DNA of 54,717 bases, from contig CALVRJ010000003.1 of NCBI GenBank assembly GCA_944358545.1, forward strand, positions 1 through 54,717. Direction: 5' to 3'. This document shows positions 1 through 54,717 of the stretch, in pieces; position 1 is the stretch's first letter, and each line of letters begins with the position of its first letter. The position numbers and the translations under genes were made by a program. The notes below the pieces were generated by a model. That model was given only the letters and a program-made list of their open reading frames with translations, was not told where the DNA came from and did no database searches. The stretch comes from an uncultured Bacilli bacterium. GTDB lineage: Bacteria > Bacillota_I > Bacilli_A > RF39 > UBA660.

Positions 1-31
1 CCTTTCAAATTTAGTTATTGCCATTACAATA

Positions 32-58
32 AGCATACAAAGGTAACCTTTGTATGCT
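32..58 (+). terminator. Intrinsic terminator-like hairpin
   Basis: AGCATACAAAGG-TAA-CCTTTGTATGCT perfect 12-bp stem followed by a T-rich tract. Confidence 0.6.
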
Positions 59-282
59 CGTTTTATCTTATTTTATAAACAATAAAAATTAAGGATCTAG
101 ATTAACTCTCTTCGTTCGTCCTTGATTTTTATTGTTTATTATGGGTAATTTATTTCGATAATTTTTGGGTAAATTAGAGTTAAAATCTACATTTTATGAG
201 GGGGTTATATTTTAGAGCAAATAAAAACATTAGAAATAATGATGTGAATCCTATTTGATAGACATCAGTTTTCTAAAGTTTT

Positions 283-1020
283 CTAAAGCTTTTTAGCTTT
301 TTGTTTTGATTTTGAATCATCATTAAATAGAGTTCCTTGAGTATAGTTTTCTTTTAGTAAATCAGGTAGTTTTAATGTATCTGAAGGTTTTTTAGGTGGT
401 TCTTCTAGTATTTTATTTAAAGGTTTTGATAATGGATTTTCTCTATCAATCATTTCTCTTTTATATTCATGTTCTCTAATACCAATTATAATTCCCCTAA
501 CCGTTTTATAATCTTTAAGTTTTAAAAGTAATTTTTTAAATGAATAATCAACATCATTTTTATATCCTTTATAAAAACTTGTTATATAATCGTTAAATGC
601 AGATATTAAAGGAACTCCTGAAATATAACGGTAATCAATTAAATATTTAAATAAATCTTTATCTCTAATTATTTTTTTACAAATGTTATTTATTTCTTTT
701 ATAAAATAATAATCTTCATCAACTTGATATTTTCCAATATTATTATGTGAAAGTTTTTTTAAAAATTCTTCGTTTGAAAAAACGGCCATTAAATATCGTG
801 TTTGTTTTTTGGCTTTATAGGTAATTTCTAAGCGGTCACAAGCTGGATTAAGTCTATTTGCAATAATAAACTGTTCGGCGTTTTCATACTCGGTTGTTAA
901 GGCATCTATTTCTGTTAAAGTAAATTTATTATTACCGTGTTCATCCGTGTAAACTTCTTTATCCCTATATGTGGTACTTGAAATAACAAGTTTATATCTT
1001 TTAACTGTTTTTTTATCCAT
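283..1020 (-). CDS. Hypothetical protein, paralog of the 1084-1707 gene
   Basis: 245-aa ORF sharing EIDALTTEY, EFLKKLSH and YxTVRxxxxGIxE blocks with the neighbour; own TTGACA-16-TATAAT promoter. Confidence 0.75.
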   Translation of the reverse strand: MDKKTVKRYKLVISSTTYRDKEVYTDEHGNNKFTLTEIDALTTEYENAEQFIIANRLNPACDRLEITYKAKKQTRYLMAVFSNEEFLKKLSHNNIGKYQVDEDYYFIKEINNICKKIIRDKDLFKYLIDYRYISGVPLISAFNDYITSFYKGYKNDVDYSFKKLLLKLKDYKTVRGIIIGIREHEYKREMIDRENPLSKPLNKILEEPPKKPSDTLKLPDLLKENYTQGTLFNDDSKSKQKAKKL

Positions 1021-1043
1021 ACTATCACTGCTTTCTTGCGTAT

Positions 1044-1071
1044 ATTATACATTTTATATTGTTTTTGTCAA
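1044..1071 (-). promoter_or_regulatory. Sigma-A-type promoter
   Basis: TTGACA (1071-1066), 16 nt, TATAAT (1049-1044) on the minus strand. Confidence 0.65.
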
Positions 1072-1083
1072 ATTAGAAAAGAC

Positions 1084-1707
1084 CTAAGCCTTTATTTTTT
1101 GCTTAGGTTTATTTTCAAATAATGGTTCTTGTATATACTTATCTGAATTTAAATTTTTATATTCACTAATACCAACTACAAGTTCTCTTACGGTATTATA
1201 TGTCTTAAGCCCACTAAAAAGTTCTTTAATTTCATCGTTAAAATTATCTATACAGCCATATTTAAGTCCGGCAAAAACATCATTGAATTTATCAGCTAAG
1301 TTTTGATTAGATAAAACGCCTTTTTTCATTAAATAATCAAATAAATTTTCATCATTTTTTAGTTCATTTCCTATTTTACCAATTTCTGATTTGAATACAT
1401 CACTTTGAACAACTTCTCTTCTTTGCGGATTATCATGAGATAATTTTTTTAAAAATTCATTTTCTCCATAAACAGTCGTGAAATATTTAATATAAGATTT
1501 ATTATGTTTGACAATTTCAAGCTTATCAAATTTTGAATTAATTCCCATATGTAAAATAAAATCCTTGGGACTATCATATTCCGTCGTTAATGCATCAATT
1601 TCTCTTAAACTAAACTTATATTCACCTTGTTTACTCACATACAATTTTTTGTTGCCAGTCTCAGAATCAACAAGGACTAGATTATATTTTTTATTATTCT
1701 TTGGCAT
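1084..1707 (-). CDS. Hypothetical protein, paralog of the 283-1020 gene
   Basis: ORF track 1084-1761; start re-placed at ATG 1707 (MPKNNKKY) because a promoter and RBS-like GTGGGGA lie inside the longer ORF. Confidence 0.75.
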   Translation of the reverse strand: MPKNNKKYNLVLVDSETGNKKLYVSKQGEYKFSLREIDALTTEYDSPKDFILHMGINSKFDKLEIVKHNKSYIKYFTTVYGENEFLKKLSHDNPQRREVVQSDVFKSEIGKIGNELKNDENLFDYLMKKGVLSNQNLADKFNDVFAGLKYGCIDNFNDEIKELFSGLKTYNTVRELVVGISEYKNLNSDKYIQEPLFENKPKQKIKA

Positions 1708-1729
1708 TGTATCCCCACTTTCTGATTTT

Positions 1730-1757
1730 ATTATACATCCTATATATCGTTTGTCAA
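1730..1757 (-). promoter_or_regulatory. Sigma-A-type promoter
   Basis: TTGACA (1757-1752), 16 nt, TATAAT (1735-1730) on the minus strand. Confidence 0.65.
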
Positions 1758-1773
1758 ACAAAAAAGAAGCATT

Positions 1774-3807
1774 TTAAGCTTCTTTGGTATAATCACAACT
1801 TGAACATTTGATTTTGTTCTTTTTTTCGGTAAGCATACTTCCACATTCTGGACATTTTTTACCGGTTGGTTTATCCCAGTATGCTGTTTTACAATTTGGA
1901 TAATTATTGCATCCATAGAAAATTTTGCCTTTTCTACTTCTTTTTTCAACTATTTTGCCGTCACAGTTCGGGCAATCACAAATAATAGATTCTTTGCGTG
2001 GTTCTTGTTTTATATATTTACATTCTGGGAAGTTTGAACAAGCGACAAATTTACCGTACTTACCATTTCTAATTACTAAAGGATGACTACATTCTGGGCA
2101 TTTTTCACCGGTTTCTTCGGCTTCTTTTTTAGGAAGTTTATCAAAGGCTTCTTTAACTGCTGGTTCGAAATCTTTATAGAATTTTTCTAAGAGGTCATAC
2201 CACACTTCTTTGCCTTCAGCAACTTTATCTAAATCTTCTTCCATGCCAGCAGTATATTTAACATTAATTATATTGCTGAAGCATTCTTGGAGTTTATCAT
2301 TTACTTCAAAGCCAATTTCGGTCGGAACAAATTTACGATCAACTAAGTTAACATAGCCACGGGATTTTATATTATCAATAATAGTGGCATAAGTACTTGG
2401 CCTTCCAATTCCAAGTTCATCCATAGTTTTAATAAGTTTGGCTTCGGTATATCTAGCTGGGGGCTGAGTGAAGTGCTGCTCTTTAGTTATATCATTTGAG
2501 GCAATAACATTTGACTTATATGTATCAAAAGGCGGAAGAATAGTGTCTTTAGTGTCTTCATAATCACTATAGACTTTTAAATATCCATCAAATACAATAA
2601 TTTGACCAGTTGCTTTAAAATTGTAGTCGTTATTGTCTAAGATAACTGTTGTCCCTTCAACTTCTGCTGGAGCCATAAGGCTAGCTAGGGCGCGATAGTA
2701 AATCATGCGATATAACTTAAACTCATCATTAGTTAAATAAGGTTTTACTGATTCAGGAGTTCTTTGAATACTTGTTGGTCTGATTGCTTCATGGGCATCT
2801 TGAACATTTTCGGTTTTTTTAGATTTTTTTACTGGCCCAGTATATTTTTCACCATATTTACTTTCGATATATTTATATGTATCGGCGATAAAGTCATCGG
2901 ATAATCTGATTGAATCAGTACGCATATATGTAATTAAACCGGTTGTTTCATTTCCTAAATCGATTCCTTCATATAGTTTTTGGGCAACCATCATAGTTTT
3001 TTTAGATGAAAATTTTAGTTTGTTTGATGATTCTTGCTGCATGGTACTAGTTGTAAATGGTGGCTTTGATTGTTTATTCTTACGCTTTTTATCGACACTT
3101 TCGATAGTAAATGATTTAGATAATTTACTTAGAATATTATCGGCTTCAGTTTCATTTTTGATTTCAATTTTTTTATGCTTATATTCATAGAGGTCAGCTT
3201 GAAAATCTTTAAAATCGGCTTGAATTGTCCAATATTCTTCAGGGTTAAAAGCATTTATTTCTCTTTCTTTGTCAACAATAAGTTTTAAAGCAACACTTTG
3301 AACTCTTCCGGCGGATGTTCCGTCGGTTTTAGATCTTATAAGTTTACTTAAACGAAAGCCAATTATTCTGTCTAAAATACGTCTGGCTTCTTGACTACTA
3401 ACTAAGTTTTGATTAATTTTTCCTTCATGTTTAAAAGCATCTAAAACAGCTTTTTTAGTTACTTCGTGGAAAACGACACGACTATAGTGGTCATCATCTA
3501 ATCCGAGGCATTTATAAAGGTGCCAAGAAATGGCTTCCCCTTCCCTATCTGGATCGGTTGCTAGATAAACTTTATCAGCTTGGGAAGCTTCTTTTTTTAA
3601 TTCATCGATGACTTTTTTCTTGCCTTTTATAACTTTATAGTCAGGTTTAAAATGATTTTCAATATCGACTCCTAAACCATATTTTCCTTTGGTTGAAAGG
3701 TCTCTGATATGACCTTTACTTGATGATACGATATAGTCCTTTCCAAGGTATTTACTTATTGATTTAACTTTTGTTGGAGATTCGACAATAACTAAGTTTT
3801 TGCCCAT
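1774..3807 (-). CDS. topA: DNA topoisomerase I (type IA)
   Basis: TOPRIM LVIVESPTK and ATDPDREGEAI, SAGRVQS, active-site ITYMRTDS, C-terminal C4 zinc ribbons. Confidence 0.98.
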   Translation of the reverse strand: MGKNLVIVESPTKVKSISKYLGKDYIVSSSKGHIRDLSTKGKYGLGVDIENHFKPDYKVIKGKKKVIDELKKEASQADKVYLATDPDREGEAISWHLYKCLGLDDDHYSRVVFHEVTKKAVLDAFKHEGKINQNLVSSQEARRILDRIIGFRLSKLIRSKTDGTSAGRVQSVALKLIVDKEREINAFNPEEYWTIQADFKDFQADLYEYKHKKIEIKNETEADNILSKLSKSFTIESVDKKRKNKQSKPPFTTSTMQQESSNKLKFSSKKTMMVAQKLYEGIDLGNETTGLITYMRTDSIRLSDDFIADTYKYIESKYGEKYTGPVKKSKKTENVQDAHEAIRPTSIQRTPESVKPYLTNDEFKLYRMIYYRALASLMAPAEVEGTTVILDNNDYNFKATGQIIVFDGYLKVYSDYEDTKDTILPPFDTYKSNVIASNDITKEQHFTQPPARYTEAKLIKTMDELGIGRPSTYATIIDNIKSRGYVNLVDRKFVPTEIGFEVNDKLQECFSNIINVKYTAGMEEDLDKVAEGKEVWYDLLEKFYKDFEPAVKEAFDKLPKKEAEETGEKCPECSHPLVIRNGKYGKFVACSNFPECKYIKQEPRKESIICDCPNCDGKIVEKRSRKGKIFYGCNNYPNCKTAYWDKPTGKKCPECGSMLTEKKNKIKCSSCDYTKEA

Positions 3808-3929
3808 TTGAATTCACTTCCTTTTTAAACTAATATAATTTATACACTATAATTGATTTTATGTCAATTAAATTTTGTTTACTTTTATTATTTATAATGT
3901 TAGAATAGGAAACAGATTGGAGAAGATAT

Positions 3930-4931
3930 ATGATAAAAAAAGAAGATATGGTTTTTGATTTAATTAAAGACGGAAAATGTGTGAGTGAAATTAAAAGGTT
4001 AACTAATACAAATACGACAAATTTAAGTATGATTTTGTACAATCTCAGTCAAAAATATAATATGGTTTCAAGTATAAACGATTTGGGAGAACTTAGATTT
4101 TTAATCGATAGTGATATAGACGAAATGAATATGGCAAGTATTGATTTAAGTTATCCTAATTTATTCAGAGCAATGGTAATTTCCGATACTCACTTTGGCA
4201 ATGAATATGCCAGGCCAGATTATTTAACTTTGATTTATAATTATTGTAAGAAAAACGATATTCATATTATTATTCATGCAGGAGATTTTATCGATGGTAC
4301 TTCTTCAGCGTTTAAACAATATATTAAAAATCCAACTCTACAGGTAAGTAAGGCTATAAGTAATTATCCATATGACGATAATATTTTAAACTTGGTATGT
4401 TTTGGCAATCATGATTTTAGTGCGTTTGAAAACGGGGTTAATATTAAAGATAAAATTTTATGTCAAAGATACGATATTAGACCTTTTGCCTTAGGGTGTG
4501 GAATCATAAATATCGGAAATGATATATTTTATGTTAAACATCCAATAGATGGTTTTAAATATGAAAACGTTAATAATCACTTTATTTTATCTGGTCATTC
4601 ACATAAAATAGGAATTTTTTGTGATAAAGTTTATACTAATGTAAAAATACCTACTCTAAGTGATTTGCGTTTCAATGAAAATCAAAGCTTACCTGGCGCA
4701 TTAGAAATGAAAGTTTTTTTAAATTATAGCCATATTATTGGGGTGGAATTTAGACATTTAAGTATTTTGAGCGAAGGAAGTAATTTAAATAAATGCGGAC
4801 TATTTGAAGTTGGAAAATACGATTACAGGTTTAATTATGAAAAGAGTCCAATTAACGATGAAACATATATGCCAGAAATAAGTGATGATAAAAAGTGCGA
4901 ACTTGTAAAAAAATATGGATATATGAAATAG
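3930..4931 (+). CDS. Calcineurin-like metallophosphoesterase with N-terminal HTH-like segment
   Basis: Motifs SDTH, HAGDFIDG, GNHD, H, GHSH in canonical order. Confidence 0.8.
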   Translation: MIKKEDMVFDLIKDGKCVSEIKRLTNTNTTNLSMILYNLSQKYNMVSSINDLGELRFLIDSDIDEMNMASIDLSYPNLFRAMVISDTHFGNEYARPDYLTLIYNYCKKNDIHIIIHAGDFIDGTSSAFKQYIKNPTLQVSKAISNYPYDDNILNLVCFGNHDFSAFENGVNIKDKILCQRYDIRPFALGCGIINIGNDIFYVKHPIDGFKYENVNNHFILSGHSHKIGIFCDKVYTNVKIPTLSDLRFNENQSLPGALEMKVFLNYSHIIGVEFRHLSILSEGSNLNKCGLFEVGKYDYRFNYEKSPINDETYMPEISDDKKCELVKKYGYMK

Positions 4932-4983
4932 CTTTGGTAATTTTAGGTTTAAGTGGTATAATTAGTACGTTGGGAGGCCTTAT

Positions 4984-6228
4984 ATGAAAATAAAAGTACT
5001 GACTAATGATGAATTTTTAGAATTCAGTAAACGTTTTAGACCGTCTTCAATGTATCAAACAGTTGAATATGCCCTGACAATGAACAATAATAGATATGAT
5101 TCTTTATTAGTGGGACTTGTCGATGACGATAAACTATTAGCGGCAAGTTTAATTTTAGTTCAAAAGATAAACGGTTTTCGTTATGCGAGTGCGCCAAGAG
5201 GATTTTTAATCGATTATAATAATACAGAACTTTTAACGACGTTTACAAAGCTTTTAAAGAAATTTTTAGGTAAAAAAGATATTGTAGCTATTAAAGTTAA
5301 TCCAATGATTATCAGAGAAGTTTACGATTCTAAGGGAAACAGTGTTTTAAAAAATGTAAAATACGACGAAATTTTTAAAAATATGACTAAGCTTGGATAT
5401 TTTCATTTAGGATATAACAATTATTTTGAGGCTTTAAAACCGAGATTTGAAGCAATGATTGATATAAGTAAGCCTATAAATCAAATTTTTAAAAATATTG
5501 ATAAAGGTTTTAAAGCAAAGATTAGAAAAGCGATTAAAAACGGAGTTAATGTTTATCATGGAGATTTTAATGACTTGAATCTTTTATATGAGGAGACTAA
5601 AGATAAGTATCCAAGGGATTTAAAATATTATGAAGATTTATATAAATATTTTGATAAGAAAAACAGCATAGATTTTTACTATTGTAAATTAGATACAACT
5701 GAATATTTAAAATATACGCAAAAAAAGTATAATGAGGTTCATAAGCTAAGCTTTGACCTTGGAAATAAGTTAATCGGTTCAACCGGAAATAATACAAAAA
5801 TTATAAACAAAAAATTACAAGTAGATAAAGAGGTTTCTTTATATAGTAAACAACTAGTTGAAGCGACTAATTTACTTAGAGATTTTCCTGATGGAATTGT
5901 GATTGCTTCAGCTTTAGTTATTAAATGGTTAGACACGGCCTATTTAGTTATGAGTGGTTACAATGAAAAATATAGAAAGTTTAATGGAACACACTTAATG
6001 ATTTGGAAGTTTTTAGCAAGATATGCAAAACTCGGATTTAAATATTTTAATTTTGGAGGCGTTAGTAATATAAAGCTTCAAAAAAATAAATATAAAGGGT
6101 TAAATCAATTTAAACTTGGTTTTAATGCAGATGTAACTGAATATATAGGCGACTTTGAGCTTATTACTAATAGGCCACTTTACTTCGTATATAAAAACTC
6201 TTTTGGAATAAGCGACATTTTTAAATAA
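4984..6228 (+). CDS. FemAB/MurM-family peptidoglycan interpeptide-bridge aminoacyltransferase
   Basis: YAxAPRGFLIDY, coiled-coil insert, FNFGG, GLNQFKLGFNADVTEYIGDF; extended -10 TGGTATAAT and GGGAGG RBS upstream. Confidence 0.9.
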   Translation: MKIKVLTNDEFLEFSKRFRPSSMYQTVEYALTMNNNRYDSLLVGLVDDDKLLAASLILVQKINGFRYASAPRGFLIDYNNTELLTTFTKLLKKFLGKKDIVAIKVNPMIIREVYDSKGNSVLKNVKYDEIFKNMTKLGYFHLGYNNYFEALKPRFEAMIDISKPINQIFKNIDKGFKAKIRKAIKNGVNVYHGDFNDLNLLYEETKDKYPRDLKYYEDLYKYFDKKNSIDFYYCKLDTTEYLKYTQKKYNEVHKLSFDLGNKLIGSTGNNTKIINKKLQVDKEVSLYSKQLVEATNLLRDFPDGIVIASALVIKWLDTAYLVMSGYNEKYRKFNGTHLMIWKFLARYAKLGFKYFNFGGVSNIKLQKNKYKGLNQFKLGFNADVTEYIGDFELITNRPLYFVYKNSFGISDIFK

Positions 6229-6246
6229 GCTTATTTTTTTATAATA

Positions 6247-6270
6247 AAAAAAGCTCTTGCGAGCTTCTTT
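6247..6270 (-). terminator. Terminator after tuf (possibly bidirectional)
   Basis: AAGCTC-TTGC-GAGCTT flanked by A and T runs between convergent genes. Confidence 0.75.
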
Positions 6271-6272
6271 TA

Positions 6273-7457
6273 TTATTCAATAACTTCTGATACGCTTCCG
6301 GCACCAACAGTTCTACCACCCTCACGGATAGAGAATTTAGTTCCGTTTTCAATAGCGATTGGAGCTATTAATTCTACAGTGATTTCAACGTTGTCACCTG
6401 GCATAACCATTTCAACTCCTTCTGGAAGTTCGATTACACCTGTAACATCAGTTGTTCTGAAGTAGAATTGTGGACGATAATTGCTGAAGAATGGAGTATG
6501 TCTTCCACCTTCTTCTTTAGTTAAGACATAAACTTGAGCCTTAAATTTAGTATGTGGAGTAACTGTTCCAGGTTTAGCAATAACTTGTCCTCTTTCAACG
6601 TCGTCACGGTTTACACCACGAAGTAATAAACCAGCGTTGTCACCTGCTTCAGCATAGTCTAATTGTTTTCTGAACATTTCGATTCCAGTAACAACTGTCT
6701 TCTTAGTAGGTTTAAGACCAACGATTTCAACTTCTTCGTTAAGTTTTAATTGACCTCTTTCAACACGTCCAGTAACAACTGTTCCACGACCAGTGATTGT
6801 GAATACGTCTTCAATTGGCATTAAGAATGGTTTATCAGTGTCTCTAGCTGGTGTTTCAATCCAGTTATCAACTGCATCCATAAGTTCACCAATTTTTTCT
6901 TCGTAAGCAGCATCTCCTTCAAGAGCTTTAAGAGCTGAACCTCTGATGATTGGAGTATTGTCTCCATCGTATCCGTATTCAGTTAATAATTCTCTAACTT
7001 CCATTTCAACTAAGTCTAGAAGTTCTTCATCATCAACCATATCGCATTTGTTTAAGAATACTACCATACGAGGTACACCAACTTGACGAGCAAGTAAGAT
7101 ATGTTCACGAGTTTGAGCCATAGGTCCATCTGTAGCAGCGATAACTAAGATAGCACCATCCATTTGAGCAGCACCAGTGATCATGTTCTTAACGTAGTCA
7201 GCATGTCCTGGACAGTCAACGTGAGCATAATGTCTCTTTTCAGTTTCATATTCGATATGTGCAGTATTGATAGTAATTCCACGTTCTCTTTCTTCTGGAG
7301 CTTTATCAATATCAGCATAATCTTCTTCTTTAGCTAAACCTTTCTTAGCTAAGTAGTGTGTAATAGCCGCAGTTAAAGTAGTTTTACCATGGTCAACGTG
7401 ACCGATAGTACCGATATTAACATTTGGCTTTGTACGTTCAAATTTTTCTTTTGCCAT
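6273..7457 (-). CDS. tuf: Elongation factor Tu
   Basis: [38 protein letters not shown]. Confidence 0.99.
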
Positions 7458-7527
7458 TTTAATTTTCTCCTTTTCTATTTCATTTAATATTTTATCAATA
7501 GTGAATTAAAAATTCAAGTGTTTTGGT

Positions 7528-9600
7528 TTAGTTTCCACCATTTTTTTTGATAATATCTTCAGCGATATTTTTTGGAACTTCTTCATAATGGTCGAATTCC
7601 ATAGAGAAGTTTCCACGACCTTGAGTATTAGATCTTAAAGTTGTTACATATCCGAACATTGAAGCAAGTGGAACCATGGCATCAACTTTAAGTGATTTAC
7701 CTCTTGATTCTTGTCCAAGCGGACGGCCACGACGTGATGTTATATCACCCATAACAGTTCCTAAGTATTCTTCTGGAACAACGATTTGGACTTTCATGAT
7801 TGGCTCTAAAATTACTGGGTTACATTTATTCTTAGCTTCTTTTAAAGCAAGTGACGCAGCAACTTTGAAGGCCATTTCTGAAGAGTCGACTTCGTGATAA
7901 GAACCATCGAATAAGGTTGCTTTAACGTCCATCATTGGGAAGCCTGCTAGGATACCTGAGGCCATAGCTTCTTGTAATCCTTTATCGACAACTGGGATAT
8001 ATTCACGAGGAACAGCACCACCAACAATGGCATCGACAAATTCATATCCTTTACCAGGATTTGGTTCAAATTTAATCCAAACGTGTCCATATTGTCCACG
8101 ACCACCAGATTGTTTGATGTATTTTCCTTCACAGTTGGCAGCTGTTTTAATAGTTTCACGGTAAGAAACTTGAGGGTTACCAACGTTAGCTTCAACACCA
8201 AATTCTCTTCTTAAACGGTCAACAATAATATCTAGGTGAAGTTCACCAACACCAGCGATAATAGTTTGACCAGTTTCGTGGTCAGTACTAGCTCTAAAGG
8301 TTGGATCTTCTTCAGCAAGTTTTTGAAGAGCAAGTGCCATTTTATCTTGGTCAGCTTTTGATTTTGGTTCAACGGCAAGCTCGATAACTGGTTCTGGGAA
8401 TTCCATTGGAGCTAAGATACATGCATGTTTTTCATCACATAAAGTGTCACCGGTTGTCGTATTTTTTAAACCAACAGCGGCAACAATGTCACCAGTATAA
8501 GCTTCACTGATTTCTTTACGATGATTAGCGTGCATTAATAAGATACGTCCAATTCTTTCTTTTTTATCTTTATTTGCATTTAAAACATATGAACCACTAG
8601 CTAATTTACCTGAGTAAACTCTGACAAATGTAAGTTTTCCAACGAATGGGTCAGTCATAACTTTAAATGCTAAAGCTGAGAATGGTTCTGTATCTCTTGG
8701 ATGTCTTTCAATTGGATTACCGTTCATATCAATACCTTTGATTGATTCAACATCAACTGGTGATGGAAGGTAATCATTGATAGCATCTAGTAATTGTTTA
8801 ATACCCATATTTCCTAAGGCAGTTCCGCACATAACTGGGAAGAATTTAACAGCAAGTACTCCTTTACGGATTGCTTTTTTAATTTCTTCAGTAGTGATTT
8901 CTTCACCTTCTAGGTATTTGTTCATAAGTTCATCGTCAAATTCAACAACTGTTTCTACTAAATCGTTATGTTTTTCTTCGGCGATGTCTTTTAAGTCTGC
9001 TGGAATTTCGATTTCAGTAGCGTTCTCTTCTGGTTTACCATCAAAGTGATAAGCTTTCATCGTAACTAAATCGATTACGCCATTGAATTCGCTTTCAGCA
9101 CCGATTGGCCATTCGATAGGTTTAGCGTTAATACCTAATCTTTCGTCAATACTATCTAAACTATATTGGAAATCTGCTCCGATTTTATCCATTTTATTGG
9201 CGAAAATCATTCTTGGAACGTTATAGTCATCAGCTTGACGCCAAACGGTTTCGGTCTGTGGTTCAACACCTTGAGAGGCGTCGATTAAAGCTACAGCACC
9301 ATCTAAGACTCTTAAACTTCTTTGTACTTCAACTGTAAAGTCTACGTGTCCTGGGGTGTCGATAATGTTTAATCTATGCCCTTTCCAGTAGGCTGTGGTA
9401 GCAGCTGAAGTGATTGTAATACCACGTTCTTGTTCTTGTTCCATCCAGTCCATTTGAGCTTCACCATCGTGAGTTTCGCCAATTTTATGGATTTTTCCGG
9501 TATGGAATAAGATTCTTTCGGTACATGTTGTTTTTCCCGCATCGATGTGGGCCATGATACCAATATTACGTGTATTTTCTAAGCTATATTCACGAGCCAT
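7528..9600 (-). CDS. fusA: Elongation factor G
   Basis: [37 protein letters not shown]; position in the str operon. Confidence 0.99.
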
Positions 9601-9618
9601 ATTCTATTTTCCTTTCTT

Positions 9619-10086
9619 TTACCATCTATAATGAGCGAATGCTTTATTAGCTTCAGCCATTCTGTGAGTATCCTCACGTTTTTTAACTGCTGCTCCTACT
9701 CCATTAGAAGCATCAATAATCTCGTTTGCTAAGTTTTCAGCCATTGAATGACCACCTCTTAAACGAGCATATTGTACAAGCCAACGTAATCCTAAAGCTT
9801 GGCTACGATCAGCTTTTACTTCGATTGGAACTGGGTAGTTAGCTCCTCCAACTCTTCTAGTTCTTACTTCCAAAGCTGGTTTGATATTTTCTAAAGCTTT
9901 GTTAAATACTTCTAGTGGGTCAGAGTTTGTTTTATCTTTAATTTGCTCAAAGGCATCGTAAAGAATTGTTTGCGCAGTTCCTTTTTTTCCATCAAGCATG
10001 ATTTGGTTAATTAATTTTGTAACTACTTTTGATTTATATATTGGATCTGGTAGTACATCTCTTTTAACTGCTTGTTTCTTACGCAT
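9619..10086 (-). CDS. rpsG: 30S ribosomal protein S7
   Basis: [26 protein letters not shown]. Confidence 0.99.
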
Positions 10087-10106
10087 TAAATAACCCTCCC
10101 TTCAAT

Positions 10107-10523
10107 TTATTTACTTTTTGGTTTTTTTGCACCATATTTAGAACGTCCTTGACGACGTTTGTCTACTCCTGCTGTATCCATTGTTCCACGGATGATGTGA
10201 TAACGAACACCGATTAGGTCCTTAACACGTCCACCACGTACTAAAACAACAGAGTGTTCTTGTAAGTTGTGGCCTTCTCCTGGAATATAAGTATCAACTT
10301 CTTTTCCATTTGAAAGTCTAACCTTAGCATATTTACGAAGTGCTGAGTTTGGTTTCTTTGGTGTCATGGTTCCAACACGAGTACAAACGCCACGTTTTTG
10401 TGGAGAATTACTTATGGTAACCTTTTTATCTTTGCTGTTGTAACCAATGTTTAACATTGGTGATTTACTCTTTTTTGTTTTGTGTCCTCTTCCTTTTCTA
10501 ACTAATTGGTTAATAGTAGGCAT
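10107..10523 (-). CDS. rpsL: 30S ribosomal protein S12
   Basis: [10 protein letters not shown] start at 10523 after [30 protein letters not shown]; Bacillota-type insertion. Confidence 0.99.
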
Positions 10524-10619
10524 ATTTTTCCTCCTTTCACTGCACATATCCAGGCGTTTTAATTTTTTTACTAATTAAAGATTTACCAAATTAGGTAAAT
10601 CTAAAATTAAAACACATTA

Positions 10620-10648
10620 ACTATATCATTTTATTGGTTGATTGTCAA
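10620..10648 (-). promoter_or_regulatory. str operon promoter
   Basis: TTGACA-17-TATAGT with TGn extended -10; leader hairpin AGATTTACC/GGTAAATCT at 10579-10602. Confidence 0.75.
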
Positions 10649-10666
10649 TAATATTCTTGTATTTTT

Positions 10667-11902
10667 TTACTCTATTACAAATGGATCATCAGAAGTTCCT
10701 GAACCTGTAAGTGAGGGCTGGGCAATTCGAACAACTGGGTATATATGGTCAGCTGAGCCAACATCTGTATTAAATGGTTCAGATGGGTTAACGCTTGTAA
10801 CTATTCCATTAGTAATCCTTAGGACAATTACAGCTTCAGTTGTGTTACTTACTTTGTTAGCCGTAGTTCTTGTTAATGTATAGCCATTAACAAACATCCA
10901 ATTTTGATTAGCACAACTTGTATTATTTAGATAATTGTTTACTTTACAGTTTGTATCAGCACTTGCTGAGGCATATTCTGCACCATTTATAAGGCCAACT
11001 TTGTTAGTAGATGTTCCAGATGATTCATGATATTGATATCCAATTTGGAAATCTGTGTCTAATATTTTACTTCTGAAATTACTAGATATACTATTATAAT
11101 ACGTATTATTCAAATATGTATTAATCGTAGCCGGTGATGTCCAGTAATTTGTCCTATTAGAATCCCATGGCATTTCACCAATAGAAGTGTCTCTAATGAT
11201 TTCGAGAGAATTATCGTTTGCCGTAGATATAATTCGCCAAAGTTCATTATTAAATCTAATGTAATTATTTGGATTTGTTCCTTTATAAACGCAGCCATTA
11301 GTTGTTTTATAAAGTCCAGTTCCTTCAACTGCCGTTTTTACTTGCATATTTCCAATTAAACAAATATCAGCAGGAATAGAATCATTTATTTTGGTATTTA
11401 TGGCAATTGTTGCATAGTATCCATTTTCAAACTGGGCAATCAATCTTCCTTTTCTTTCGATGGCTTCAGCATCAATTCTTTTAATGAAATCTCTAAGTGA
11501 TTGATTTAAATAACTATCGCTATTTTTTTTAATATAATTTTTGATATTTGTTAAATCAGAACTTGTATAGATAACTTTTTTAGCTCCGGTAGCTGCAAAC
11601 AATGAATCACAGAATGTTCCAAGTCCAAGGCTTGGATTACAGCCACTATCTTTGTCATAAACTTTAATATACGCATTACTACCTAAGTTATTACTTAAAG
11701 AAACTAATCTCGTATTATCAGCTGAGAAATATTCACTAGCGGAGCCTAAATTATAAATGGCTTCAGGATTATTATAGTCAGTGTTATTTTTATATGTTGT
11801 CATTAGGTTTTGATACTGAACAAATAAAAATATCAAAACAGTTAAAACGAATGTCGATACAACTAATGATTCGGCAAGTAAAAATCCTTTGTTATTTTTC
11901 AT
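10667..11902 (-). CDS. Type IV pilin-like (class III signal peptide) protein with large C-terminal domain
   Basis: MKNNKG|FLLAE prepilin motif plus hydrophobic helix; C-terminal YIRFNNELWRII...KVGLI...YPVV...GSGTSDDPFVI region. Confidence 0.7.
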   Translation of the reverse strand: MKNNKGFLLAESLVVSTFVLTVLIFLFVQYQNLMTTYKNNTDYNNPEAIYNLGSASEYFSADNTRLVSLSNNLGSNAYIKVYDKDSGCNPSLGLGTFCDSLFAATGAKKVIYTSSDLTNIKNYIKKNSDSYLNQSLRDFIKRIDAEAIERKGRLIAQFENGYYATIAINTKINDSIPADICLIGNMQVKTAVEGTGLYKTTNGCVYKGTNPNNYIRFNNELWRIISTANDNSLEIIRDTSIGEMPWDSNRTNYWTSPATINTYLNNTYYNSISSNFRSKILDTDFQIGYQYHESSGTSTNKVGLINGAEYASASADTNCKVNNYLNNTSCANQNWMFVNGYTLTRTTANKVSNTTEAVIVLRITNGIVTSVNPSEPFNTDVGSADHIYPVVRIAQPSLTGSGTSDDPFVIE

Positions 11903-12094
11903 TTCTATCCCCTACTATTCTAAATATATTTTACCGTTTATATTTTTAAAAATCAATACAAAAAAGAAAAATATAGATGGATAATATCAACTATATTTTA
12001 TAATTTTTATTTAAAATATAAAAAATCAATAAAATAGATTCATAAGCTACATTATTGATTTTATTTTTGACTACTTTTTCAGCAGGCTCGCTTG

Positions 12095-13360
12095 TTACTT
12101 GCCTTTTTCGACTATGGTAATCGTTTTGTTATTAAAGTTTAAATTATTTACAAATGTTTGAAATTCATCATAAGAAATATTCTTATAAGTGTTATATATA
12201 TCGTAATTGACATTGCCATATAAATAAACATCTGAGGCAATAGAATCTCTAGTTCTTGAAACTTTTTCAGTAAGTAAGATAACTGAGCTTAGTAATACTT
12301 TTTTAATTAGATTAAATTCTTTTTCCGAATAGGTTTTATCATTAATTGCCTTATCGATTAAGCTAATAATTTTATCAGTGTCTTCTTTGACCGTAACGCC
12401 AACATTTATAATATAATAATCATCAGCTGTATAAAAGCTACAGCCAACGTCGGTAATAATGTTTTCGTCATTAAATGTTATATCGGGAAAATCAGATATT
12501 TCACTGAATTTAAGATTTAATAAAAGTGAAAAATATAAATCAGTAATAATTCTACTTTTTTTAGGTGGTTTTACTTTGTAACTTATAAGTATTTCTTTAT
12601 TTTCTGTATTTCTATGAACTATTTCTTTATCTTTAAAAACGGTTTCCGGTTCTTGTTTAGTTATTTTAACTGGAGGTTTTTGATAAGAAAGGCCTAGCTT
12701 TTGATAATATTTTTTTATAAAGTCTAAGGTTTGGTTTATATCAAAGCCACCTGTTATAGTTAGATACATATTACTCGGATGATAAAAGGCATTATAACAG
12801 TCATAAAGCATTTCTTTAGTTATACTGTTTATATCTTCTAGTGAACCTAAAACTGAATGTTTAAAATACGAATTATGGAAGAGATTTTCATTAGATTTAT
12901 CGTAGACAATCGATTTTGGCTGGTCCATAGTATTTTTCTTTTCCTGAGAAATGATACCTTTTTCTTTTAAAACGTTTTCATCTGTAAAATAAGGCTTATG
13001 AACAGTGTCTAAGAGATTTTGTAAGCTTTTAAAGAAATCATCACCGCCTTCAAAATGGTAGGCTGTGATATAAGGCGATGTAAAGGCATTGGCGTAAGCA
13101 CCGGTTGATTCATAAATTTTTAAAGGGTCAGTACCATCTTCTTTTTCAAACATTTTATGTTCAAGAAAATGAGCAATTCCGGCAGGAACTTTAATATTCT
13201 TGCCATTTAGTTCAAATTCTAAGACAGAACCACCAAATAAAACAGTCATCTGAGCGGCAACTTCATGTCTTGGCATTGGACAGAGGAAAATTCTTAAGCC
13301 ATTAGGTAATGTTTCTTCGTAAACGTCGAGATTTAAGTTATTAAATGTCTTCTTTTCCAT
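12095..13360 (-). CDS. M16 (pitrilysin) zinc peptidase, YmfH-like, copy 1
   Basis: PAGIAHFLEHKMF inverted zinc motif, ANAFTS, EKGIISQE. Confidence 0.9.
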   Translation of the reverse strand: MEKKTFNNLNLDVYEETLPNGLRIFLCPMPRHEVAAQMTVLFGGSVLEFELNGKNIKVPAGIAHFLEHKMFEKEDGTDPLKIYESTGAYANAFTSPYITAYHFEGGDDFFKSLQNLLDTVHKPYFTDENVLKEKGIISQEKKNTMDQPKSIVYDKSNENLFHNSYFKHSVLGSLEDINSITKEMLYDCYNAFYHPSNMYLTITGGFDINQTLDFIKKYYQKLGLSYQKPPVKITKQEPETVFKDKEIVHRNTENKEILISYKVKPPKKSRIITDLYFSLLLNLKFSEISDFPDITFNDENIITDVGCSFYTADDYYIINVGVTVKEDTDKIISLIDKAINDKTYSEKEFNLIKKVLLSSVILLTEKVSRTRDSIASDVYLYGNVNYDIYNTYKNISYDEFQTFVNNLNFNNKTITIVEKGK

Positions 13361-14612
13361 GAGCTTCTCCTTTCAATAAAAAGATGGTATCGATATGAAC
13401 TTTTTTAGCTAAATTAGATATATCTTGTTTAGTTACTTTGCCAATATTAATTCGGCGAGTTTCAATATTATCGCTTCCGGTTAAAACTTCTGATTCATAG
13501 TTAGATGTCAAGGAATCTAAAGAGTCTTCAATATTGTTTAAAGAATTATAGTAAACTTGTTTAGCGTTTTCGATGTATTCGTCTGGGTAATCACCTTTAA
13601 CTATTTTAGCCATATTTTCTTCGATTAAATCATAAACTTCATCAAAGTTATCCGCATCAATTCCAGCAAATATGTTCATCGTCCCAGTTAAACTTTGTCT
13701 AGATGTATAAATGTAATAGCAAAGAGAATGCTGCTCTCTGACGTCGTCAAATAAAAGGGAGTTGCTGCCGCCTAAAATCCAAGAATACAAGGTAAAAACG
13801 TATTTTTTCTCAAAGTCCGTCATATTTAAAGCTTTACAGCCGATTAAAGCTTTACTTTGATTATTAGGAACAGGTTCACTATATCCGTGAGGAGGACTAT
13901 TATATGTTTTTTGAGTTATATAATGGAAATCATTTTTCTTAACTGTCGTATTAATTTTTAGTTTATCGTTTAAAATTTTGATTATTTCATCTTCGTCGAT
14001 GTCACCGGCAATAAAAATATCAAATTTACTAGTTTTAAGCATTTTCTGATAAAAGTCATAAAGCATTTTAGAATCTATTTTTTTAGTTGTATAATAAAGT
14101 TCTTCTAAGGTAACCGGTTTAAAATCGTATACTTGCATATATCCTTGAAGCCTAACTAGAGAGTAAGCGTCAGGATTATCTTCAAGTGACCTTAAGTAAT
14201 TTAATCTATTTGTTTTTTCTTTTTCAAATATTTCATCGATAAAATGATTATCTTCTATTTTAGGAGAAAATATTATCTTAAGTAGATATTCGATAGTTTT
14301 TTTGGTCATTCCTTTTTCGGTATATTTTTCATTTAAAAAAGAACTTCTTAGAGAAAAAACGCTTTGATTACCACTTAGGGATGATTTAATAACCCAGGCT
14401 GGGTCATATATTTCAGCACAGGAAATATTTCTCTCTTTTAATGTTTTATAGCCAGTACTTAATGGAAGGGTTGTTTCTAAAAGAGACATAAAAAAGCGGT
14501 CTTCTCTTTTTAAAGGAAACCTGATTTCAATATTAAAGTTAACAGTTTTAAATTTGTCTGTCTGTAAGATATGGAGGTCATAGCCGTCCATTTTTAAATT
14601 TTTGTACTTCAT
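13341..14612 (-). CDS. M16 peptidase-like non-catalytic subunit, YmfF-like, copy 1
   Basis: TDKFKT N-terminus, SLLFDDVREQHSLCYYI, no HxxEH; overlaps its partner. Confidence 0.85.
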   Translation of the reverse strand: MKYKNLKMDGYDLHILQTDKFKTVNFNIEIRFPLKREDRFFMSLLETTLPLSTGYKTLKERNISCAEIYDPAWVIKSSLSGNQSVFSLRSSFLNEKYTEKGMTKKTIEYLLKIIFSPKIEDNHFIDEIFEKEKTNRLNYLRSLEDNPDAYSLVRLQGYMQVYDFKPVTLEELYYTTKKIDSKMLYDFYQKMLKTSKFDIFIAGDIDEDEIIKILNDKLKINTTVKKNDFHYITQKTYNSPPHGYSEPVPNNQSKALIGCKALNMTDFEKKYVFTLYSWILGGSNSLLFDDVREQHSLCYYIYTSRQSLTGTMNIFAGIDADNFDEVYDLIEENMAKIVKGDYPDEYIENAKQVYYNSLNNIEDSLDSLTSNYESEVLTGSDNIETRRINIGKVTKQDISNLAKKVHIDTIFLLKGEAHGKEDI

Positions 14613-14646
14613 AAATTCACCTCTTTTTTAGTATAACCATTTCTTC

Positions 14647-15360
14647 TTATAAAATAGAATCTAAGGCAAGTTTTATCATTTTGTCTAAGCCTTTTTCTCT
14701 TTCTTCAGATGTAGCCACTTTATCTATGTATTTAGAATCGACAACGCTCATCAAACAGGCAGCATTTTTGCCGAGCATTTTAGCTACATAAAGAAGTGCG
14801 AAGGCTTCCATTTCGGCAGATATTGGTTTAATGTCTTTGGGCATTCTTTCAAAAAATTTAGATATATCGGTAGCATAAACGTCAAAGCAGTCTAGGCATG
14901 CCGTTGTTCCAGTAAAAAGTTTAATTCCTTCTCTATTAGCTGTTTCAATTATTTTAGTGTTTAATTCTTGGCTTGCCTTTACTAAATGACAATTATCGTT
15001 ATTTAAGGTTAAGGCAAAATTACTTTCACTATAAACATCTGTTGATAAGATAACGTCAAACAAATTCATTTCTTTTAAATAAGCACCGCAAGAGCCAATT
15101 CGAATGATATTTTTTACATCATAGATTTTATATAGTTCATAGGCATAGATTCCCATACTTGGCATACCCATGCCACTAGCCATAACGGTTACTCTCTTAT
15201 TTTTATAGTATCCAGTATAGGCATAAATATTTCTAACTTTATTTACGAGTTTATAATTTTCTAAATATTTTTCGGCAATATATTGGGCACGTAGGGGATC
15301 GCCTGGCATAATAACTGTTTCGGCGATATCTTCTTTTTTAGCTTCGTTATGTGGAGTCAT
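14647..15360 (-). CDS. deoD: Purine nucleoside phosphorylase (hexameric type)
   Basis: MTPHNEA, MPGDPLRAQYIA, SGMGMPS, IRIGSCG, EMEAFAL. Confidence 0.93.
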   Translation of the reverse strand: MTPHNEAKKEDIAETVIMPGDPLRAQYIAEKYLENYKLVNKVRNIYAYTGYYKNKRVTVMASGMGMPSMGIYAYELYKIYDVKNIIRIGSCGAYLKEMNLFDVILSTDVYSESNFALTLNNDNCHLVKASQELNTKIIETANREGIKLFTGTTACLDCFDVYATDISKFFERMPKDIKPISAEMEAFALLYVAKMLGKNAACLMSVVDSKYIDKVATSEEREKGLDKMIKLALDSIL

Positions 15361-15448
15361 ATTATCACTTATCCTTTTCTAATGCCATTTTACATTATCA
15401 TTTTATATAAGTCAAATGGTTTGGTATATAATTAGTGATATTTTTAAA

Positions 15449-16714
15449 CTATTTTTTACCGACAATAACATAATTTCTGTTTGAGAAATCAAGGGTTTTA
15501 GTAAAGTTTTGATAGTCTAAAACATCTAATGATTTTATCTTATCATATATATCATATATTGGATGGTTGTAGCGAAGGCAGTCGTTTTCAATAAGACTTG
15601 CTACTCTATCGGGGCTTTCAAAATCCAGAATTATAGTTTTAATCATCAATTTTTTATATATTTCAATATAATCTTCATTTATTTCAGCGTGTTTTAGGGT
15701 ATCGTCTATTAAATCAATTGTTTTTTCAGGGTTGTTTCTGACGATTACATCAAAGCATATAAGGGCGTAATCATCAATGAGGGTTACTCCATAATCAATA
15801 TCTGAGACGTAATTTGAGTCTTGGTATGTACTGTTATATATTTTGGTTAATGGTCCAAATTTTAAACGAAGAATGGCATTTAAATATACTCTTAAAAGGT
15901 ATTCATCTATTTTAGGTTTCTTTATTTTATAAGTTATTGATATGTAATTATTCGATGTATCTTTATGAATTATTTCTTTTTCTTTCAAGACTTTTGCTGG
16001 TTCGTTATATTTTTTTCGAATTACTTTAAATTTAGGAAATTTCTTGTTTTGATAAAACTCTTTTACTTGGACGATGACTTTTTGAGGATTAACATTTCCA
16101 GCAATTATTAAAAACATATTATCGGGGCGGTAAAAATACTCGAAGCAAGTTTTAATCATTTGTAAATCTATTTTTTCAAGGTCTTCGATGCGACCGCCAG
16201 TGTCATAGCGATAGCTATCTTCAACTATGGCGTTTTCAAGAGCTTTTGTTTCGGCAATAAAACTTTTGTTGTCGGCATATTTTAAAAGTTCTTGTTTGAT
16301 GATGCCACGTTCTTTATCCACGTCTTTTTCAGTTATGTTTAAACTGTTTACACTTCTTAATAGAGTATTTAAGTTCTCTTCGAAATTAAGGGGTCCATAA
16401 AAGTAGTATGTGGTTAAATTTTTGTTGGTATAAGCATTATTGGAAGCGGCATTTTTATTGTATATTTTGGCCGGGTTAAAGTCGCCATCAGGAGTATAGA
16501 TAAGGTGCTCGAGAAAGTGAGCTGTTCCCGTATATGTTTTGATAAATTCTTGGTCTTCTTCTTTTTTGAAACTAATATTTTTAGCTCCATATAAAACATT
16601 CATTTCAGCATAAATGTTTTTTCTTTTTAAGGGGCAGATATAGATGCGAAGTCCATTTTCTAAAACTTCTTCATACATGGTATTATTTAATTTTTTATAT
16701 TTTTTCTTAATCAT
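15449..16714 (-). CDS. M16 zinc peptidase, YmfH-like, copy 2
   Basis: GTAHFLEHL, NNAYTN, ERGIIKQE. Confidence 0.88.
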   Translation of the reverse strand: MIKKKYKKLNNTMYEEVLENGLRIYICPLKRKNIYAEMNVLYGAKNISFKKEEDQEFIKTYTGTAHFLEHLIYTPDGDFNPAKIYNKNAASNNAYTNKNLTTYYFYGPLNFEENLNTLLRSVNSLNITEKDVDKERGIIKQELLKYADNKSFIAETKALENAIVEDSYRYDTGGRIEDLEKIDLQMIKTCFEYFYRPDNMFLIIAGNVNPQKVIVQVKEFYQNKKFPKFKVIRKKYNEPAKVLKEKEIIHKDTSNNYISITYKIKKPKIDEYLLRVYLNAILRLKFGPLTKIYNSTYQDSNYVSDIDYGVTLIDDYALICFDVIVRNNPEKTIDLIDDTLKHAEINEDYIEIYKKLMIKTIILDFESPDRVASLIENDCLRYNHPIYDIYDKIKSLDVLDYQNFTKTLDFSNRNYVIVGKK

Positions 16715-17969
16715 TTTTCCGCTCTCCTTCTAGGTAGATTATAGTTGCAATATGAATTTTACGGGCTAAAGCAACAACGTCTTCTTTAGTTACTTTTCGC
16801 ATGTTTTTAATTTTTTCTCGATTAGGAACGTCGCCATATAATACTTCCCCTTTCATATCTTCTGTGCAGACACCAATGAAGTCTTCGGAATCATAAAAGG
16901 AAGCAATGTAAGACTGCTTATATTCGTCTATTAAGTTATCTTCAAAATTGCCTTGACGCATGTCTTCTAGTTTACGGTTTATAATTTCTATCATTTGATT
17001 ATAATTTTCTTTATCAAATGCGGAAAAGATTCTGATGGTGCTATTAAAGTCACAACGAGCAGTAGATATCGAATAACATAAAGATTTTTCTTCGCGAGCT
17101 TCTTTATTTAGTAGGGATTCTGTCCCACCACCTAAGATGCTACTATAGATGCGTAAAACGTAATTACTTTCAAAATAGTTTAAATTAAGACCAACTAGTC
17201 CTATGTTAAGAAGGCTTTGGTTATCTGGTATTTTTTCTTTGATTACTTTTAATTTTGGCCTTTTAGTTTGAATGATGTAAGGAGATGAAATATCTACTGT
17301 TTTAGGTTTGTAAGGTATTCTAGAAGTGATTTGACTTATAATGTCTTCGGATACGTCACCGGTAATAAAGATTTCAAGCCGGGATTTTTTTAAAAGGTAC
17401 TGATAATATTTATAAAGAGTTTGTCCGTCTATATTTTTTATTTGGGCAATAGTTTCTTTTAGTGATGGTAATTTATATTTGGAAATGGGAAGGTTTTCTG
17501 AAAGATAGGTGCCGATATATGATCTAGGATTTTCTTTTTTAGATTCTAATTCATGAATAATTTCTTCTTTAATTATTTCTAATGTTTTTTCATCAAATGA
17601 TTTATTTTCAATTTTAGGATCAAATAAAATATTAAAAGCAAAATCAATAGTTTTTTCATTCATTCCTTTTTCGGTGTATTTTTCGTTTAAAAAGGTTAAG
17701 TTTAACCCAAAGCATAAATATGAACCGGCTATATTATAGTTTACAGAACAACTTGGGGCATACAGCTTATATAATGCTAGATTTTTTTGATTTAAACTAT
17801 TATACTGCGAACTAGTCCTTTTAAGAATGTTTATAAGCAACGGAGCAAAGTATAATGATTTAACATTATCATAAGATACAAATTCTACTAATATTTTTGT
17901 TTGTTTAAATTTATCGGTTTTTAAAACGTGAATATTATAACCATCCACTTTATAATCTTTTATTTTCAT
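16707..17969 (-). CDS. M16 peptidase-like non-catalytic subunit, YmfF-like, copy 2
   Basis: KTDKFK, SLLNKEAREEKSLCYSI; start re-placed at ATG 17969 behind AGGTGA. Confidence 0.83.
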   Translation of the reverse strand: MKIKDYKVDGYNIHVLKTDKFKQTKILVEFVSYDNVKSLYFAPLLINILKRTSSQYNSLNQKNLALYKLYAPSCSVNYNIAGSYLCFGLNLTFLNEKYTEKGMNEKTIDFAFNILFDPKIENKSFDEKTLEIIKEEIIHELESKKENPRSYIGTYLSENLPISKYKLPSLKETIAQIKNIDGQTLYKYYQYLLKKSRLEIFITGDVSEDIISQITSRIPYKPKTVDISSPYIIQTKRPKLKVIKEKIPDNQSLLNIGLVGLNLNYFESNYVLRIYSSILGGGTESLLNKEAREEKSLCYSISTARCDFNSTIRIFSAFDKENYNQMIEIINRKLEDMRQGNFEDNLIDEYKQSYIASFYDSEDFIGVCTEDMKGEVLYGDVPNREKIKNMRKVTKEDVVALARKIHIATIIYLEGERKND

Positions 17970-18008
17970 CCAAATCACCTAATACAATTATAACAGAAAA
18001 AACCAGAT

Positions 18009-19997
18009 TTAATCTGATTTTTCACTTATTATTCTTTTACTAGTAAAATATGTAACGATAAAGTAACCACCATAAATAACAACGATTAATAAGGCTGTCA
18101 TGATAATCGAACTAAGGTTGGTATTGACGCTCATGCTTTCCATGATTTTACTGGCAGACATTATTCCAAATACGGAATGAATTATAGCTATTAAAAGTGG
18201 TAAGGCAAAGAATATTCCGATTTGAATAAACAATGCTTTATTTAAGTTTTTATTATCGACACCTATTTTCTTTAACATTTCGTATTTTTCTTTATTGTCG
18301 CTACTATCTGATAGTTCTTTTAAAGCTAAGATGGCAGCAGATGAAATAAGAAAGATGATTCCTAGATATAAACCAATAAAAATCATGATAGCTCTTAGTC
18401 CGGTACTGGCTGTATAAATATCTATTTTGGTATCATAAGCAGCGCCAATCGTACTTAATTTTTCGGTATATTTCATAAATTTATCATTAGCTTTTTCTTT
18501 ATTTCCTTTAAAATTGGCAGCTAAATAATTTCTAGTTGTTTTGCTTAAGTTTATATCAATATTATCTGGAGCAATGACAATACCTGTATTAGATCTGTTG
18601 CCGCTCATCTGAACTAAGCCTTCTAAACATTTAGGGTATTTATTATGGTATTCCTTATTTCCTATTTGCAAAGTAACACCTTCTTTTAAGGCTTTGTTTT
18701 CATAAGGAAGCATTTGTTTATAATCAGCAATTAAAATAAATTCGTCATCTTTTAAAGTAAATGTATTATTTCCGTATAAAGTAGCTATTTTATTATAATC
18801 GGAGACTTTCATGACTGGAATATAATTATCCGCTAACAAATTAGGGTAATCTTTTAAAACTTCGTCTAGTACTGGTGTCAGGAGAGTTCCGACGTTTACT
18901 TTATCAAAACCATAGGAATAGGCTTCGGCATAATTACTAAAATTATTTAAGCTATATCCTACCTTATTTAAGGCTTCTTTAGCCGTTTCCATATCAGTTT
19001 CTGCAAATGTATAGACTAAGAGGTCGGCAGGCGTGCCATACTTAAGGTCTTTTTTTAGGGTCATATTGACTGACCAAGCTGAGGAAAAGATGGTGATTGT
19101 AAAGAACAAAAGCAAGCAAATGATACTCATTGAAAAGACGGTTGTATTTATTTTACTATTTATTTGTCTTAAGATGAAAATATTTAGGTTTTTAAGATAT
19201 ATTTTTTTATTATTTTGAACTAGTTTTAGGACAAAGCCAGAGATTCCAAAGAATAACAGGAACGTGCCAATGATACCAAGGATTATACTTGTGCCAAAGA
19301 GGTTTAAAGAGTCTAATCTTTGAGTAGCAAAATAATAAGCTATGCCTAAAATAACTACTGCTAATAAAAAGATAAATACCGATAGATAAAGGTTTCTAAC
19401 TTTTATTTTCTCGCCTTTTTTTGAGGCGTTAAATAAATCAATTAGTTTATATTTAGAGACGGCAAAGACGTTAAATATCATAACAATTAAATAAATAATG
19501 AAATAGTAAATAATTGTTTTGACTGTTGCTATTTTAGAGAAGACAAAGGTAAATTTAGACATATCTGCTTCAAACAAATTAGCAACGACAATGCTCATAA
19601 ACTGAGAGGCAATAATGCCAATGAATAAACCAGCAACTAAAGAAATCAAACCGATGAAAAAGGTTTCCATTAAAAGTATTTTGGAGACGTCTTTTTTACT
19701 CATACCTAGGGTTAAGTAAATTCCAAATTCTTTTTTGCGTCTTTTGATTAAAAAACGTGAGGCGTAAATGATAAGAAAGCCTAGAACGATGGCGACAAAG
19801 ATTGATACGCCACCTAAGAATTCATTCATTAAGTCGATTATGTCTTTTTCACCTTCATTTAGTTCAAGCATGGCTTCTTGAGAGTCCATAGAGTTAAAGA
19901 CATAGAAAATGGCTACACCTAAGACGAGGGTTAAGAAATAAATGGCATAGTCTTTAAAACTTTTCTTAATGTTTTTAAATGATAATTTAAAGAGCAT
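18009..19997 (-). CDS. BceB-type (FtsX-like) ABC transporter permease
   Basis: YFLTLVLGVAIFYVF, RRKKEFGIYLTLGM, multiple TM helices, large extracellular loop. Confidence 0.9.
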   Translation of the reverse strand: MLFKLSFKNIKKSFKDYAIYFLTLVLGVAIFYVFNSMDSQEAMLELNEGEKDIIDLMNEFLGGVSIFVAIVLGFLIIYASRFLIKRRKKEFGIYLTLGMSKKDVSKILLMETFFIGLISLVAGLFIGIIASQFMSIVVANLFEADMSKFTFVFSKIATVKTIIYYFIIYLIVMIFNVFAVSKYKLIDLFNASKKGEKIKVRNLYLSVFIFLLAVVILGIAYYFATQRLDSLNLFGTSIILGIIGTFLLFFGISGFVLKLVQNNKKIYLKNLNIFILRQINSKINTTVFSMSIICLLLFFTITIFSSAWSVNMTLKKDLKYGTPADLLVYTFAETDMETAKEALNKVGYSLNNFSNYAEAYSYGFDKVNVGTLLTPVLDEVLKDYPNLLADNYIPVMKVSDYNKIATLYGNNTFTLKDDEFILIADYKQMLPYENKALKEGVTLQIGNKEYHNKYPKCLEGLVQMSGNRSNTGIVIAPDNIDINLSKTTRNYLAANFKGNKEKANDKFMKYTEKLSTIGAAYDTKIDIYTASTGLRAIMIFIGLYLGIIFLISSAAILALKELSDSSDNKEKYEMLKKIGVDNKNLNKALFIQIGIFFALPLLIAIIHSVFGIMSASKIMESMSVNTNLSSIIMTALLIVVIYGGYFIVTYFTSKRIISEKSD

Positions 19998-20754
19998 CGT
20001 TTAGGTCTCCTCCGAGCAGAGTAACGACGTCAATTATTTTATCGAAAAATTCTTTTCTCGTGTCATTTCCTTTTACCAATTCATTAAATATTTTTCCGTC
20101 TTTAATGAAGTATATTTTAGAGCAATAACTAGCTGTATAAGCGTCATGAGTAACCATTAAAATTGTCGCTTTTAATTTCTGATTTAGTTCTTCTAATTTT
20201 TCTAGAAGCATGCGGCTACTTTTACTATCTAAGGCCCCAGTTGGTTCATCAGCTAAGATAAGTTTGGGGTTAGTAATGATAGCTCTGGCGGCGGCAACCC
20301 TTTGCTTTTCACCGCCACTCATCTGGTAGGGAAATTTATTTAAGATTTTTTCGATATTTAAAGTTTTGGCAACTTCTTGAATTTTATTTTCTATTTCTTT
20401 TGGTTTTTTTCCTTGAATAGTTAGCGCTAAAGCAATGTTTTCATAAGCTGTTAGGGTATCTAGAAGGTTAAAGTCTTGAAAGATGAATCCTAGGTCTTCT
20501 CTTCTAAATTTATTTAGCCCTTCTCCTTTTAATTCGGTAACATCTGTTCCACTTATAAAAATATGTCCACTCGTTACTTTATCGATTGTGGCAATGCAGT
20601 TAAGCAACGTCGTTTTCCCAGAACCACTGGCCCCCATAATTCCGACGAACTCGCCTTCATAAACATCAAAGGAAATATTGTTTATGGCTTTGGTTAAGTT
20701 ACCACGATTGCCATAATATTTTTCGATGTTAGCAACTTTTAATATTTTTTCCAT
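19987..20754 (-). CDS. BceA-type ABC transporter ATP-binding protein
   Basis: GASGSGKTT, MSGGEKQR, ADEPTGALDSKSS, MVTHD; start at 20754 behind GAGGTG. Confidence 0.95.
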   Translation of the reverse strand: MEKILKVANIEKYYGNRGNLTKAINNISFDVYEGEFVGIMGASGSGKTTLLNCIATIDKVTSGHIFISGTDVTELKGEGLNKFRREDLGFIFQDFNLLDTLTAYENIALALTIQGKKPKEIENKIQEVAKTLNIEKILNKFPYQMSGGEKQRVAAARAIITNPKLILADEPTGALDSKSSRMLLEKLEELNQKLKATILMVTHDAYTASYCSKIYFIKDGKIFNELVKGNDTRKEFFDKIIDVVTLLGGDLNDAL

Positions 20755-20812
20755 TTTTTTCACCTCATGCCTTAATTATATAGAAGTTTAGTTTTTGATA
20801 CAATTCAATTTG

Positions 20813-20838
20813 CTTACATTAGCTTACATGTTTGTAAG
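20813..20838 (-). promoter_or_regulatory. BceR-type response regulator binding site
   Basis: Inverted repeat CTTACA-N4-TGTAAG (20823-20838) plus an extra CTTACA half-site (20813-20818); TATAAT at 20780-20775 on minus. Confidence 0.7.
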
Positions 20839-20848
20839 AAAAAAAGAC

Positions 20849-21205
20849 TTACTGAAGATGAGTACTGTAATATTCTTTACCTTTTTTAGTCACTTCATAA
20901 GTCTTGTCATCAATTTTTTTAATTAATTTTTGGTTTAGCAATTCGTTTAAAGCGTTTAGCCATTGTTCTTTTTCTTCTTTAGTTATTTTGGTTAAGTTTA
21001 CTGTATAGCTACCTGATTTTAGAGTGTTTTTATCTAAAGTTATATTACTGTTTATTTCGGCAGCTCTTTGAAAAAGCATACTTTCTCGTTCATTTAAGTT
21101 TATATTATTTTCTAATTCTCCTAAGCTAAAGGTAAAATCTCCATCACCAATGTTTATTGTAAATTCGTTATTTTCAAATCTTTTACTTTTGGTTAAGTAA
21201 CCCAT
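20849..21205 (-). CDS. Hypothetical protein with winged-helix-like C-terminus
   Basis: 118-aa ORF starting 1 nt after the kinase stop; LxxLLxxKLI...YEVTKKG pattern. Confidence 0.6.
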   Translation of the reverse strand: MGYLTKSKRFENNEFTINIGDGDFTFSLGELENNINLNERESMLFQRAAEINSNITLDKNTLKSGSYTVNLTKITKEEKEQWLNALNELLNQKLIKKIDDKTYEVTKKGKEYYSTHLQ

Positions 21206-21206
21206 G

Positions 21207-22229
21207 TTAATCAGTCCTTTCTATTTCTTTGGTCATTGAACCTATGGGAAAAATTATTTTAACTATTGTTCCTTCATTAAGTTTGCTTTTTATTTCAACT
21301 CCGTGGGATAGTTTTTCGCATAGTTTTTTGACAAGATATAATCCCATACCAGTTGAATTATATTTACTTCGGCCATTTTGCCCGGTAAATCCTTTATCGA
21401 ATACTCTAGGAAGGTCTTTTTTATCGATGCCAATGCCATTATCTTCAAAATACAAGGTTATATTTTCTTTGCCTTTTTTGGCGTATATGGATATTTTAGG
21501 GTTTTCTTTGAGATATTTTAGACTATTGGAAATTATTTGTTTAGAGATAAATTCGAGCCATTTACTATCGGTTTTGACTTGATAGTTTAAATCAGACATA
21601 TTTAAGGCAATGTTCTTTAAGATGAAGTCTGTTTTAAAATTAATTAAAACTTTGTTTATAACATCTTTAAGGTTTGTATTTTTGATAAGATAATCTTTTT
21701 CTAAATTTTGACTGCGAGCATAAAATAAGATGAGTTCAACAAAGTTATTTATTTTTTTTGTTTCTTCTTTGATGCTTTCTGAAGTCTTACTAGGATTATT
21801 TTCGGTAATTAAGTTAATGGTCGAAAGCGGTGTTTTGATTTCATGAACCCAAAGTTCCATAAATTCTTCAAATTCTTCTTCTTTATATTTATATTTATTT
21901 ATTTGTTCGAGTTTATATTTTTCTGTTACTTTTAAAATTTCTTTTAAGATTTGAGCTTCGGCAAAGTGTGCTTCCGGCATAGTTTCAGTTATTAGTGATT
22001 TATTATCTAAATGCTTTAGGGTGTTTAAGGTTTCGTTATAGAAGTTTCTTTTTTGGATGAATCCGCACGAGATAAAGAGAACGCCAAATAAAACTAGAAG
22101 AAATATAACCATAACAATGGCTGGGGTAATTAGTTCAAAGGTGTTTAAGATAAAACCAATTAAAATTATAATTATTATGTAGATGAATATTAAGGCAAGT
22201 TTTTCTTTAATAAAGTCTTTAAATTTCAT
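21207..22229 (-). CDS. Intramembrane-sensing histidine kinase, BceS/GraS-like
   Basis: Two N-terminal TM helices with a very short loop; WVHEIKTPL, QIISNSLKY, DNGIGI, VFDKGFTG, GMGLYL; ATGA overlap with the regulator stop. Confidence 0.92.
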   Translation of the reverse strand: MKFKDFIKEKLALIFIYIIIIILIGFILNTFELITPAIVMVIFLLVLFGVLFISCGFIQKRNFYNETLNTLKHLDNKSLITETMPEAHFAEAQILKEILKVTEKYKLEQINKYKYKEEEFEEFMELWVHEIKTPLSTINLITENNPSKTSESIKEETKKINNFVELILFYARSQNLEKDYLIKNTNLKDVINKVLINFKTDFILKNIALNMSDLNYQVKTDSKWLEFISKQIISNSLKYLKENPKISIYAKKGKENITLYFEDNGIGIDKKDLPRVFDKGFTGQNGRSKYNSTGMGLYLVKKLCEKLSHGVEIKSKLNEGTIVKIIFPIGSMTKEIERTD

Positions 22230-22891
22230 AAAATTATATATCCCCACCCTCTTCTGGTCTCAATGACATTTTTAAAGCCTAAGTCTTCAAGTTTTTTCCT
22301 AAGTCTTGCCATGTTGACGGTTAAGGTATTATCGTCGATAAAGGATTCTGTATTCCAAAGATAGTTCATCAGTTCTTCTCTAGTAACAACGGTTCCTCTT
22401 TTTTCTAGTAAATAAGAAAATATTTGAATTTCATTTTTGGTTAAGATGATTTCTTCATTATTATATTTAATTGTCCCTTTGGATAAGTTTATTTCCATAT
22501 TTTTATATTTTAAAATATGAGTTATTTCTGGCTTGCTTCTTTTTAAGACTGCTTCGAGGTGGGCAAGTAGTATTTGCGTATTATATGGTTTAGTTATAAA
22601 GTCATCGGCTCCATAGTTCATACATAACAGTTCATCCATTTCGGCAATTCTGCTAGTGACAATAATGATAGGAACTTTTGATTTTTTTCTTATTTCTTTA
22701 CACAAATGCATACCATTAATACCCGGAATGTTTATGTCCATTAAGATTAAATCGGTATCTTGTTTTAAGATGTCGTTTAAGGTGTTTTCAAAATTTTTAA
22801 TTAAATAAACTTCATAACCATTATTTTGTAAAAATGTTTTAAGTTCTTCTCTGATTTTCACTTCATCTTCAACAATCAATATTTTTTCCAT
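22226..22891 (-). CDS. OmpR-family response regulator, BceR/GraR-like
   Basis: IVEDE, LMDINIP, GADDFITKP, DNTLTVNMARLRKKL. Confidence 0.95.
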   Translation of the reverse strand: MEKILIVEDEVKIREELKTFLQNNGYEVYLIKNFENTLNDILKQDTDLILMDINIPGINGMHLCKEIRKKSKVPIIIVTSRIAEMDELLCMNYGADDFITKPYNTQILLAHLEAVLKRSKPEITHILKYKNMEINLSKGTIKYNNEEIILTKNEIQIFSYLLEKRGTVVTREELMNYLWNTESFIDDNTLTVNMARLRKKLEDLGFKNVIETRRGWGYIIL

Positions 22892-22969
22892 ATTACCACC
22901 ACTAGATATAAGTATATCATATTATTTATATTTTAAAATAGTTTACATATAATAATTATAGGTGATTTT

Positions 22970-23413
22970 ATGAATAAATTTAAACTTTTTATCGATGTTT
23001 TAATTCCTGTAGTTATAAGTGGAATTGTAGGCTTTATAATTAATCCTTATATCGATTATAATTCTCTTGTTCAGCCTCCTCTATCACCACCTAGTATCGC
23101 ATTTCCAATTGTCTGGACTATTTTATATATTTTAATGGGAGTTTCATATTATTTACTAAAAAATCCAGATAGAAAAGAAAAAATGATTTATTTTGTTCAG
23201 CTTGGAGTTAATGCCTTATGGTCAGTATTTTTCTTCGTTTTTCAATTTTATTTATTCTCATTTGTTTGGATTCTTTTATTAGATGTTTTAGTAATATTGA
23301 TGATTATTATATTTTGCCGAAATAATAAAGTATCTGCTTATTTACAAATACCTTATTTAGTTTGGATACTTTTTGCTTCTTATTTAAATTTAGGTATTTA
23401 TATTTTAAATTAA
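22970..23413 (+). CDS. tspO: TspO/MBR tryptophan-rich sensory protein
   Basis: PPLSPPSIAFPIVWTILY, NALWSVFFF, LQIPYLVWILFASYLN. Confidence 0.9.
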   Translation: MNKFKLFIDVLIPVVISGIVGFIINPYIDYNSLVQPPLSPPSIAFPIVWTILYILMGVSYYLLKNPDRKEKMIYFVQLGVNALWSVFFFVFQFYLFSFVWILLLDVLVILMIIIFCRNNKVSAYLQIPYLVWILFASYLNLGIYILN

Positions 23414-23432
23414 AAAAGACTTTCGTCTTTTT
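23412..23432. terminator. Bidirectional terminator
   Basis: AAAAAAGAC-TTTC-GTCTTTTT between convergent genes. Confidence 0.75.
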
Positions 23433-24780
23433 ATTTGTTTGTAATTCTTCTTGTAACAAATATTGATACAAGAATACATATTATTCCTAAAATTATTATA
23501 GCAACAGAGCCATACAATGATGTAGATGGTACTTCAACTATTTGCGGATTATTATCTTTATTTTCATTATCTGTTACTGGAGTACATGACGGGTCTACTT
23601 CATTTTGTTTTTCACCATTTATATAAACTACCGTACATTTATCTAATTCATTAGTATAGATAGGTCCATCATATTTACTATCTCTGCTTCCTATATTACG
23701 ACAAATTTCTTGCCCTTCGTCTTCAGTTACTGAACCATCATGTGTATAAGAATCACTGCAAAATCTTAAATTAACCTTATTGTCTTTAAAACTCATAAAG
23801 CCTTTTTCATCTTTTAATTTTAAATTATTTATTTTAGGATTTATATATATACTAAAATTTGGTACACCAGATCCTTTAGCATAATATCCTATAGCAAATT
23901 CACTTGATAATATAAGTGATTCCCCACCTGTTACAGTATTATATCCTTTATTTATATATATACCATAACCTGAGGTACTTGAGCCTAAATCTATACTTCC
24001 GTTAATGTTAACAGTACCACCATTTATATATATTGCATTTTCTTTACCTGTAACTTCAAAAACGTCGACGCCTTGATTGTTACCACTTATTATATTAACG
24101 GTACCACCGTCATTAACTTGTATACCATTTTGATTACTTGAAATATTTTTATATGTATCTCCTACATTGGCAATGCCACTATTATTGACTACAATGCCAT
24201 CTTTTCCTGCATTAATGTCAATGGCAGTTAGGTCGGCAATTCCACCGTTTATTTCTACACCTGTTCCACCTGTATATGTCCAGTACCCATTATTTATTTC
24301 AATCTCTCCACCATATATACTTGGTGTGTTTGATGAAGAAAACGTTTTAATATTTCCACCATTTAATTGTAAAACTACTTTCCCTGCATATAAGTTGCAT
24401 CCATCTACAGTCACTGTTCCACCATTTACCACAAGTGCCATTCCTTGACCCGCAACTACTGTATCAGGGTTATCATACTTATCATATTTACCATTCCATC
24501 CAGAGTATAAACTAATGTCATCAAGTTCTACATTGCCACTGTTTACAGTAATAAGTGCTTGGTCGCCTCGTATGGAAATGTTACGAAAACTACTTATATG
24601 CACATCTTTATCTATTACAAGTGGCTCGGTTACTTCAATATCATTTGATAATGTAATATATCCACCTGCTGCAATAGCTTCTCTAAGACTTTGTTCATCA
24701 GAAACTTCTACTGCCTTGGCATTAATATTCGGAATAATCATTCCTAAAACAAATAAACTTATAAATATTACTTTTTTCAT
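23431..24780 (-). CDS. Secreted surface protein with Gly/Asn-rich beta-helix-like repeats and C-terminal anchor
   Basis: Signal peptide (MKKVIF...AKA), repeated xxNGGTV units, C-terminal VEVPST + hydrophobic helix + RRITNK. Confidence 0.7.
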   Translation of the reverse strand: MKKVIFISLFVLGMIIPNINAKAVEVSDEQSLREAIAAGGYITLSNDIEVTEPLVIDKDVHISSFRNISIRGDQALITVNSGNVELDDISLYSGWNGKYDKYDNPDTVVAGQGMALVVNGGTVTVDGCNLYAGKVVLQLNGGNIKTFSSSNTPSIYGGEIEINNGYWTYTGGTGVEINGGIADLTAIDINAGKDGIVVNNSGIANVGDTYKNISSNQNGIQVNDGGTVNIISGNNQGVDVFEVTGKENAIYINGGTVNINGSIDLGSSTSGYGIYINKGYNTVTGGESLILSSEFAIGYYAKGSGVPNFSIYINPKINNLKLKDEKGFMSFKDNKVNLRFCSDSYTHDGSVTEDEGQEICRNIGSRDSKYDGPIYTNELDKCTVVYINGEKQNEVDPSCTPVTDNENKDNNPQIVEVPSTSLYGSVAIIILGIICILVSIFVTRRITNK

Positions 24781-24886
24781 AGACTCTCCCTACCCTCTAT
24801 ACTTATTATATCATACTTTAATAAATTTTTACTGTTATGTTTTTTATAATTTTTTTAAATAAAAAAAAGCAATATTGTTGTTCTTG

Positions 24887-25627
24887 CTAATTAATTAATT
24901 TTTGAAGATTTTTAATAAATGATTTACTTTTTAAATAAAGTCCAGTGTATCTGGTATAATAATCATCTAAAAACATATTTATTTCATTTTTAGACTCTGT
25001 GCTTATATCCAATTTAGTTATTTTAGATATATCTACGTAATAAAACATTCTAATTAATTTAATGGTTTTACTAGATACTCTTTTTTCATTTGTGAAACAT
25101 TTGTTACAAACGTATCCACCTCTATAACTTGAAAGGGTTGTAATTCCAGTCTTTCTTCCGCATATGGCACATTTATCTAAAACAGGCATGACACCTAAAA
25201 AATCTAGATATTTAAGTTCTAAAATATTCATAATTACTAGTGGGTCAAAGCCATCGTTCATTTTAATTAGGCTTTGAATTAAGAGTTCAAATACTCTTTT
25301 ATCGTTATTTTGTTTAATTACTCCTTCACTTAGTTCTAAAAGATATGCGGCGTAACTTATTTTAGTAATATCTTTTTTTAAGTTTTTAAATGAGTTTATG
25401 ATACTTACTTCTTTTAGAGTAGATAATTTATTTTCTTTATAATAAATAATAAATTTACCATAGGTTAATTTGGATGTGACACTTCTGAAAGGACTTTTTA
25501 GGCTTCTAGCCCCTTTAGCCATGATACCGATTAGTCCATGTTCTTTAGTGATTACGTTGATTATTTTACTTGTTTCACTATAATTAGTTTCGCTTGTAAC
25601 TATTCCTTCAACTTCTTCTAAATGCAT
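24887..25627 (-). CDS. recO: DNA repair protein RecO
   Basis: NYSETSKII, AKGAR, CxxC...CxxC zinc finger; era-yqzL-recO synteny. Confidence 0.93.
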   Translation of the reverse strand: MHLEEVEGIVTSETNYSETSKIINVITKEHGLIGIMAKGARSLKSPFRSVTSKLTYGKFIIYYKENKLSTLKEVSIINSFKNLKKDITKISYAAYLLELSEGVIKQNNDKRVFELLIQSLIKMNDGFDPLVIMNILELKYLDFLGVMPVLDKCAICGRKTGITTLSSYRGGYVCNKCFTNEKRVSSKTIKLIRMFYYVDISKITKLDISTESKNEINMFLDDYYTRYTGLYLKSKSFIKNLQKLIN

Positions 25628-25629
25628 AA

Positions 25630-25719
25630 CTACCCTCTTTTTTCAATTTCTTTAAATTTTAAATAATAATCAATTTTTCCAGTTATTCTAAATAAATTCC
25701 AAAGTTCTTTTTTGGTCAT
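25630..25719 (-). CDS. yqzL: YqzL-like small protein (29 aa, absent from the ORF track)
   Basis: MTKKELWNLFRITGKIDYYLKFKEIEKRG with GAGGTG RBS; sits between era and recO as in Bacillus. Confidence 0.75.
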   Translation of the reverse strand: MTKKELWNLFRITGKIDYYLKFKEIEKRG

Positions 25720-25813
25720 AAGTTTTCACCTCAATATTATAATGGTAATATTATTATTTTTTTATACAATTTAATAATAACACTTTTAAAAAAAATAACC
25801 AAGTGGTTATTTT

Positions 25814-26701
25814 TTATTCAGTAAAATCATTAAATTTAAATTCGTTTAGGTATTTTTCACGGTCTCGCCATTTTTCAATGGTTTTAACATATAATTCAAG
25901 ATAAACTTTAGCGTCTAGGATTTGTTCTAAATCTTTACGGGCTTCGGTTCCGATTTTTTTAAGCATTTGACCTTGCTTTCCAATAATTATTTTTTTAAGA
26001 GAATCGCGGTCAACAATGATATCAACATTTATTATTCTATTGTCTTTATCTTTGACAAATTTAGTGGTTACGCAAGTTACAGAATATGGAATTTCGTCTG
26101 ATGTTAGGCGTAATATTTTTTCTCTGACTATTTCAGAAGCCATAAATTCAAGACTTCTATTGGTTACGGTATTATTATCAAAGAATTTAACACTTTCTGG
26201 AAGATATTTTTTTATTACTTTGATAAGTTCAGTTATATTTTTATTTTTGAGTGCGGATACAGGGACGATATCTGACCAGTTATACAGTTCTTTATATTCT
26301 AAGATTTTATTGAATATTTCATCTTTAGACAGCCCATCTATTTTATTGATTACTAAGATTACTGGTTTACCCACGTTTTTTAATTTTTCGATGATATATT
26401 TATCACCACCACCAAGACCAGCTTTGGCATCGACTAAAAAACAGACAACGTCAACATCATCAATGCTATAATAGGCTCCCCTATTTAATATTTGTCCAAG
26501 TTTATGGTTTGGTTTATGAATTCCTGGTGTATCGACAAAAATAATTTGGGTATCATCTTCGTTGTATATTCCTTGGATTAAGTTTCTAGTTGTTTGGGGT
26601 TTATTAGAGGTGATAGCTAGTTTTTGACCGATTATTTGGTTTAATAAGGTAGATTTACCAACATTTGGTCTTCCAGTTAAGCTTACAAATCCACTTTTCA
26701 T
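25814..26701 (-). CDS. era: GTPase Era
   Basis: GRPNVGKSTL, QTTR, DTPGIH, NKID, KH domain IIIGKQG. Confidence 0.98.
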   Translation of the reverse strand: MKSGFVSLTGRPNVGKSTLLNQIIGQKLAITSNKPQTTRNLIQGIYNEDDTQIIFVDTPGIHKPNHKLGQILNRGAYYSIDDVDVVCFLVDAKAGLGGGDKYIIEKLKNVGKPVILVINKIDGLSKDEIFNKILEYKELYNWSDIVPVSALKNKNITELIKVIKKYLPESVKFFDNNTVTNRSLEFMASEIVREKILRLTSDEIPYSVTCVTTKFVKDKDNRIINVDIIVDRDSLKKIIIGKQGQMLKKIGTEARKDLEQILDAKVYLELYVKTIEKWRDREKYLNEFKFNDFTE

Positions 26702-27106
26702 TTAAAAACCTCCTAGTAGTAAAAGTATTTTTGGAACGAATATTATTATCGCAATTATGATAGCCGTAAAGCCAAAAATTAAGACGGCAGCAGCGGCTGT
26801 ATCTTTGGCTATTTTAGCTAAAGGGTGAACTTTATCGGTTATAAGGTCAATTGTTGCTTCAATACTGGTATTGATAAGTTCTGTAGCAATAACTAAACCA
26901 ATAATTAGAAATAAGATAAGCCATTCGGTTATTGATATTTTAAAGAATATTCCAGCGGCGATGGCAAAAACCATGGCAACTGTATGAAAGATAATATTTT
27001 GTTCATATTTAAAAGCATATTTTAAGCCATCTAAGGCATAATTAAAGCTTTTAATAAAGCGTTTTATACCGTGTTTTTTTAATTTATCGCGTGAGACCGT
27101 ATCCAC
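26702..27106 (-). CDS. dgkA: DgkA-family diacylglycerol/undecaprenol kinase
   Basis: ELINTSIEATID, AKIAKDTAAAAV. Confidence 0.92.
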   Translation of the reverse strand: MDTVSRDKLKKHGIKRFIKSFNYALDGLKYAFKYEQNIIFHTVAMVFAIAAGIFFKISITEWLILFLIIGLVIATELINTSIEATIDLITDKVHPLAKIAKDTAAAAVLIFGFTAIIIAIIIFVPKILLLLGGF

Positions 27107-27527
27107 TTAAAATCTCCTCCTGTTTGGCAAACATTACCTCTTCATCTTCCTTTTTAATGTGGTCATAACCTAAAAGGTGTAGAAGTCCATGTATAGTTAA
27201 AAAGGCCATTTCTCTTTTTTCACTATGTCCATAGTCTTTGGCTTGAGAATGAATTTTATCGACTGATATATAGATATCACCAAGAACTCTACCAAATTCA
27301 AAGGTGGGGTTTTCTCCTTCTTCTAAGGCAAAACTGATAACGTCTGTTGGACGGTCAATGCCACGATATTGTTTATTGATTTCTCTTATTTTTTCATTAT
27401 CGACAAAAATTATATTAAATTCAACATTTTTTAGGTCTAAGGCTTTTAAGGCGTAATCAATAAATTTTTTTTCTTCGGCAATGTCGATATTTTCTTCTGT
27501 TTCGTTAAATATTTCAAAGTTATTCAT
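27084..27527 (-). CDS. ybeY: rRNA maturation endoribonuclease YbeY
   Basis: TDVISF, LGDIYIS, HGLLHLLGYDH. Confidence 0.96.
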   Translation of the reverse strand: MNNFEIFNETEENIDIAEEKKFIDYALKALDLKNVEFNIIFVDNEKIREINKQYRGIDRPTDVISFALEEGENPTFEFGRVLGDIYISVDKIHSQAKDYGHSEKREMAFLTIHGLLHLLGYDHIKKEDEEVMFAKQEEILSGYGLTR

Positions 27528-27528
27528 G

Positions 27529-28149
27529 TTACACTCCTAGTTCTATAAGGTTAAGCATATACATTGCACCTAACACAATTACTATAATTACTATTATATT
27601 ATAAAATATAGGTTTTTTCAATAAATTTGGTAAATGACTTTTGATATTATCGAGGGATTTGAAGATGGCAAAACCGATTAGGCCACCGATGATATTTAAG
27701 ATAATATCGTCGATATCAAAAACTCTACCAATTAAAAGCTGAGTTATTTCGATAGATACAGAGGCGATTAAAATCATGAAAAAGGCCGATTTGAATTTCT
27801 TAAGTCTTAAGAAATAGCCGACAAAGAATCCATAAGGAGCAAAAAGGACGATATTTCCAAGAACATTTTTGATAAAAAGCCGACTACCAAAATCATATCT
27901 AAACATTTCTTTAAACGGAATAAAATTGGAGGTTGACCAGTTAACATCTTGGAATGTGACAACGTAGAATAAACATAAGACATAGATTATAAAGGCAAGT
28001 GAAAGCAATTCTTTATAAAAAATAAATGGCTCTTTGTTTTTGAAAATATAAACCAAGCGCAGACTAATAACGATAACTGAACTTATTAAAATGGTTGGCC
28101 ATACTTCACCAAGTATTTGAATAATCTGATCTCTTATCATTTTTATCAC
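27529..28149 (-). CDS. VanZ-family membrane protein
   Basis: NFIPFKE, GNIVLFAPYG, IEITQ...RVFDIDDIILN. Confidence 0.85.
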   Translation of the reverse strand: MIKMIRDQIIQILGEVWPTILISSVIVISLRLVYIFKNKEPFIFYKELLSLAFIIYVLCLFYVVTFQDVNWSTSNFIPFKEMFRYDFGSRLFIKNVLGNIVLFAPYGFFVGYFLRLKKFKSAFFMILIASVSIEITQLLIGRVFDIDDIILNIIGGLIGFAIFKSLDNIKSHLPNLLKKPIFYNIIVIIVIVLGAMYMLNLIELGV

Positions 28150-29294
28150 CCAATTTCTGCATAATCAGTAATGTCTTCATAAACGGCAAAAAACATTTCT
28201 ACTTCTACTATACTCTCTTTGACAGTACTTTTCAAATATTTATGTCTAATTATGTATTCTCCGGGTTTTAATTTATCTTGAATTTTTTTTACAGAAAGTT
28301 TTTGGGCTTTTTCTAAGGCTTCATCAAATGTTAAAATTTCGCTTTTTATTTTGGTCTGTCTCTGGGTAGATTTGACTAGTTTTATAGGAAGTAAAGGATG
28401 AGAGATGATTTCTTTTTCAGTTTCTTTTTTGGTTTGATATTTTTTTAAAGTTAATTCAAGGTCATGATTTAAAAATTTTATTTTATAAATATTTTGAGTT
28501 TTTCCGGTTTCTTTTTCTTCGTAATAGGCAAATGGATAAGAGGTTTTAGTAACGTACCAAACTTCTGCATACGCTTTGCCTTCAGCTCTTACTTTACCGG
28601 TTACTTTGTTATTGAATACAAGTTCACCACTGACAATGACATCACCTTTGGTTACATAATCATCCATATCTTTGACAATATCCCCTTTAGAGGCAAAGAC
28701 TTTTTTTAAAACTCCAGATTTTCCAGCAATAATGTTTCTCGGATTATTATTGTTTTCTAATTTGTTTATTTTTCTTTCTTCAACTTTGACAATATATTTG
28801 GTTCCTACTTTTTCGATTTCTAACCATTCTAATTTATCAGGATATTTATTTAAAATTTTTTCTTTTATTTTTTCTATGGCATCAAATGATTTGCTTAAGG
28901 AATATTTCTTTAAACCGTAATTTTCTAATTCCGTTTTTAATAGATTTCTGATATCCTTATTTGAATGTATTACTTCAATATCAAAGATAACATGGGTAAA
29001 AAAGATAAATATGATAAAAAAGAGGATAATTATGATTATTAAATGTCGATTTATTTTTATTTTTTGTTTTATTTTTAGAATGCCATAGACACCATTTTCA
29101 GTGATTTGGTAGATACTTTTGATTTTTTGAATCTGCTCTAAGTCTTTTTTATAGACGATTATAGATGCTTTATTTTCATTTTGGTATTTAAGTGAGAGAA
29201 TTTCTATTTTTTTGTTTACGAGTCTTTTGATAAATCGGCTAACGTTCCGTCCTTCTATTTCAAGGGATATTTTACTTCTTAGCAGTTCAATCAT
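28146..29294 (-). CDS. yqfD: Sporulation protein YqfD (SpoIV-like)
   Basis: IIAGKSGV, VTKGDVIVSG, VRAEGKAYAEVWY; directly downstream of yqfC. Confidence 0.85.
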   Translation of the reverse strand: MIELLRSKISLEIEGRNVSRFIKRLVNKKIEILSLKYQNENKASIIVYKKDLEQIQKIKSIYQITENGVYGILKIKQKIKINRHLIIIIILFFIIFIFFTHVIFDIEVIHSNKDIRNLLKTELENYGLKKYSLSKSFDAIEKIKEKILNKYPDKLEWLEIEKVGTKYIVKVEERKINKLENNNNPRNIIAGKSGVLKKVFASKGDIVKDMDDYVTKGDVIVSGELVFNNKVTGKVRAEGKAYAEVWYVTKTSYPFAYYEEKETGKTQNIYKIKFLNHDLELTLKKYQTKKETEKEIISHPLLPIKLVKSTQRQTKIKSEILTFDEALEKAQKLSVKKIQDKLKPGEYIIRHKYLKSTVKESIVEVEMFFAVYEDITDYAEIG

Positions 29295-29524
29295 TTAAAC
29301 TCCACGGCTTCTATTTCACCACTTATAAGTACTTCATCATGTAGTAGTTTTGAAATTATTAGGTTTTGGCCTTTGACGGTTATTATGCCGTTATCATATT
29401 CAATTATAATGCGTTTATCGTCAAAGTGGTCAATTGTTTGATAATTAACAATGTCAACTTTGCCAGTTACAATATTGATGCGGAATTCGTTTTCCGATAT
29501 ATAGTTGCGCAGGTTTTTAAGCAT
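29291..29524 (-). CDS. yqfC: YabP/YqfC-family sporulation protein
   Basis: 77 aa; IVNYQTI, ITVKGQNLII, EVLISGEI; ATGA coupling to yqfD. Confidence 0.8.
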   Translation of the reverse strand: MLKNLRNYISENEFRINIVTGKVDIVNYQTIDHFDDKRIIIEYDNGIITVKGQNLIISKLLHDEVLISGEIEAVEFK

Positions 29525-29576
29525 TCTCGTATCACCTATATTAATTTTATTTAAATTAGCTAGTTATTATGAAAAA

Positions 29577-29602
29577 AACAGGACTTTTTGCCGAGTCCTG
29601 TT
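29577..29602 (-). terminator. Terminator after the SPFH gene
   Basis: AACAGGACT/AGTCCTGTT stem with an A-run on the left. Confidence 0.6.
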
Positions 29603-30488
29603 ACTTTTTGTCTTTAAACATTTCTTCAATTGTCGTACCAAGTGTAGCTAGATTTTGTAGGTCTGATGGAACAATTATTTTAGTGGCTTGACCATCAGCT
29701 ACTTTGCCTAAAGCTTCAAAACTTTTTAAAGTTAATACAGATTTATCGGCTCCGGCATCTTTTAACATTTTAATGGCATCAGCTTCAGCTTCGTTTAATT
29801 TGCGAATGGCTTCAGCTTCACCTTCGGCTTTTTTAATTTGAGCCTCTTTAGCAGCTTCGGCTTTAAGAATCGTGCTTTCTTTTTCGCCTTCAGCAATTAA
29901 AATACTAGATTTCTTTTCACCTTCAGCTTGAAGAATCTTTTCTCTTCTTTCACGTTCGGCGCGCATTTGTTTTTCCATAGCGTCTTGAATGTCTTTAGGT
30001 GGTAAAATGTTTTTAACTTCTACACGATTGATTTTAATTCCCCATGGGTTTGTAGCTTCATCTAAGATTGAACGCATTTTAGAGTTGATTATATCTCTAG
30101 ATGTAAGTGTTTGATCGAGTTCAAGGTCACCAATTAAGTTTCTAAGTGTGGTGGCAGTTAAATTTTCAATTGCGTTTATCGGATTTTCTACTCCATAAGT
30201 ATACATTTTGGGATCAGTTATTTGATAATAGACAACTGTATCTATTTGCATAGTTACGTTATCTTTTGTAATAACTGGTTGAGGTGGAAAATCTTTAACT
30301 TTTTCTTTTAAACTAACTCTAGATGAAATACGATCAATGAATGGCATTTTAAAATGCAGTCCATTATTCCAAGTTGTATAATATGATCCTAATCTTTCAA
30401 TAACATAACACTCTGATTGAGAAACAATTTTAACATTTGGCAAAACAATGACAAAAACTAAAACTAAAAGTATTATTAGGAAAGCCAT
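29601..30488 (-). CDS. SPFH/band 7 (QmcA-like) membrane protein
   Basis: VIERLG, QPVITKDNV, TTLRNLIG, WGIKINRVE, QMRAERERR. Confidence 0.95.
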   Translation of the reverse strand: MAFLIILLVLVFVIVLPNVKIVSQSECYVIERLGSYYTTWNNGLHFKMPFIDRISSRVSLKEKVKDFPPQPVITKDNVTMQIDTVVYYQITDPKMYTYGVENPINAIENLTATTLRNLIGDLELDQTLTSRDIINSKMRSILDEATNPWGIKINRVEVKNILPPKDIQDAMEKQMRAERERREKILQAEGEKKSSILIAEGEKESTILKAEAAKEAQIKKAEGEAEAIRKLNEAEADAIKMLKDAGADKSVLTLKSFEALGKVADGQATKIIVPSDLQNLATLGTTIEEMFKDKK

Positions 30489-30919
30489 TACTCTTCCTCC
30501 TTTACCCTCTCTACTTTAAGTTTGACACCATTTAATTCAGTTACTCTGATTAAACTGTCTTTAGGTATTTGATGGTTAGCTTCGGCGGTCCATCTTTTAC
30601 CGTCAATTTTAACTTCGCCGGTTTTATTTTTGGTTATTTTTTCGGTCACAATTCCAGTCATACCAATTACCCGGTCAGCATTGGTTTTAGGATGCTTTTT
30701 ATTGAATTTTTTAGCTAATATGGGCTTGGTGGTTATTAGCAATATAACTCCTACGACAACAAATACGGCAAATTGAATTACATAATTATCCGTGAGTAAT
30801 GATACTCCGATAGCACATATACCACTAATTACAAACCAAATAGTCGTTAGATTAACTGACATTGCTTCAATTAATGCGAGTAAAACGACAATTATTAACC
30901 AAACTACCCATTGTGACAT
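30488..30919 (-). CDS. NfeD-like (YbbJ) partner of the SPFH protein
   Basis: Hydrophobic N-terminus, NADRVIG, GEVKIDGKRWTA OB-fold. Confidence 0.9.
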   Translation of the reverse strand: MSQWVVWLIIVVLLALIEAMSVNLTTIWFVISGICAIGVSLLTDNYVIQFAVFVVVGVILLITTKPILAKKFNKKHPKTNADRVIGMTGIVTEKITKNKTGEVKIDGKRWTAEANHQIPKDSLIRVTELNGVKLKVERVKEEE

Positions 30920-30973
30920 GTCTATCCCCTCCTCTGCTATATATTATAGCATATGATTACTATTAATTACAAT

Positions 30974-30997
30974 AAAAAACATCTTCCGATGTTTTTT
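30974..30997 (-). terminator. Terminator after the 687-aa gene
   Basis: AAAAAACATC-TTCC-GATGTTTTTT. Confidence 0.7.
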
Positions 30998-33059
30998 ATC
31001 TATGACGTCCTTTATGCTTATCTTCTACTTCTTCTTGCTCTTCTTGTTGTTTCCTTAAAGCAGCCATATATTGAAGTGGATTTTGATATTCGTTTGTATT
31101 TCCATTCATAATGTTAACTAGTTCATCAGCTATATTTGACGCATTTTGATCAGAGGTAACCACTGGTGTTGGAGTAACTGCCGGTTCATCATTATCAAAA
31201 ACAGGCATATTTGTTTCTTCTGATGGAACTTCAGGGATAGTGTTTACTATATTTTCTTCTGTAGCAACCGGTTCACTTGGTACTTCTGGAGTTTCCCATG
31301 AAGCTTCAACAGGTTCATTAACGTTACCAGCAAATTCTACCGGCTTTACAACTGTTACGTCTTCTGTAGCAACTGGTTCACTTGGTACTTCTGGAGTTTC
31401 CCATGAAGCTTCAACAGGTTCATTAACGTTACCAGCAAATTCTACCGGCTTTACAACTGTTACGTCTTCTGTAGCAACTGGTTCACTTGGTACTTCTGAA
31501 GTTTCCCGTGAAGCTTCAACCGGTTCATTAACGTTACCAGCAAATTCTACCGGCTTTACAACTGTTACGTCTTCTGTAGCAACCGGCTCACTTGGTACTT
31601 CTGGAGTGTCAGGCTTGTTTGCATGGCTTATATTACTTATTTCAGCTGCGGCATTATCTATTTCACGAAATTTTTCATTTGCCTGATTAAATACAGATTG
31701 ATAATTAGAAACTTTATTACGCAACTCTTCTATTTGTTTAGACAATTCCTCCAATTCAGTTTTGCGGTTTTGAAGTTCACTTAAAAGTTTCTTGATTTTA
31801 TCATCTTTATTCTGGATTGTTTTGTCTCTTTTTGCAATTATGTCATCTTTCTCAGCAATTTCTCGATCTTTTTGTGCTATTGTTTCATCAGCTTGTTCTT
31901 TTTTCTTAGTCATTGATGATAATTTGTTTTTTGTTTCTTTTAATTCATATTTAAGCTTTTGATTATTTTTTGTTGCCTCAAATTCTTCTTTAGACAATAG
32001 TGATGGCAATTTAACTTTACCTGCTGCTCTTTGACGAACAAATTCATCAAAATATTCTTCATAGTTTTGAAAGTCTTTTAAATCTTTTAAATCTTTATTT
32101 GGAAGTACGACTTCTTCTGCTACGACTTGATGTGTATTTGTATGACGTCTTTGTGGTTGAATTACTACACTAGGTGAATTATTTACTGATACTGGTTCAA
32201 CAGTTGATACTGTTTCAGTTGGTGATACTTCTGCTGGGTTAGATGCAACTTCTTCTGCTACAACTTGCTGTAAATTATTTTGTTTAGCAATCATATCGGC
32301 AAGGTTATCAATTTCTTCCCATGCTTTACTTATTACGGGAATATCATCAGGCTGCATATCTTTTTGACTATAATCATCTAGTGAAGCAATTATCGTATCT
32401 AAACTTTTTTTGTTTTCATCACCAATTAGTGGATTAGCCTTTAATTCTTGAGCTTTTTTGATATACTCTACTATCTTAGCTTTGAGTTTAGCTAAAACTA
32501 CTTCTTCTTCATTTTGCAAAGCTTTGCATGACATTCTATATTTCATATAAAGAACCGGATGTGGTACAGCATAAAATTTACGTTTTCCATAATTAATTGC
32601 AAATTTATTTACTTTTAAATCATTAATCTGTTTATCAAGTTTTTTGATTTGTTCATCTGTTTTTTCAATTTCTTCTTTTATTGATTCTGAATGATGTAAA
32701 TTATAATCAGCTTCTTTGCTTGCTTTTTTAGTACGTGCTTTTTTTCTCTCGGTTGTTAAGTCCTTTAATTTTCTTTCAATTTCTTCAACTGTTGATTTAT
32801 AATCAAATTTAACTGCGTTCTTTTTAACTATACGGGTTCGAAGCTTGCGGATTTTTTCGAGCATTTCTTTGCCCACTTTGATTGGATTATTACCTCTTTC
32901 AGTTGCTGTTACGTTTTGGTCTAAGTTTAAAGGTGCTGGTCCTTCATAGGCACCTGAAGAACGTCCTTCTTCAGCAGCCTTTTTTATTTCATCGGGAGTT
33001 AAACCTGTTTTAGTTTGTAATTCCTCTGGAGATAAATTTCTTGTTTCTTCGTTATTCAT
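30996..33059 (-). CDS. Hypothetical coiled-coil protein with acidic Pro/Glu/Val 35-aa repeats
   Basis: 687-aa ORF with two heptad-rich regions and a repeat tract; no obvious signal peptide or TM segment. Confidence 0.75.
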   Translation of the reverse strand: MNNEETRNLSPEELQTKTGLTPDEIKKAAEEGRSSGAYEGPAPLNLDQNVTATERGNNPIKVGKEMLEKIRKLRTRIVKKNAVKFDYKSTVEEIERKLKDLTTERKKARTKKASKEADYNLHHSESIKEEIEKTDEQIKKLDKQINDLKVNKFAINYGKRKFYAVPHPVLYMKYRMSCKALQNEEEVVLAKLKAKIVEYIKKAQELKANPLIGDENKKSLDTIIASLDDYSQKDMQPDDIPVISKAWEEIDNLADMIAKQNNLQQVVAEEVASNPAEVSPTETVSTVEPVSVNNSPSVVIQPQRRHTNTHQVVAEEVVLPNKDLKDLKDFQNYEEYFDEFVRQRAAGKVKLPSLLSKEEFEATKNNQKLKYELKETKNKLSSMTKKKEQADETIAQKDREIAEKDDIIAKRDKTIQNKDDKIKKLLSELQNRKTELEELSKQIEELRNKVSNYQSVFNQANEKFREIDNAAAEISNISHANKPDTPEVPSEPVATEDVTVVKPVEFAGNVNEPVEASRETSEVPSEPVATEDVTVVKPVEFAGNVNEPVEASWETPEVPSEPVATEDVTVVKPVEFAGNVNEPVEASWETPEVPSEPVATEENIVNTIPEVPSEETNMPVFDNDEPAVTPTPVVTSDQNASNIADELVNIMNGNTNEYQNPLQYMAALRKQQEEQEEVEDKHKGRHR
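31256..31607. repeat. 105-bp tandem repeat, about 3.3 copies, in frame
   Basis: GTAGCAAC units begin at 31261, 31366, 31471 and 31576; encodes (P/S)EVPSEPVATEDVTVVKPVEFAGNVNEPVEAS(R/W)ET. Confidence 0.95.
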
Positions 33060-33065
33060 ATATTA

Positions 33066-33338
33066 TCACTCCTCATTCCTTATAATATCACGCATAACAT
33101 CTTTGACTTCTGACCATTCTTTAGGTGGAATTGCTTCAAGTTCGTATCCATCTTCTGTTTCGGTAATAATTGACGCATGTACTGTTTCCATATCTTGTTC
33201 ATCCACTTCATTAAAAGTATATAAAATATAATTTTTGCCAGTTTCCTCAAGGGCGAAACACAAAAGTACCTCGGCTTCGGCGATTTCACCATTGGCTTTT
33301 TTTACTTTGATCTTTTGTAGACTTTCAACTTTTGCCAC
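33066..33338 (-). CDS. DUF1292-like small acidic protein
   Basis: EVLLCF...TGKNYILYT...EWSEVKDVM pattern. Confidence 0.7.
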   Translation of the reverse strand: MAKVESLQKIKVKKANGEIAEAEVLLCFALEETGKNYILYTFNEVDEQDMETVHASIITETEDGYELEAIPPKEWSEVKDVMRDIIRNEE

Positions 33339-33436
33339 TTAAGACCCCTCCATTCTATTTTTAATTATATCATAGCAGTTTTTTTTTGACAACAATTTTA
33401 AATAAAAGTATTAGAAGTTTTTGACGAATTTTATCA

Positions 33437-33709
33437 TTATTTGACGTTTTCGTGATGAGTGATTGATTCAACTTGAATTAAACAACTTGAATCTGGAGAC
33501 TTTATTTTATCTCCTTGCTTATGGCCTCTTAATAATTTGGCTATATCACTATTTAATTTTACGTTTAAAACGTTTTGTACATCTTTAGTTAAGCCAATTC
33601 CCAATTTCATTTTTTTGGGAATTAGGGCAAAAGGTTTATTATCAAATGGAACTTTATTAAAAATAAGAACATCGACTATATCACCTTTAGTTATTATATC
33701 TTTTGGCAT
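33437..33709 (-). CDS. Small protein resembling the GreA/GreB C-terminal domain
   Basis: ITKGDIV...SDIAKLLRGHKQGDKI...IQVESI resembles GreA VxxGSxV...SPLGxALLGxxxGD. Confidence 0.5.
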   Translation of the reverse strand: MPKDIITKGDIVDVLIFNKVPFDNKPFALIPKKMKLGIGLTKDVQNVLNVKLNSDIAKLLRGHKQGDKIKSPDSSCLIQVESITHHENVK

Positions 33710-33710
33710 T

Positions 33711-34094
33711 TTAATACGTGCTGTTATCTTTAATCACCTCTTTCACTATTTCAAAATTTTCTGGTTTTTCAATGCTTCCTTCACTAATGAAATCTTCGCC
33801 AGAAATAAATTTTAGAATGATTTTCCAATTTTCGTCAATGAAGTAATGACCATCATATGGGTATTTTTTCTGCCAAGATAAGATATGAAATTCTTTTAAA
33901 GTGCTTTTGATTATTTTAAAATCTTTGGAAGATAATTTTTTACCGTATATTTTCACTTTACCTGCTTTGGAATTTAAATATTCATCTATTTTAATATCTT
34001 TAGTGGTTAGATAATATATTCTTTCGGCATTTTCGGTAAAATTATCTTCTATAAAAATAATTGTATGAATTTCATCGTATAATTTTACACGCAT
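33711..34094 (-). CDS. Hypothetical protein
   Basis: 127-aa ORF with GGGAAG RBS, 1 nt from the next gene. Confidence 0.6.
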   Translation of the reverse strand: MRVKLYDEIHTIIFIEDNFTENAERIYYLTTKDIKIDEYLNSKAGKVKIYGKKLSSKDFKIIKSTLKEFHILSWQKKYPYDGHYFIDENWKIILKFISGEDFISEGSIEKPENFEIVKEVIKDNSTY

Positions 34095-34147
34095 ATGTTT
34101 ACTTCCCTTCTACAATTAGATTATACCAAAAAAAGAACATTTTTGCT

Positions 34148-34876
34148 TTATTTTTTGTTCTTTTTTGCTTCTTTAATTAAATTATCGAATAATATTTGAT
34201 ATTCATCTTCTAGTTCAGGATGGAACTGCATGCCAATTAAAAAGTGCGATTTATCTAAAGATTCAATAGCTTCTATTGTTTCGTCTGGGCTATAGGCAAC
34301 GGGTTTAAAATATTTAGAATTTTTTAAAATATTATTTTTTACAGAGTAATCGTGCAGGGAGGGAACGTTTAATTTTTCTTTTTTTAAAAGGCTATATAAC
34401 CGGCTTTTTGAATCTATTGTTATTTCATGTTTTGATTTGGATATTTGGCTTAAGTAAAATGGATTTAAATTATTATGCCCTACTTTCTTATCTAAAAAGT
34501 ATTTTTCGTCTTCTGATTTAAAGTTATCAGATATGTTTTTTATTGTTTGGCCATATGTTTGAGTGGCCCATTCATAAGCGACTAAGGTCTGCATGCCAAG
34601 GCAGATGGCCAATGTAGGAATTTTATTTTCTATAAGATAATTTACAATGTTTAATTGATAACTATCAATATTGGAACCACCTTCAAAGACAAGACCATCG
34701 CATAATTGTAATGATTCTTGGTTAAACTTACCGTCTGGATAGACAAGTCCGATTGGAATTCCCCCACTTTGAATAATTCTTTTAGAATAGTTATCGACAA
34801 ATGTAGTATAATTTTTAAATGGGCGGTCATATTCTTTGTAGTGAGCTGATACTAAGCCAATTACTGGTTTATTCAT
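34148..34876 (-). CDS. Peptidase C26 / PuuD-like class I glutamine amidotransferase
   Basis: QSGGIP, DGLVFEGG, AICLGMQ nucleophile elbow, MQFHPE. Confidence 0.9.
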   Translation of the reverse strand: MNKPVIGLVSAHYKEYDRPFKNYTTFVDNYSKRIIQSGGIPIGLVYPDGKFNQESLQLCDGLVFEGGSNIDSYQLNIVNYLIENKIPTLAICLGMQTLVAYEWATQTYGQTIKNISDNFKSEDEKYFLDKKVGHNNLNPFYLSQISKSKHEITIDSKSRLYSLLKKEKLNVPSLHDYSVKNNILKNSKYFKPVAYSPDETIEAIESLDKSHFLIGMQFHPELEDEYQILFDNLIKEAKKNKK

Positions 34877-35033
34877 AATTTTACCTCCTTATATTAATGT
34901 TATTCTTCTGATTTAATTTTAACATTTTTTTCATTTTTGTTAAAGGAATGGTTTTAAACAATAGATTTTTTGACAATTATATTTTATAATATTTTTATGA
35001 GTCTTAAGACTTAATGGACGGAGGATGCAGATT

Positions 35034-35918
35034 ATGAAGAAAGAAATTTTTAAGGGCGCTGGCACAGCTATTGCTACTCCTTTTGATGCAAACGGGGTTA
35101 ATTATAAAGCATATAATAGGTTGCTAGAATATCAACTACAAAGTGATATCGATGCGATTATCGTTTGCGGAACAACAGGTGAAGCGTCAACAATGGATAT
35201 AAATGAAAAGAAAAAACTAATCGAACATACTATTGATATTGTCGATGGCCGAACAAAAGTGATTGCCGGAACTGGAGGTAATAATACGAAAGAAGTTATC
35301 GAAATGTCAAAATTCGCTAGTAATGTTTGGGCAGATGGTATTTTAGTTGTAACTCCTTATTATAATAAGGCTACACAAAATGGACTTGTTGAGCATTATA
35401 AAATGGTAGCTGATAATGTAAATTGTCCGGTTATCGTTTACAATGTTCCAAGCAGGACCGGACTTAATATTACGCCAGAGACTTGTAAGAGACTTGCTGA
35501 GATTCCAAATATAAATGCAATTAAAGAAGCTAGTGGAAATATTTCCCAGGTAGCTAAAATTGCGGCTTTATGTGGCAATGATTTAAATATTTATTCAGGA
35601 AATGACGATCAAATAATTCCAATTTTATCTTTAGGAGGCAAAGGGGTTATTTCGGTTTTAAGTAATGTTATGCCAGCTTATACTCATCAAATGGTTATGG
35701 AGTATTTAAGTGGAAATATAGAGAGTGCAAGAAGAAGGCAATTAGAGGTGTTAGATTTAACGGAAGCTTTATTTTCCGAGGTTAACCCAATTCCTGTAAA
35801 GGAAGCTTTAAATCAAATGGGATTTGACTTTGGAAGTCCAAGGATGCCACTTACACCAATGGATGAAGAAAAAGCTAAGGTTTTAAGAAAAAGTTTACAA
35901 AGGCATAAGTTAATATAA
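35034..35918 (+). CDS. dapA: 4-hydroxy-tetrahydrodipicolinate synthase
   Basis: GTTGE, VVTPYYNK, YNVPSRTG, IKEASG, NPIPVK; start 35034 behind GGAGG. Confidence 0.93.
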   Translation: MKKEIFKGAGTAIATPFDANGVNYKAYNRLLEYQLQSDIDAIIVCGTTGEASTMDINEKKKLIEHTIDIVDGRTKVIAGTGGNNTKEVIEMSKFASNVWADGILVVTPYYNKATQNGLVEHYKMVADNVNCPVIVYNVPSRTGLNITPETCKRLAEIPNINAIKEASGNISQVAKIAALCGNDLNIYSGNDDQIIPILSLGGKGVISVLSNVMPAYTHQMVMEYLSGNIESARRRQLEVLDLTEALFSEVNPIPVKEALNQMGFDFGSPRMPLTPMDEEKAKVLRKSLQRHKLI

Positions 35919-35945
35919 AAAATATTGGAGTTTCCAATATTTTTT
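35917..35945. terminator. Bidirectional terminator
   Basis: AAAAAATATTGGA-GTT-TCCAATATTTTTT. Confidence 0.75.
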
Positions 35946-36829
35946 TAGTCTAATGTTATTAGTTCATAATCTCGAGAACCAACACCTAATTCAGCAGCCG
36001 CTTCAACAGTGTGAACACCATGAAGTGACTCGATTCTCTTAATTAATTTATCTTTTCCTGGGTCGGTACTGTTATAAACTAAGTCTAAACAAGCTTGGTC
36101 AACGGCTACAGGATCTAGGCTAGCTAAAATACCTATGTCTTGCATACAAGGTGCAGAAGCGTTTCCATCACAGTCACAATCAACTGAGATATTTTTCATA
36201 ACGTTGATAAACGCCATATTGCCTTTAAAATGATTAACAACACTTGAAGCAGCATCAGCCATTGCTTCTAAGAAGCGGTCTTGCTCTGGAAGGTTATTAA
36301 ACAATTCTTTTTGGTCATTTACTTTGCCGGCTGTATGAATTAGAGTTTTACCAGCAGATGAGGCGCAACCTATTGAAAGTTGTTTTAATGCTCCACCATA
36401 GCCACCCATAGCGTGTCCTTTGAAATGTGATAAAACTAACATGGAGTCGTAGTTAGCTAAATTTTTACCAACATAGTTTTTCTTTAATACTTTGCCGTTT
36501 GGAATGTCTAATTCTAAATCTGGTCCTTCAGCATCCATTAAATCAAATGGGAAGTATTTATCCCATTCATGGTCTTTGATTAGTTTTTTATGTTTTTCAG
36601 TAGAGTTTCTCGCACCAGCGTAAGCTGTATTACATTCTACTACTGTACCATTTACATGGTTAATAACCTCTTTAACAAATTCTGGTCTTAAATAATTTTG
36701 ATTACCGGCTTCTCCTGAGTGCATCTTGACAGCTACTTTGCCTGGTAATTTTTTACCTAAGGCTTCATATGCTTTAATGATATTTTCAGGAGTTATTTCT
36801 TTGATAAAATATACTTTTGATTTACTCAT
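35945..36829 (-). CDS. DUF362-family Fe-S protein
   Basis: VAVKMHSGE, VECNTAY, SHFKGH, GGALKQLSIG, DCDC, DPVAVDQAC. Confidence 0.88.
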   Translation of the reverse strand: MSKSKVYFIKEITPENIIKAYEALGKKLPGKVAVKMHSGEAGNQNYLRPEFVKEVINHVNGTVVECNTAYAGARNSTEKHKKLIKDHEWDKYFPFDLMDAEGPDLELDIPNGKVLKKNYVGKNLANYDSMLVLSHFKGHAMGGYGGALKQLSIGCASSAGKTLIHTAGKVNDQKELFNNLPEQDRFLEAMADAASSVVNHFKGNMAFINVMKNISVDCDCDGNASAPCMQDIGILASLDPVAVDQACLDLVYNSTDPGKDKLIKRIESLHGVHTVEAAAELGVGSRDYELITLD

Positions 36830-36926
36830 ATTTTCACCTTCCTACATGTATTATTTTACCACCTAGAGCTGACTTTATGTCAAGCTTTTTATTATTTATA
36901 ATTTAAAAGTGCGAAGTTTTAGCAAT

Positions 36927-37487
36927 TTACTTCACACTTTTATTTTTGATTTTTAATCTATCCAATTTAGAATAAACGTCATATAGGGCAACACTAGCGG
37001 CAGTAGAAACGTTTAGGGAATTAGCCATACCTAAAAGTGGAAGATGGATACAAACATCAGATAGGTTTAATAATTCTTTAGAAACACCATCGTACTCTCT
37101 TCCTAAGATTAAACAAACAGGTGATTTTGGATTAAAATTTCTATAATCTATACTATCATTTGTAACTTCCACTGCTACTATTTGAACGCCTTTTTGTTTT
37201 AATTTTGAAACTACTTCTTTAGCGTCTTCCACATATTCATAAGGTACCCACTTTTCAGCTCCTCTTGAACTGGATTTAATTTTTCTGTTTGGCATGTGAA
37301 TAGTATTTCCACAAATAAATACTTTTTTAACAAGTAATGAGTCTGCAAGTCTTAAAATTGTTCCAATATTATGGGCACATTTTAGACTGTCTAATATTAT
37401 ATAGATATCATTCCTTGGTATTTTCTTAAACTCTTCTCTCATTATTTTTTTCTCTCTGAGTTCTTCTTTACTTAGCTGGTAAGACAT
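36927..37487 (-). CDS. SpoU/TrmH-family RNA methyltransferase
   Basis: HNIGTILRLAD, ILGREYDGV, SLNVSTA. Confidence 0.9.
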   Translation of the reverse strand: MSYQLSKEELREKKIMREEFKKIPRNDIYIILDSLKCAHNIGTILRLADSLLVKKVFICGNTIHMPNRKIKSSSRGAEKWVPYEYVEDAKEVVSKLKQKGVQIVAVEVTNDSIDYRNFNPKSPVCLILGREYDGVSKELLNLSDVCIHLPLLGMANSLNVSTAASVALYDVYSKLDRLKIKNKSVK

Positions 37488-37503
37488 TAAAACACCTTCT
37501 TTT

Positions 37504-37932
37504 TTACATAGTTATTTTAAAAATATTACTTTTTATATCAATAATATTATCAATATTTATTTTATTATTAGATTCATCTGTAATTATTTTATTTATTTCA
37601 TCTATTTTCTTTATCTTTATATTTATGGTTTGATATGTGCCACCGCTTTTTTTTTGGTCTTTGATGAAGTAAGTAATTATTACTTGAGGTTTTGATTTAA
37701 TGTTTTCTTGGATAATGTTCAGTTTATAGTTTAATATGGATTTTAATCCTTCATCTAGTTCTATTTGTTTATCTGTAATTCTCGCGGTTTCTTTAATTTT
37801 TTCAGCGTAACCGGTTAAAGCAGAGAACGGAGCAAACTGGGCAGCCCGGTTTTCTAAAGTCATTCTGGGATGATTTTTAGATGTATGATGATGAAGGTTT
37901 ATGATATCTTTGTATTTATTCATGATGACCAC
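37504..37932 (-). CDS. YolD-like protein
   Basis: YKDIINL, RAAQFAPFSALTGY, ITYF...GGTY; overlaps the upstream Y-family polymerase. Confidence 0.85.
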   Translation of the reverse strand: MVIMNKYKDIINLHHHTSKNHPRMTLENRAAQFAPFSALTGYAEKIKETARITDKQIELDEGLKSILNYKLNIIQENIKSKPQVIITYFIKDQKKSGGTYQTINIKIKKIDEINKIITDESNNKINIDNIIDIKSNIFKITM

Positions 37933-39391
37933 CTATTTGTCTATTTCTTTCAATCATAGTTCCACCTTCTTCTAAGTTCATGCCTCTTAAAATCGAATTT
38001 TTACCAAATTTCTGTTTGATATTTAACATAACGTTTTGAAGTTTGCGTTCATTTTGTTCATCTTTTAATTCTAAATTTAATTCATTATTTTGATCTTTTA
38101 AGCTTGAAAAGAGATTAAACTGTTTATAGTTTTCTTTTGTGTTTTCTACTTTTTCACTACTTACGTTTACTGCACAGATATTTAGTCTTTTGACAAGCAT
38201 ATTTTTATTTACGATTTTATCATAAAGTTTTATAGAGGCATCCATGATTATTTTAGCTGATGAGGTTTTATGATCTAAAGTAATAGTTCCATGGGAATGT
38301 TTAGGTATTTTCCTTCCGTAATAGTCTATTTCATAATTACTTGTGTTTTGGCTTTTTATGTCATAACCTAAGGTAAGAGTTAGTTTGTCTGTAACTAATT
38401 TTTTAGAAACTAAATTTAAAGAGAGATTCTCAGCCATTTCTCTAATGATAAGTTTGGTTTGATTATAATCATACGGATACTGAAGGACTTGTCCTATACT
38501 TAGACTTTGAGATGATGGTTTATAGTTTTTGATATCTTTTAAGGTACATGGTTCATATCCCCAGGCGTGGTCGATTAAAAGCTCCGCGTTGACGCCAAAT
38601 AATTTATATAAAAGTTCTTCGTTTTGGACTGAGCAAAGGGCAATATCACCCATAGTATAGATTTTATATTTTTCAAGTTTCTCGGCAATTCCTTTACCTA
38701 CTCTCCAAATATCGGTTATTGGTTTATGATTCCACATTTTATAACGATAGTCCATTTCATTTAGGGCAGCAATTCTAACTCCATATTCATCAGCTTCTTC
38801 GTGTTTAGCTAAAACGTCCATGGCAACTTTAGCTAGAAAAAGATTGGTTCCAATGCCGCCTGTCGCAGTTATACCAGTATTATCATAGACGTCTTTTATC
38901 ATTTTTGTTACCAGTTTTTTGGGAGTTAAATTATAATATTTTAAATAATTGGTTAAATCAAAGAAGGCTTCATCGATGGAATAGACGTAGATATCTTCGC
39001 TTGAGATGTATTTTAAATAAGTATTATAAATTTTGGCAGAGATGTTTAGGTAATCTTTCATATGAGGAGGGGCTATAATAAATTCAAGTTCTTTAGTTTT
39101 GTCTTCAAGTTCTTCTTCGTTAAACGATTTACCTTTAAACGGTTTATAATTATTATTTTTCTTCCTTTGGTTATTTATTTCTTTTACTTTGCTTATTACT
39201 TCAAACAGTCTGGCTCTTCCAGGAATGCCATACTTTTTTAAGGAAGGACTGACAGCCAAACAAATTGTTTTTTCAGTTCTGGATTTATCGGCAACGACCA
39301 AATTGGTTTTTAGTGGGTCAAGTTTTCTTTTAACACATTCTACGGAAGCGTAAAAGCTTTTTAAGTCGATGCAGGCATAAACTTTTTCCAT
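37916..39391 (-). CDS. Y-family error-prone DNA polymerase (ImpB/MucB/UvrX-like)
   Basis: CIDLKSFYASVE, YSIDEAF, GIGTNLFLAK, WRVGKG. Confidence 0.93.
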   Translation of the reverse strand: MEKVYACIDLKSFYASVECVKRKLDPLKTNLVVADKSRTEKTICLAVSPSLKKYGIPGRARLFEVISKVKEINNQRKKNNNYKPFKGKSFNEEELEDKTKELEFIIAPPHMKDYLNISAKIYNTYLKYISSEDIYVYSIDEAFFDLTNYLKYYNLTPKKLVTKMIKDVYDNTGITATGGIGTNLFLAKVAMDVLAKHEEADEYGVRIAALNEMDYRYKMWNHKPITDIWRVGKGIAEKLEKYKIYTMGDIALCSVQNEELLYKLFGVNAELLIDHAWGYEPCTLKDIKNYKPSSQSLSIGQVLQYPYDYNQTKLIIREMAENLSLNLVSKKLVTDKLTLTLGYDIKSQNTSNYEIDYYGRKIPKHSHGTITLDHKTSSAKIIMDASIKLYDKIVNKNMLVKRLNICAVNVSSEKVENTKENYKQFNLFSSLKDQNNELNLELKDEQNERKLQNVMLNIKQKFGKNSILRGMNLEEGGTMIERNRQIGGHHE

Positions 39392-39408
39392 TTTTCTTCA
39401 CCAATTTA

Positions 39409-39437
39409 ATTTTACCACGAACAAATGTTTTGGTAAA
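39409..39437 (-). promoter_or_regulatory. LexA (Cheo) box inside the polymerase promoter
   Basis: CGAACAAATGTTTT at 39418-39431 fits Gram-positive CGAACRNRYGTTY; it lies in the spacer of TTTACC-17-TAAAAT (TGn extended). Confidence 0.8.
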
Positions 39438-39497
39438 GCTTTTTTACTTGGAAAATTTTTCCAAAAAAAATTAACTGAATATTTAATTTTCAAGGAC

Positions 39498-40253
39498 TTA
39501 TTCTTGCAGAAATAGTTCAGCTTCTTTTCTTATTGAGCAGGCTTTTTTAATAGCAAGGGCAGCAGCTTTTACAAGAATTTTATTGACTTCCCTAGCATTT
39601 TCAGGACATTTGTCTATACATCTCATACAAGAGATACATTTTTTAGGGTCGGCTTTAAAGTTTACAGGGTCAATGGCCTCAACTGGGCAGATTTTTGCAC
39701 AAATACTGCATTTAATGCATTTTTCGTTTGGTTTTGGAACTAAAGGGATTTTAGATGTTTTTTTATAAGGCCTGTTTCCAGGTATTTTAGCAATTTTATC
39801 TTGGTTTTTAGTTAAAATGTCTTTAGCAAACTCGGCAAGAATTTTTTCATCTTTTGCGTCTGGTCTACCAGATGCATATTTAGGAATTATCGAATGTCTA
39901 GCAACGGCAGATATTCCGGCGATGATTTTAAAGCCAGCATCTTTAGCAGCATCCTCCATCTCGGCCAAAGTATCTTCATAAGCCCGGTTCCCATAAACGC
40001 AGACGATAATTGCTTTGGCATTATTTCCATTAATTTGTTTAAGTCTTTCGATAGCTACTTGAGGCGCTCTTCCACCATATGAGGGCATAGCAATTATAGT
40101 TAAATCGTCTTGGATAATTGTTTGATTTTTAAAATTTAATTTAGGATTACATAAATCTATTTTTGTTATATCATCACTTAGATTTTTGGCGATAATACTA
40201 GCAACTTCTTCGGTCCTGCCAGTAGGACTAAATACTATTTTCTTTACTTTCAT
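39498..40253 (-). CDS. Flavodoxin-ferredoxin fusion (EFR1-like)
   Basis: FSPTGRT, PSYGGR, YGNRAYEDTL, two CxxCxxCxxxCP motifs. Confidence 0.9.
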   Translation of the reverse strand: MKVKKIVFSPTGRTEEVASIIAKNLSDDITKIDLCNPKLNFKNQTIIQDDLTIIAMPSYGGRAPQVAIERLKQINGNNAKAIIVCVYGNRAYEDTLAEMEDAAKDAGFKIIAGISAVARHSIIPKYASGRPDAKDEKILAEFAKDILTKNQDKIAKIPGNRPYKKTSKIPLVPKPNEKCIKCSICAKICPVEAIDPVNFKADPKKCISCMRCIDKCPENAREVNKILVKAAALAIKKACSIRKEAELFLQE

Positions 40254-40294
40254 GTTGTACCTCTATTATTTTAATTATAACAAAAAAGGATAGT

Positions 40295-41620
40295 TTATTC
40301 TACCCTACTTTGTTTATGAGCTGCTTTCCAAGCTTTAATTTTTTCTAAACGTTCCTTAAATCTGATTTCGTTACCTTTAGTTCCTGGTTTATAATATGTT
40401 TTGCCAATTAATGATGGTGGAAGACAGTCCATGGTTGTAAGTTTGGCTTCAGTATCATGGGCATATTGGTAACCTTTGCCATAACCTAAGTCTTTCATCA
40501 GTTTAGTTGGAGCGTTTCTAATAACTAAAGGAACAGGTTCAACTGATGTCTTTCGAGCATCTTTACTTGCAAGCATATAGGCAACATCGCAAGCATTTGA
40601 TTTTGGAGCAAGGGACATATAGATGACAGCTTCAGCTAAGTGAACGTTGCATTCTGGCATACCAATAAAATGACAAGCTTGGTAAACATTGATGGCAACG
40701 TTTAGAGCGTTTGTATCGGCAAGGCCAATATCTTCTGCGGCAAACCGGGTTATTCTTCTAGCAATATATAATGGGTCTTCGCCAGCTTCAAGCATTCTAG
40801 AAAGCCAGTAGACGGCAGCATCTGGGTCAGAGTTACGCATAGATTTGTGAAGAGCAGAAATGATGTTATAGTGTTCTTCACCGTTTTTATCGTATAAAAG
40901 TGTTTTTTTAGATATGCAGTCTTCAATTAAGTCTTTGGTTATCTTAATTACGCCATCTTTTTCTTCAGCATTTGTAACAATCATATCTAAAGTTGTTAAG
41001 GCACTTCTCGCATCTCCACTAGCAAATTCGGCAATTATTTTTAAATTTTCTTCGGAGATTTCTACTTTTTGGTTTCCAAAGCCTCTTTCGTCAGTAATTG
41101 CCCTTTTTAGTAAGGTTAAAAGGTCAGAAATAGACAATTCTTTTAAAACAAATACTCGGCAACGCGATAAAAGAGCGGAATTGATTTCGAATGACGGATT
41201 TTCAGTAGTTGCTCCAATTAAGATGATTGAGCCTTTTTCGACATACGGAAGAAAGGCATCTTGCTGGGCTTTATTAAACCGGTGAATTTCATCGACAAAG
41301 ACAATGGTTTTGACACCTAATTTTTTGTTTTCATCAGCTTCTTCCATGACTTTTTTGATTTCTTTAATGCCAGAGGTAACGGCTGAAAAGTTGATAAATT
41401 TGGATTTGGTTTCATGGGCGATAATCCGAGCTAAAGTTGTTTTACCAACGCCTGGGGGACCCCAGAAAATCATCGAAGATATATTATCGGTTTCAATCAT
41501 TTTTCTTAGAAGTTTACCTTCGCCGATTAAATGCGTTTGACCAGCAAATTCACTGAGGTCTTTTGGACGCATACGAGAAGCTAGTGGTTCGGAGTTTACG
41601 GCAAATAACGATTCTTGCAT
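40295..41620 (-). CDS. rarA: Replication-associated recombination protein A (RarA/MgsA)
   Basis: PLASRMRP, GPPGVGKTT, VDEIHRFNKAQQD, ISALHKSMRNSDPDAA. Confidence 0.96.
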   Translation of the reverse strand: MQESLFAVNSEPLASRMRPKDLSEFAGQTHLIGEGKLLRKMIETDNISSMIFWGPPGVGKTTLARIIAHETKSKFINFSAVTSGIKEIKKVMEEADENKKLGVKTIVFVDEIHRFNKAQQDAFLPYVEKGSIILIGATTENPSFEINSALLSRCRVFVLKELSISDLLTLLKRAITDERGFGNQKVEISEENLKIIAEFASGDARSALTTLDMIVTNAEEKDGVIKITKDLIEDCISKKTLLYDKNGEEHYNIISALHKSMRNSDPDAAVYWLSRMLEAGEDPLYIARRITRFAAEDIGLADTNALNVAINVYQACHFIGMPECNVHLAEAVIYMSLAPKSNACDVAYMLASKDARKTSVEPVPLVIRNAPTKLMKDLGYGKGYQYAHDTEAKLTTMDCLPPSLIGKTYYKPGTKGNEIRFKERLEKIKAWKAAHKQSRVE

Positions 41621-41635
41621 ATTTATTCCTTCTTT

Positions 41636-42670
41636 CTAATTATTATCTATTTTTCGAGCTATTTCTTCGGTTATTTTTCTTGGACCACGAATAGCTTTGA
41701 TTCCAAGATTATTTAAGGCTTGAAAGCTTATTTTACCCGGCTCATATTTTTTTAAGAGTTTTAAATGCATAATGTGTTTCATTGAAACGTTTTCATCTTG
41801 ATATGCATATGGAATGTTTACTTCGGTTACTTCACATTTATAAAGAACAGATGAGTAAGGACTGCCAACATATAAGTAAACTATATCTTTCACGTGAACA
41901 CTGCTAGATTGTTTCCAATTAATTGTTTTATCATGCTCAAAGTGAGTAATTATGTCATAATATTTAGGATTAGCCGGAACTATCCAATAATCTTTAGAGT
42001 TTACAAGGTTATAGGAAATGTCAATCAGTTTTTGAATTTTTTCATCTTCTAAGGTACCATCTAAAATAATACTAACCCAGTTTTGTTTGTTTAAATGGTA
42101 GGCAGGATATATTCCTTTGTGCTTTAAATATTTTGAAGTGTCATTATCTAATTTAAGGTCGATTATTTCACAGTTTCCTTCGCCTTTGGTAATTTTACTT
42201 TTATCTATACATACTACGAGGCCAAACCATTTACCATATTGATTTTTAAAAGCGGCATTGTTTTTCGCGTTTTCCCATAAAAATAATGGTTTTGTCTGAT
42301 ATTTTTTGATGATATATTCTGTTATTCTATTGGTCTGGTCATAAACAAAGTAATTTTCTTCAAAACAGTTTTCTTTTATATCTTTTAAGATATTTTTATA
42401 TGCTTCTTGAACGCTAATTACAAATGATCCAGGATGTTTTAATCTAATGTTAGGATATTCGTCTTTTGTTTCTAAATCATATACTTTACCGGATACTTTA
42501 CCTTGTTTATCTATAAATATTTGAGCGGTAAACTGGTTATTCATAAAGTTTTTAGTATAAATATAATCATCTTTATTTTTGAGAAAGCCATATGGCTTTA
42601 GTTTGGCAAATAAGACATGGGATTTTTTAAATACTTCTTCTTCAAGGTTCAAGATAATCACTTCCTTCAA
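41636..42670 (-). CDS. MmcQ/YjbR-family protein with C-terminal EVE/PUA-like domain
   Basis: KWFGLV, PAYHLNKQNWVSI; C-terminal YWIVPANPKYY...DIVYLYV; true start may be a few codons downstream. Confidence 0.75.
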   Translation of the reverse strand: MKEVIILNLEEEVFKKSHVLFAKLKPYGFLKNKDDYIYTKNFMNNQFTAQIFIDKQGKVSGKVYDLETKDEYPNIRLKHPGSFVISVQEAYKNILKDIKENCFEENYFVYDQTNRITEYIIKKYQTKPLFLWENAKNNAAFKNQYGKWFGLVVCIDKSKITKGEGNCEIIDLKLDNDTSKYLKHKGIYPAYHLNKQNWVSIILDGTLEDEKIQKLIDISYNLVNSKDYWIVPANPKYYDIITHFEHDKTINWKQSSSVHVKDIVYLYVGSPYSSVLYKCEVTEVNIPYAYQDENVSMKHIMHLKLLKKYEPGKISFQALNNLGIKAIRGPRKITEEIARKIDNN

Positions 42671-42837
42671 CTATATTTAATATACTATTTTTACAAAAAA
42701 AATCTAGTAGTTTTTTATTACTTACTAGTATATTTTTTGTACTAATATAAATTACTCAATAAAATTAAAAGCAATTTTATAGATGTTTAACTTAAAGATT
42801 CAGATGTTTAACCCTTAATTTTTGTTCAATAAAAAAT

Positions 42838-42853
42838 GGAGCCATATGGCTCC
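42838..42853 (-). terminator. Palindromic terminator-like hairpin
   Basis: Perfect 16-bp palindrome GGAGCCATATGGCTCC followed by a T-run on the minus strand. Confidence 0.6.
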
Positions 42854-42862
42854 TTCAGGGGG
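42847..42862 (-). other. Putative att site: 3'-terminal tRNA-like fragment
   Basis: Minus strand CCCCCTGAAGGAGCCA = T-stem half + 7-nt acceptor strand + G discriminator + CCA; no T-loop upstream. Confidence 0.45.
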
Positions 42863-42968
42863 CAATTTAATAAAAAAAGAGGATTATTAAAAATCCCCGT
42901 AATATCGACATACAATTCATTTTAAGTTTAACAAAATTTAACTAAAAAATGAGAAATTTAGCACAATT

Positions 42969-42989
42969 TGATGGGTAGCTGATGGGTAG
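42969..42989. repeat. Tandem 10-bp direct repeat TGATGGGTAG (integrase arm-site-like)
   Basis: Copies at 42969-42978 and 42980-42989, 11-bp period, about 110 bp from the att-like site. Confidence 0.6.
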
Positions 42990-43111
42990 AAATACTTATC
43001 AGATATTCCTTTTTTTATTATTTAATGACAATATGACATTATATATAGATATGGTACCAATATTTCAAATTACAGTGTTATATAGTGGTATAATACTATT
43101 AGGTGATTTAA

Positions 43112-44059
43112 ATGAGTTTTGTATATGCCAGAAAATTAAAAAATAAATTCTATATATTAGCTGATTCAAAAATAACTATTTCGGACGATGACTCTGATCG
43201 ACTTAAAATTAGAATTGGAGAAAAAGTATATAATGATTTAAAAAAATTTGGAGTAATAAAAAATGTAATAATCAACGAAAATATTTGTATTGCATCTGCT
43301 GGTGTTTTAGAAGACTTCAATGAATTATTAAAATATGTAGATACTCAAAAAATTAATGATATTAATTTAATATCACATCAAGCTTTAAACATTCATTTAC
43401 ATAATAATAAAAGAACTGATTTTATAATAGCAAAAATTGATACAAATAAAGAATTATTAGAAATTAAAAATGGAATTATATCAAAAGTAGAAACTTCATG
43501 GCTAGGTTCATACAATTGTTTTAATATATTTCAAAACATAAGACATGATAAAGTATTTAGAAATCAAATTGAAGATTCATATAGTGTACTTATAGAAGAA
43601 GATAAAAATAGAATTAATTATAATGAATTTCCACCTATAACAATAGATGATATTGAAAAAGATATAGACTTTAAAGCATTCGATAAAGCAGTAAAATCAA
43701 ATACAGATTTAACAGTTGGAGGATATATAGTAGAATGCATTGAACATCACAATAAATTTATGTATCCAGAATGCATTAATAGCACTGTAGAGAAACCACA
43801 AATTGTACCAAGTGACGGAGAAATTAATACTTATAACGAAGCTTCCGAAGGAGGATATACATATCATGCATATGAATCAAACAATAATTTTAAATTATAT
43901 ATTTATCAAATGAAAAAAGGAATTATATATGAACCAAACATTAATGATCCTAAATATAATCATTTAAGACTGCCTAAAATATATAACATGAAATTAGATG
44001 ATTTCATAAAAAATAATAATATAAAACAATCAATAACTATTAATATAGAATATGAATAA
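43112..44059 (+). CDS. Proteasome-beta/HslV-like Ntn-hydrolase candidate
   Basis: After Met removal: Ser1, Asp17 (ADSKIT), Lys49 and Gly63 (14 apart, as K33/G47), LGS, DLTVGG; extended -10 TGGTATAAT and AGGTGA RBS. Confidence 0.6.
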   Translation: MSFVYARKLKNKFYILADSKITISDDDSDRLKIRIGEKVYNDLKKFGVIKNVIINENICIASAGVLEDFNELLKYVDTQKINDINLISHQALNIHLHNNKRTDFIIAKIDTNKELLEIKNGIISKVETSWLGSYNCFNIFQNIRHDKVFRNQIEDSYSVLIEEDKNRINYNEFPPITIDDIEKDIDFKAFDKAVKSNTDLTVGGYIVECIEHHNKFMYPECINSTVEKPQIVPSDGEINTYNEASEGGYTYHAYESNNNFKLYIYQMKKGIIYEPNINDPKYNHLRLPKIYNMKLDDFIKNNNIKQSITINIEYE

Positions 44060-44159
44060 ATGCAATAAAAAAAGAGAATCAACGGATTCCCTATAGAATC
44101 GGCATATAACTCACATTGAGTTTATTAAATTTAAAATGTAATTATTAACACAATTTTAT

Positions 44160-44203
44160 GAGCAATTGATGTTTATAAATACTCGTCAGCTGCTCATTTT
44201 TTT
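44160..44203 (+). terminator. Terminator between the convergent Ntn-like and TIR genes
   Basis: GAGCAATTGA...TCAGCTGCTC imperfect stem followed by a T-run. Confidence 0.5.
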
Positions 44204-44221
44204 AAATAATATTATACAATC

Positions 44222-44737
44222 TTATAATTGATTATATTCTTTCAATTTTCTAGAATTATCAATATTATTTGATTTAAGTATTCTATTATTAAAAGCTTCT
44301 TCTATTATCTGAGATAATTGATATGAATTTGTTGGATAATTATATAATTTTGCATAACCTGATTTTACATTATCTAACAACCTATCAGGAATAGGAGTAT
44401 TAAATTGATTACATCCTGGCAAAAAAATTCCTACTAGTCCACTTCTTTTATTATTTTGATCATTTCTTAATGTAGAAGCTATCTCCCAATCTACATATTT
44501 TCTTTTATAAGTTTCTTTTCCAATCATAACAATAGTAACCGTAGAATCAGTTAAATAGTTTTCCCTTATAACACGCATAGTATATTCTGGATTGTTACTA
44601 TTAATTTCGGTTCCATATTCATTACCAACAATTCTTTTAATAAATGTATTCTCGTAAGAATTAGAATACTTTGTTACAAAATTACACACCTCATAATCAT
44701 CTTTATGATGATATGATATAAAAACTTTATGTTGCAT
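44222..44737 (-). CDS. ThsB-like TIR domain protein (DUF1863-type)
   Basis: KVFISYHH, STVTIVMIG, VDWEI with catalytic Glu, C-terminal IDNSR. Confidence 0.88.
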   Translation of the reverse strand: MQHKVFISYHHKDDYEVCNFVTKYSNSYENTFIKRIVGNEYGTEINSNNPEYTMRVIRENYLTDSTVTIVMIGKETYKRKYVDWEIASTLRNDQNNKRSGLVGIFLPGCNQFNTPIPDRLLDNVKSGYAKLYNYPTNSYQLSQIIEEAFNNRILKSNNIDNSRKLKEYNQL

Positions 44738-44738
44738 A

Positions 44739-45344
44739 TTATTTACTCCTTATCTCATCTAATTTCATTGTTAAATCAACAATCTTTACGTTAACTTTTT
44801 TAATGTCATCAATGATTTCATTATATTTTGGATATCTTTTTTGTATTTCTTGTGGATCTTCATCAGTATTTTTTTCAAGTTCTTTTTCGTACCATTTTCT
44901 GAATCTTGCTTGATATTTGGTTAAATGATTTCTTAAATCCGTATTTAATACCTCTATTAATAGATTGACCAATTTATTCACTTCTTTATCATTGTTTCCA
45001 GCTAATTCTTTAATAATAGTTCTAAATTGATTATATATTGAATACCAAGAATCATAAACCTCAGCAATTACATCATTTTCCGGATCAAAAGGAAGTGCTA
45101 ATTTTCGAGTAATTAATTCTGTCCATGCTTTATGTGCAATTTGCTTTACTTCCTTATTGCATCCAATATCTATTGTTACACCTTTTATACATATTTGTGA
45201 AACACTTATACTTTTAACCTTTTTTATTTTTTTTATTATCTTTACAATACATAAAATACATAAAATAATTATCGGCAATAGGACTACTATATTATCTAAA
45301 CCTATTGTTATTTTATATTTTGATAAAAATTTTAATATATCCAT
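44739..45344 (-). CDS. Hypothetical single-pass membrane protein coupled to the TIR gene
   Basis: Hydrophobic IVVLLPIIILCILCIV then a helical soluble domain; stop codon 1 nt before the TIR ATG. Confidence 0.75.
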   Translation of the reverse strand: MDILKFLSKYKITIGLDNIVVLLPIIILCILCIVKIIKKIKKVKSISVSQICIKGVTIDIGCNKEVKQIAHKAWTELITRKLALPFDPENDVIAEVYDSWYSIYNQFRTIIKELAGNNDKEVNKLVNLLIEVLNTDLRNHLTKYQARFRKWYEKELEKNTDEDPQEIQKRYPKYNEIIDDIKKVNVKIVDLTMKLDEIRSK

Positions 45345-45368
45345 TTACCTCTACCCTCCTAAAATAAT

Positions 45369-47162
45369 CTATAAAGAATAATAGTATTCTTTAATCTTAT
45401 TAGCCATCAATATTCTACGTTGTTTTAAGAATTCATCAAAATCATTAACTGTCATATTTTCAAATCCATCTGGTATGCAATTGATTTTCAAATTCTGATT
45501 TAACAATTCTTTATCAATAATTGATCCAATAGTAGCTTCACCATTTTTACATTGTTCATTTATCTCTAACATATAAGCATTTGGCGCTTTATTTGTTATT
45601 TGTAAATTTATTTCTGTTTGTATTAATGCAAAATTAGCAATTTGATTATAAATGCTCTTATTATTCTTCCCGTTCTTCTGTAGATAGTCTTTAGGGAATA
45701 TATGATGTACATCTCCTCTGCCTTCTACCAGTGTTCTCACTTTCATATCTTTAGATAAGAATGCACTATCATTTAAAGATATTTGGGCAATTAAATATGT
45801 TTTCCAATAAGGAGAACTTGCTACGGGAGTATTAAAGTTTTCGACTAAAATACTATTCCAGAAAGCATCACCTAAACGTCTTTCTAATTCTTCATTAATA
45901 TATTGAACTAAATCTTCTGCTTCATTTAATCTTCTAATATCTAAATCAAATTGTGATTCTGGAGATGAAGTGTATCTTTGTGTAATTATAGACATAATTA
46001 CCCATCTCTTAACAAGTCTTTCAATAATATTTGGAGCTATATTCCTTTCTCTTAACAGTAAAAATAAAATATATCCAAAATTTAGTACATTTTTAGATCT
46101 TAATAATGAATCATCTATTATTCCAGCTGATTTTAAAATCATTACATATCTTTCAAAATTAGTTTGACTAACAAAAGATTTTACTCCATCATATAGTTTG
46201 GTATAACTATCCTCTACTATATCTTCTCTATATTCTCTTGTTTCAAAATCACGACCAGATAGCAAAGAAACTAAATCCTGTAATTTACCTCTTTTGAACT
46301 TATAAGTAAAAGCAACTCTTAATACATCTACATAACTTGGTAAAAATAAATCTTCATTTTTATCTTTTATCCATGATATCTTATTAAATATTTCTTTTTT
46401 ACTAAAATCAATATCATTATTTTTTATATTTTCATAATCAACAGGTGTTTTTGCAAAATGACAAAAATAATCAATTGCTTTTCTTATATCATTTCCTTCA
46501 TATTTTTCATTAACACTAATCTTACTCATTGCAAAATCTGCTTGAGAAAGAACCACACCAGCAGAATTTATTCTTACAAATATTTCTGTTACCGTTTCAA
46601 TATCTAACATAGACCCTAATTCTATTCTGCCAATCATTATATTCTTTATAGATTGTAATTTAGTAATTTTTTTACTTAATTCATTTGCATCTAAATTAAA
46701 CTTTTGAGAATAATTACTAATAAATTCAAATGTGTTAAAACCAGGTTTCATAACTTCAGAAATATCAGAAATCCATTCTTCTTGCTTTTCAATAGCTGGA
46801 TTACAAGTTTGAAATTCCTCTGTTTGAATGTTAAAAGCGATCTTTATTCTTTTTTTCTTATAATTGTCATCTAATACTTCTTCTCCTAATAATGATGCCG
46901 TTAAAGCTGTAATTCTTTGCTGACCATCTATTAATATTTGCTTACCTTCTGATGCAGATCCGTCTTTTAATTTTACATCTGGACTTTTCCATGTAATTAT
47001 ATAGCCTACAGGATATTCTCTATATAAAGAATCAATCAAATCTCTAACTTTAGTTGTATCCCATACAAAAGGTCTTTGTATTTCAGGTATAGCAATAGTC
47101 CCATCATTAACATATCCCAAAAGAGTTTCCACACTTACATTGTTAACATCAAATTTTGCCAT
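45369..47162 (-). CDS. GmrSD-like type IV restriction protein (DUF262 + C-terminal HNH-like DUF1524)
   Basis: IPEIQRPFVW, LIDGQQR, FVRINS; C-terminal DVHHIFPK...IANFAL. Confidence 0.88.
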   Translation of the reverse strand: MAKFDVNNVSVETLLGYVNDGTIAIPEIQRPFVWDTTKVRDLIDSLYREYPVGYIITWKSPDVKLKDGSASEGKQILIDGQQRITALTASLLGEEVLDDNYKKKRIKIAFNIQTEEFQTCNPAIEKQEEWISDISEVMKPGFNTFEFISNYSQKFNLDANELSKKITKLQSIKNIMIGRIELGSMLDIETVTEIFVRINSAGVVLSQADFAMSKISVNEKYEGNDIRKAIDYFCHFAKTPVDYENIKNNDIDFSKKEIFNKISWIKDKNEDLFLPSYVDVLRVAFTYKFKRGKLQDLVSLLSGRDFETREYREDIVEDSYTKLYDGVKSFVSQTNFERYVMILKSAGIIDDSLLRSKNVLNFGYILFLLLRERNIAPNIIERLVKRWVIMSIITQRYTSSPESQFDLDIRRLNEAEDLVQYINEELERRLGDAFWNSILVENFNTPVASSPYWKTYLIAQISLNDSAFLSKDMKVRTLVEGRGDVHHIFPKDYLQKNGKNNKSIYNQIANFALIQTEINLQITNKAPNAYMLEINEQCKNGEATIGSIIDKELLNQNLKINCIPDGFENMTVNDFDEFLKQRRILMANKIKEYYYSL

Positions 47163-47177
47163 TTTTTCACCACTTTC

Positions 47178-50100
47178 TTACATTTCTTTTATTGAATTTT
47201 CAATATGTTCAATTTCTTCATCAGTTAATTCATATTTCAAATATAATTGTTGATCTATTTCTTTTATTGACTTACTCCAATCAATATCAGAGTTTTCTGA
47301 AATATCTTGAATAGGAACATAATCAAATGTCTTTGATGTTGCATCTTGACTACTTTTTAATAAACTATGTAAATATCTTAAAAATTTTGTTTTTAAATAT
47401 TTTGATAAATTATTAGCTTCATTTTCAGTCATTCCTAAATCTGCGCCTATAGTTAAATATGATTCAGTACAAATAGTATTAGGTTCTCCGACAAAAGAAT
47501 TCATATTATCATCATTTAACTCAGTTCCAATATTATTAGCACGAGGAATAAATACTTTCCAATTGTTAACCCATTCATTATGATTTAAAATGTTTTTAGC
47601 ATTTGTAAATTTAATATTCTTTCCTTTTATATAGCACTTAATATTATTAGTTTTACTTTTGTCATCCACTAAATTTTTACTTCTAGCAAAGTTACCATCT
47701 AAACCAAAAGGTTTTCTTGATGAAACCAAGTCAGAAAAACTTCTAAAAAATTCATTTTCTTTAATTTTTAAAAGTATAGATTCTGCATGATTATCTCTTA
47801 TAAAAACATTATCATCAAATAGTTTCATATTTCTATACATATCACTCACTATATTATTATCTTTTCGTGAAATAACTCTAACTTTGCTATCTTGGTTATT
47901 GTACTCTTTATCCCATAAAAGATAACAAACACCACCACGATTATTTGTGTTAGGAAAAATATCTTCAGGTGTTAAACAATCATTTATTTCTTTAATATTA
48001 ATGTCATTTAACATAGAAATTCTAAAATCGTCTAAACCTTTTCCGCCAACATACCATCTTGATGGAATAATTAAAGAGATGTATTTATTAGCAATGCTTC
48101 TGCTTATATTAACAAAATCACTATATATTGGTCTTGCACTTGCACCAGCTCCACCATCTGCTTCTTGATATGGAGGATTACCAACAACAATATCAAACTT
48201 CATTTTTCCATCTCCTTCCACATATAACAAATTATCTTCTAACATAATCTCTGACATTTTTTTATTTTGTAATAAATATTTTTTTATTTTATTTAAATCT
48301 AAATTGTTATTTTCTTTAATGTTAAGTAAATCATACGATGTAAAACTTGTTGCAATATTTTCTACATTCAAATTTAAAATCTCATATACTTTTCTTGTAA
48401 ACTCATATGCAATTTTAGATGTAGGTATCGAATATAAACAGTTATTAATCAATTCTTCATTTAAATTTAATTGTTTTAATTTAGAATACATTGCTATAAT
48501 GAATTCTCCTTCTTTACTAGCAATATCTAAAATATTTGAACCGGAATTTACCACATTTATAATATCACTATCTGGTATTGTAGATATCATTTTATTACAT
48601 ATTTTATTTGGTGTAATTATTTCTGAATCAGATAATTTGTCAAATTTATTTATAGCTATTAACGCTCTATCTATTTTATTTAATGATTCATCATTTGATA
48701 ATTTATTGATGTTTTGTATTTTATAATCTAGTTGACTCAAAACAAACGGATCAATATTTTCATAAATTAATTTTAATATATTAATGTCTAACTCTAAATT
48801 CATTAAAATTCTTTGATTATTTGAATCTTCATATGTGCCAATAATATTTTTTAATGAACTTAGTTTACTATCTGATAAGAAAGAATAAAACAAAATTCTG
48901 ACATAATAAGTTTTAAATTTATTAATAATAATTTTCTTTAAATCATTACTATCAGTAGTATTATTTGACGAATTGTTTTGAGTATCATTGTTTTGATTTT
49001 CTAATTCATCATCAAATTCTAATGATAATTCTTCAAAATCGTCTACTTCATCATCTGTATTAACTAGTTTTAAACCACCTTTTGAACCAAGCTCAGCCTG
49101 TTTCAATATTATTTCTCTTATTTCATCTATATTTAATAACTTAAAGTCAACAGGCAAAGCGTTTGATTCATCAAGAACACTTCTTGAATTTGAATAATTA
49201 CTAATATAGTTCATAATATCTATTGCTGTTATTTGTTTTAATTTATTACTATCAAAAACAATAATCGGTGAAATATTCAATTCATTTTCTAATCTATCTT
49301 TTAATTTATCGTTACCATTATTTTCAGTATTAACATTGTAAATTAAAGACTTTGTTTCTTGCATTATAAACATTCTATTTGGATTAAAATCAACTAATAA
49401 TGTTTGTGGTTTCTTATTATATTTAATAATGTCACCATCTTCAGATACATATTCTTTTACATATTGATTTTGTAACCTAAAAATTGCTTGATCATATTCT
49501 TGTGGAGATGATGTATCTTTCAAATAAATCATTGTGTCCCATTCTTCGACAGTGCTTCCTGTTAACATTCTGTTAACGGTTAAAGTTATTGTTTTTTTAT
49601 TGTTTCTTTCACAATTTTTAATTGCATATTTTATATCATTTATATTTCTATAGGAATTAGATTCATCAACTCCTGAAATATTAATAATTTCATATTCATT
49701 TAAATTTTTAAATTTATCTTTATTGTCTTTTATTAACTTTTCAAACGAATCACATGAAGCACAAAATGGTAAGACTACTACAATATGTCTGCACATTTTT
49801 CCTTCTTTTATTTTATCAAAATCTAAAAAGCCTAATACTTCATCATCATTTTTACTTCCATCAATAACTTCTAATAAATCTAATATTTCAGTTTCATATT
49901 TAAATTTTTGATGTTTCCCTTCAGAATTTTTTGTTATTGATAAAGGTCTAAACAATTCAGAAAAAGCATATGTTATTCCTAATTTCTTTAATTCTAGTAA
50001 TTTTTCTCTAATTGATTTATTTGGATTAAATGCAAATCTAACCATTTGTGGAAAACCATAATAAGGATTTTCCCATTCTTTGTATGAATCATCTAATATA

Positions 50101-51206
50101 TGTTCCTTATCCCAATCTGACTGTGCTTTTACAATATCTGGAAATTGATAGAAACCAATTATATCTTCTTTTTCAAATTCAGAACCCATTAAAATTCTAT
50201 ACGGAGTACCAGATAAGTGAATTCTAACTTTAGATTTTAATACTTTTACAATATTATCAGCATCTTCAAAATTTATATTTTCATCTTCTCTGGTATCTCT
50301 AACATCTCTTAATACAGCGCCATAACTCTCAGCTCTTGCACCAAAGTGTGTTTCATCGATTAGTAATAAATCTATTTGATTGTTAAATAGTTCTTGGTGT
50401 TTTTCTTTTATTTTAGTCCCTTGTAAATCTTGTAGTGTCAAAAATACAACAACTTTTCTACCATTTGTTAGTTTATTTTTTATAATTTTGTTATCTCTTA
50501 ATAATTGTTCACTTTCAATAAAATCATATTCTTTAAAATTTTCAGCACTTTGTACAGTCTTCTTCCACTCTTCTTTTACATCAGCTTTTGCTGAAACTAT
50601 TAAAACTACATTTGCATCCATTTCTAATGCACAGCACATTGATGTAAAACTCTTTCCAAATCTCATAACAGCATATAATAATAAATTTGTTCTACCTGCT
50701 GCATATGCTTTTTTAAAATTATTTACTACTTCTAGTTGGTTAGGTCTTAATTTCCAAATGCCTGTAGAAGCATATTCTGTGATTACTCTAAGATTATCAT
50801 TAGCATTATAAAATTGATATTTCATTAAATTTTCTTCAAAATCTCTTTTTATATCTTTGATGGCATCATCTATGTCAGATACGGAAGTTCCTTTAAAGAA
50901 CTCATTTGAAAAATAAATATTTTCATCAATATCTTTAGATGTTAATCTTTCTTTTTGTAAATCATTTTCTAAAAATTGATGTACAGAATAATCCCTAAAA
51001 AATATATCTTCTGATACCATAGCTTTAGTATCATATTTTTTTTCTAATTCGGGATAATGTTTTTTCCATTCATCTAATCTTACTGATACAGGTCTATAAG
51101 TGTCACCAATCTTTATATAATTAGGTACTGTATTTGTAGTAAAAGCATATATATGTGGTTCAACACGCCCAACAATAATTTTATCTAATAAGCTCAAATC
51201 TTTCAT
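47178..51206 (-). CDS. GIY-YIG/T5orf172-like nuclease - SF2 helicase - N6-adenine MTase - TRD fusion
   Basis: HIYAF...YIKIGDT...R; MRFGKS, IDETH, SGTPY, QAIFR; ILDIASKEG, FDIVVGNPPYQ; KVFIPRANN-type C-terminus. Confidence 0.85.
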   Translation of the reverse strand: MKDLSLLDKIIVGRVEPHIYAFTTNTVPNYIKIGDTYRPVSVRLDEWKKHYPELEKKYDTKAMVSEDIFFRDYSVHQFLENDLQKERLTSKDIDENIYFSNEFFKGTSVSDIDDAIKDIKRDFEENLMKYQFYNANDNLRVITEYASTGIWKLRPNQLEVVNNFKKAYAAGRTNLLLYAVMRFGKSFTSMCCALEMDANVVLIVSAKADVKEEWKKTVQSAENFKEYDFIESEQLLRDNKIIKNKLTNGRKVVVFLTLQDLQGTKIKEKHQELFNNQIDLLLIDETHFGARAESYGAVLRDVRDTREDENINFEDADNIVKVLKSKVRIHLSGTPYRILMGSEFEKEDIIGFYQFPDIVKAQSDWDKEHILDDSYKEWENPYYGFPQMVRFAFNPNKSIREKLLELKKLGITYAFSELFRPLSITKNSEGKHQKFKYETEILDLLEVIDGSKNDDEVLGFLDFDKIKEGKMCRHIVVVLPFCASCDSFEKLIKDNKDKFKNLNEYEIINISGVDESNSYRNINDIKYAIKNCERNNKKTITLTVNRMLTGSTVEEWDTMIYLKDTSSPQEYDQAIFRLQNQYVKEYVSEDGDIIKYNKKPQTLLVDFNPNRMFIMQETKSLIYNVNTENNGNDKLKDRLENELNISPIIVFDSNKLKQITAIDIMNYISNYSNSRSVLDESNALPVDFKLLNIDEIREIILKQAELGSKGGLKLVNTDDEVDDFEELSLEFDDELENQNNDTQNNSSNNTTDSNDLKKIIINKFKTYYVRILFYSFLSDSKLSSLKNIIGTYEDSNNQRILMNLELDINILKLIYENIDPFVLSQLDYKIQNINKLSNDESLNKIDRALIAINKFDKLSDSEIITPNKICNKMISTIPDSDIINVVNSGSNILDIASKEGEFIIAMYSKLKQLNLNEELINNCLYSIPTSKIAYEFTRKVYEILNLNVENIATSFTSYDLLNIKENNNLDLNKIKKYLLQNKKMSEIMLEDNLLYVEGDGKMKFDIVVGNPPYQEADGGAGASARPIYSDFVNISRSIANKYISLIIPSRWYVGGKGLDDFRISMLNDINIKEINDCLTPEDIFPNTNNRGGVCYLLWDKEYNNQDSKVRVISRKDNNIVSDMYRNMKLFDDNVFIRDNHAESILLKIKENEFFRSFSDLVSSRKPFGLDGNFARSKNLVDDKSKTNNIKCYIKGKNIKFTNAKNILNHNEWVNNWKVFIPRANNIGTELNDDNMNSFVGEPNTICTESYLTIGADLGMTENEANNLSKYLKTKFLRYLHSLLKSSQDATSKTFDYVPIQDISENSDIDWSKSIKEIDQQLYLKYELTDEEIEHIENSIKEM

Positions 51207-51221
51207 ATGATACCTCTCTTT

Positions 51222-52187
51222 CTACTTAATTAAAGATATAAATTTTATACTTCTATTAGTTTTCCAATTCATAACTTTGCAATAAATCCCATTGTGATTT
51301 TTAGGTTTATTTTTTTTGCATCCTAAACATTCTTCATTATGTTCAATATCTCCAAATAAAGTTAATTCGATTTTTTTTTCATTTTTGCAACTATTTGGAA
51401 TGACAAATTTTAATCCATCCATTTGCCAAATGTTCCAACTTATTATCTCAGCTATTTTTTTTACTAATTCTATATTTGGTTTTTTATTAAATTTATCCTT
51501 ATAATAATCAATAAAAGTATATAATAAATTTTCTCTTGCAATTAAAACATTATCTCCTTGCCAATCATATCCATAAACGCTTTTCATTGCTTTAATCGAC
51601 CATTCTACCCATTCTGATTCATCATTCGCATTTTCTGAAACTATTCTTAACTTTCTATCTAACAATCCAATTCTATTTTTTATTTTTATGCTTTTACCTG
51701 TTACTGAATCATATCTGCTTACAAGATATGGTGCTTCGCCACATGAAATTTCTAATCTCGTACTATTAATATAATCTTGCCATGTTTTGCTTTCAGGAAA
51801 ATATATCTTTTCTTCTACTGTTTCCCAGCTATCTTTGTTAGATTTATTAAATACAATATCTCGTTCGAACCAAGCCTCGTCTACTAAATTGTTTTGATTA
51901 TTACAAATCCATGAAGGGGTGAAAACTTCTGCATTTTCTTTTATTCTTTTATTTTTTTCTTGAGCTGATTTTTTTGATCTTGGCTTTATTACTTCTCTAT
52001 AATTACCAGTTATCTTATCAACTGTAATTTCATCTTCAAAATTAAATCTATTACCATATTCCTTATAATTATCCGTTGCCCAAATAATATTTTTTTTACT
52101 ACTATGATCAAACAGAAGTATATTTAAAATTTCAGCATCAACTAATAATAAGTTTTCCTCTTTTACATCAACTAATTCTCTAAACAA
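51222..52187 (-). CDS. RM-associated methyltransferase-like subunit lacking the catalytic NPPY motif
   Basis: IIWATD, AEVFTPSW, LEISCGEAPYL, YGYDWQGD, WQMDG; no (D/N)PP(Y/F); Cys/His-rich C-terminus. Confidence 0.8.
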   Translation of the reverse strand: MFRELVDVKEENLLLVDAEILNILLFDHSSKKNIIWATDNYKEYGNRFNFEDEITVDKITGNYREVIKPRSKKSAQEKNKRIKENAEVFTPSWICNNQNNLVDEAWFERDIVFNKSNKDSWETVEEKIYFPESKTWQDYINSTRLEISCGEAPYLVSRYDSVTGKSIKIKNRIGLLDRKLRIVSENANDESEWVEWSIKAMKSVYGYDWQGDNVLIARENLLYTFIDYYKDKFNKKPNIELVKKIAEIISWNIWQMDGLKFVIPNSCKNEKKIELTLFGDIEHNEECLGCKKNKPKNHNGIYCKVMNWKTNRSIKFISLIK

Positions 52188-52216
52188 GTTTTCACCTCCC
52201 TGACATTTTTATTTAA

Positions 52217-52738
52217 CTAAAAATCTTTTGGCAATTTGCTGTAATCATATTTATTTTGAGCTTTTACCAATTCATCAAAAGCATATTTTATATCTTCTAT
52301 AGCTTTATCTATCGTATATAAACTATCTTTGTTTTCTTGCATTAATTTTAAATGTTCCATAGTATAAAATAATTTTCCTCTTGCATCATTCACTACTGCT
52401 CTTTTTTTAGCATCCCAATCTAATAAATCTAATTGGGACTTTTTATATCTTTCTATCATATCTTTTAAATCCCTTGTGGATTTATTTTTATATCTATCTA
52501 ATGATAAATAATCAAGAAATTCGTCATATCCTGCTACTTTTAATAACTTTTTTAAAGATAAGTCTAATGTTTCAGCTATCTTTTTTAATGCATCTACATC
52601 TATTTTTTTTATTTTACCATTAATAATATCATTTAAAGTACTTCTACTGATTCCTGATAACTTTGCAAGTTCTCTTTGTGATATTCCTTTAGCTTCTCTA
52701 GCACTTTCAATAATACTTTTAAGTTCTTCTGAATTCAT
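52217..52738 (-). CDS. XRE-family HTH repressor
   Basis: REAKGISQRELAKLSGISRSTLNDIING; start re-placed at ATG 52738. Confidence 0.9.
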   Translation of the reverse strand: MNSEELKSIIESAREAKGISQRELAKLSGISRSTLNDIINGKIKKIDVDALKKIAETLDLSLKKLLKVAGYDEFLDYLSLDRYKNKSTRDLKDMIERYKKSQLDLLDWDAKKRAVVNDARGKLFYTMEHLKLMQENKDSLYTIDKAIEDIKYAFDELVKAQNKYDYSKLPKDF

Positions 52739-52778
52739 ATATTCACTTCTTTCTCCCATTTTTTCTTCTTCTTAACTA

Positions 52779-52807
52779 ATTTTATCATTTTTTTAAAAAT
52801 GTGTCTA
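52779..52807 (-). promoter_or_regulatory. Leftward promoter (repressor + defence operon)
   Basis: TAGACA-17-TAAAAT with TGn extension. Confidence 0.7.
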
Positions 52808-52878
52808 TAATTTCGGACAAAAAGTATTGACAAGTTTTCCGGACAATGTTATATTTTAATTGACTGATATTTCGGACA
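52802..52878. promoter_or_regulatory. Three operator-like sites TG(T/A)C-N10-GACA
   Basis: 52802-52819, 52828-52845, 52861-52878; the first two overlap the two -35 elements. Confidence 0.7.
52827..52855 (+). promoter_or_regulatory. Rightward (early) promoter
   Basis: TTGACA-17-TATATT with TGn extension. Confidence 0.8.
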
Positions 52879-52897
52879 CAAAATATTAAGTTAAATT

Positions 52898-52912
52898 TGT
52901 TCTTTGAAAACT
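52898..52912 (+). promoter_or_regulatory. boxA-like antitermination motif
   Basis: TGTTCTTTGAAAACT resembles the Bacillota rrn boxA. Confidence 0.55.
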
Positions 52913-52998
52913 TAGTCTTAGTGGAAATCGCCGATATGCCATTAAGTAAAAAATGCAAGGCAGAAATTATCCTCATACTGGCAAAGAGGAGTTATGGT

Positions 52999-53079
52999 AT
53001 GACTAATATATCAAGTTATGAAATAACTAAAATTTCACGAAGGGTTTATGCCCGAAAGTACTCTACCCTTTTTAGATAA
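52999..53079 (+). CDS. Possible 26-aa leader peptide
   Basis: GAGGAG RBS 7 nt before ATG; MTNISSYEITKISRRVYARKYSTLFR. Confidence 0.35.
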   Translation: MTNISSYEITKISRRVYARKYSTLFR

Positions 53080-53099
53080 TGAAGGAGGTGAAAAAATAT

Positions 53100-53417
53100 A
53101 TGAAACACTTTACTTCTATTAGAAATGATGTTTTAGAAAACTCTAAGTTATCATTAGGAGCTAAAGGACTATATTGCTTAATATGTTTTGATGTAACCGC
53201 ATCATTAAGACAACTACTATTAGATCCTAATACTAAAGCAGAAACTATAAAGTTTGCTAATGAATTAATGGAAAATGATTATGCACATTTCTTTGGCTTA
53301 GAAGAATGTGTTAGTAAAGATTCATATCTTGGTCTTAGTATCTCTATGCAACCTACTGATGAATATAAAAAAGTTGTTGATATAAGATACAAAAAATACG
53401 AAGAATTAGAAAGATAA
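53100..53417 (+). CDS. Short protein with a replication-initiator-type N-terminal HTH
   Basis: FTSIRNDVLENSKLSLGAKGLY motif; AAGGAGGTG RBS. Confidence 0.6.
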   Translation: MKHFTSIRNDVLENSKLSLGAKGLYCLICFDVTASLRQLLLDPNTKAETIKFANELMENDYAHFFGLEECVSKDSYLGLSISMQPTDEYKKVVDIRYKKYEELER

Positions 53418-53430
53418 AAGGAGGTGTAAT

Positions 53431-53694
53431 ATGACCGTAGATGAAACTTTAAAACTTATTGCACAACAATGGTGCAACTTATCAGATTTAATGAAACTTG
53501 CAAATATAGGCAGAAATTCAGCATTAACCATTAAAAGTAAAATCAAAAATGATTTAGAAAGTAAAGGTTATTATGTTCCAAAGAACGCTGTACCAATGCA
53601 AGAAGTTGTTAAATATTTAAATATCGATATTGATTATTTAGAATCAAGAAGTAAAAATTTGAAGGGAGATGTTAAAATTGCTCAAACCTATTGA
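53431..53694 (+). CDS. Excisionase-like HTH protein (ICEBs1 Xis-like)
   Basis: DLMKLANIGRNSALTI...DLESKGYYVPKNAVP resembles the Xis pattern; AGGAGGTG RBS. Confidence 0.55.
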   Translation: MTVDETLKLIAQQWCNLSDLMKLANIGRNSALTIKSKIKNDLESKGYYVPKNAVPMQEVVKYLNIDIDYLESRSKNLKGDVKIAQTY

Positions 53695-54634
53695 AAAAGT
53701 AGATACAAGCATAAAAAAAGACATCATCATAAATAATATAATGAAGTCTAAAGGCGTGTATCTACTAGTGTCTAATCCAAAAGTAGGAAAGTCTATGTTG
53801 GCACTGCAACTTTCCTGCTCCGTTATTAACGGAACACCATTTTTAGGACAAAAAGTAAATCACTCACCTGTTTTATATGTTACCACAGAATCCGATGCTG
53901 GTCAATTAAAGGAACGTCTAGAATTTCTAGAACTTTCCGCAAAAAACGACTCGCTATTTATAATAGATAGACAAACAAAAGCTAATATATCGTTAAGAGA
54001 TATAGAATATGATATTAAAGTTTTTGCTGAAGATTATAATGGTAAATTAATAATATTAGATATGTTAAAAGATGTTGATTTTGGAGTTCAATATGACATT
54101 AATAATTATCAAGATGTTGCTCAGCAGGTATTTCCAAAATTAAGAACTTATTGTGATAAATATAACGTTACTTTTTTAGTTACACATCATCTAAATAAAA
54201 CTGGTAAAACTTTAGGAAGTGTTGCATTAAATGCAACAGTAGATGGTAGAATCACTTTAATAGAAAATAAATCTAATAAAAGATATGTTAAATTGCAAAC
54301 AATTAATAGAGATTTTCCAGAATTAGATATTCAATTAAAAAAATTAGATAATCTTATATTTCAAAAAATAAATTCTATTGAAGATGATGAACTATCATAT
54401 GAAATGACTTCTTTTATAAAGTATGTTGCTAGTCAAAAAGAAATTGATTTTACTTGTACTGATATTGTGTTAAAAGCCAATATACCAATGTCACCTAAGA
54501 GATTTGGTAGACTACTTAATAGTAGTCTGGAACTCTTAGAAAGCGAAGGTGTTCATATCACTAAATGTAGAACTGCTGAAAGCAGATTATATCATGCTAC
54601 ATTTATAGAGCCTTCGCAAAATGAAGATGATTAA
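53678..54634 (+). CDS. AAA_25/RepA-DnaB-like ATPase (helicase-like)
   Basis: Walker A SNPKVGKS, Walker B IILD, VTHHLNK...LGSVAL; TTG start at 53678 fits RBS spacing (track start 53669). Confidence 0.8.
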   Translation: MLKPIEKVDTSIKKDIIINNIMKSKGVYLLVSNPKVGKSMLALQLSCSVINGTPFLGQKVNHSPVLYVTTESDAGQLKERLEFLELSAKNDSLFIIDRQTKANISLRDIEYDIKVFAEDYNGKLIILDMLKDVDFGVQYDINNYQDVAQQVFPKLRTYCDKYNVTFLVTHHLNKTGKTLGSVALNATVDGRITLIENKSNKRYVKLQTINRDFPELDIQLKKLDNLIFQKINSIEDDELSYEMTSFIKYVASQKEIDFTCTDIVLKANIPMSPKRFGRLLNSSLELLESEGVHITKCRTAESRLYHATFIEPSQNEDD

Positions 54635-54717
54635 TGTGGCACGTTTGGTACTATAAAAGTGTAATAAGTAAATCTTTTAACAAGATTGAACATTACACTA
54701 TTTTATATTATGATTGA

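Follow-up and report, generated by a model that had tools for sequence, protein, structure and literature searches.

A proteasome-like Ser-Ntn hydrolase encoded on an integrative mobilizable element, predicted to act in phage or mobile-element conflict

The gene at 43112..44059 (+) of the window, by which we mean the whole 54,717-nucleotide stretch analysed, encodes a 315-aa protein (P0001) with a predicted proteasome-like fold. The protein is best explained as a stand-alone enzyme from a family that lacks a Pfam entry and falls within the proteasome-beta/HslV (MEROPS T1-like) Ntn-hydrolase superfamily. We lean towards the view that this proteasome-like Ser-Ntn family consists of predicted ATP-independent, substrate-specific peptide-bond hydrolases or transpeptidases that act in phage or mobile-element conflict. 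Because P0001 and its relatives are carried on mobile elements amid anti-phage genes, it is a good candidate for an enzyme of immunity that makes use of the proteasome fold.

Position 43112 is the earliest start codon downstream of an in-frame stop. No credible match to P0001 was found in Pfam, PADLOC, NCBIfam or PHROGs, and neither the protein nor a close-family profile matched anything relevant among the PDB sequences; a wide-family profile matched only TPR proteins there, through fused tails. Inspection of the upstream sequence identified an RBS (AGGTGA, 43101-43106, +) and a putative extended -10 element (TGgTATAAT, 43086-43094, +), the latter missing from the promoter-scan list because it has no -35 element. 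A preliminary description of this DNA had assigned the gene its own extended -10 promoter. The -10 sequence is present, but statistical support for it is not: promoter-like sites in the AT-rich stretch are no commoner than in shuffled sequence (22 versus 17.9 +/- 4.6), so that a promoter belonging to the gene itself is plausible without being proven. The coordinates bear out the convergence of the gene on a TIR gene (44222..44737, -), and a hairpin scan placed a terminator-like hairpin at 44073..44092 (-), at the end of the convergent minus-strand defence operon. An Rfam scan of 42600-44300 gave no match.

The motifs from which a proteasome-type active site had been proposed (S1, A16-D17-S18-K19, K49, SAG63, WLGS and DLTVGG) are all present in the open reading frame, and the lysine and glycine are 14 residues apart. 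With Met1 counted, they are S2, A17-D18-S19-K20, K50, S62-A63-G64, W130-L-G-S133 and D199-L-T-V-G-G204; mature numbering is lower by one. Conservation was assessed in 148 full-length family members taken from 50%-identity representatives and chosen for Ser or Thr at position 2; in the set from which they were chosen, about 162 of 177 sequences start with Met-Ser or Met-Thr. Hhalign comparisons with Thermoplasmata beta subunits were not significant (E 0.26 and 0.1), and for this reason the alignments served for residue register only.

The predicted N-terminal nucleophile, Ser2, is encoded at 43115..43117 (+). Among the 148 relatives, selected for Ser or Thr at this position, 133 have Ser and 15 have Thr, and all alignments begin at residue 1. 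Ser2 meets Thr1 of the Thermoplasma beta subunit if the hhalign alignment is extended without gaps. Methionine aminopeptidase cuts off Met before Ser. Since P0001 begins Met-Ser, without a propeptide, Met1 would be removed by this enzyme to expose Ser1. Downstream, D18-S19-K20 (43163..43171, +) corresponds to Asp/Glu17-Thr/Ser18-Arg19 of proteasome beta subunits. Opposite D18 the Thermoplasma beta subunit has Glu17, and the 148 relatives have Asp (145) or Glu (3) here; position 19 is Thr or Ser in 130 and position 20 Lys or Arg in 138. K50 (43259..43261, +), the equivalent of the catalytic Lys33, is conserved in 147 of 148 and aligns with K41 of beta-subunit sequence P0233 (mature Lys33). A63-G64 (43298..43303, +), equivalent to Ala46-Gly47 and the oxyanion hole, was placed on A54-G55 of P0233 in both hhalign runs (A63 in 142/148, G64 in 141/148). 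S1, D17 and K49, on whose conservation the preliminary description had staked its proposal, are thus nearly invariant across about 150 homologues, and the motif pattern is not a product of chance.

Two further motifs are kept in part. W130-L131-G132 (43499..43507, +) lies at the start of helix H3, in the Gly128-Ser129-Gly130 region, and both W130 (141/148) and G132 (148/148) are conserved. No equivalent of Ser129 is conserved among the 148 relatives, which have L/I131 or A/S129 in its place. D199-L-T-V202-G203-G204 (43706..43723, +) corresponds to Asp166-x-x-Ser169-Gly170-Gly, and hhalign placed D199..G203 on D174-S-A-S177-G178 of P0233. G203 is found in 121 and G204 in 110 of the 148 sequences. 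The Asp166 equivalent is split over two columns (D199 in 69/148, D/E200 in 64/148), and the Ser169 equivalent is replaced by Val202 in 140/148. The hhalign register is collinear throughout, setting D18, K50, A63-G64 and D199..G203 on E17, K33, A46-G47 and D166..G170 of the Thermoplasma beta subunit. The proposed proteasome/HslV order of residues stands for the conserved equivalents of positions 1, 17, 33 and 47, and the x-Gly170-Gly turn is conserved as well; among the supporting residues, the equivalents of Ser129 and Ser169 are not conserved and that of Asp166 is split.

Structure prediction supports the assignment. An AF2 model of P0001 (pLDDT 87.2, pTM 0.85) was compared with the PDB by Foldseek, and the top 50 matches were all 20S proteasome subunits, nearly all of them beta. 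The best match was 6bdf_1 (E 6.7e-9, prob 1.00), and TM scores to the target reached 0.70 among the matches. In BFVD, the top structural matches were phage HslV and proteasome-like proteins. Helices H1-H4 are kept in the model, with H1 and H2 at residues 66-79 and 84-97. The fold predicted for P0001 is a proteasome-type Ntn sandwich with alpha-beta-beta-alpha layers, as had been anticipated from the motifs. Homologues number 261 representatives at E<=1e-3 and come from bacterial MAGs; a metagenome scan yielded only six loci, mostly short. PF00227 gave no match to P0001 at E<=1 and matched one of 129 relatives (E 0.0015). Of the 129 relatives, 37 (about 30%) have C-terminal TPR repeats.

The protein is enlarged at three places. 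Residues about 22-46 (43175..43249, +) form a two-helix insertion, a candidate active-site lid, with DSSP helices at 25-35 and 37-46 between the Asp17 and Lys33 strands of the model; the segment has no counterpart in proteasome beta in the hhalign alignment, and its sequence is variable across the 148 relatives. A second insertion, between H3 and H4 (residues about 147-177; 43550..43642, +), is likewise seen in the model and as an hhalign gap, and comprises an extra helix (147-166) and, after it, a loop modelled with low confidence. According to Fuchs et al., insertions between H3 and H4 could block double-ring assembly (PMC8665760). Finally, a C-terminal extension is present as described earlier but is shorter than the roughly 110 aa given: it spans about 80 aa (residues about 234-315), the rest of the extra length being the two internal insertions. 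Within it, a beta subdomain (residues about 236-301; 43817..44014, +) with a G247-G248-Y249 motif was delimited from the model and conservation. This subdomain has four strands and one helix in the model, and its sequence is conserved at G247 (147/148), Y/F249 (140/148), Q266 (123/148) and P288 (125/148). Modelled alone (pLDDT 74), it had no significant fold match in the PDB (best E 0.94).

The closest structural match to P0001 is the 20S proteasome beta subunit (Thermoplasma acidophilum; MEROPS T1A, PF00227). Helices H1-H4 are common to both, and in both the N-terminal nucleophile, Asp/Glu17, Lys33, Gly47 and the Asp166..Gly170 turn follow one another in the same order at the same spacing. 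Unlike the 20S beta subunit, P0001 has Ser rather than Thr at position 1, two insertions and an extra C-terminal beta subdomain, and it lacks a propeptide, an alpha subunit and a PF00227 match. In its family, Val takes the place of Ser169 and Ser129 is not conserved, and the P0001 gene belongs to a mobile island.

Several of these features recall connectase. The M. jannaschii enzyme (MJ_0548) uses Ser1, as judged from an S1A active-site mutant, and connectases (MJ_0548; M. mazei MM_2909) are monomeric, ATP-independent and highly sequence-specific (PMC7980362). A two-helix insertion at the S3/S4 site occurs in both connectase and PMI-6 and, in connectase, lies over the active site (PMC8665760). 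In connectase, an Ntn domain of ~200 aa precedes a beta domain at the C-terminus, and the total length is similar to that of P0001 (293 versus 315 aa). P0001 shares with it Ser1, the S3/S4 two-helix insertion and the presence of a beta domain at the C-terminus. In contrast to connectase, which is without H1/H2 (PMC8665760), P0001 keeps these helices, and whereas connectase is confined to methanogenic archaea and acts on MtrA (KDPGA), the P0001 family is bacterial and carried on mobile islands. The PDB sequence searches revealed no sequence similarity between connectase and P0001.

HslV and Bacillus CodW (ClpQ), like P0001, are bacterial proteasome homologues, and CodW is reported to be a protease with an N-terminal serine. 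HslV has about 175 aa and no insertions, and the HslU ATPase is encoded beside it; P0001 differs in its 315 aa, its two insertions and C-terminal domain, its accessory context, and its lack of an ATPase and of a PF00227 match. Group I proteasome homologues are compact (PMC8665760). Compared by description, P0001 resembles PMI-6 in having insertions at both the S3/S4 and the H3/H4 sites (PMC8665760), and it resembles PMI-6 and FC1-FC5 in being distant and Pfam-poor, in keeping the catalytic set and in lacking an ATPase partner. The FC1-FC5 clusters are Firmicute-specific (PMC8665760). For the P0001 family, a consistent context on mobile elements and in defence islands is documented here.

The genomic position of the gene is that of element cargo, in agreement with the preliminary description. 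Comparison with congener G024 defined an attL, TGGAGCCATATGGCTCCTTCAGGGGG, at 42837..42862 (strand not assigned), composed of the recG terminator hairpin and a core. The corresponding intergenic region of G024 is an empty site: it matches the window up to 42862 and resumes at position 2438 of contig C54 of G000, on which the imperfect direct att repeat, TGGAGCCTTGCGGCTCCTTCAGGGGG, is located. An integrative mobilizable element occupies the site at the recG terminator, and inside its attL the Ntn gene comes first. Genes for a split tyrosine integrase, a MobV relaxase and a CHAT protein lie at the far end of the element; a related integrase and a recG-terminator site of the same type occur at locus L019. 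The co-cargo, identified with Pfam and PADLOC at 44222..52759 (-), comprises a ThsB-like TIR protein, a TM protein, GmrSD, a type IIG RM enzyme, a 321-aa ORF to which no identity was assigned and an Xre-type HTH protein. GC content is 0.23-0.27 in 2-kb segments across 42001-52000, compared with 0.30-0.35 in segments across 28001-42000. The Ntn gene is absent from all 36 congeners and from 59 of 60 other relatives' genomes, and is accessory.

Its direct neighbours are a YjbR-like gene and the TIR gene, and no credible small ORF that could encode a partner was found on either side of it. A functional link to the TIR gene was considered and rejected because the two genes are convergent and no TIR gene was annotated beside homologues in the other loci examined; the Thoeris arrangement, in which a co-oriented, co-occurring effector lies beside ThsB, does not describe the Ntn gene. 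No AAA+ gene is adjacent to it, and none is conserved beside its homologues in the loci examined. PF00227 matched nothing elsewhere in the 1.38-Mb genome. The lack of these genes agrees with the earlier characterization of the enzyme as ATPase-less. In wider searches of the class and phylum, covering 61 and later 300 genomes, PF00227 likewise gave 0 matches.

Relatives at other loci also lie among defence genes. With the window copy counted in, neighbours of the family include McrBC/Dcm, Lamassu-like, Tmn/YobI, KAP/PifA-like, PDC-S06 and PDC-M36A genes, as well as type I RM, MmeI, GmrSD and TIR genes. Together with the window copy inside attL, these neighbours uphold the proposed tie of the homologues to mobile and defence loci, and link the family to defence through guilt by association. 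A distant member, P0355, adjoins Smc/Hsp70-like genes rather than defence genes. No relatives were found in the 2.9 million viral contigs of IMG/VR, which argues that the family is not phage-borne.

At least 7 distinct loci, from one clade, have the Ntn gene between a MazG-like and an Nhi-like gene. An obligate trio of MazG-like protein, Ntn hydrolase and Nhi-like helicase was rejected because the MazG-like/Nhi-like pair is far commoner, mostly consists of adjoining genes and accommodates other inserts, among them AbiU2. Elsewhere the two genes are directly adjacent or have HEPN_AbiU2 or another ORF between them; none of 30 helicase loci contained the Ntn gene; and the Nhi-like helicase was found in 81 of 399 genomes versus 2 of 61 for the Ntn gene. 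Both MazG-like and Nhi-like genes are missing from the genome of the window. The MazG-like/Nhi-like operon therefore has a variable slot, filled by the Ntn gene or, in another genome, by AbiU2. Beyond this slot, the Ntn gene resembles Abi genes in also occurring alone in defence islands and integrative elements, although its fold and chemistry are unrelated to those of AbiU2.

These observations are compatible with the following mechanism. The Ser1 hydroxyl would be the group that attacks a peptide (amide) bond, Lys49 together with the free alpha-amine would serve as base, and Gly63 would form the oxyanion hole. By analogy with connectase, the two-helix insertion may form a lid that confers narrow substrate choice. 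The insertions and the missing ATPase argue against a barrel-type, unfoldase-fed protease. The enzyme might cleave or religate a single specific protein or a small set of them, belonging to a phage, to the host or to a rival element, and the outcome could serve the element or host in conflict by direct inhibition or abortive infection. Anti-phage protease, deconjugase and transpeptidase are hypothetical candidate activities. We count the TPR tails of relatives in favour of a protein substrate.

A narrower form of this proposal, which we put forward tentatively and think possible rather than probable, is that the gene is a putative single-gene anti-phage system of the abortive-infection type, encoding an ATP-independent, lid-gated protease or connectase-like transpeptidase with a specific target. 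The lid and C-terminal beta subdomain, or the TPR repeats in fused relatives, would recognise a phage-encoded or infection-induced protein, and this specific target would then be cut or religated, stopping the infection.

Other functions were weighed against these observations. The least improbable, though still unlikely, is a regulatory protease of the element, similar to ImmA or CapP, that cleaves an HTH repressor or regulator and thereby switches on the element or a neighbouring defence operon, instead of acting on a phage target. In the P0357 clade (27% identity), a gene for an 80-aa Xre-type HTH protein lies 16 bp upstream in the same orientation, and this pairing recurs in three loci with differing left-hand neighbours. 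The element in the window encodes an Xre-type HTH repressor as well (52217-52759), and the Ntn gene occupies the element's edge. However, this HTH gene is 8 kb away on the opposite strand, no HTH gene adjoins the Ntn gene in the window, in other solo loci or in the MazG-slot clade, and the TPR-fused relatives and the slot shared with AbiU2 better suit an effector or sensor.

Rather improbable, too, is an amidohydrolase, and not a protease, whose substrate is something other than a protein, for instance an amide-linked modification of DNA or nucleotides, a signalling molecule or a cell-wall peptide. The nucleic-acid setting of one clade, between a dCTPase-like MazG and a nuclease-helicase, points in this direction, as do the conserved C-terminal subdomain without a known fold match and the many non-protease amidases of the Ntn superfamily (PMC8665760). 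Yet Thr/Ser1-Asp17-Lys33-Gly47 is the set of the peptide-bond-cleaving proteasome branch, TPR is a protein/peptide-binding module, and the MazG/helicase link is a variable slot and not an obligate partnership.

We give an equally low likelihood to a factor for counter-defence or inter-element competition that destroys host or rival-element proteins for the element's benefit. Such a role would suit a gene at the edge of a mobilizable element, and related proteasome-like families do occur in phages (PPH and AAH, PMC8665760, and the BFVD matches), but the viral contigs held no relatives, the neighbours are defence and not anti-defence genes, and the slot is one shared with an Abi gene. Lastly, a housekeeping, HslV-like quality-control peptidase near the island by chance, conceivable in that the genome has no other proteasome-family gene, for which it could in principle stand in, is highly improbable given its absence from congeners and other relatives, its location in att-bounded foreign DNA of lower GC, its lack of an ATPase partner and its insertions and C-terminal domain, which are unlike HslV.

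To our knowledge, no function is known for any bacterial proteasome homologue apart from HslV, Anbu, BPH and connectase. A 2021 survey of 22 proteasome-homologue families found no genomic context that hinted at a specific function (PMC8665760). The P0001 family has a consistent one, made up of att-bounded mobilizable elements, defence islands and a swappable slot common with AbiU2, and its function is therefore directly testable by phage challenge and active-site mutants. With Ser1, a two-helix insertion at the same site as in connectase and a C-terminal beta domain, the family is also a candidate source of sequence-specific ligases or proteases for biotechnology. If its members are immune proteases or transpeptidases, they would add a new enzymatic fold to bacterial immunity. 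Should the single-gene anti-phage reading be true, it would represent the first immune role for the proteasome fold in bacteria, and an orphan branch of the proteasome homologues would gain a function.

The Ntn gene (window 43112–44059, + strand) is an uninterrupted reading frame of 315 codons that begins at the first start codon past an in-frame stop. A good match to a ribosome-binding site (AGGTGA, 43101–43106, +) lies 5 nt before this start, and an extended −10-like motif, TGgTATAAT, can be read at 43086–43094 (+). Every motif listed in the preliminary description was found in its place. The promoter claimed there stands as far as the motif goes but lacks statistical support in this AT-rich DNA. 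An ORF check showed nothing of substance encoded on the opposite strand, and an Rfam search of the region gave no family match.

The encoded protein has no match in Pfam, PADLOC, NCBIfam, PHROGs or PDB sequences. A word-indexed search retrieved 28 relatives (39–50% identity), and an exhaustive phmmer search yielded 261 representative clusters at E ≤ 1e-3. Named relatives are labelled ‘hypothetical’ or ‘tetratricopeptide repeat protein’, and all those with a recorded origin come from MAG or metagenome assemblies (Bacilli, Tenericutes, Clostridia, Oscillospiraceae, Tectomicrobia). AlphaFold2, supplied with an alignment of the 28 sequences, produced a confident model (mean pLDDT 87.2, pTM 0.85). 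The top 50 Foldseek matches of this model in the PDB were all 20S proteasome subunits, nearly all of them beta, with TM-scores to the target of up to 0.70; the best was T. acidophilum 6bdf_1 (E = 6.7e-9, probability 1.00). Among predicted viral structures, the best matches were phage HslV and proteasome-like proteins. We also compared the family by hhalign with Thermoplasmata beta subunits, which were database sequences retrieved with a query 98% identical to one of them and which supplied the residue register. Because the score was not significant (E = 0.26 for the close family and 0.1 for the wide family core), homology to proteasome beta rests on the structure match and not on sequence.

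Conservation of the predicted active site was counted in 148 full-length members taken from 50%-identity representatives (residue numbers here include Met1). Position 2, at which members were chosen to carry Ser or Thr, is Ser in 133/148 and Thr in 15/148. Asp18 occurs in 145/148 members and is Glu in the remaining three, and Lys50 is kept in 147/148. Also conserved are Thr/Ser19 (130/148), Lys/Arg20 (138/148), Ala63 (142/148), Gly64 (141/148), Trp130 (141/148), Gly132 (148/148) and Val202 (140/148), followed by Gly203 (121/148) and Gly204 (110/148). The non-significant wide-core alignment to the Thermoplasmata subunits is collinear across 181 columns. Its register places Asp18 on Glu17, Lys50 on Lys33, Ala63-Gly64 on Ala46-Gly47 and Asp199..Val202-Gly203 on Asp166..Ser169-Gly170, and Ser2 falls on Thr1 when the alignment is extended ungapped. 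The family carries the Ser/Thr1-Asp17-Lys33-Gly47 set, while the canonical supporting Ser169 is Val and a Ser equivalent to position 129 is not conserved among the 148 members. Since all family alignments begin at residue 1, conservation extends to where the N-terminus lies, as would be predicted for an Ntn enzyme that lacks a propeptide. There is no propeptide, and no ATPase or ring partner gene. A proteasome-type fold and active site are very likely.

The model and alignment reveal three additions to the proteasome core. The first, a two-helix insertion (residues ~22–46) between the Asp17 and Lys33 strands, occupies the S3/S4 site and is variable in sequence among the 148 members. Connectase has a mobile two-helix element at this site that lies over the active site and confers specificity, and a similar insertion occurs there in PMI-6 (PMC8665760). 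The second is an H3/H4 insertion (residues ~147–177); insertions of this kind could block double-ring stacking, according to Fuchs et al. (PMC8665760). The third is a C-terminal subdomain of ~80 aa with four strands and one helix, whose GGY motif is near-invariant (Gly247 in 147/148). Modelled alone (pLDDT 74), this subdomain had no significant match in the PDB. In 37/129 diverse relatives (~30%), 2–6 C-terminal TPR repeats are fused to the Ntn domain, and such members (P0050, P0053, P0066, P0073, P0137 and others) reach 350–500 aa. These fusions point to protein or peptide ligands.

The window belongs to a 1.38-Mb gut MAG of the Bacilli/‘Tenericutes’ type in which no PF00227 (HslV/proteasome) gene was found. 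PF00227 was likewise found in 0/361 sampled genomes of the class and phylum, with a positive Bacillus subtilis control, reflecting either small-genome lineages without HslV or narrow sampling. A search of 36 congeneric species genomes found the Ntn gene in none, and 1 of 24 more distant relatives has it. In one congener (G024), the gene order is DinB–MgsA–YjbR-like–recG-like, and the intergenic region matches the window as far as 42862 and then resumes at position 2438 of C54, the separate contig that carries the recG-like gene of the window's genome. At both junctions the recG terminator hairpin is present together with CTTCAGGGGG, and the imperfect 26-bp att repeat in the window (TGGAGCCATATGGCTCCTTCAGGGGG, 42837–42862) has an 88%-identical copy on C54. 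An element spanning window 42837–54717 and C54:2424–6729, its middle hidden by the contig break, thus sits within the terminator hairpin that follows the recG-like gene. GC content is 0.23–0.27 in 2-kb windows over 42001–52000, compared with 0.30–0.35 over 28001–42000.

The visible cargo of this element consists largely of defence genes. At the window end, the Ntn gene comes first. A series of genes on the opposite strand follows, encoding a ThsB-like TIR protein, a TM protein, GmrSD, a restriction-modification enzyme of type IIG, the product of an unknown ORF and an Xre-type HTH protein; after these comes the gene for an AAA_25 protein. The C54 end encodes a tyrosine integrase whose sequence is divided between two overlapping ORFs, through either a frameshift or an assembly error, and a MobV (Mob_Pre) relaxase. 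Adjoining the integrase is a 348-aa protein (C54:3847–4893, −) that combines a CHAT (caspase-like) domain with a long, lysine-rich N-terminal coiled coil. Given the empty site in G024, the att repeats and the cargo, the Ntn gene is the attL-proximal gene of an integrative mobilizable element, which bears out the earlier proposal that it is element cargo. It is likely carried on a mobile or defence island as accessory cargo. Islands with Ntn relatives at two other loci (L019:4560–5979 and L016:~9506) occupy the same type of site, with the recG terminator hairpin and CTTCAGGGGG, and the L019 integrase is 36–45% identical to the split integrase. This suggests a recG-targeting element family that swaps defence cargo.

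Two further features of the element were observed. The TIR gene (Pfam ThsB_TIR, E = 3e-18) begins 1 nt beyond the gene for a 201-aa protein (together 44222–45344, −) that has a TM segment at its N-terminus and matches no family; ThsA is absent, and the two may represent a Thoeris-like pair whose effector sits in the membrane. Two more hairpins (42879–42898, −; 42979–43002, +) stand in the stretch between attL and the Ntn gene, close to the former, and one of them resembles a minus-strand terminator. They may be element-end structures or insulate against read-through.

An Ntn gene is flanked, with gaps of ~10–30 bp, by a MazG-like gene of 104 aa on one side and a 624-aa PD-(D/E)xK/DUF2075 helicase (AbiO/Nhi-like by PADLOC) on the other at no fewer than seven distinct loci. 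These Ntn genes form one clade (support 98/99) that excludes the window's gene, whose genome has neither partner. An obligate trio was rejected: the helicase is commoner (81/399 genomes of the class, ~20%, versus 2/61 for the Ntn gene), pairs occur without the Ntn gene, and other inserts lie between them. None of 30 helicase loci examined contained the Ntn gene; the MazG-like gene directly adjoined the helicase (0–15 bp) in nine and lay downstream in five. Alternative inserts include a HEPN_AbiU2 gene (L045:923–1489; Pfam E = 3e-13), an unrelated, unknown 165-aa ORF (L047:1017–1514) and 1.2 kb of other DNA (L074:3343–4548). These results show the Ntn gene to be a passenger that occupies a variable defence slot, in the position of a known abortive-infection gene (HEPN_AbiU2); its solitary occurrence at other loci agrees with this. 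Directly after the MazG-Ntn-helicase block at one such locus (L001:10855–14107) come genes for an AAA ATPase and a Peptidase_S8 protein, an arrangement that may resemble the Iet system (Gao et al.).

All close relatives with a readable neighbourhood lie among defence or mobility genes: two Dcm genes, McrBC, the AAA and S8 peptidase pair, SymE and an integrase (L001); Lamassu-like genes (LmuB_C/MC3/CTD7) and a serine recombinase (L005); a large serine recombinase directly upstream (L013, L023); PDC-M36A (L014); Fic and a serine recombinase (L015); PDC-S06 and DUF6119 (L016); YobI/Tmn-like and KAP/PifA-like NTPases on either side (L018); recG-att-integrase, DpnII, PLD, a DUF3427 helicase, NUDIX and a reverse transcriptase (L019); type I RM, SRA-NOV_C and NUDIX (L021); and McrBC (L025). 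A more divergent member, P0357 (27% identity), belongs to an HTH-Ntn cassette in which an 80-aa Xre-type HTH gene lies 16 bp upstream. This arrangement is fixed at L033:7186–8310, L034:4444–5568 and L035:6608–7732, flanked on one side by YpsA and MmeI (or a large helicase) and on the other by a Gp49/HTH toxin-antitoxin-like pair, with an integrase nearby. The exception is the distant member P0355, which adjoins Smc/Hsp70-like genes. No Ntn relatives were found in IMG/VR viral contigs.

Among described proteins, the nearest belong to 22 uncharacterised families of proteasome homologues reported by Fuchs, Alva & Lupas (2021). Compared by description, PMI-6 is closest in architecture, with insertions at the same two sites, and FC1–FC5 are closest in taxonomy. 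Connectase is monomeric, has Ser1 in M. jannaschii and combines an Ntn domain with a C-terminal beta domain. Full-text literature searches for a connection between proteasome homologues or Ntn hydrolases and defence islands or anti-phage systems returned nothing relevant. The Ser-Ntn family analysed here has the proteasome fold, a connectase-like lid site, a C-terminal subdomain of its own and a documented setting in mobile elements and defence islands.

In the mechanism we propose, methionine aminopeptidase would expose Ser1, which would attack an amide bond by proteasome-type catalysis; the reaction may be either hydrolysis or transpeptidation, which are indistinguishable here. By analogy with connectase, the two-helix insertion would gate the active site and restrict substrates. 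An anti-phage or conflict function is a tentative possibility, and we lean slightly towards the overall picture of a proteasome-fold Ser-Ntn enzyme carried as mobile or defence cargo with a role in conflict. The enzyme would act on a single protein or a small number of proteins, with consequences for conflict involving phages or mobile elements.

Follow-up and report, generated by a model that had tools for sequence, protein, structure and literature searches.

The DNA analysed here, a 54 717-nt stretch from an uncultured Bacilli bacterium (GCA_944358545.1, CALVRJ010000003.1:1-54717; hereafter the window), carries between 52738 and 44222 a block of six minus-strand genes that leads from XRE to a ThsB-type TIR gene in the order XRE, MTase-like, Type IIG, GmrSD, membrane protein (TM201) and TIR, according to our ORF map (Table 1). 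The initial annotation had described these genes as tightly packed, each with a sequence like a ribosome-binding site (RBS), and as free of obvious terminators among them; re-deriving the ORFs and gaps bears this out. The gaps measure 29, 15, 15, 24 and 1 nt in XRE-to-TIR order, and a GGAGG-like RBS lies 6–10 nt 5′ of the start codon in all six genes. A scan for hairpins followed by T-runs (dG ≤ −7 kcal/mol) retrieves no internal terminator on the minus strand from 52760 to 44222, and three terminators after the block, of which the first one 3′ of the TIR gene, at 44092–44069, has a dG of −7.7.

Table 1. Features of the locus, in window coordinates
Feature	Position	Strand	Remarks
attL	42838..42862		Hairpin GGAGCC-N4-GGCTCC, then TTCAGGGGG
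End block	42863..43020	−	Closes the cargo slot; 78–93% nt identity over 150–210 bp in 11 other-species loci
Convergent 315-aa gene	43112..44059	+	No family match; between the two end-block copies
Degenerate second end-block copy	44040..44225	−	Carries the terminator at 44092–44069
TIR gene	44737..44222	−	171 aa; 1 nt gap before start
TM201 gene	45344..44739	−	201 aa; 24 nt gap before start
GmrSD gene	47162..45369	−	597 aa; 15 nt gap before start
Type IIG gene	51206..47178	−	1342 aa; 15 nt gap before start
MTase-like gene	52187..51222	−	321 aa, TTG start; 29 nt after XRE
XRE	52738..52217	−	173 aa, ATG start at 52738
P_xre	52779..52807	−	−35 TAGACA, 17 nt spacer, extended −10 TGATAAAAT
Three TGTCCG(A/G)AA operator-like sites	52811..52879		TGTCCGAAA; candidate operators
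Divergent promoter	52827..52855	+	TTGACA, 17 nt, TATATT with TG
Divergent backbone genes	52936..54634	+	The four genes below
47-aa ORF	52936–53079	+	Backbone
105-aa gene	53100–53417	+	Backbone
87-aa gene	53431–53694	+	Backbone
AAA_25/RepA-like ATPase	53669–54634	+	Backbone
Insertion, left end	54647..54717		Multi-copy; between AAA_25 and mob genes; breaks the contig

Domain searches agree with the earlier assignment of three different defence layers to the block, and each defence protein is presumed to be active. The 1342-aa protein is a Type IIG, ISP-like RM enzyme consisting of an N-terminal domain, an SF2 helicase and a gamma-class N6-adenine MTase; it matches the PADLOC model REase_MTase_IIG over its full length (1536 bits) as well as Pfam ResIII and Eco57I, and contains GKS184, DETH284 and NPPY1010. 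The 321-aa protein matches PADLOC MTase_II (4e-121), and close relatives are named ‘restriction endonuclease subunit M’ by NCBI. A pattern check finds in it no (D/N/S)PP(Y/F) motif, so no NPPY-type motif; there is no Pfam or PDB match, and the mediocre AF2 model (pLDDT 66) has no significant fold match in PDB. Judged by catalytic motif and Rossmann fold it does not classify as an active DNA methyltransferase, and ‘half-MTase’, as it had been called, is a fair name for a member of an MTase-labelled family that yet lacks the catalytic motif. The MTase-like and Type IIG genes travel together, and the pair is also found behind XRE in two other loci (L033 and L039).

The 597-aa protein is predicted to be a GmrSD-type Type IV restriction enzyme, with GmrSD_N (DUF262) found by Pfam at 8e-33 and a C-terminal HH..N..N (His-Me, DUF1524-type nuclease) recognized by pattern only. 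Its gene behaves like a single-gene module moving between arrays: the 85% nt identity to locus L083 is confined to window positions 47179..45364, a second match of 85% nt identity runs from 47170 to the end of the L047 contig, and a further copy (90% aa identity) occurs in locus G050. The genes after GmrSD in L083 were considered as relatives of TM201 and TIR and rejected, as they are not homologous. The TIR protein matches Pfam ThsB_TIR (3e-18) and PADLOC ThsB and has the catalytic-type motif VDWEI. The AF2 model of TM201 (pLDDT 86) places a single membrane helix at the N-terminus, ahead of a helical bundle, and a PDB fold search with this good model gave no significant match. Homologues of TM201 lie within a ThsB_TIR gene cluster in all four distant genomes checked, adjacent to ThsB_TIR in two, separated from it by one Nmad2 gene in a third, and, in the fourth, on the opposite strand at a distance of ∼2.4 kb; TM201 may be a partner or effector of the TIR protein. 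Pfam and PADLOC retrieve no ThsA-type domain (SIR2/SLOG/Macro) in the TIR partner, in the other block genes or in the scanned backbone genes.

Window positions 42838–54717, joined with contig C54, constitute an integrative mobilizable element (IME) of ∼16 kb from uncultured gut Bacilli, with the recG terminator as its insertion target. Contig C54 carries a Mob_Pre relaxase, a CHAT-domain protein, a frameshifted integrase and attR beside recG, and recG is the neighbour in most backbone-bearing loci. A direct repeat, GGCTCCTTCAGGGGG (15 nt, exact), is present at both element ends, its far copy lying next to recG on C54; attL read on the minus strand is an intrinsic terminator (dG −11.9). The site-specific recombinase is a Phage_integrase homologue, split on C54 by one added A in an A-run and intact (395 aa) in loci L028, L029 and L031. 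Complete maps of L028 and L029 from recG to att contain only int, (CHAT), mob, AAA_25, small genes, XRE and cargo; in these maps the Mob_Pre relaxase is present and conjugation pore genes are absent. The reading of the block as cargo carried by an integrated mobile element, placed between repressor and att site, is supported.

A small RNA gene was considered as integration target and rejected in favour of the recG terminator, the Rfam search having matched no known RNA in the window or at the two att sites. The element has no match in the phage collection by megablast. No empty site was recovered; in two closed same-genus genomes the left-flank gene lies elsewhere, with neither recG nor the element nearby. 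A continuation of contig C3 into C37 was rejected because both end in the same 77-mer of the repeated insertion. Since the integrase is frameshifted and an insertion separates AAA_25 from mob, the element here is probably no longer inducible or mobile, and ‘induction’ may therefore not occur in this genome.

This damage, the small, gene-dense genome (1.4 Mb) and the lack of a full backbone in 19 of 47 related loci (counting those for which 6 kb or more upstream is available) would all fit an ordinary chromosomal defence island beside a decayed element, in which tight spacing reflects compaction and has no regulatory meaning. We consider such an island very unlikely: 11.8 kb of the element, cargo included, is 99.0% identical in a second host whose RecG is only 59% identical, and exact slot boundaries are common to several species. 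The same identity between hosts is indirect evidence of excision and mobilization.

Comparison across related loci shows that the cargo slot extends from the XRE stop codon to a conserved end block of ∼170–190 bp with its own terminator. In L029, L030 and L031, three other species in which XRE is 99–100% and the backbone ∼97% identical, homology to the window stops at 52217, the final base of the XRE stop codon. It resumes in L029 and L031 at 43017–43052, ∼190 bp before att; the att-proximal end of L030 is outside the recovered locus sequence. The cargo of the three loci is wholly unlike that of the window, yet it too consists of defence genes: one set comprises a DpnII-like RM system, AbiU and an nSTAND NTPase; another, two MTases, a ParB-like protein, an SNF2 helicase and GajA; and the third, a D12 MTase, TdeIII and a PDC-M49A-like protein. 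The comparison of related genomes for cargo swapping between repressor and att, proposed in the initial annotation, thus has a positive outcome, with different defence cargo behind XREs that are 99–100% identical. Among 20 distinct slots for which we have both boundaries, nearly all ORFs lie on the XRE strand. A same-strand gene follows XRE in 68 of 70 species-level loci (≤30 nt away in 37 of the 68), the first cargo gene usually starting 5–24 nt past the XRE stop, and many junctions read TAG/TAA, then GAGG at once, then a start codon. We found 78 cargo protein clusters, many without a match to a known family. No attC-like repeat family was found at gene or module junctions.

At its distal end the slot is closed by the end block, which carries two TGATGGGTAG repeats (42968–42991), candidate recombinase arm sites, and a terminator (GGGGATTTTTAATAATCCTC plus T7, 42898–42870). 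Folding each sequence separately finds end-block terminators in 18 of the 20 slots. A covariation test on the alignment yielded no double-sided change, as the stems are out of register from one sequence to the next; support for the terminator comes from the individual folds only. The convergent 315-aa gene had been thought to close the block and had been labelled ‘Ntn-like’. This label is unsupported in Pfam, PADLOC, NCBIfam, PHROGs and PDB sequence searches, and the gene sits beyond the degenerate end-block copy instead of ending the slot; flanked by both end-block copies, it is therefore outside the XRE-headed array. A TG-n-TATAAT sequence (extended −10-like) was spotted by eye 5′ of this gene. 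A search with the end block as query retrieved one locus with XRE, one with GmrSD from which XRE is deleted, and one without recognized XRE or backbone. As the 80 loci had been collected with XRE as query, we dropped the argument that a need of the cargo for XRE explains why XRE persists. The decayed locus G050 keeps its GmrSD cargo after deletion of XRE and P_xre.

XRE has an HTH_3 domain (1.5e-16) and a helical C-terminal half, and its start codon was set by homologues and the conserved RBS. P_xre faces the divergent promoter, which appears to serve the mobility and replication genes. One of the three operator-like sites adjoins the −35 of P_xre; another falls within the spacer between the −35 and −10 of the divergent promoter, and the third is just 3′ of the −10 of the latter promoter. 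In several relatives this third site is a TGTCC-N8-GGACA palindrome. Relatives with as little as 49% XRE identity retain both P_xre and the operators, and P_xre also persists in loci that have lost the mobility genes. This layout suggests an XRE/CI-like repressor in a CI/Cro-type switch, which would bind the operators and repress the divergent promoter. Neither XRE nor its neighbours match Peptidase_S24 or an ImmA-type protease.

The initial annotation had also allowed that XRE might act as an RM controller (C) protein, which would make it a timer of Type IIG activity relative to methylation rather than the element repressor. Pointing in that direction are its weak matches to PADLOC ‘Control_protein’ models (3e-6) and to a C.BclI PDB profile (1e-3), and the RM genes that stand behind XRE in many arrays. 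The matches are those of a generic HTH_3, however, with HipB, SinR and a phage immunity repressor scoring like C.BclI in the profile search, and XRE has 173 aa, with an extra C-terminal domain. Because near-identical XREs (99–100%) head arrays beginning with unrelated genes, and a relative with 75% identity heads a lone Peptidase_S51 gene, XRE belongs to the backbone and not to an RM system; moreover, backbone homology ends at its stop codon, and the operators lie in the divergent backbone switch region. A controller role thus seems most improbable, and we continue with XRE as the putative element repressor.

Since the cargo starts at the XRE stop and both P_xre and the slot-end terminator are conserved, co-transcription of the block from the XRE promoter, as had been proposed, appears well supported by comparison and is the simplest reading; P_xre may drive all six genes. 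On the minus strand between 44000 and 52900, P_xre is the sole extended −10 with a 5/6 match at −35, and we found no convincing promoter inside the block. Alternatively, P_xre could express no more than XRE and the first cargo genes, and the Type IIG, GmrSD and TM-TIR modules would be read, as several transcription units, mainly from promoters lying within the genes that precede them. AT-rich DNA is rich in sigma-70-like sites, among them TTGACA-16-AATAAT (11/12, 48643–48616), inside the Type IIG gene; yet generic sigma-70 matches occur at chance level (95 found versus 94.6 expected), none is close 5′ of a gene start, and no extended −10 with a good −35 occurs within the block. Some relatives have terminators in larger intra-array gaps, which agrees with separate units, and XRE has its own terminator in ∼10 junction types, so co-transcription is not universal in the family, whereas the present block has no internal terminator. 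The GmrSD cargo of G050, kept without XRE or P_xre, likewise fits separate units. Against this, the GmrSD module occurs in three different contexts with merely 8–17 nt of its own upstream sequence and for that reason cannot bring its own promoter, which would need a new origin in each unrelated upstream gene. We regard a division into several units as rather unlikely, and a ∼16 kb IME with a defence cargo slot and all six genes on one P_xre mRNA as probable, though by no means assured.

On the single-mRNA reading, one transcript of ∼8.6 kb would start near 52772 on the minus strand and stop at the 44092–44069 terminator, and the defence genes would be active as long as the element remains integrated and repressed. 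As had been suggested, their expression might fall on induction. The element terminator would keep the transcript out of att and, in the circular form, out of the 3′ end of the integrase gene. An AT-rich operon of 8.6 kb could also be ended prematurely by Rho or by processing. More tentatively, and with the balance of our judgement somewhat against it, the IME family might be an integron-like immunity platform in which promoterless defence genes, exchanged at the gene level, are expressed from the repressor's autoregulated promoter ahead of an insulating terminator. If this were true, the size and output of the array would be set by the element's lysogeny-type switch, and XRE-headed islands would persist after the mobility genes decay.

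The analysis yields a concrete, testable layout for the way in which small mobilizable islands of gut Bacilli may carry and express immunity, namely promoter, repressor, swappable defence array, terminator and att, in hosts that are abundant but uncultured. The exact slot boundaries ease mining for new defence genes and also the design of reporter constructs. Expression of restriction and abortive-infection genes would be tied to a mobile-element switch, a link that bears on element establishment in new hosts and on gut phage–host dynamics.

Several known systems resemble parts of this arrangement. With Thoeris the block shares a ThsB-family TIR with catalytic Glu context and an adjacent second gene, but it has no SIR2, SLOG or Macro ThsA; the gene adjoining TIR belongs instead to a ∼200-aa family with a membrane helix and helical bundle and no known fold relative. 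The element as a whole is similar to the streptococcal MOBV IMEs of Firmicutes (PMC5357655, PMC5704250), which are likewise small, have a tyrosine integrase, a Mob_Pre/MOBV relaxase and no pore genes, and insert site-specifically at the 3′ end of a conserved gene with variable cargo. It differs from these in its hosts (uncultured gut Bacilli MAGs), in its target (the recG terminator) and in having nearly all-defence cargo in one defined slot behind the repressor. The word recG is absent from the top IME papers of a full-text literature search.

Other mobile elements share the regulatory or modular logic. In ICEBs1 (immR-immA-int), the repressor promoter is active in the integrated state and drives genes 3′ of the repressor, with excision and transfer genes under a divergent promoter. 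Our element likewise has a probable repressor-promoter operon facing a divergent operon, but where ICEBs1 has an anti-repressor protease and integrase 3′ of the repressor it has cargo, with no ImmA-like protease and with the integrase as the distal gene of the divergent operon. Defence hotspots at fixed positions are found in P2 prophages, P4-like satellites and SXT ICEs, where, as here, one defence system takes the place of another, unrelated one while the mobile backbone around it is conserved; to our knowledge, those hotspots neither begin at a repressor stop codon nor share the repressor's transcript. Integron arrays are alike in their co-oriented, mostly promoterless genes after one platform promoter and in the movement of single genes, as for GmrSD. 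They differ in that our array has no IntI-type integrase beside it and no attC-like repeats, and its integrase is at the other element end.

The closest parallel in layout is with lambda cI-rexAB and BstA prophages, where anti-phage genes immediately follow the maintenance repressor in its own orientation and are expressed when integrated (rexAB is transcribed from PRM), and where the site is likewise a mosaic hotspot. Those are phages with one or two such genes, whereas ours, a mobilizable island, has a relaxase, lacks virion genes and bears arrays of several systems over 4–9 kb in a slot that opens precisely at the stop codon and closes at an element terminator by att. As lambda rexAB and BstA already exemplify the principle, the gain lies in scope and detail rather than in a new concept: the arrangement is apparently a further example of the cI-rexAB/BstA layout, now on a mobilizable island.

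ORF calls, gap sizes and inspection of ribosome-binding sites bear out the tight same-strand block described in the initial annotation: on the minus strand from 52738 to 44222, six consecutive genes are separated by gaps of 1–29 nt (29, 15, 15, 24, and 1), each preceded by a GGAGG-like RBS. The window is contig C3 in full, from a genome of 1.38 Mb, 66 contigs, and roughly 30% GC; related records are gut MAGs that carry the names "uncultured Bacilli", "Tenericutes", or "Mollicutes". Of the encoded proteins, the MTase-like second is without an NPPY-type motif, and Pfam, PDB, and fold searches with it gave no match or no significant fold match.

Features of the XRE-headed block and of the element that carries it (window coordinates unless a contig is named)
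Feature	Position	Strand	Basis or content
P_xre, XRE promoter	52807-52779	-	-35 TAGACA, 17 nt spacer, extended -10 TGATAAAAT
XRE, predicted repressor	start ATG 52738	-	HTH_3 1.5e-16; start set by 22 homologues and conserved RBS
MTase-like protein, 321 aa		-	PADLOC MTase_II 4e-121
Type IIG, ISP-like enzyme, 1342 aa		-	PADLOC match over full length; ResIII, Eco57I, GKS, DETH, NPPY
GmrSD, fourth gene	45364-47179 (unit shared with other arrays)	-	domain match
TM201, 201 aa	44739-45344	-	predicted single membrane helix plus helical bundle
TIR protein, ThsB-type, last gene		-	VDWEI motif
Terminators past TIR stop	44092-44069, 42898-42875, 42853-42834	-	hairpin + T-run
Degenerate end block	44040-44225		TIR stop to 315-aa gene
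Leader	52880-52935		divergent promoter to 47-aa ORF
Direct repeat GGCTCCTTCAGGGGG, 15 nt	42848-42862; next to recG		within recG terminator
Insertion	54647-54717; last ~70 nt of contig C54		multi-copy
Tyrosine integrase	C54, ~2550-3740	-	152- and 255-aa ORFs
CHAT (caspase-like) protein, 348 aa	C54, 3847-4893	-	Pfam 2.5e-8

P_xre, upstream of XRE, is the sole extended -10 with a good -35 on the block's strand. A minus-strand scan for a hairpin followed by a T-run (dG <= -7 kcal/mol) returned no terminator from the XRE start to the TIR stop, and three just past the latter. The switch region, comprising P_xre, a divergent TTGACA/TATATT promoter and three TGTCCGAAA sites, is kept down to 49% XRE identity, and P_xre is retained even in loci that no longer have mobility genes. 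Predicted operators occupy the spacer of the divergent promoter and the stretch immediately past that promoter's -10; from this placement, the HTH domain and the divergent promoters, we infer that XRE is a CI-like repressor. It would shut the divergent promoter that serves the replication, mobilization, and integration genes, while P_xre, active in the integrated state, would transcribe XRE and the entire cargo array, the transcript stopping at the element's own terminator. The leader beyond the divergent promoter is near-invariant in DNA even where the backbone XRE is ∼50% identical, an invariance that exceeds what coding alone would account for; the segment may fold as a structured leader or contain an extra binding site.

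In three other species with XRE 99–100% and backbone ∼97% identical (L029, L030, and L031), DNA homology to the window extends from 54646 to 52217 and breaks off with the final base of the XRE stop codon; it restarts at 43017-43052 and reaches 42828 in L029 and L031, the att-proximal end of L030 lying outside the fetched locus. The cargo of these relatives is unrelated to that of the window, yet also consists of defence genes. One set comprises a DpnII-like RM, AbiU, and an nSTAND NTPase; another has two MTases, a ParB-like protein, an SNF2 helicase, and GajA; and a further one combines a D12 MTase, TdeIII, and a PDC-M49A-like protein. Swapping of cargo between the att site and the repressor, a check proposed in the initial annotation, is thus found. 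Among 78 cargo clusters sampled from 19 slots, the commonest families are RM, GmrSD, Abi, Gabija, zeta toxin, KAP/STAND, and Thoeris-type, and nearly all ORFs point the same way as XRE in the 20 distinct slots with both boundaries defined.

Among 70 species-level loci whose downstream sequence is long enough, 68 have a same-strand gene next after XRE, which starts within 30 nt in 37 of the 68, although ORFs in relatives are longest-ORF calls and gap sizes there are therefore approximate. At many XRE junctions GAGG and a start codon come immediately after the stop codon, so that a promoter could not fit in between. GmrSD homology in other arrays comprises the ORF and only 8–17 nt upstream, and in L083, the sole relative with sequence beyond the gene, stops 5 nt downstream. 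The main rival is that promoters embedded in upstream genes drive the cargo. In some relatives terminators occupy the larger gaps within the array or follow XRE immediately, and one decayed locus (G050) keeps GmrSD without XRE, which argues against co-transcription as a universal rule; generic sigma-70 matches are at the same level as in shuffled sequence (95 versus 94.6). We regard embedded promoters as rather unlikely, and the P_xre transcript as probably the main source for all six genes together.

GmrSD moves as a single gene between arrays (the window, L047, L083, and G050, also listed as L124); in G050 it lies directly beside an AAA_25 gene fragment, a deletion having taken out XRE and the switch. 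A hairpin right after the XRE stop, ATAGAACGAAAA...TTCGTTCTAT, lacking a T-run, is conserved in one subfamily (L048, L052, L060-L064, L072, and L099), most loci of which have a 500-aa gene 169 nt downstream; in another (L071 and L078-L082) XRE is followed by a clear terminator, and the neighbourhood differs and is not that of an IME. The suggestion that XRE may act as an RM controller protein was rejected, since XRE is a backbone gene that stands in front of unrelated cargo.

At its far end the slot is closed by a conserved block of about 170–190 bp that has its own hairpin and T-run terminator, the latter present in 18 of 20 slots. A degenerate copy, terminator included, follows the TIR gene, so the convergent 315-aa gene is flanked by two end blocks and lies outside the XRE-headed array rather than closing it, as had been supposed. 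TG-n-TATAAT was spotted by eye upstream of this gene, whose product had no match in five libraries.

Small ORFs and an AAA_25 ATPase gene are oriented divergently to XRE and are followed on C54, another contig of this genome, by a Mob_Pre relaxase, the CHAT-domain protein, the tyrosine integrase, and recG. The repeat GGCTCCTTCAGGGGG at both element ends is part of a hairpin and T-run, i.e. the recG terminator. Another species carries the same element at 99.0% identity over 11.8 kb including cargo, against only 59% for RecG, which defines the element limits and indicates recent horizontal transfer between hosts. Judged by its relaxase and integrase backbone, recG-terminator repeats, and horizontal spread, the carrier is a small integrative mobilizable element (IME). 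A prophage was rejected: no virion genes were seen in the element, and a phage collection searched with it gave no match. An empty insertion site was sought and none recovered. The CHAT gene, between mob and int, is present here and in L029 and missing from the otherwise 99% identical element of L028; by this comparison its position is a second variable spot of the backbone. In one abundant gut lineage (L010-L019; XRE 81% identical), the XRE-headed array (Dam-type MTases, DUF6339, DUF4160, and others) adjoins recG and a DUF975 gene, with only three tiny divergent ORFs and no mobility genes, and looks like a fixed, domesticated island remnant.

Compared with the intact 395-aa integrase genes of L028, L029, and L031, the copy here has an additional A within an A-run that splits its reading frame, reflecting either real decay or a MAG homopolymer error. 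The multi-copy insertion breaks the element between AAA_25 and the mob genes, which is why the window's contig ends there; the insertion point, ...GTGGCACGTTT^TGCTTGC..., is uninterrupted in L028. The sequence at one insertion end recurs at the start of contig C37, and that at the other end where C13 and C31 terminate. A subterminal imperfect palindrome marks the left end, terminal inverted repeats are lacking, and the ends resemble the IS200/IS605 type. The insertion body was absent from the contigs whose ends were checked. The element is probably immobile in this genome, although misassembly or a mixture of strains in the MAG could account for either defect; the XRE–cargo unit is intact despite both.

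In each of the four distant genomes checked, the TM201 homologue belongs to a ThsB_TIR gene cluster (two adjacent, one with an Nmad2 gene between, one ∼2.4 kb off on the opposite strand), and by this gene-neighbourhood evidence TM201 and the ThsB-type TIR form a genuine module. In distant lineages (L108-L111), members of the family (about 200–230 aa, no Pfam) occur next to ThsB_TIR genes or close by, some homologues coming from Flavobacteriales, Peregrinibacteria, and Pseudomonadales records. Two loci also have Nmad2 and MazG-type genes, one of them HMUDK_hel too; such neighbours suggest a larger nucleotide-based conflict system.

The closest parallel to the XRE-headed array is the presence of defence genes behind prophage repressors, on their downstream side, and Firmicutes IMEs with MOBV relaxase and tyrosine integrase parallel the element itself. 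The ICEBs1 immR operon also parallels the XRE–cargo arrangement, and the P2, P4, and SXT defence hotspots parallel the slot. Defence genes behind a mobile-element repressor are thus already known; this case is set apart by its carrier, a recG-located IME from uncultured gut Bacilli, by arrays that hold several defence systems, and by the exactness of the slot boundaries.

Follow-up and report, generated by a model that had tools for sequence, protein, structure and literature searches.

A gene for a ThsB-like TIR protein that adjoins the gene of an unrecognised membrane protein, with no ThsA beside it, raises the question of whether it belongs to a new Thoeris-like system or to a divergent form of a described one. 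Such a pair occupies positions 44222 to 45344 of a contig from an uncultured Bacilli bacterium (GenBank assembly GCA_944358545.1, contig CALVRJ010000003.1); the whole 54,717-nt stretch that was analysed is referred to here as the window. The first-pass annotation of this DNA had called the pair a candidate new Thoeris-like system. Our analysis favours another answer: with a probability of roughly 0.87, the pair is predicted to be a two-gene type VI Thoeris anti-phage system acting through the mechanism proposed below. The two genes are as follows.

44222..44737, minus strand: thsB, encoding a 171-aa TIR-domain protein (ORF list; Pfam ThsB_TIR, PF08937, matches at 3e-18)
44739..45344, minus strand: thsG (TM type), encoding a 201-aa putative effector (ORF list; homology to validated ThsG)

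The coordinates of these reading frames agree exactly with those first reported for a 171-aa TIR protein and a 201-aa membrane protein spaced by 1 nt. The single nucleotide between the thsG stop codon and the thsB ATG is position 44738. Each gene has a ribosome-binding site: AGGAGG ahead of thsG, and AAGGAG ahead of thsB, inside the 3′ end of thsG. The lack of a SIR2 protein, or ThsA, likewise held beyond the window, as a profile search of the whole 1.38-Mb genome returned no match to SIR2_2 (PF13289); a hidden ThsA elsewhere was dismissed on this ground. A second TIR was also dismissed, as profile searching of the same 1.38 Mb found one ThsB gene, at the present locus. Finally, a convergent 315-aa ORF was rejected as a third component: it is present only in three near-identical loci and in 0 of 77 other loci.

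The solved structures closest to the TIR protein are those of Bacillus cereus ThsB, 6LHY and 9B7D. Glu85, in the motif ‘RKYVDWEI’, aligned with the glutamate of ‘RWVRYEI’ in this protein and with that of ‘HVDWEI’ in the validated type VI ThsB of a metagenomic scaffold described below, in agreement with the catalytic role first ascribed to the glutamate of VDWEI. Two PADLOC models, ThsB1 and PDC-M50B, matched the TIR at ∼1e-11 (PDC-M50B, 6.8e-12). The PDC-M50 partner models of PADLOC matched neither the window effector nor 10 of its relatives. From its sequence, the TIR is predicted to be both the phage sensor and a cyclic-ADPR synthase.

The membrane protein was described at first as one N-terminal hydrophobic helix followed by a helical soluble domain, and both elements were recovered. 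Hydropathy analysis located one hydrophobic segment in the 201 residues, at 19–37 (Kyte–Doolittle 3.3). An AlphaFold2 (AF2) monomer model, which rests on an alignment of 27 sequences and has a pLDDT of 84, contains a helix at residues 16–44, a β-hairpin at 48–61 and a helical bundle at 64–200. The protein had no significant match in Pfam, PADLOC or NCBIfam, and PADLOC v2 contains no model for this effector; sub-threshold matches to KinB_sensor, GAT and MakE were dismissed as coiled-coil noise. According to Foldseek, nothing in the PDB resembled the AF2 model at E ≤ 0.001, the best match being the four-helix subunit of PA28 at E = 0.17. A search of the PDB with the ThsG family sequence profile found nothing, which indicates that no ThsG structure has been solved.

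Despite this lack of annotation, the protein belongs to a sizeable family. Homologues formed 88 clusters in a set of 5.8 billion proteins, and an exhaustive search at E ≤ 1e-3 yielded 871 representative clusters at 50% identity. They were present in 286 species-representative genomes, drawn from Bacillota, CPR/Patescibacteria, Acidobacteriota, Planctomycetota, Chloroflexota, Pseudomonadota, Bacteroidota and other phyla. Twenty residues were invariant in a diverse alignment: E76, T79, R80, K81, D91, E95, Y97, S99, W100, R108, K112, N134, R138, H140, L141, T142, A146, R149 and W151 are among them. The invariant Arg, Lys, His and Trp residues of the soluble domain would be compatible with a nucleotide-binding pocket.

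The identity of the pair was provided by a recent preprint that defined Thoeris types V to XI (Yirmiya et al., December 2025, bioRxiv 10.64898/2025.12.03.692087). In that work, type VI consists of ThsB and ThsG, the latter annotated as DUF6650 (PF20355) and in some cases carrying N-terminal TM helices, and the signal of the type is 2′cADPR (1″-2′ gcADPR). The preprint distinguishes 29 effector categories. Table S2 lists three defensive systems described as ‘DUF6650 and TM’, namely those of the Gammaproteobacteria scaffold Ga0209396_1000232, E. coli S1 and E. coli ACN001, and the scaffold pair defends E. coli (bioRxiv 10.64898/2025.12.03.692087).

We retrieved the Gammaproteobacteria scaffold from a metagenome collection using the published TIR sequence. 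It encodes the TIR and then, with a 10-nt overlap, a 214-aa protein that bears all of the hallmark motifs of the window ThsG family. The ThsG of the window shared 34% identity over 194 aa with this protein (Ga0209396_100023225; E = 3e-35), and the two ThsBs were 41% identical over their full length (Ga0209396_100023224; E = 3e-39). The HMM of the window clade scored the scaffold effector at 7e-75. In the chromosome of E. coli ACN001 (NZ_CP007442.1), the ThsG family profile found exactly one gene (E = 1.3e-16), located in a P2-like prophage. This gene encodes a 243-aa ‘hypothetical protein’ and lies directly next to a TIR gene that encodes exactly the ThsB sequence given in Table S1 of the preprint (bioRxiv 10.64898/2025.12.03.692087). 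Identities between the window and validated ACN001 proteins were 27% for ThsG (E = 4e-15) and 37% for ThsB (E = 6e-18), and hhalign related the window ThsG clade to the ACN001 clade with a probability of 98.6%.

Both genes of the window are thus full-length homologues of validated type VI pairs, from the scaffold and from ACN001, and the suggestion of a new system does not stand: the pair corresponds to one already described (bioRxiv 10.64898/2025.12.03.692087). What had been postulated as an ‘unrecognised domain’ of the membrane protein is that of TM-type ThsG. As this domain goes undetected by current HMM libraries, the pair looked new.

The pairing on which the first-pass annotation turned recurs widely. 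We took the 80 best loci of effector homologues, each from a different species, and compared every ORF in them with an HMM built by iteration on the window TIR. In 70 of the 80, a TIR homologue adjoined the effector gene, on the same strand and no more than 200 nt away; it lay within 4 kb in 7 more, and the last 3 loci were cut by a contig end. The position of the TIR relative to the effector varied (36 upstream, 31 downstream), and 38 of the 80 loci carried at least two TIR genes. A TIR turned up in 72 of the 80 loci even when the single TIR sequence was used without iteration. The two genes form a genuine module.

The reverse search started from 80 metagenomic loci that contain close relatives of the scaffold type VI TIR. 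A ThsG-family gene stood beside the TIR in 61 of these; of the 19 loci that had none, 6 were cut at a contig end. Some close relatives of this TIR clade were paired with other effectors, such as a CMP hydrolase. None of the 80 loci contained a canonical DUF6650 gene. Overall, effector and TIR are paired far beyond chance, and their linkage is near-obligate.

We propose that ThsB would remain inactive until phage infection is sensed. Active ThsB would then use Glu85 to convert NAD+ to an isomer of cyclic ADP-ribose, most probably 2′cADPR (1″-2′ gcADPR). This signal would bind to ThsG, in the helical domain exposed to the cytoplasm; a single N-terminal helix would anchor the protein in the membrane, and binding would probably occur in positively charged pockets between the protomers of a ring- or tube-shaped oligomer. 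Once activated, ThsG would arrest growth, probably by compromising the membrane, such that phage replication would be left unfinished (abortive infection).

The steps of this mechanism differ in how firmly they can be proposed for the window. By analogy to the validated systems, ThsG is very probably a signal-activated effector. Exogenous 2′cADPR arrests cells carrying the scaffold system, whereas 3′cADPR and canonical cADPR do not, and XopQ, an enzyme that cleaves 2′cADPR, eliminates the toxicity of that system as well as its defence (bioRxiv 10.64898/2025.12.03.692087). Together, the arrest by 2′cADPR and the loss of defence with XopQ place ThsG downstream of a diffusible signal in this validated homologous system. 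Of the initial proposal of a membrane effector activated by a TIR-made signal, the signalling logic is thereby retained through homology, and the novelty is not.

The identity of the signal is less certain, as the TIRs of the window and the scaffold are only 41% identical and 2′cADPR was undetectable in two of five defensive type VI systems (bioRxiv 10.64898/2025.12.03.692087); we nevertheless consider it likely that 2′cADPR is also the signal of the window pair. AF3 models depict ThsG as a homo-hexameric tube with positive inter-protomer pockets, the hexamer of the scaffold protein having an ipTM of 0.79 (Yirmiya et al.). A similar ring or tube, in which the pocket is made up of the conserved Arg, Lys and His residues, is on balance to be expected for the window ThsG. 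Membrane damage by ThsG is given as a hypothesis only in the preprint (Yirmiya et al.), and for the window pair the odds that it is the toxic step are about even.

An NADase effector role is common among bacterial TIRs, and the TIR might itself be the toxin. It would then deplete NAD+, as TIRs do in CBASS, Pycsar and TIR-pAgo, and the membrane protein would serve as its sensor, anchor or regulator. Such a role is conceded in the preprint for configurations that were not verified (bioRxiv 10.64898/2025.12.03.692087). However, the homologous system is arrested by 2′cADPR alone and loses its defence to a 2′cADPR hydrolase, and the window TIR falls within the ThsB (PF08937) signalling clade. We therefore consider a toxic TIR very improbable at this locus and retain ThsG as the predicted effector.

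The type VI assignment does not extend readily to the DUF6650 label. At E ≤ 10, PF20355.3 matched neither the window ThsG nor any of 26 relatives. At thresholds of E ≤ 1 to 10, it also failed to match a 21-member E. coli clade that includes the validated ACN001 ThsG, and the validated scaffold ThsG. True PF20355 matches were absent from the window genome, 9 genomes carrying ThsG, 400 genomes of the host phylum and the ACN001 chromosome. By contrast, one ThsG of the E. coli clade has a precomputed match to PF20355.5, a newer version of the model. As PF20355.3 misses the validated TM-type ThsGs as well, its failure weakens the label and not the assignment; and as the outcome depends on the version of the model, DUF6650 cannot separate the window clade from validated members.

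For a more sensitive comparison, a profile of canonical soluble DUF6650 was built from a deep alignment of 34 sequences. According to hhalign, the window ThsG clade matched this profile with a probability of 0.3%, and a shallower profile was also negative. The match of the E. coli TM clade to canonical DUF6650 was weak (probability 16%, E = 0.0016) and topologically sensible, placing ‘LDTKRTLF’ over ‘LEDKRVLF’ and ‘S..IR’ over ‘SVI.IR’. The AF2 models of TM-type ThsG and canonical DUF6650 both predict a helix that leads through an extended loop to three long helices. No bridge to canonical DUF6650 was found among the best 150 of the 871 representative ThsG matches. The ∼3.3-kb loci of two canonical DUF6650 genes that we fetched contained no TIR ORF of at least 100 aa. 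From the model, profile and structure comparisons, we conclude that any relationship between the TM-type ThsG clade and canonical DUF6650 is distant at most. DUF6650 serves poorly as a working criterion, and it is direct homology to validated TM-type ThsG that decides the classification.

These comparisons leave some room for a reading in which TM-type ThsG forms a separate family of helical sensors and membrane effectors, outside canonical DUF6650 and coupled to the same ThsB clade, and in which the divergent Bacilli member may read a TIR product other than 2′cADPR. Were this so, ‘type VI Thoeris’ would lump two unrelated effector families. The failure of PF20355.3 across the 27 family members, the E. 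coli clade and the scaffold protein, together with the 0.3% hhalign probability, would be consistent with independence; the type VI systems lacking detectable 2′cADPR (bioRxiv 10.64898/2025.12.03.692087) and the pairing of the same TIR clade with effectors such as the CMP hydrolase would allow for a different signal. However, the alignment of the E. coli TM clade, the PF20355.5 match of one member and the similar layouts of the predicted models argue for a remote relationship, and the nearest validated relative of the window ThsG (E = 3e-35) responds specifically to 2′cADPR. We regard independence of this kind as unlikely and keep to the type VI reading.

Upstream of the pair, the same strand carries further defence genes, and a potential terminator lies downstream.

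52217-52759, minus strand: HTH_3 repressor of the Xre/CI type, at the head of the same-strand gene string
51222-52187, minus strand: 321-aa ORF with no family match
47178..51206, minus strand: 1342-aa single-chain type IIG restriction-modification (RM) enzyme (PADLOC REase_MTase_IIG, 1535.8 bits; Eco57I and ResIII domains)
45369..47162, minus strand: restriction endonuclease of the GmrSD type, separated by 24 nt from thsG downstream (GmrSD_N, 8e-33; PADLOC HEC-05, 1.9e-30)
44073..44092, minus strand: terminator-like hairpin with a T-run after it, the thsB stop codon lying 130 nt upstream

The repressor, the 321-aa ORF, the type IIG RM enzyme, GmrSD, ThsG and ThsB form a string of six genes with successive gaps of 29, 15, 15, 24 and 1 nt. 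The GmrSD and type IIG RM genes are context and lie outside the Thoeris pair. The hairpin is probably the end of this minus-strand operon; its position is suggestive and not proof, one terminator-like site having been found between 43.9 and 53.1 kb where 0.9 were expected by chance. Promoter scanning gave no information, the AT-rich sequence yielding 77 sites where 76.9 were expected. The GC content of the defence block was 0.23–0.27, as compared with about 0.30–0.35 in the neighbouring housekeeping genes. Small ORFs and an AAA_25 ATPase gene diverge from the repressor, which suggests a mobile element running off the contig end.

The host genome is a 1.38-Mb MAG of an uncultured Bacilli bacterium, and near-identical copies of the locus occurred in MAGs labelled Bacilli or Tenericutes. 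None of 100 other genomes from this family, one of them of the same genus, contained ThsG, which indicates that the system is accessory and horizontally acquired. Such a pair might be a remnant that has decayed or has no role in defence, kept as a passenger of a mobile element and functionless in its host, and the preprint reports no defence in heterologous hosts for 15 of 30 operons (bioRxiv 10.64898/2025.12.03.692087). Against this, both ORFs are intact and full length, with all of the family-invariant residues and the catalytic glutamate present, and thsG and thsB each have a ribosome-binding site. Near-identical copies in three other assemblies, and a pair that is 82–85% identical in a fourth, also have both genes intact. 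Decay is thus an extremely improbable account of the locus, which we continue to read as a type VI system.

As reports of this type of system, of its signal and of its defence phenotype already exist, the locus carries little weight as a discovery, and it is in annotation that it is of practical use. TM-type ThsG proteins form a large clade that spans many phyla and is missed by the Pfam (PF20355.3), PADLOC v2 and NCBIfam models that were used. Pipelines based on those models would leave such pairs as orphan ThsB genes that seem to be ‘new systems’. The ThsG alignment and its invariant residues provide a usable signature and suggest which putative pocket positions to mutate. With this locus, type VI Thoeris also reaches a small-genome lineage of uncultured Bacilli, in which the pair closes a compact multi-defence operon.

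Comparison with the known Thoeris types places the pair as follows. It shares the ThsB TIR family with type I (ThsB and the SIR2–SLOG protein ThsA, 3′cADPR), but the genome of the window lacks SIR2_2 and the effector is unrelated. Type VII (ThsB and SLATT, canonical cADPR) and the SLATT effectors of CBASS resemble it in having a helical membrane effector that oligomerises on a nucleotide signal. By contrast, none of 27 ThsG family members matched the SLATT models of Pfam at E ≤ 10, and the motif set is another one. In type II (ThsB and TM-Macro, His-ADPR), a TIR signal likewise acts on a small membrane-anchored effector thought to damage membranes. However, the Pfam Macro domain matched none of the 27 family members, the window effector is predicted to be all-helical bar one hairpin rather than an α/β Macro fold, and the window TIR is closer to the ThsBs of type VI.

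Within type VI, the systems with a soluble ThsG (canonical DUF6650, Bacillus scaffolds) share the signalling logic, 2′cADPR and a hexameric tube model, according to Yirmiya et al. (bioRxiv 10.64898/2025.12.03.692087), and their AF2 secondary-structure layout is loosely similar to that of the window ThsG. They differ in having no TM segment, and by hhalign their sequence similarity is undetectable to the window clade and faint to the E. coli TM clade.

The TM-type systems of the scaffold, E. coli S1 and ACN001 are the closest counterparts. The window pair, known from sequence only, is 34–41% identical to the scaffold pair and 27–37% identical to that of E. coli, and its host is from an uncultured, small-genome Bacilli lineage. 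The effector gene precedes the TIR gene in the window and in ACN001, whereas the order is reversed in the scaffold; one TM helix is present in the ThsGs of the window and the scaffold, and two in the E. coli proteins. All combine a ThsB-type TIR of ∼170–200 aa with an effector of ∼200–240 aa that has one or more N-terminal TM helices and a helical domain, in tightly coupled genes within a defence island or mobile element. The system type is thus already known and, judged by homology, the window pair is a further, divergent representative of it in uncultured Bacilli.

Around the type VI Thoeris pair, three further features of the window drew attention: the ORF that neighbours thsB, the TIR gene; an ORF in the remainder of the defence operon; and the region at the operon's head:

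43112-44059, plus strand: 315-aa ORF, convergent with thsB
51222-52187, minus strand: 321-aa ORF, flanked by the genes for the HTH repressor and the type IIG RM enzyme
52217-54634, both strands: putative control/replication region, with an Xre/CI-type HTH repressor (minus) and small ORFs and an AAA_25 ATPase (plus)

The 315-aa ORF had no match in Pfam, PADLOC or NCBIfam. Among the 80 best-scoring ThsG loci, copies sharing >99% identity occurred only in the near-identical loci L001-L003, and the ORF was missing from the other 77. We therefore rejected it as a member of the Thoeris module. The 321-aa ORF likewise yielded no Pfam match at E ≤ 0.01; L003 and L004 also carry its C-terminal end, ahead of the RM gene. 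Further upstream, the small ORFs and the RepA/DnaB-like AAA_25 ATPase are transcribed divergently from the repressor. This region appears to serve a mobile element, one bearing the defence operon, as its control and replication module. Because the contig stops at 54717, the far boundary of this putative element, and any integrase, would lie beyond view.

Gene content varied among the ThsG loci. At least two TIR genes were present in 38 of the best 80, and L062 contained up to six TIR-like ORFs; L008/L009 and further ThsG loci likewise showed such variation. In some loci (L117, L152), a TIR gene was flanked by two ThsG-family paralogues. In the survey of 80 metagenomic loci holding close relatives of the validated type VI TIR, ∼13 of these relatives had no ThsG-family neighbour despite sufficient room on the contig, which suggests that one TIR clade has swapped effectors.

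We also inspected two canonical soluble DUF6650 genes from Pseudomonadota genomes:

L087, 1324-1800, minus strand: canonical soluble DUF6650 gene
L088, 1468-2010, plus strand: canonical soluble DUF6650 gene

Neither locus contained a TIR ORF of ≥100 aa, although each spans only ∼3.3 kb, too short for certainty. Based on these two loci, the linkage of canonical DUF6650 to TIR genes may not be universal. P0264, a TM-type ThsG of the E. coli clade, has a precomputed PF20355.5 match on record but did not match the PF20355.3 model, even at E ≤ 10. DUF6650 labelling of the TM-type clade is therefore version-dependent.

In E. coli ACN001, the validated type VI Thoeris system (L086; NZ_CP007442.1, 865360-866708) resides in a P2-like prophage, flanked by replication-endonuclease and DinI genes on one side and a truncated portal gene on the other. 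In RefSeq, its ThsG (WP_000286099.1) is labelled only 'hypothetical protein'.
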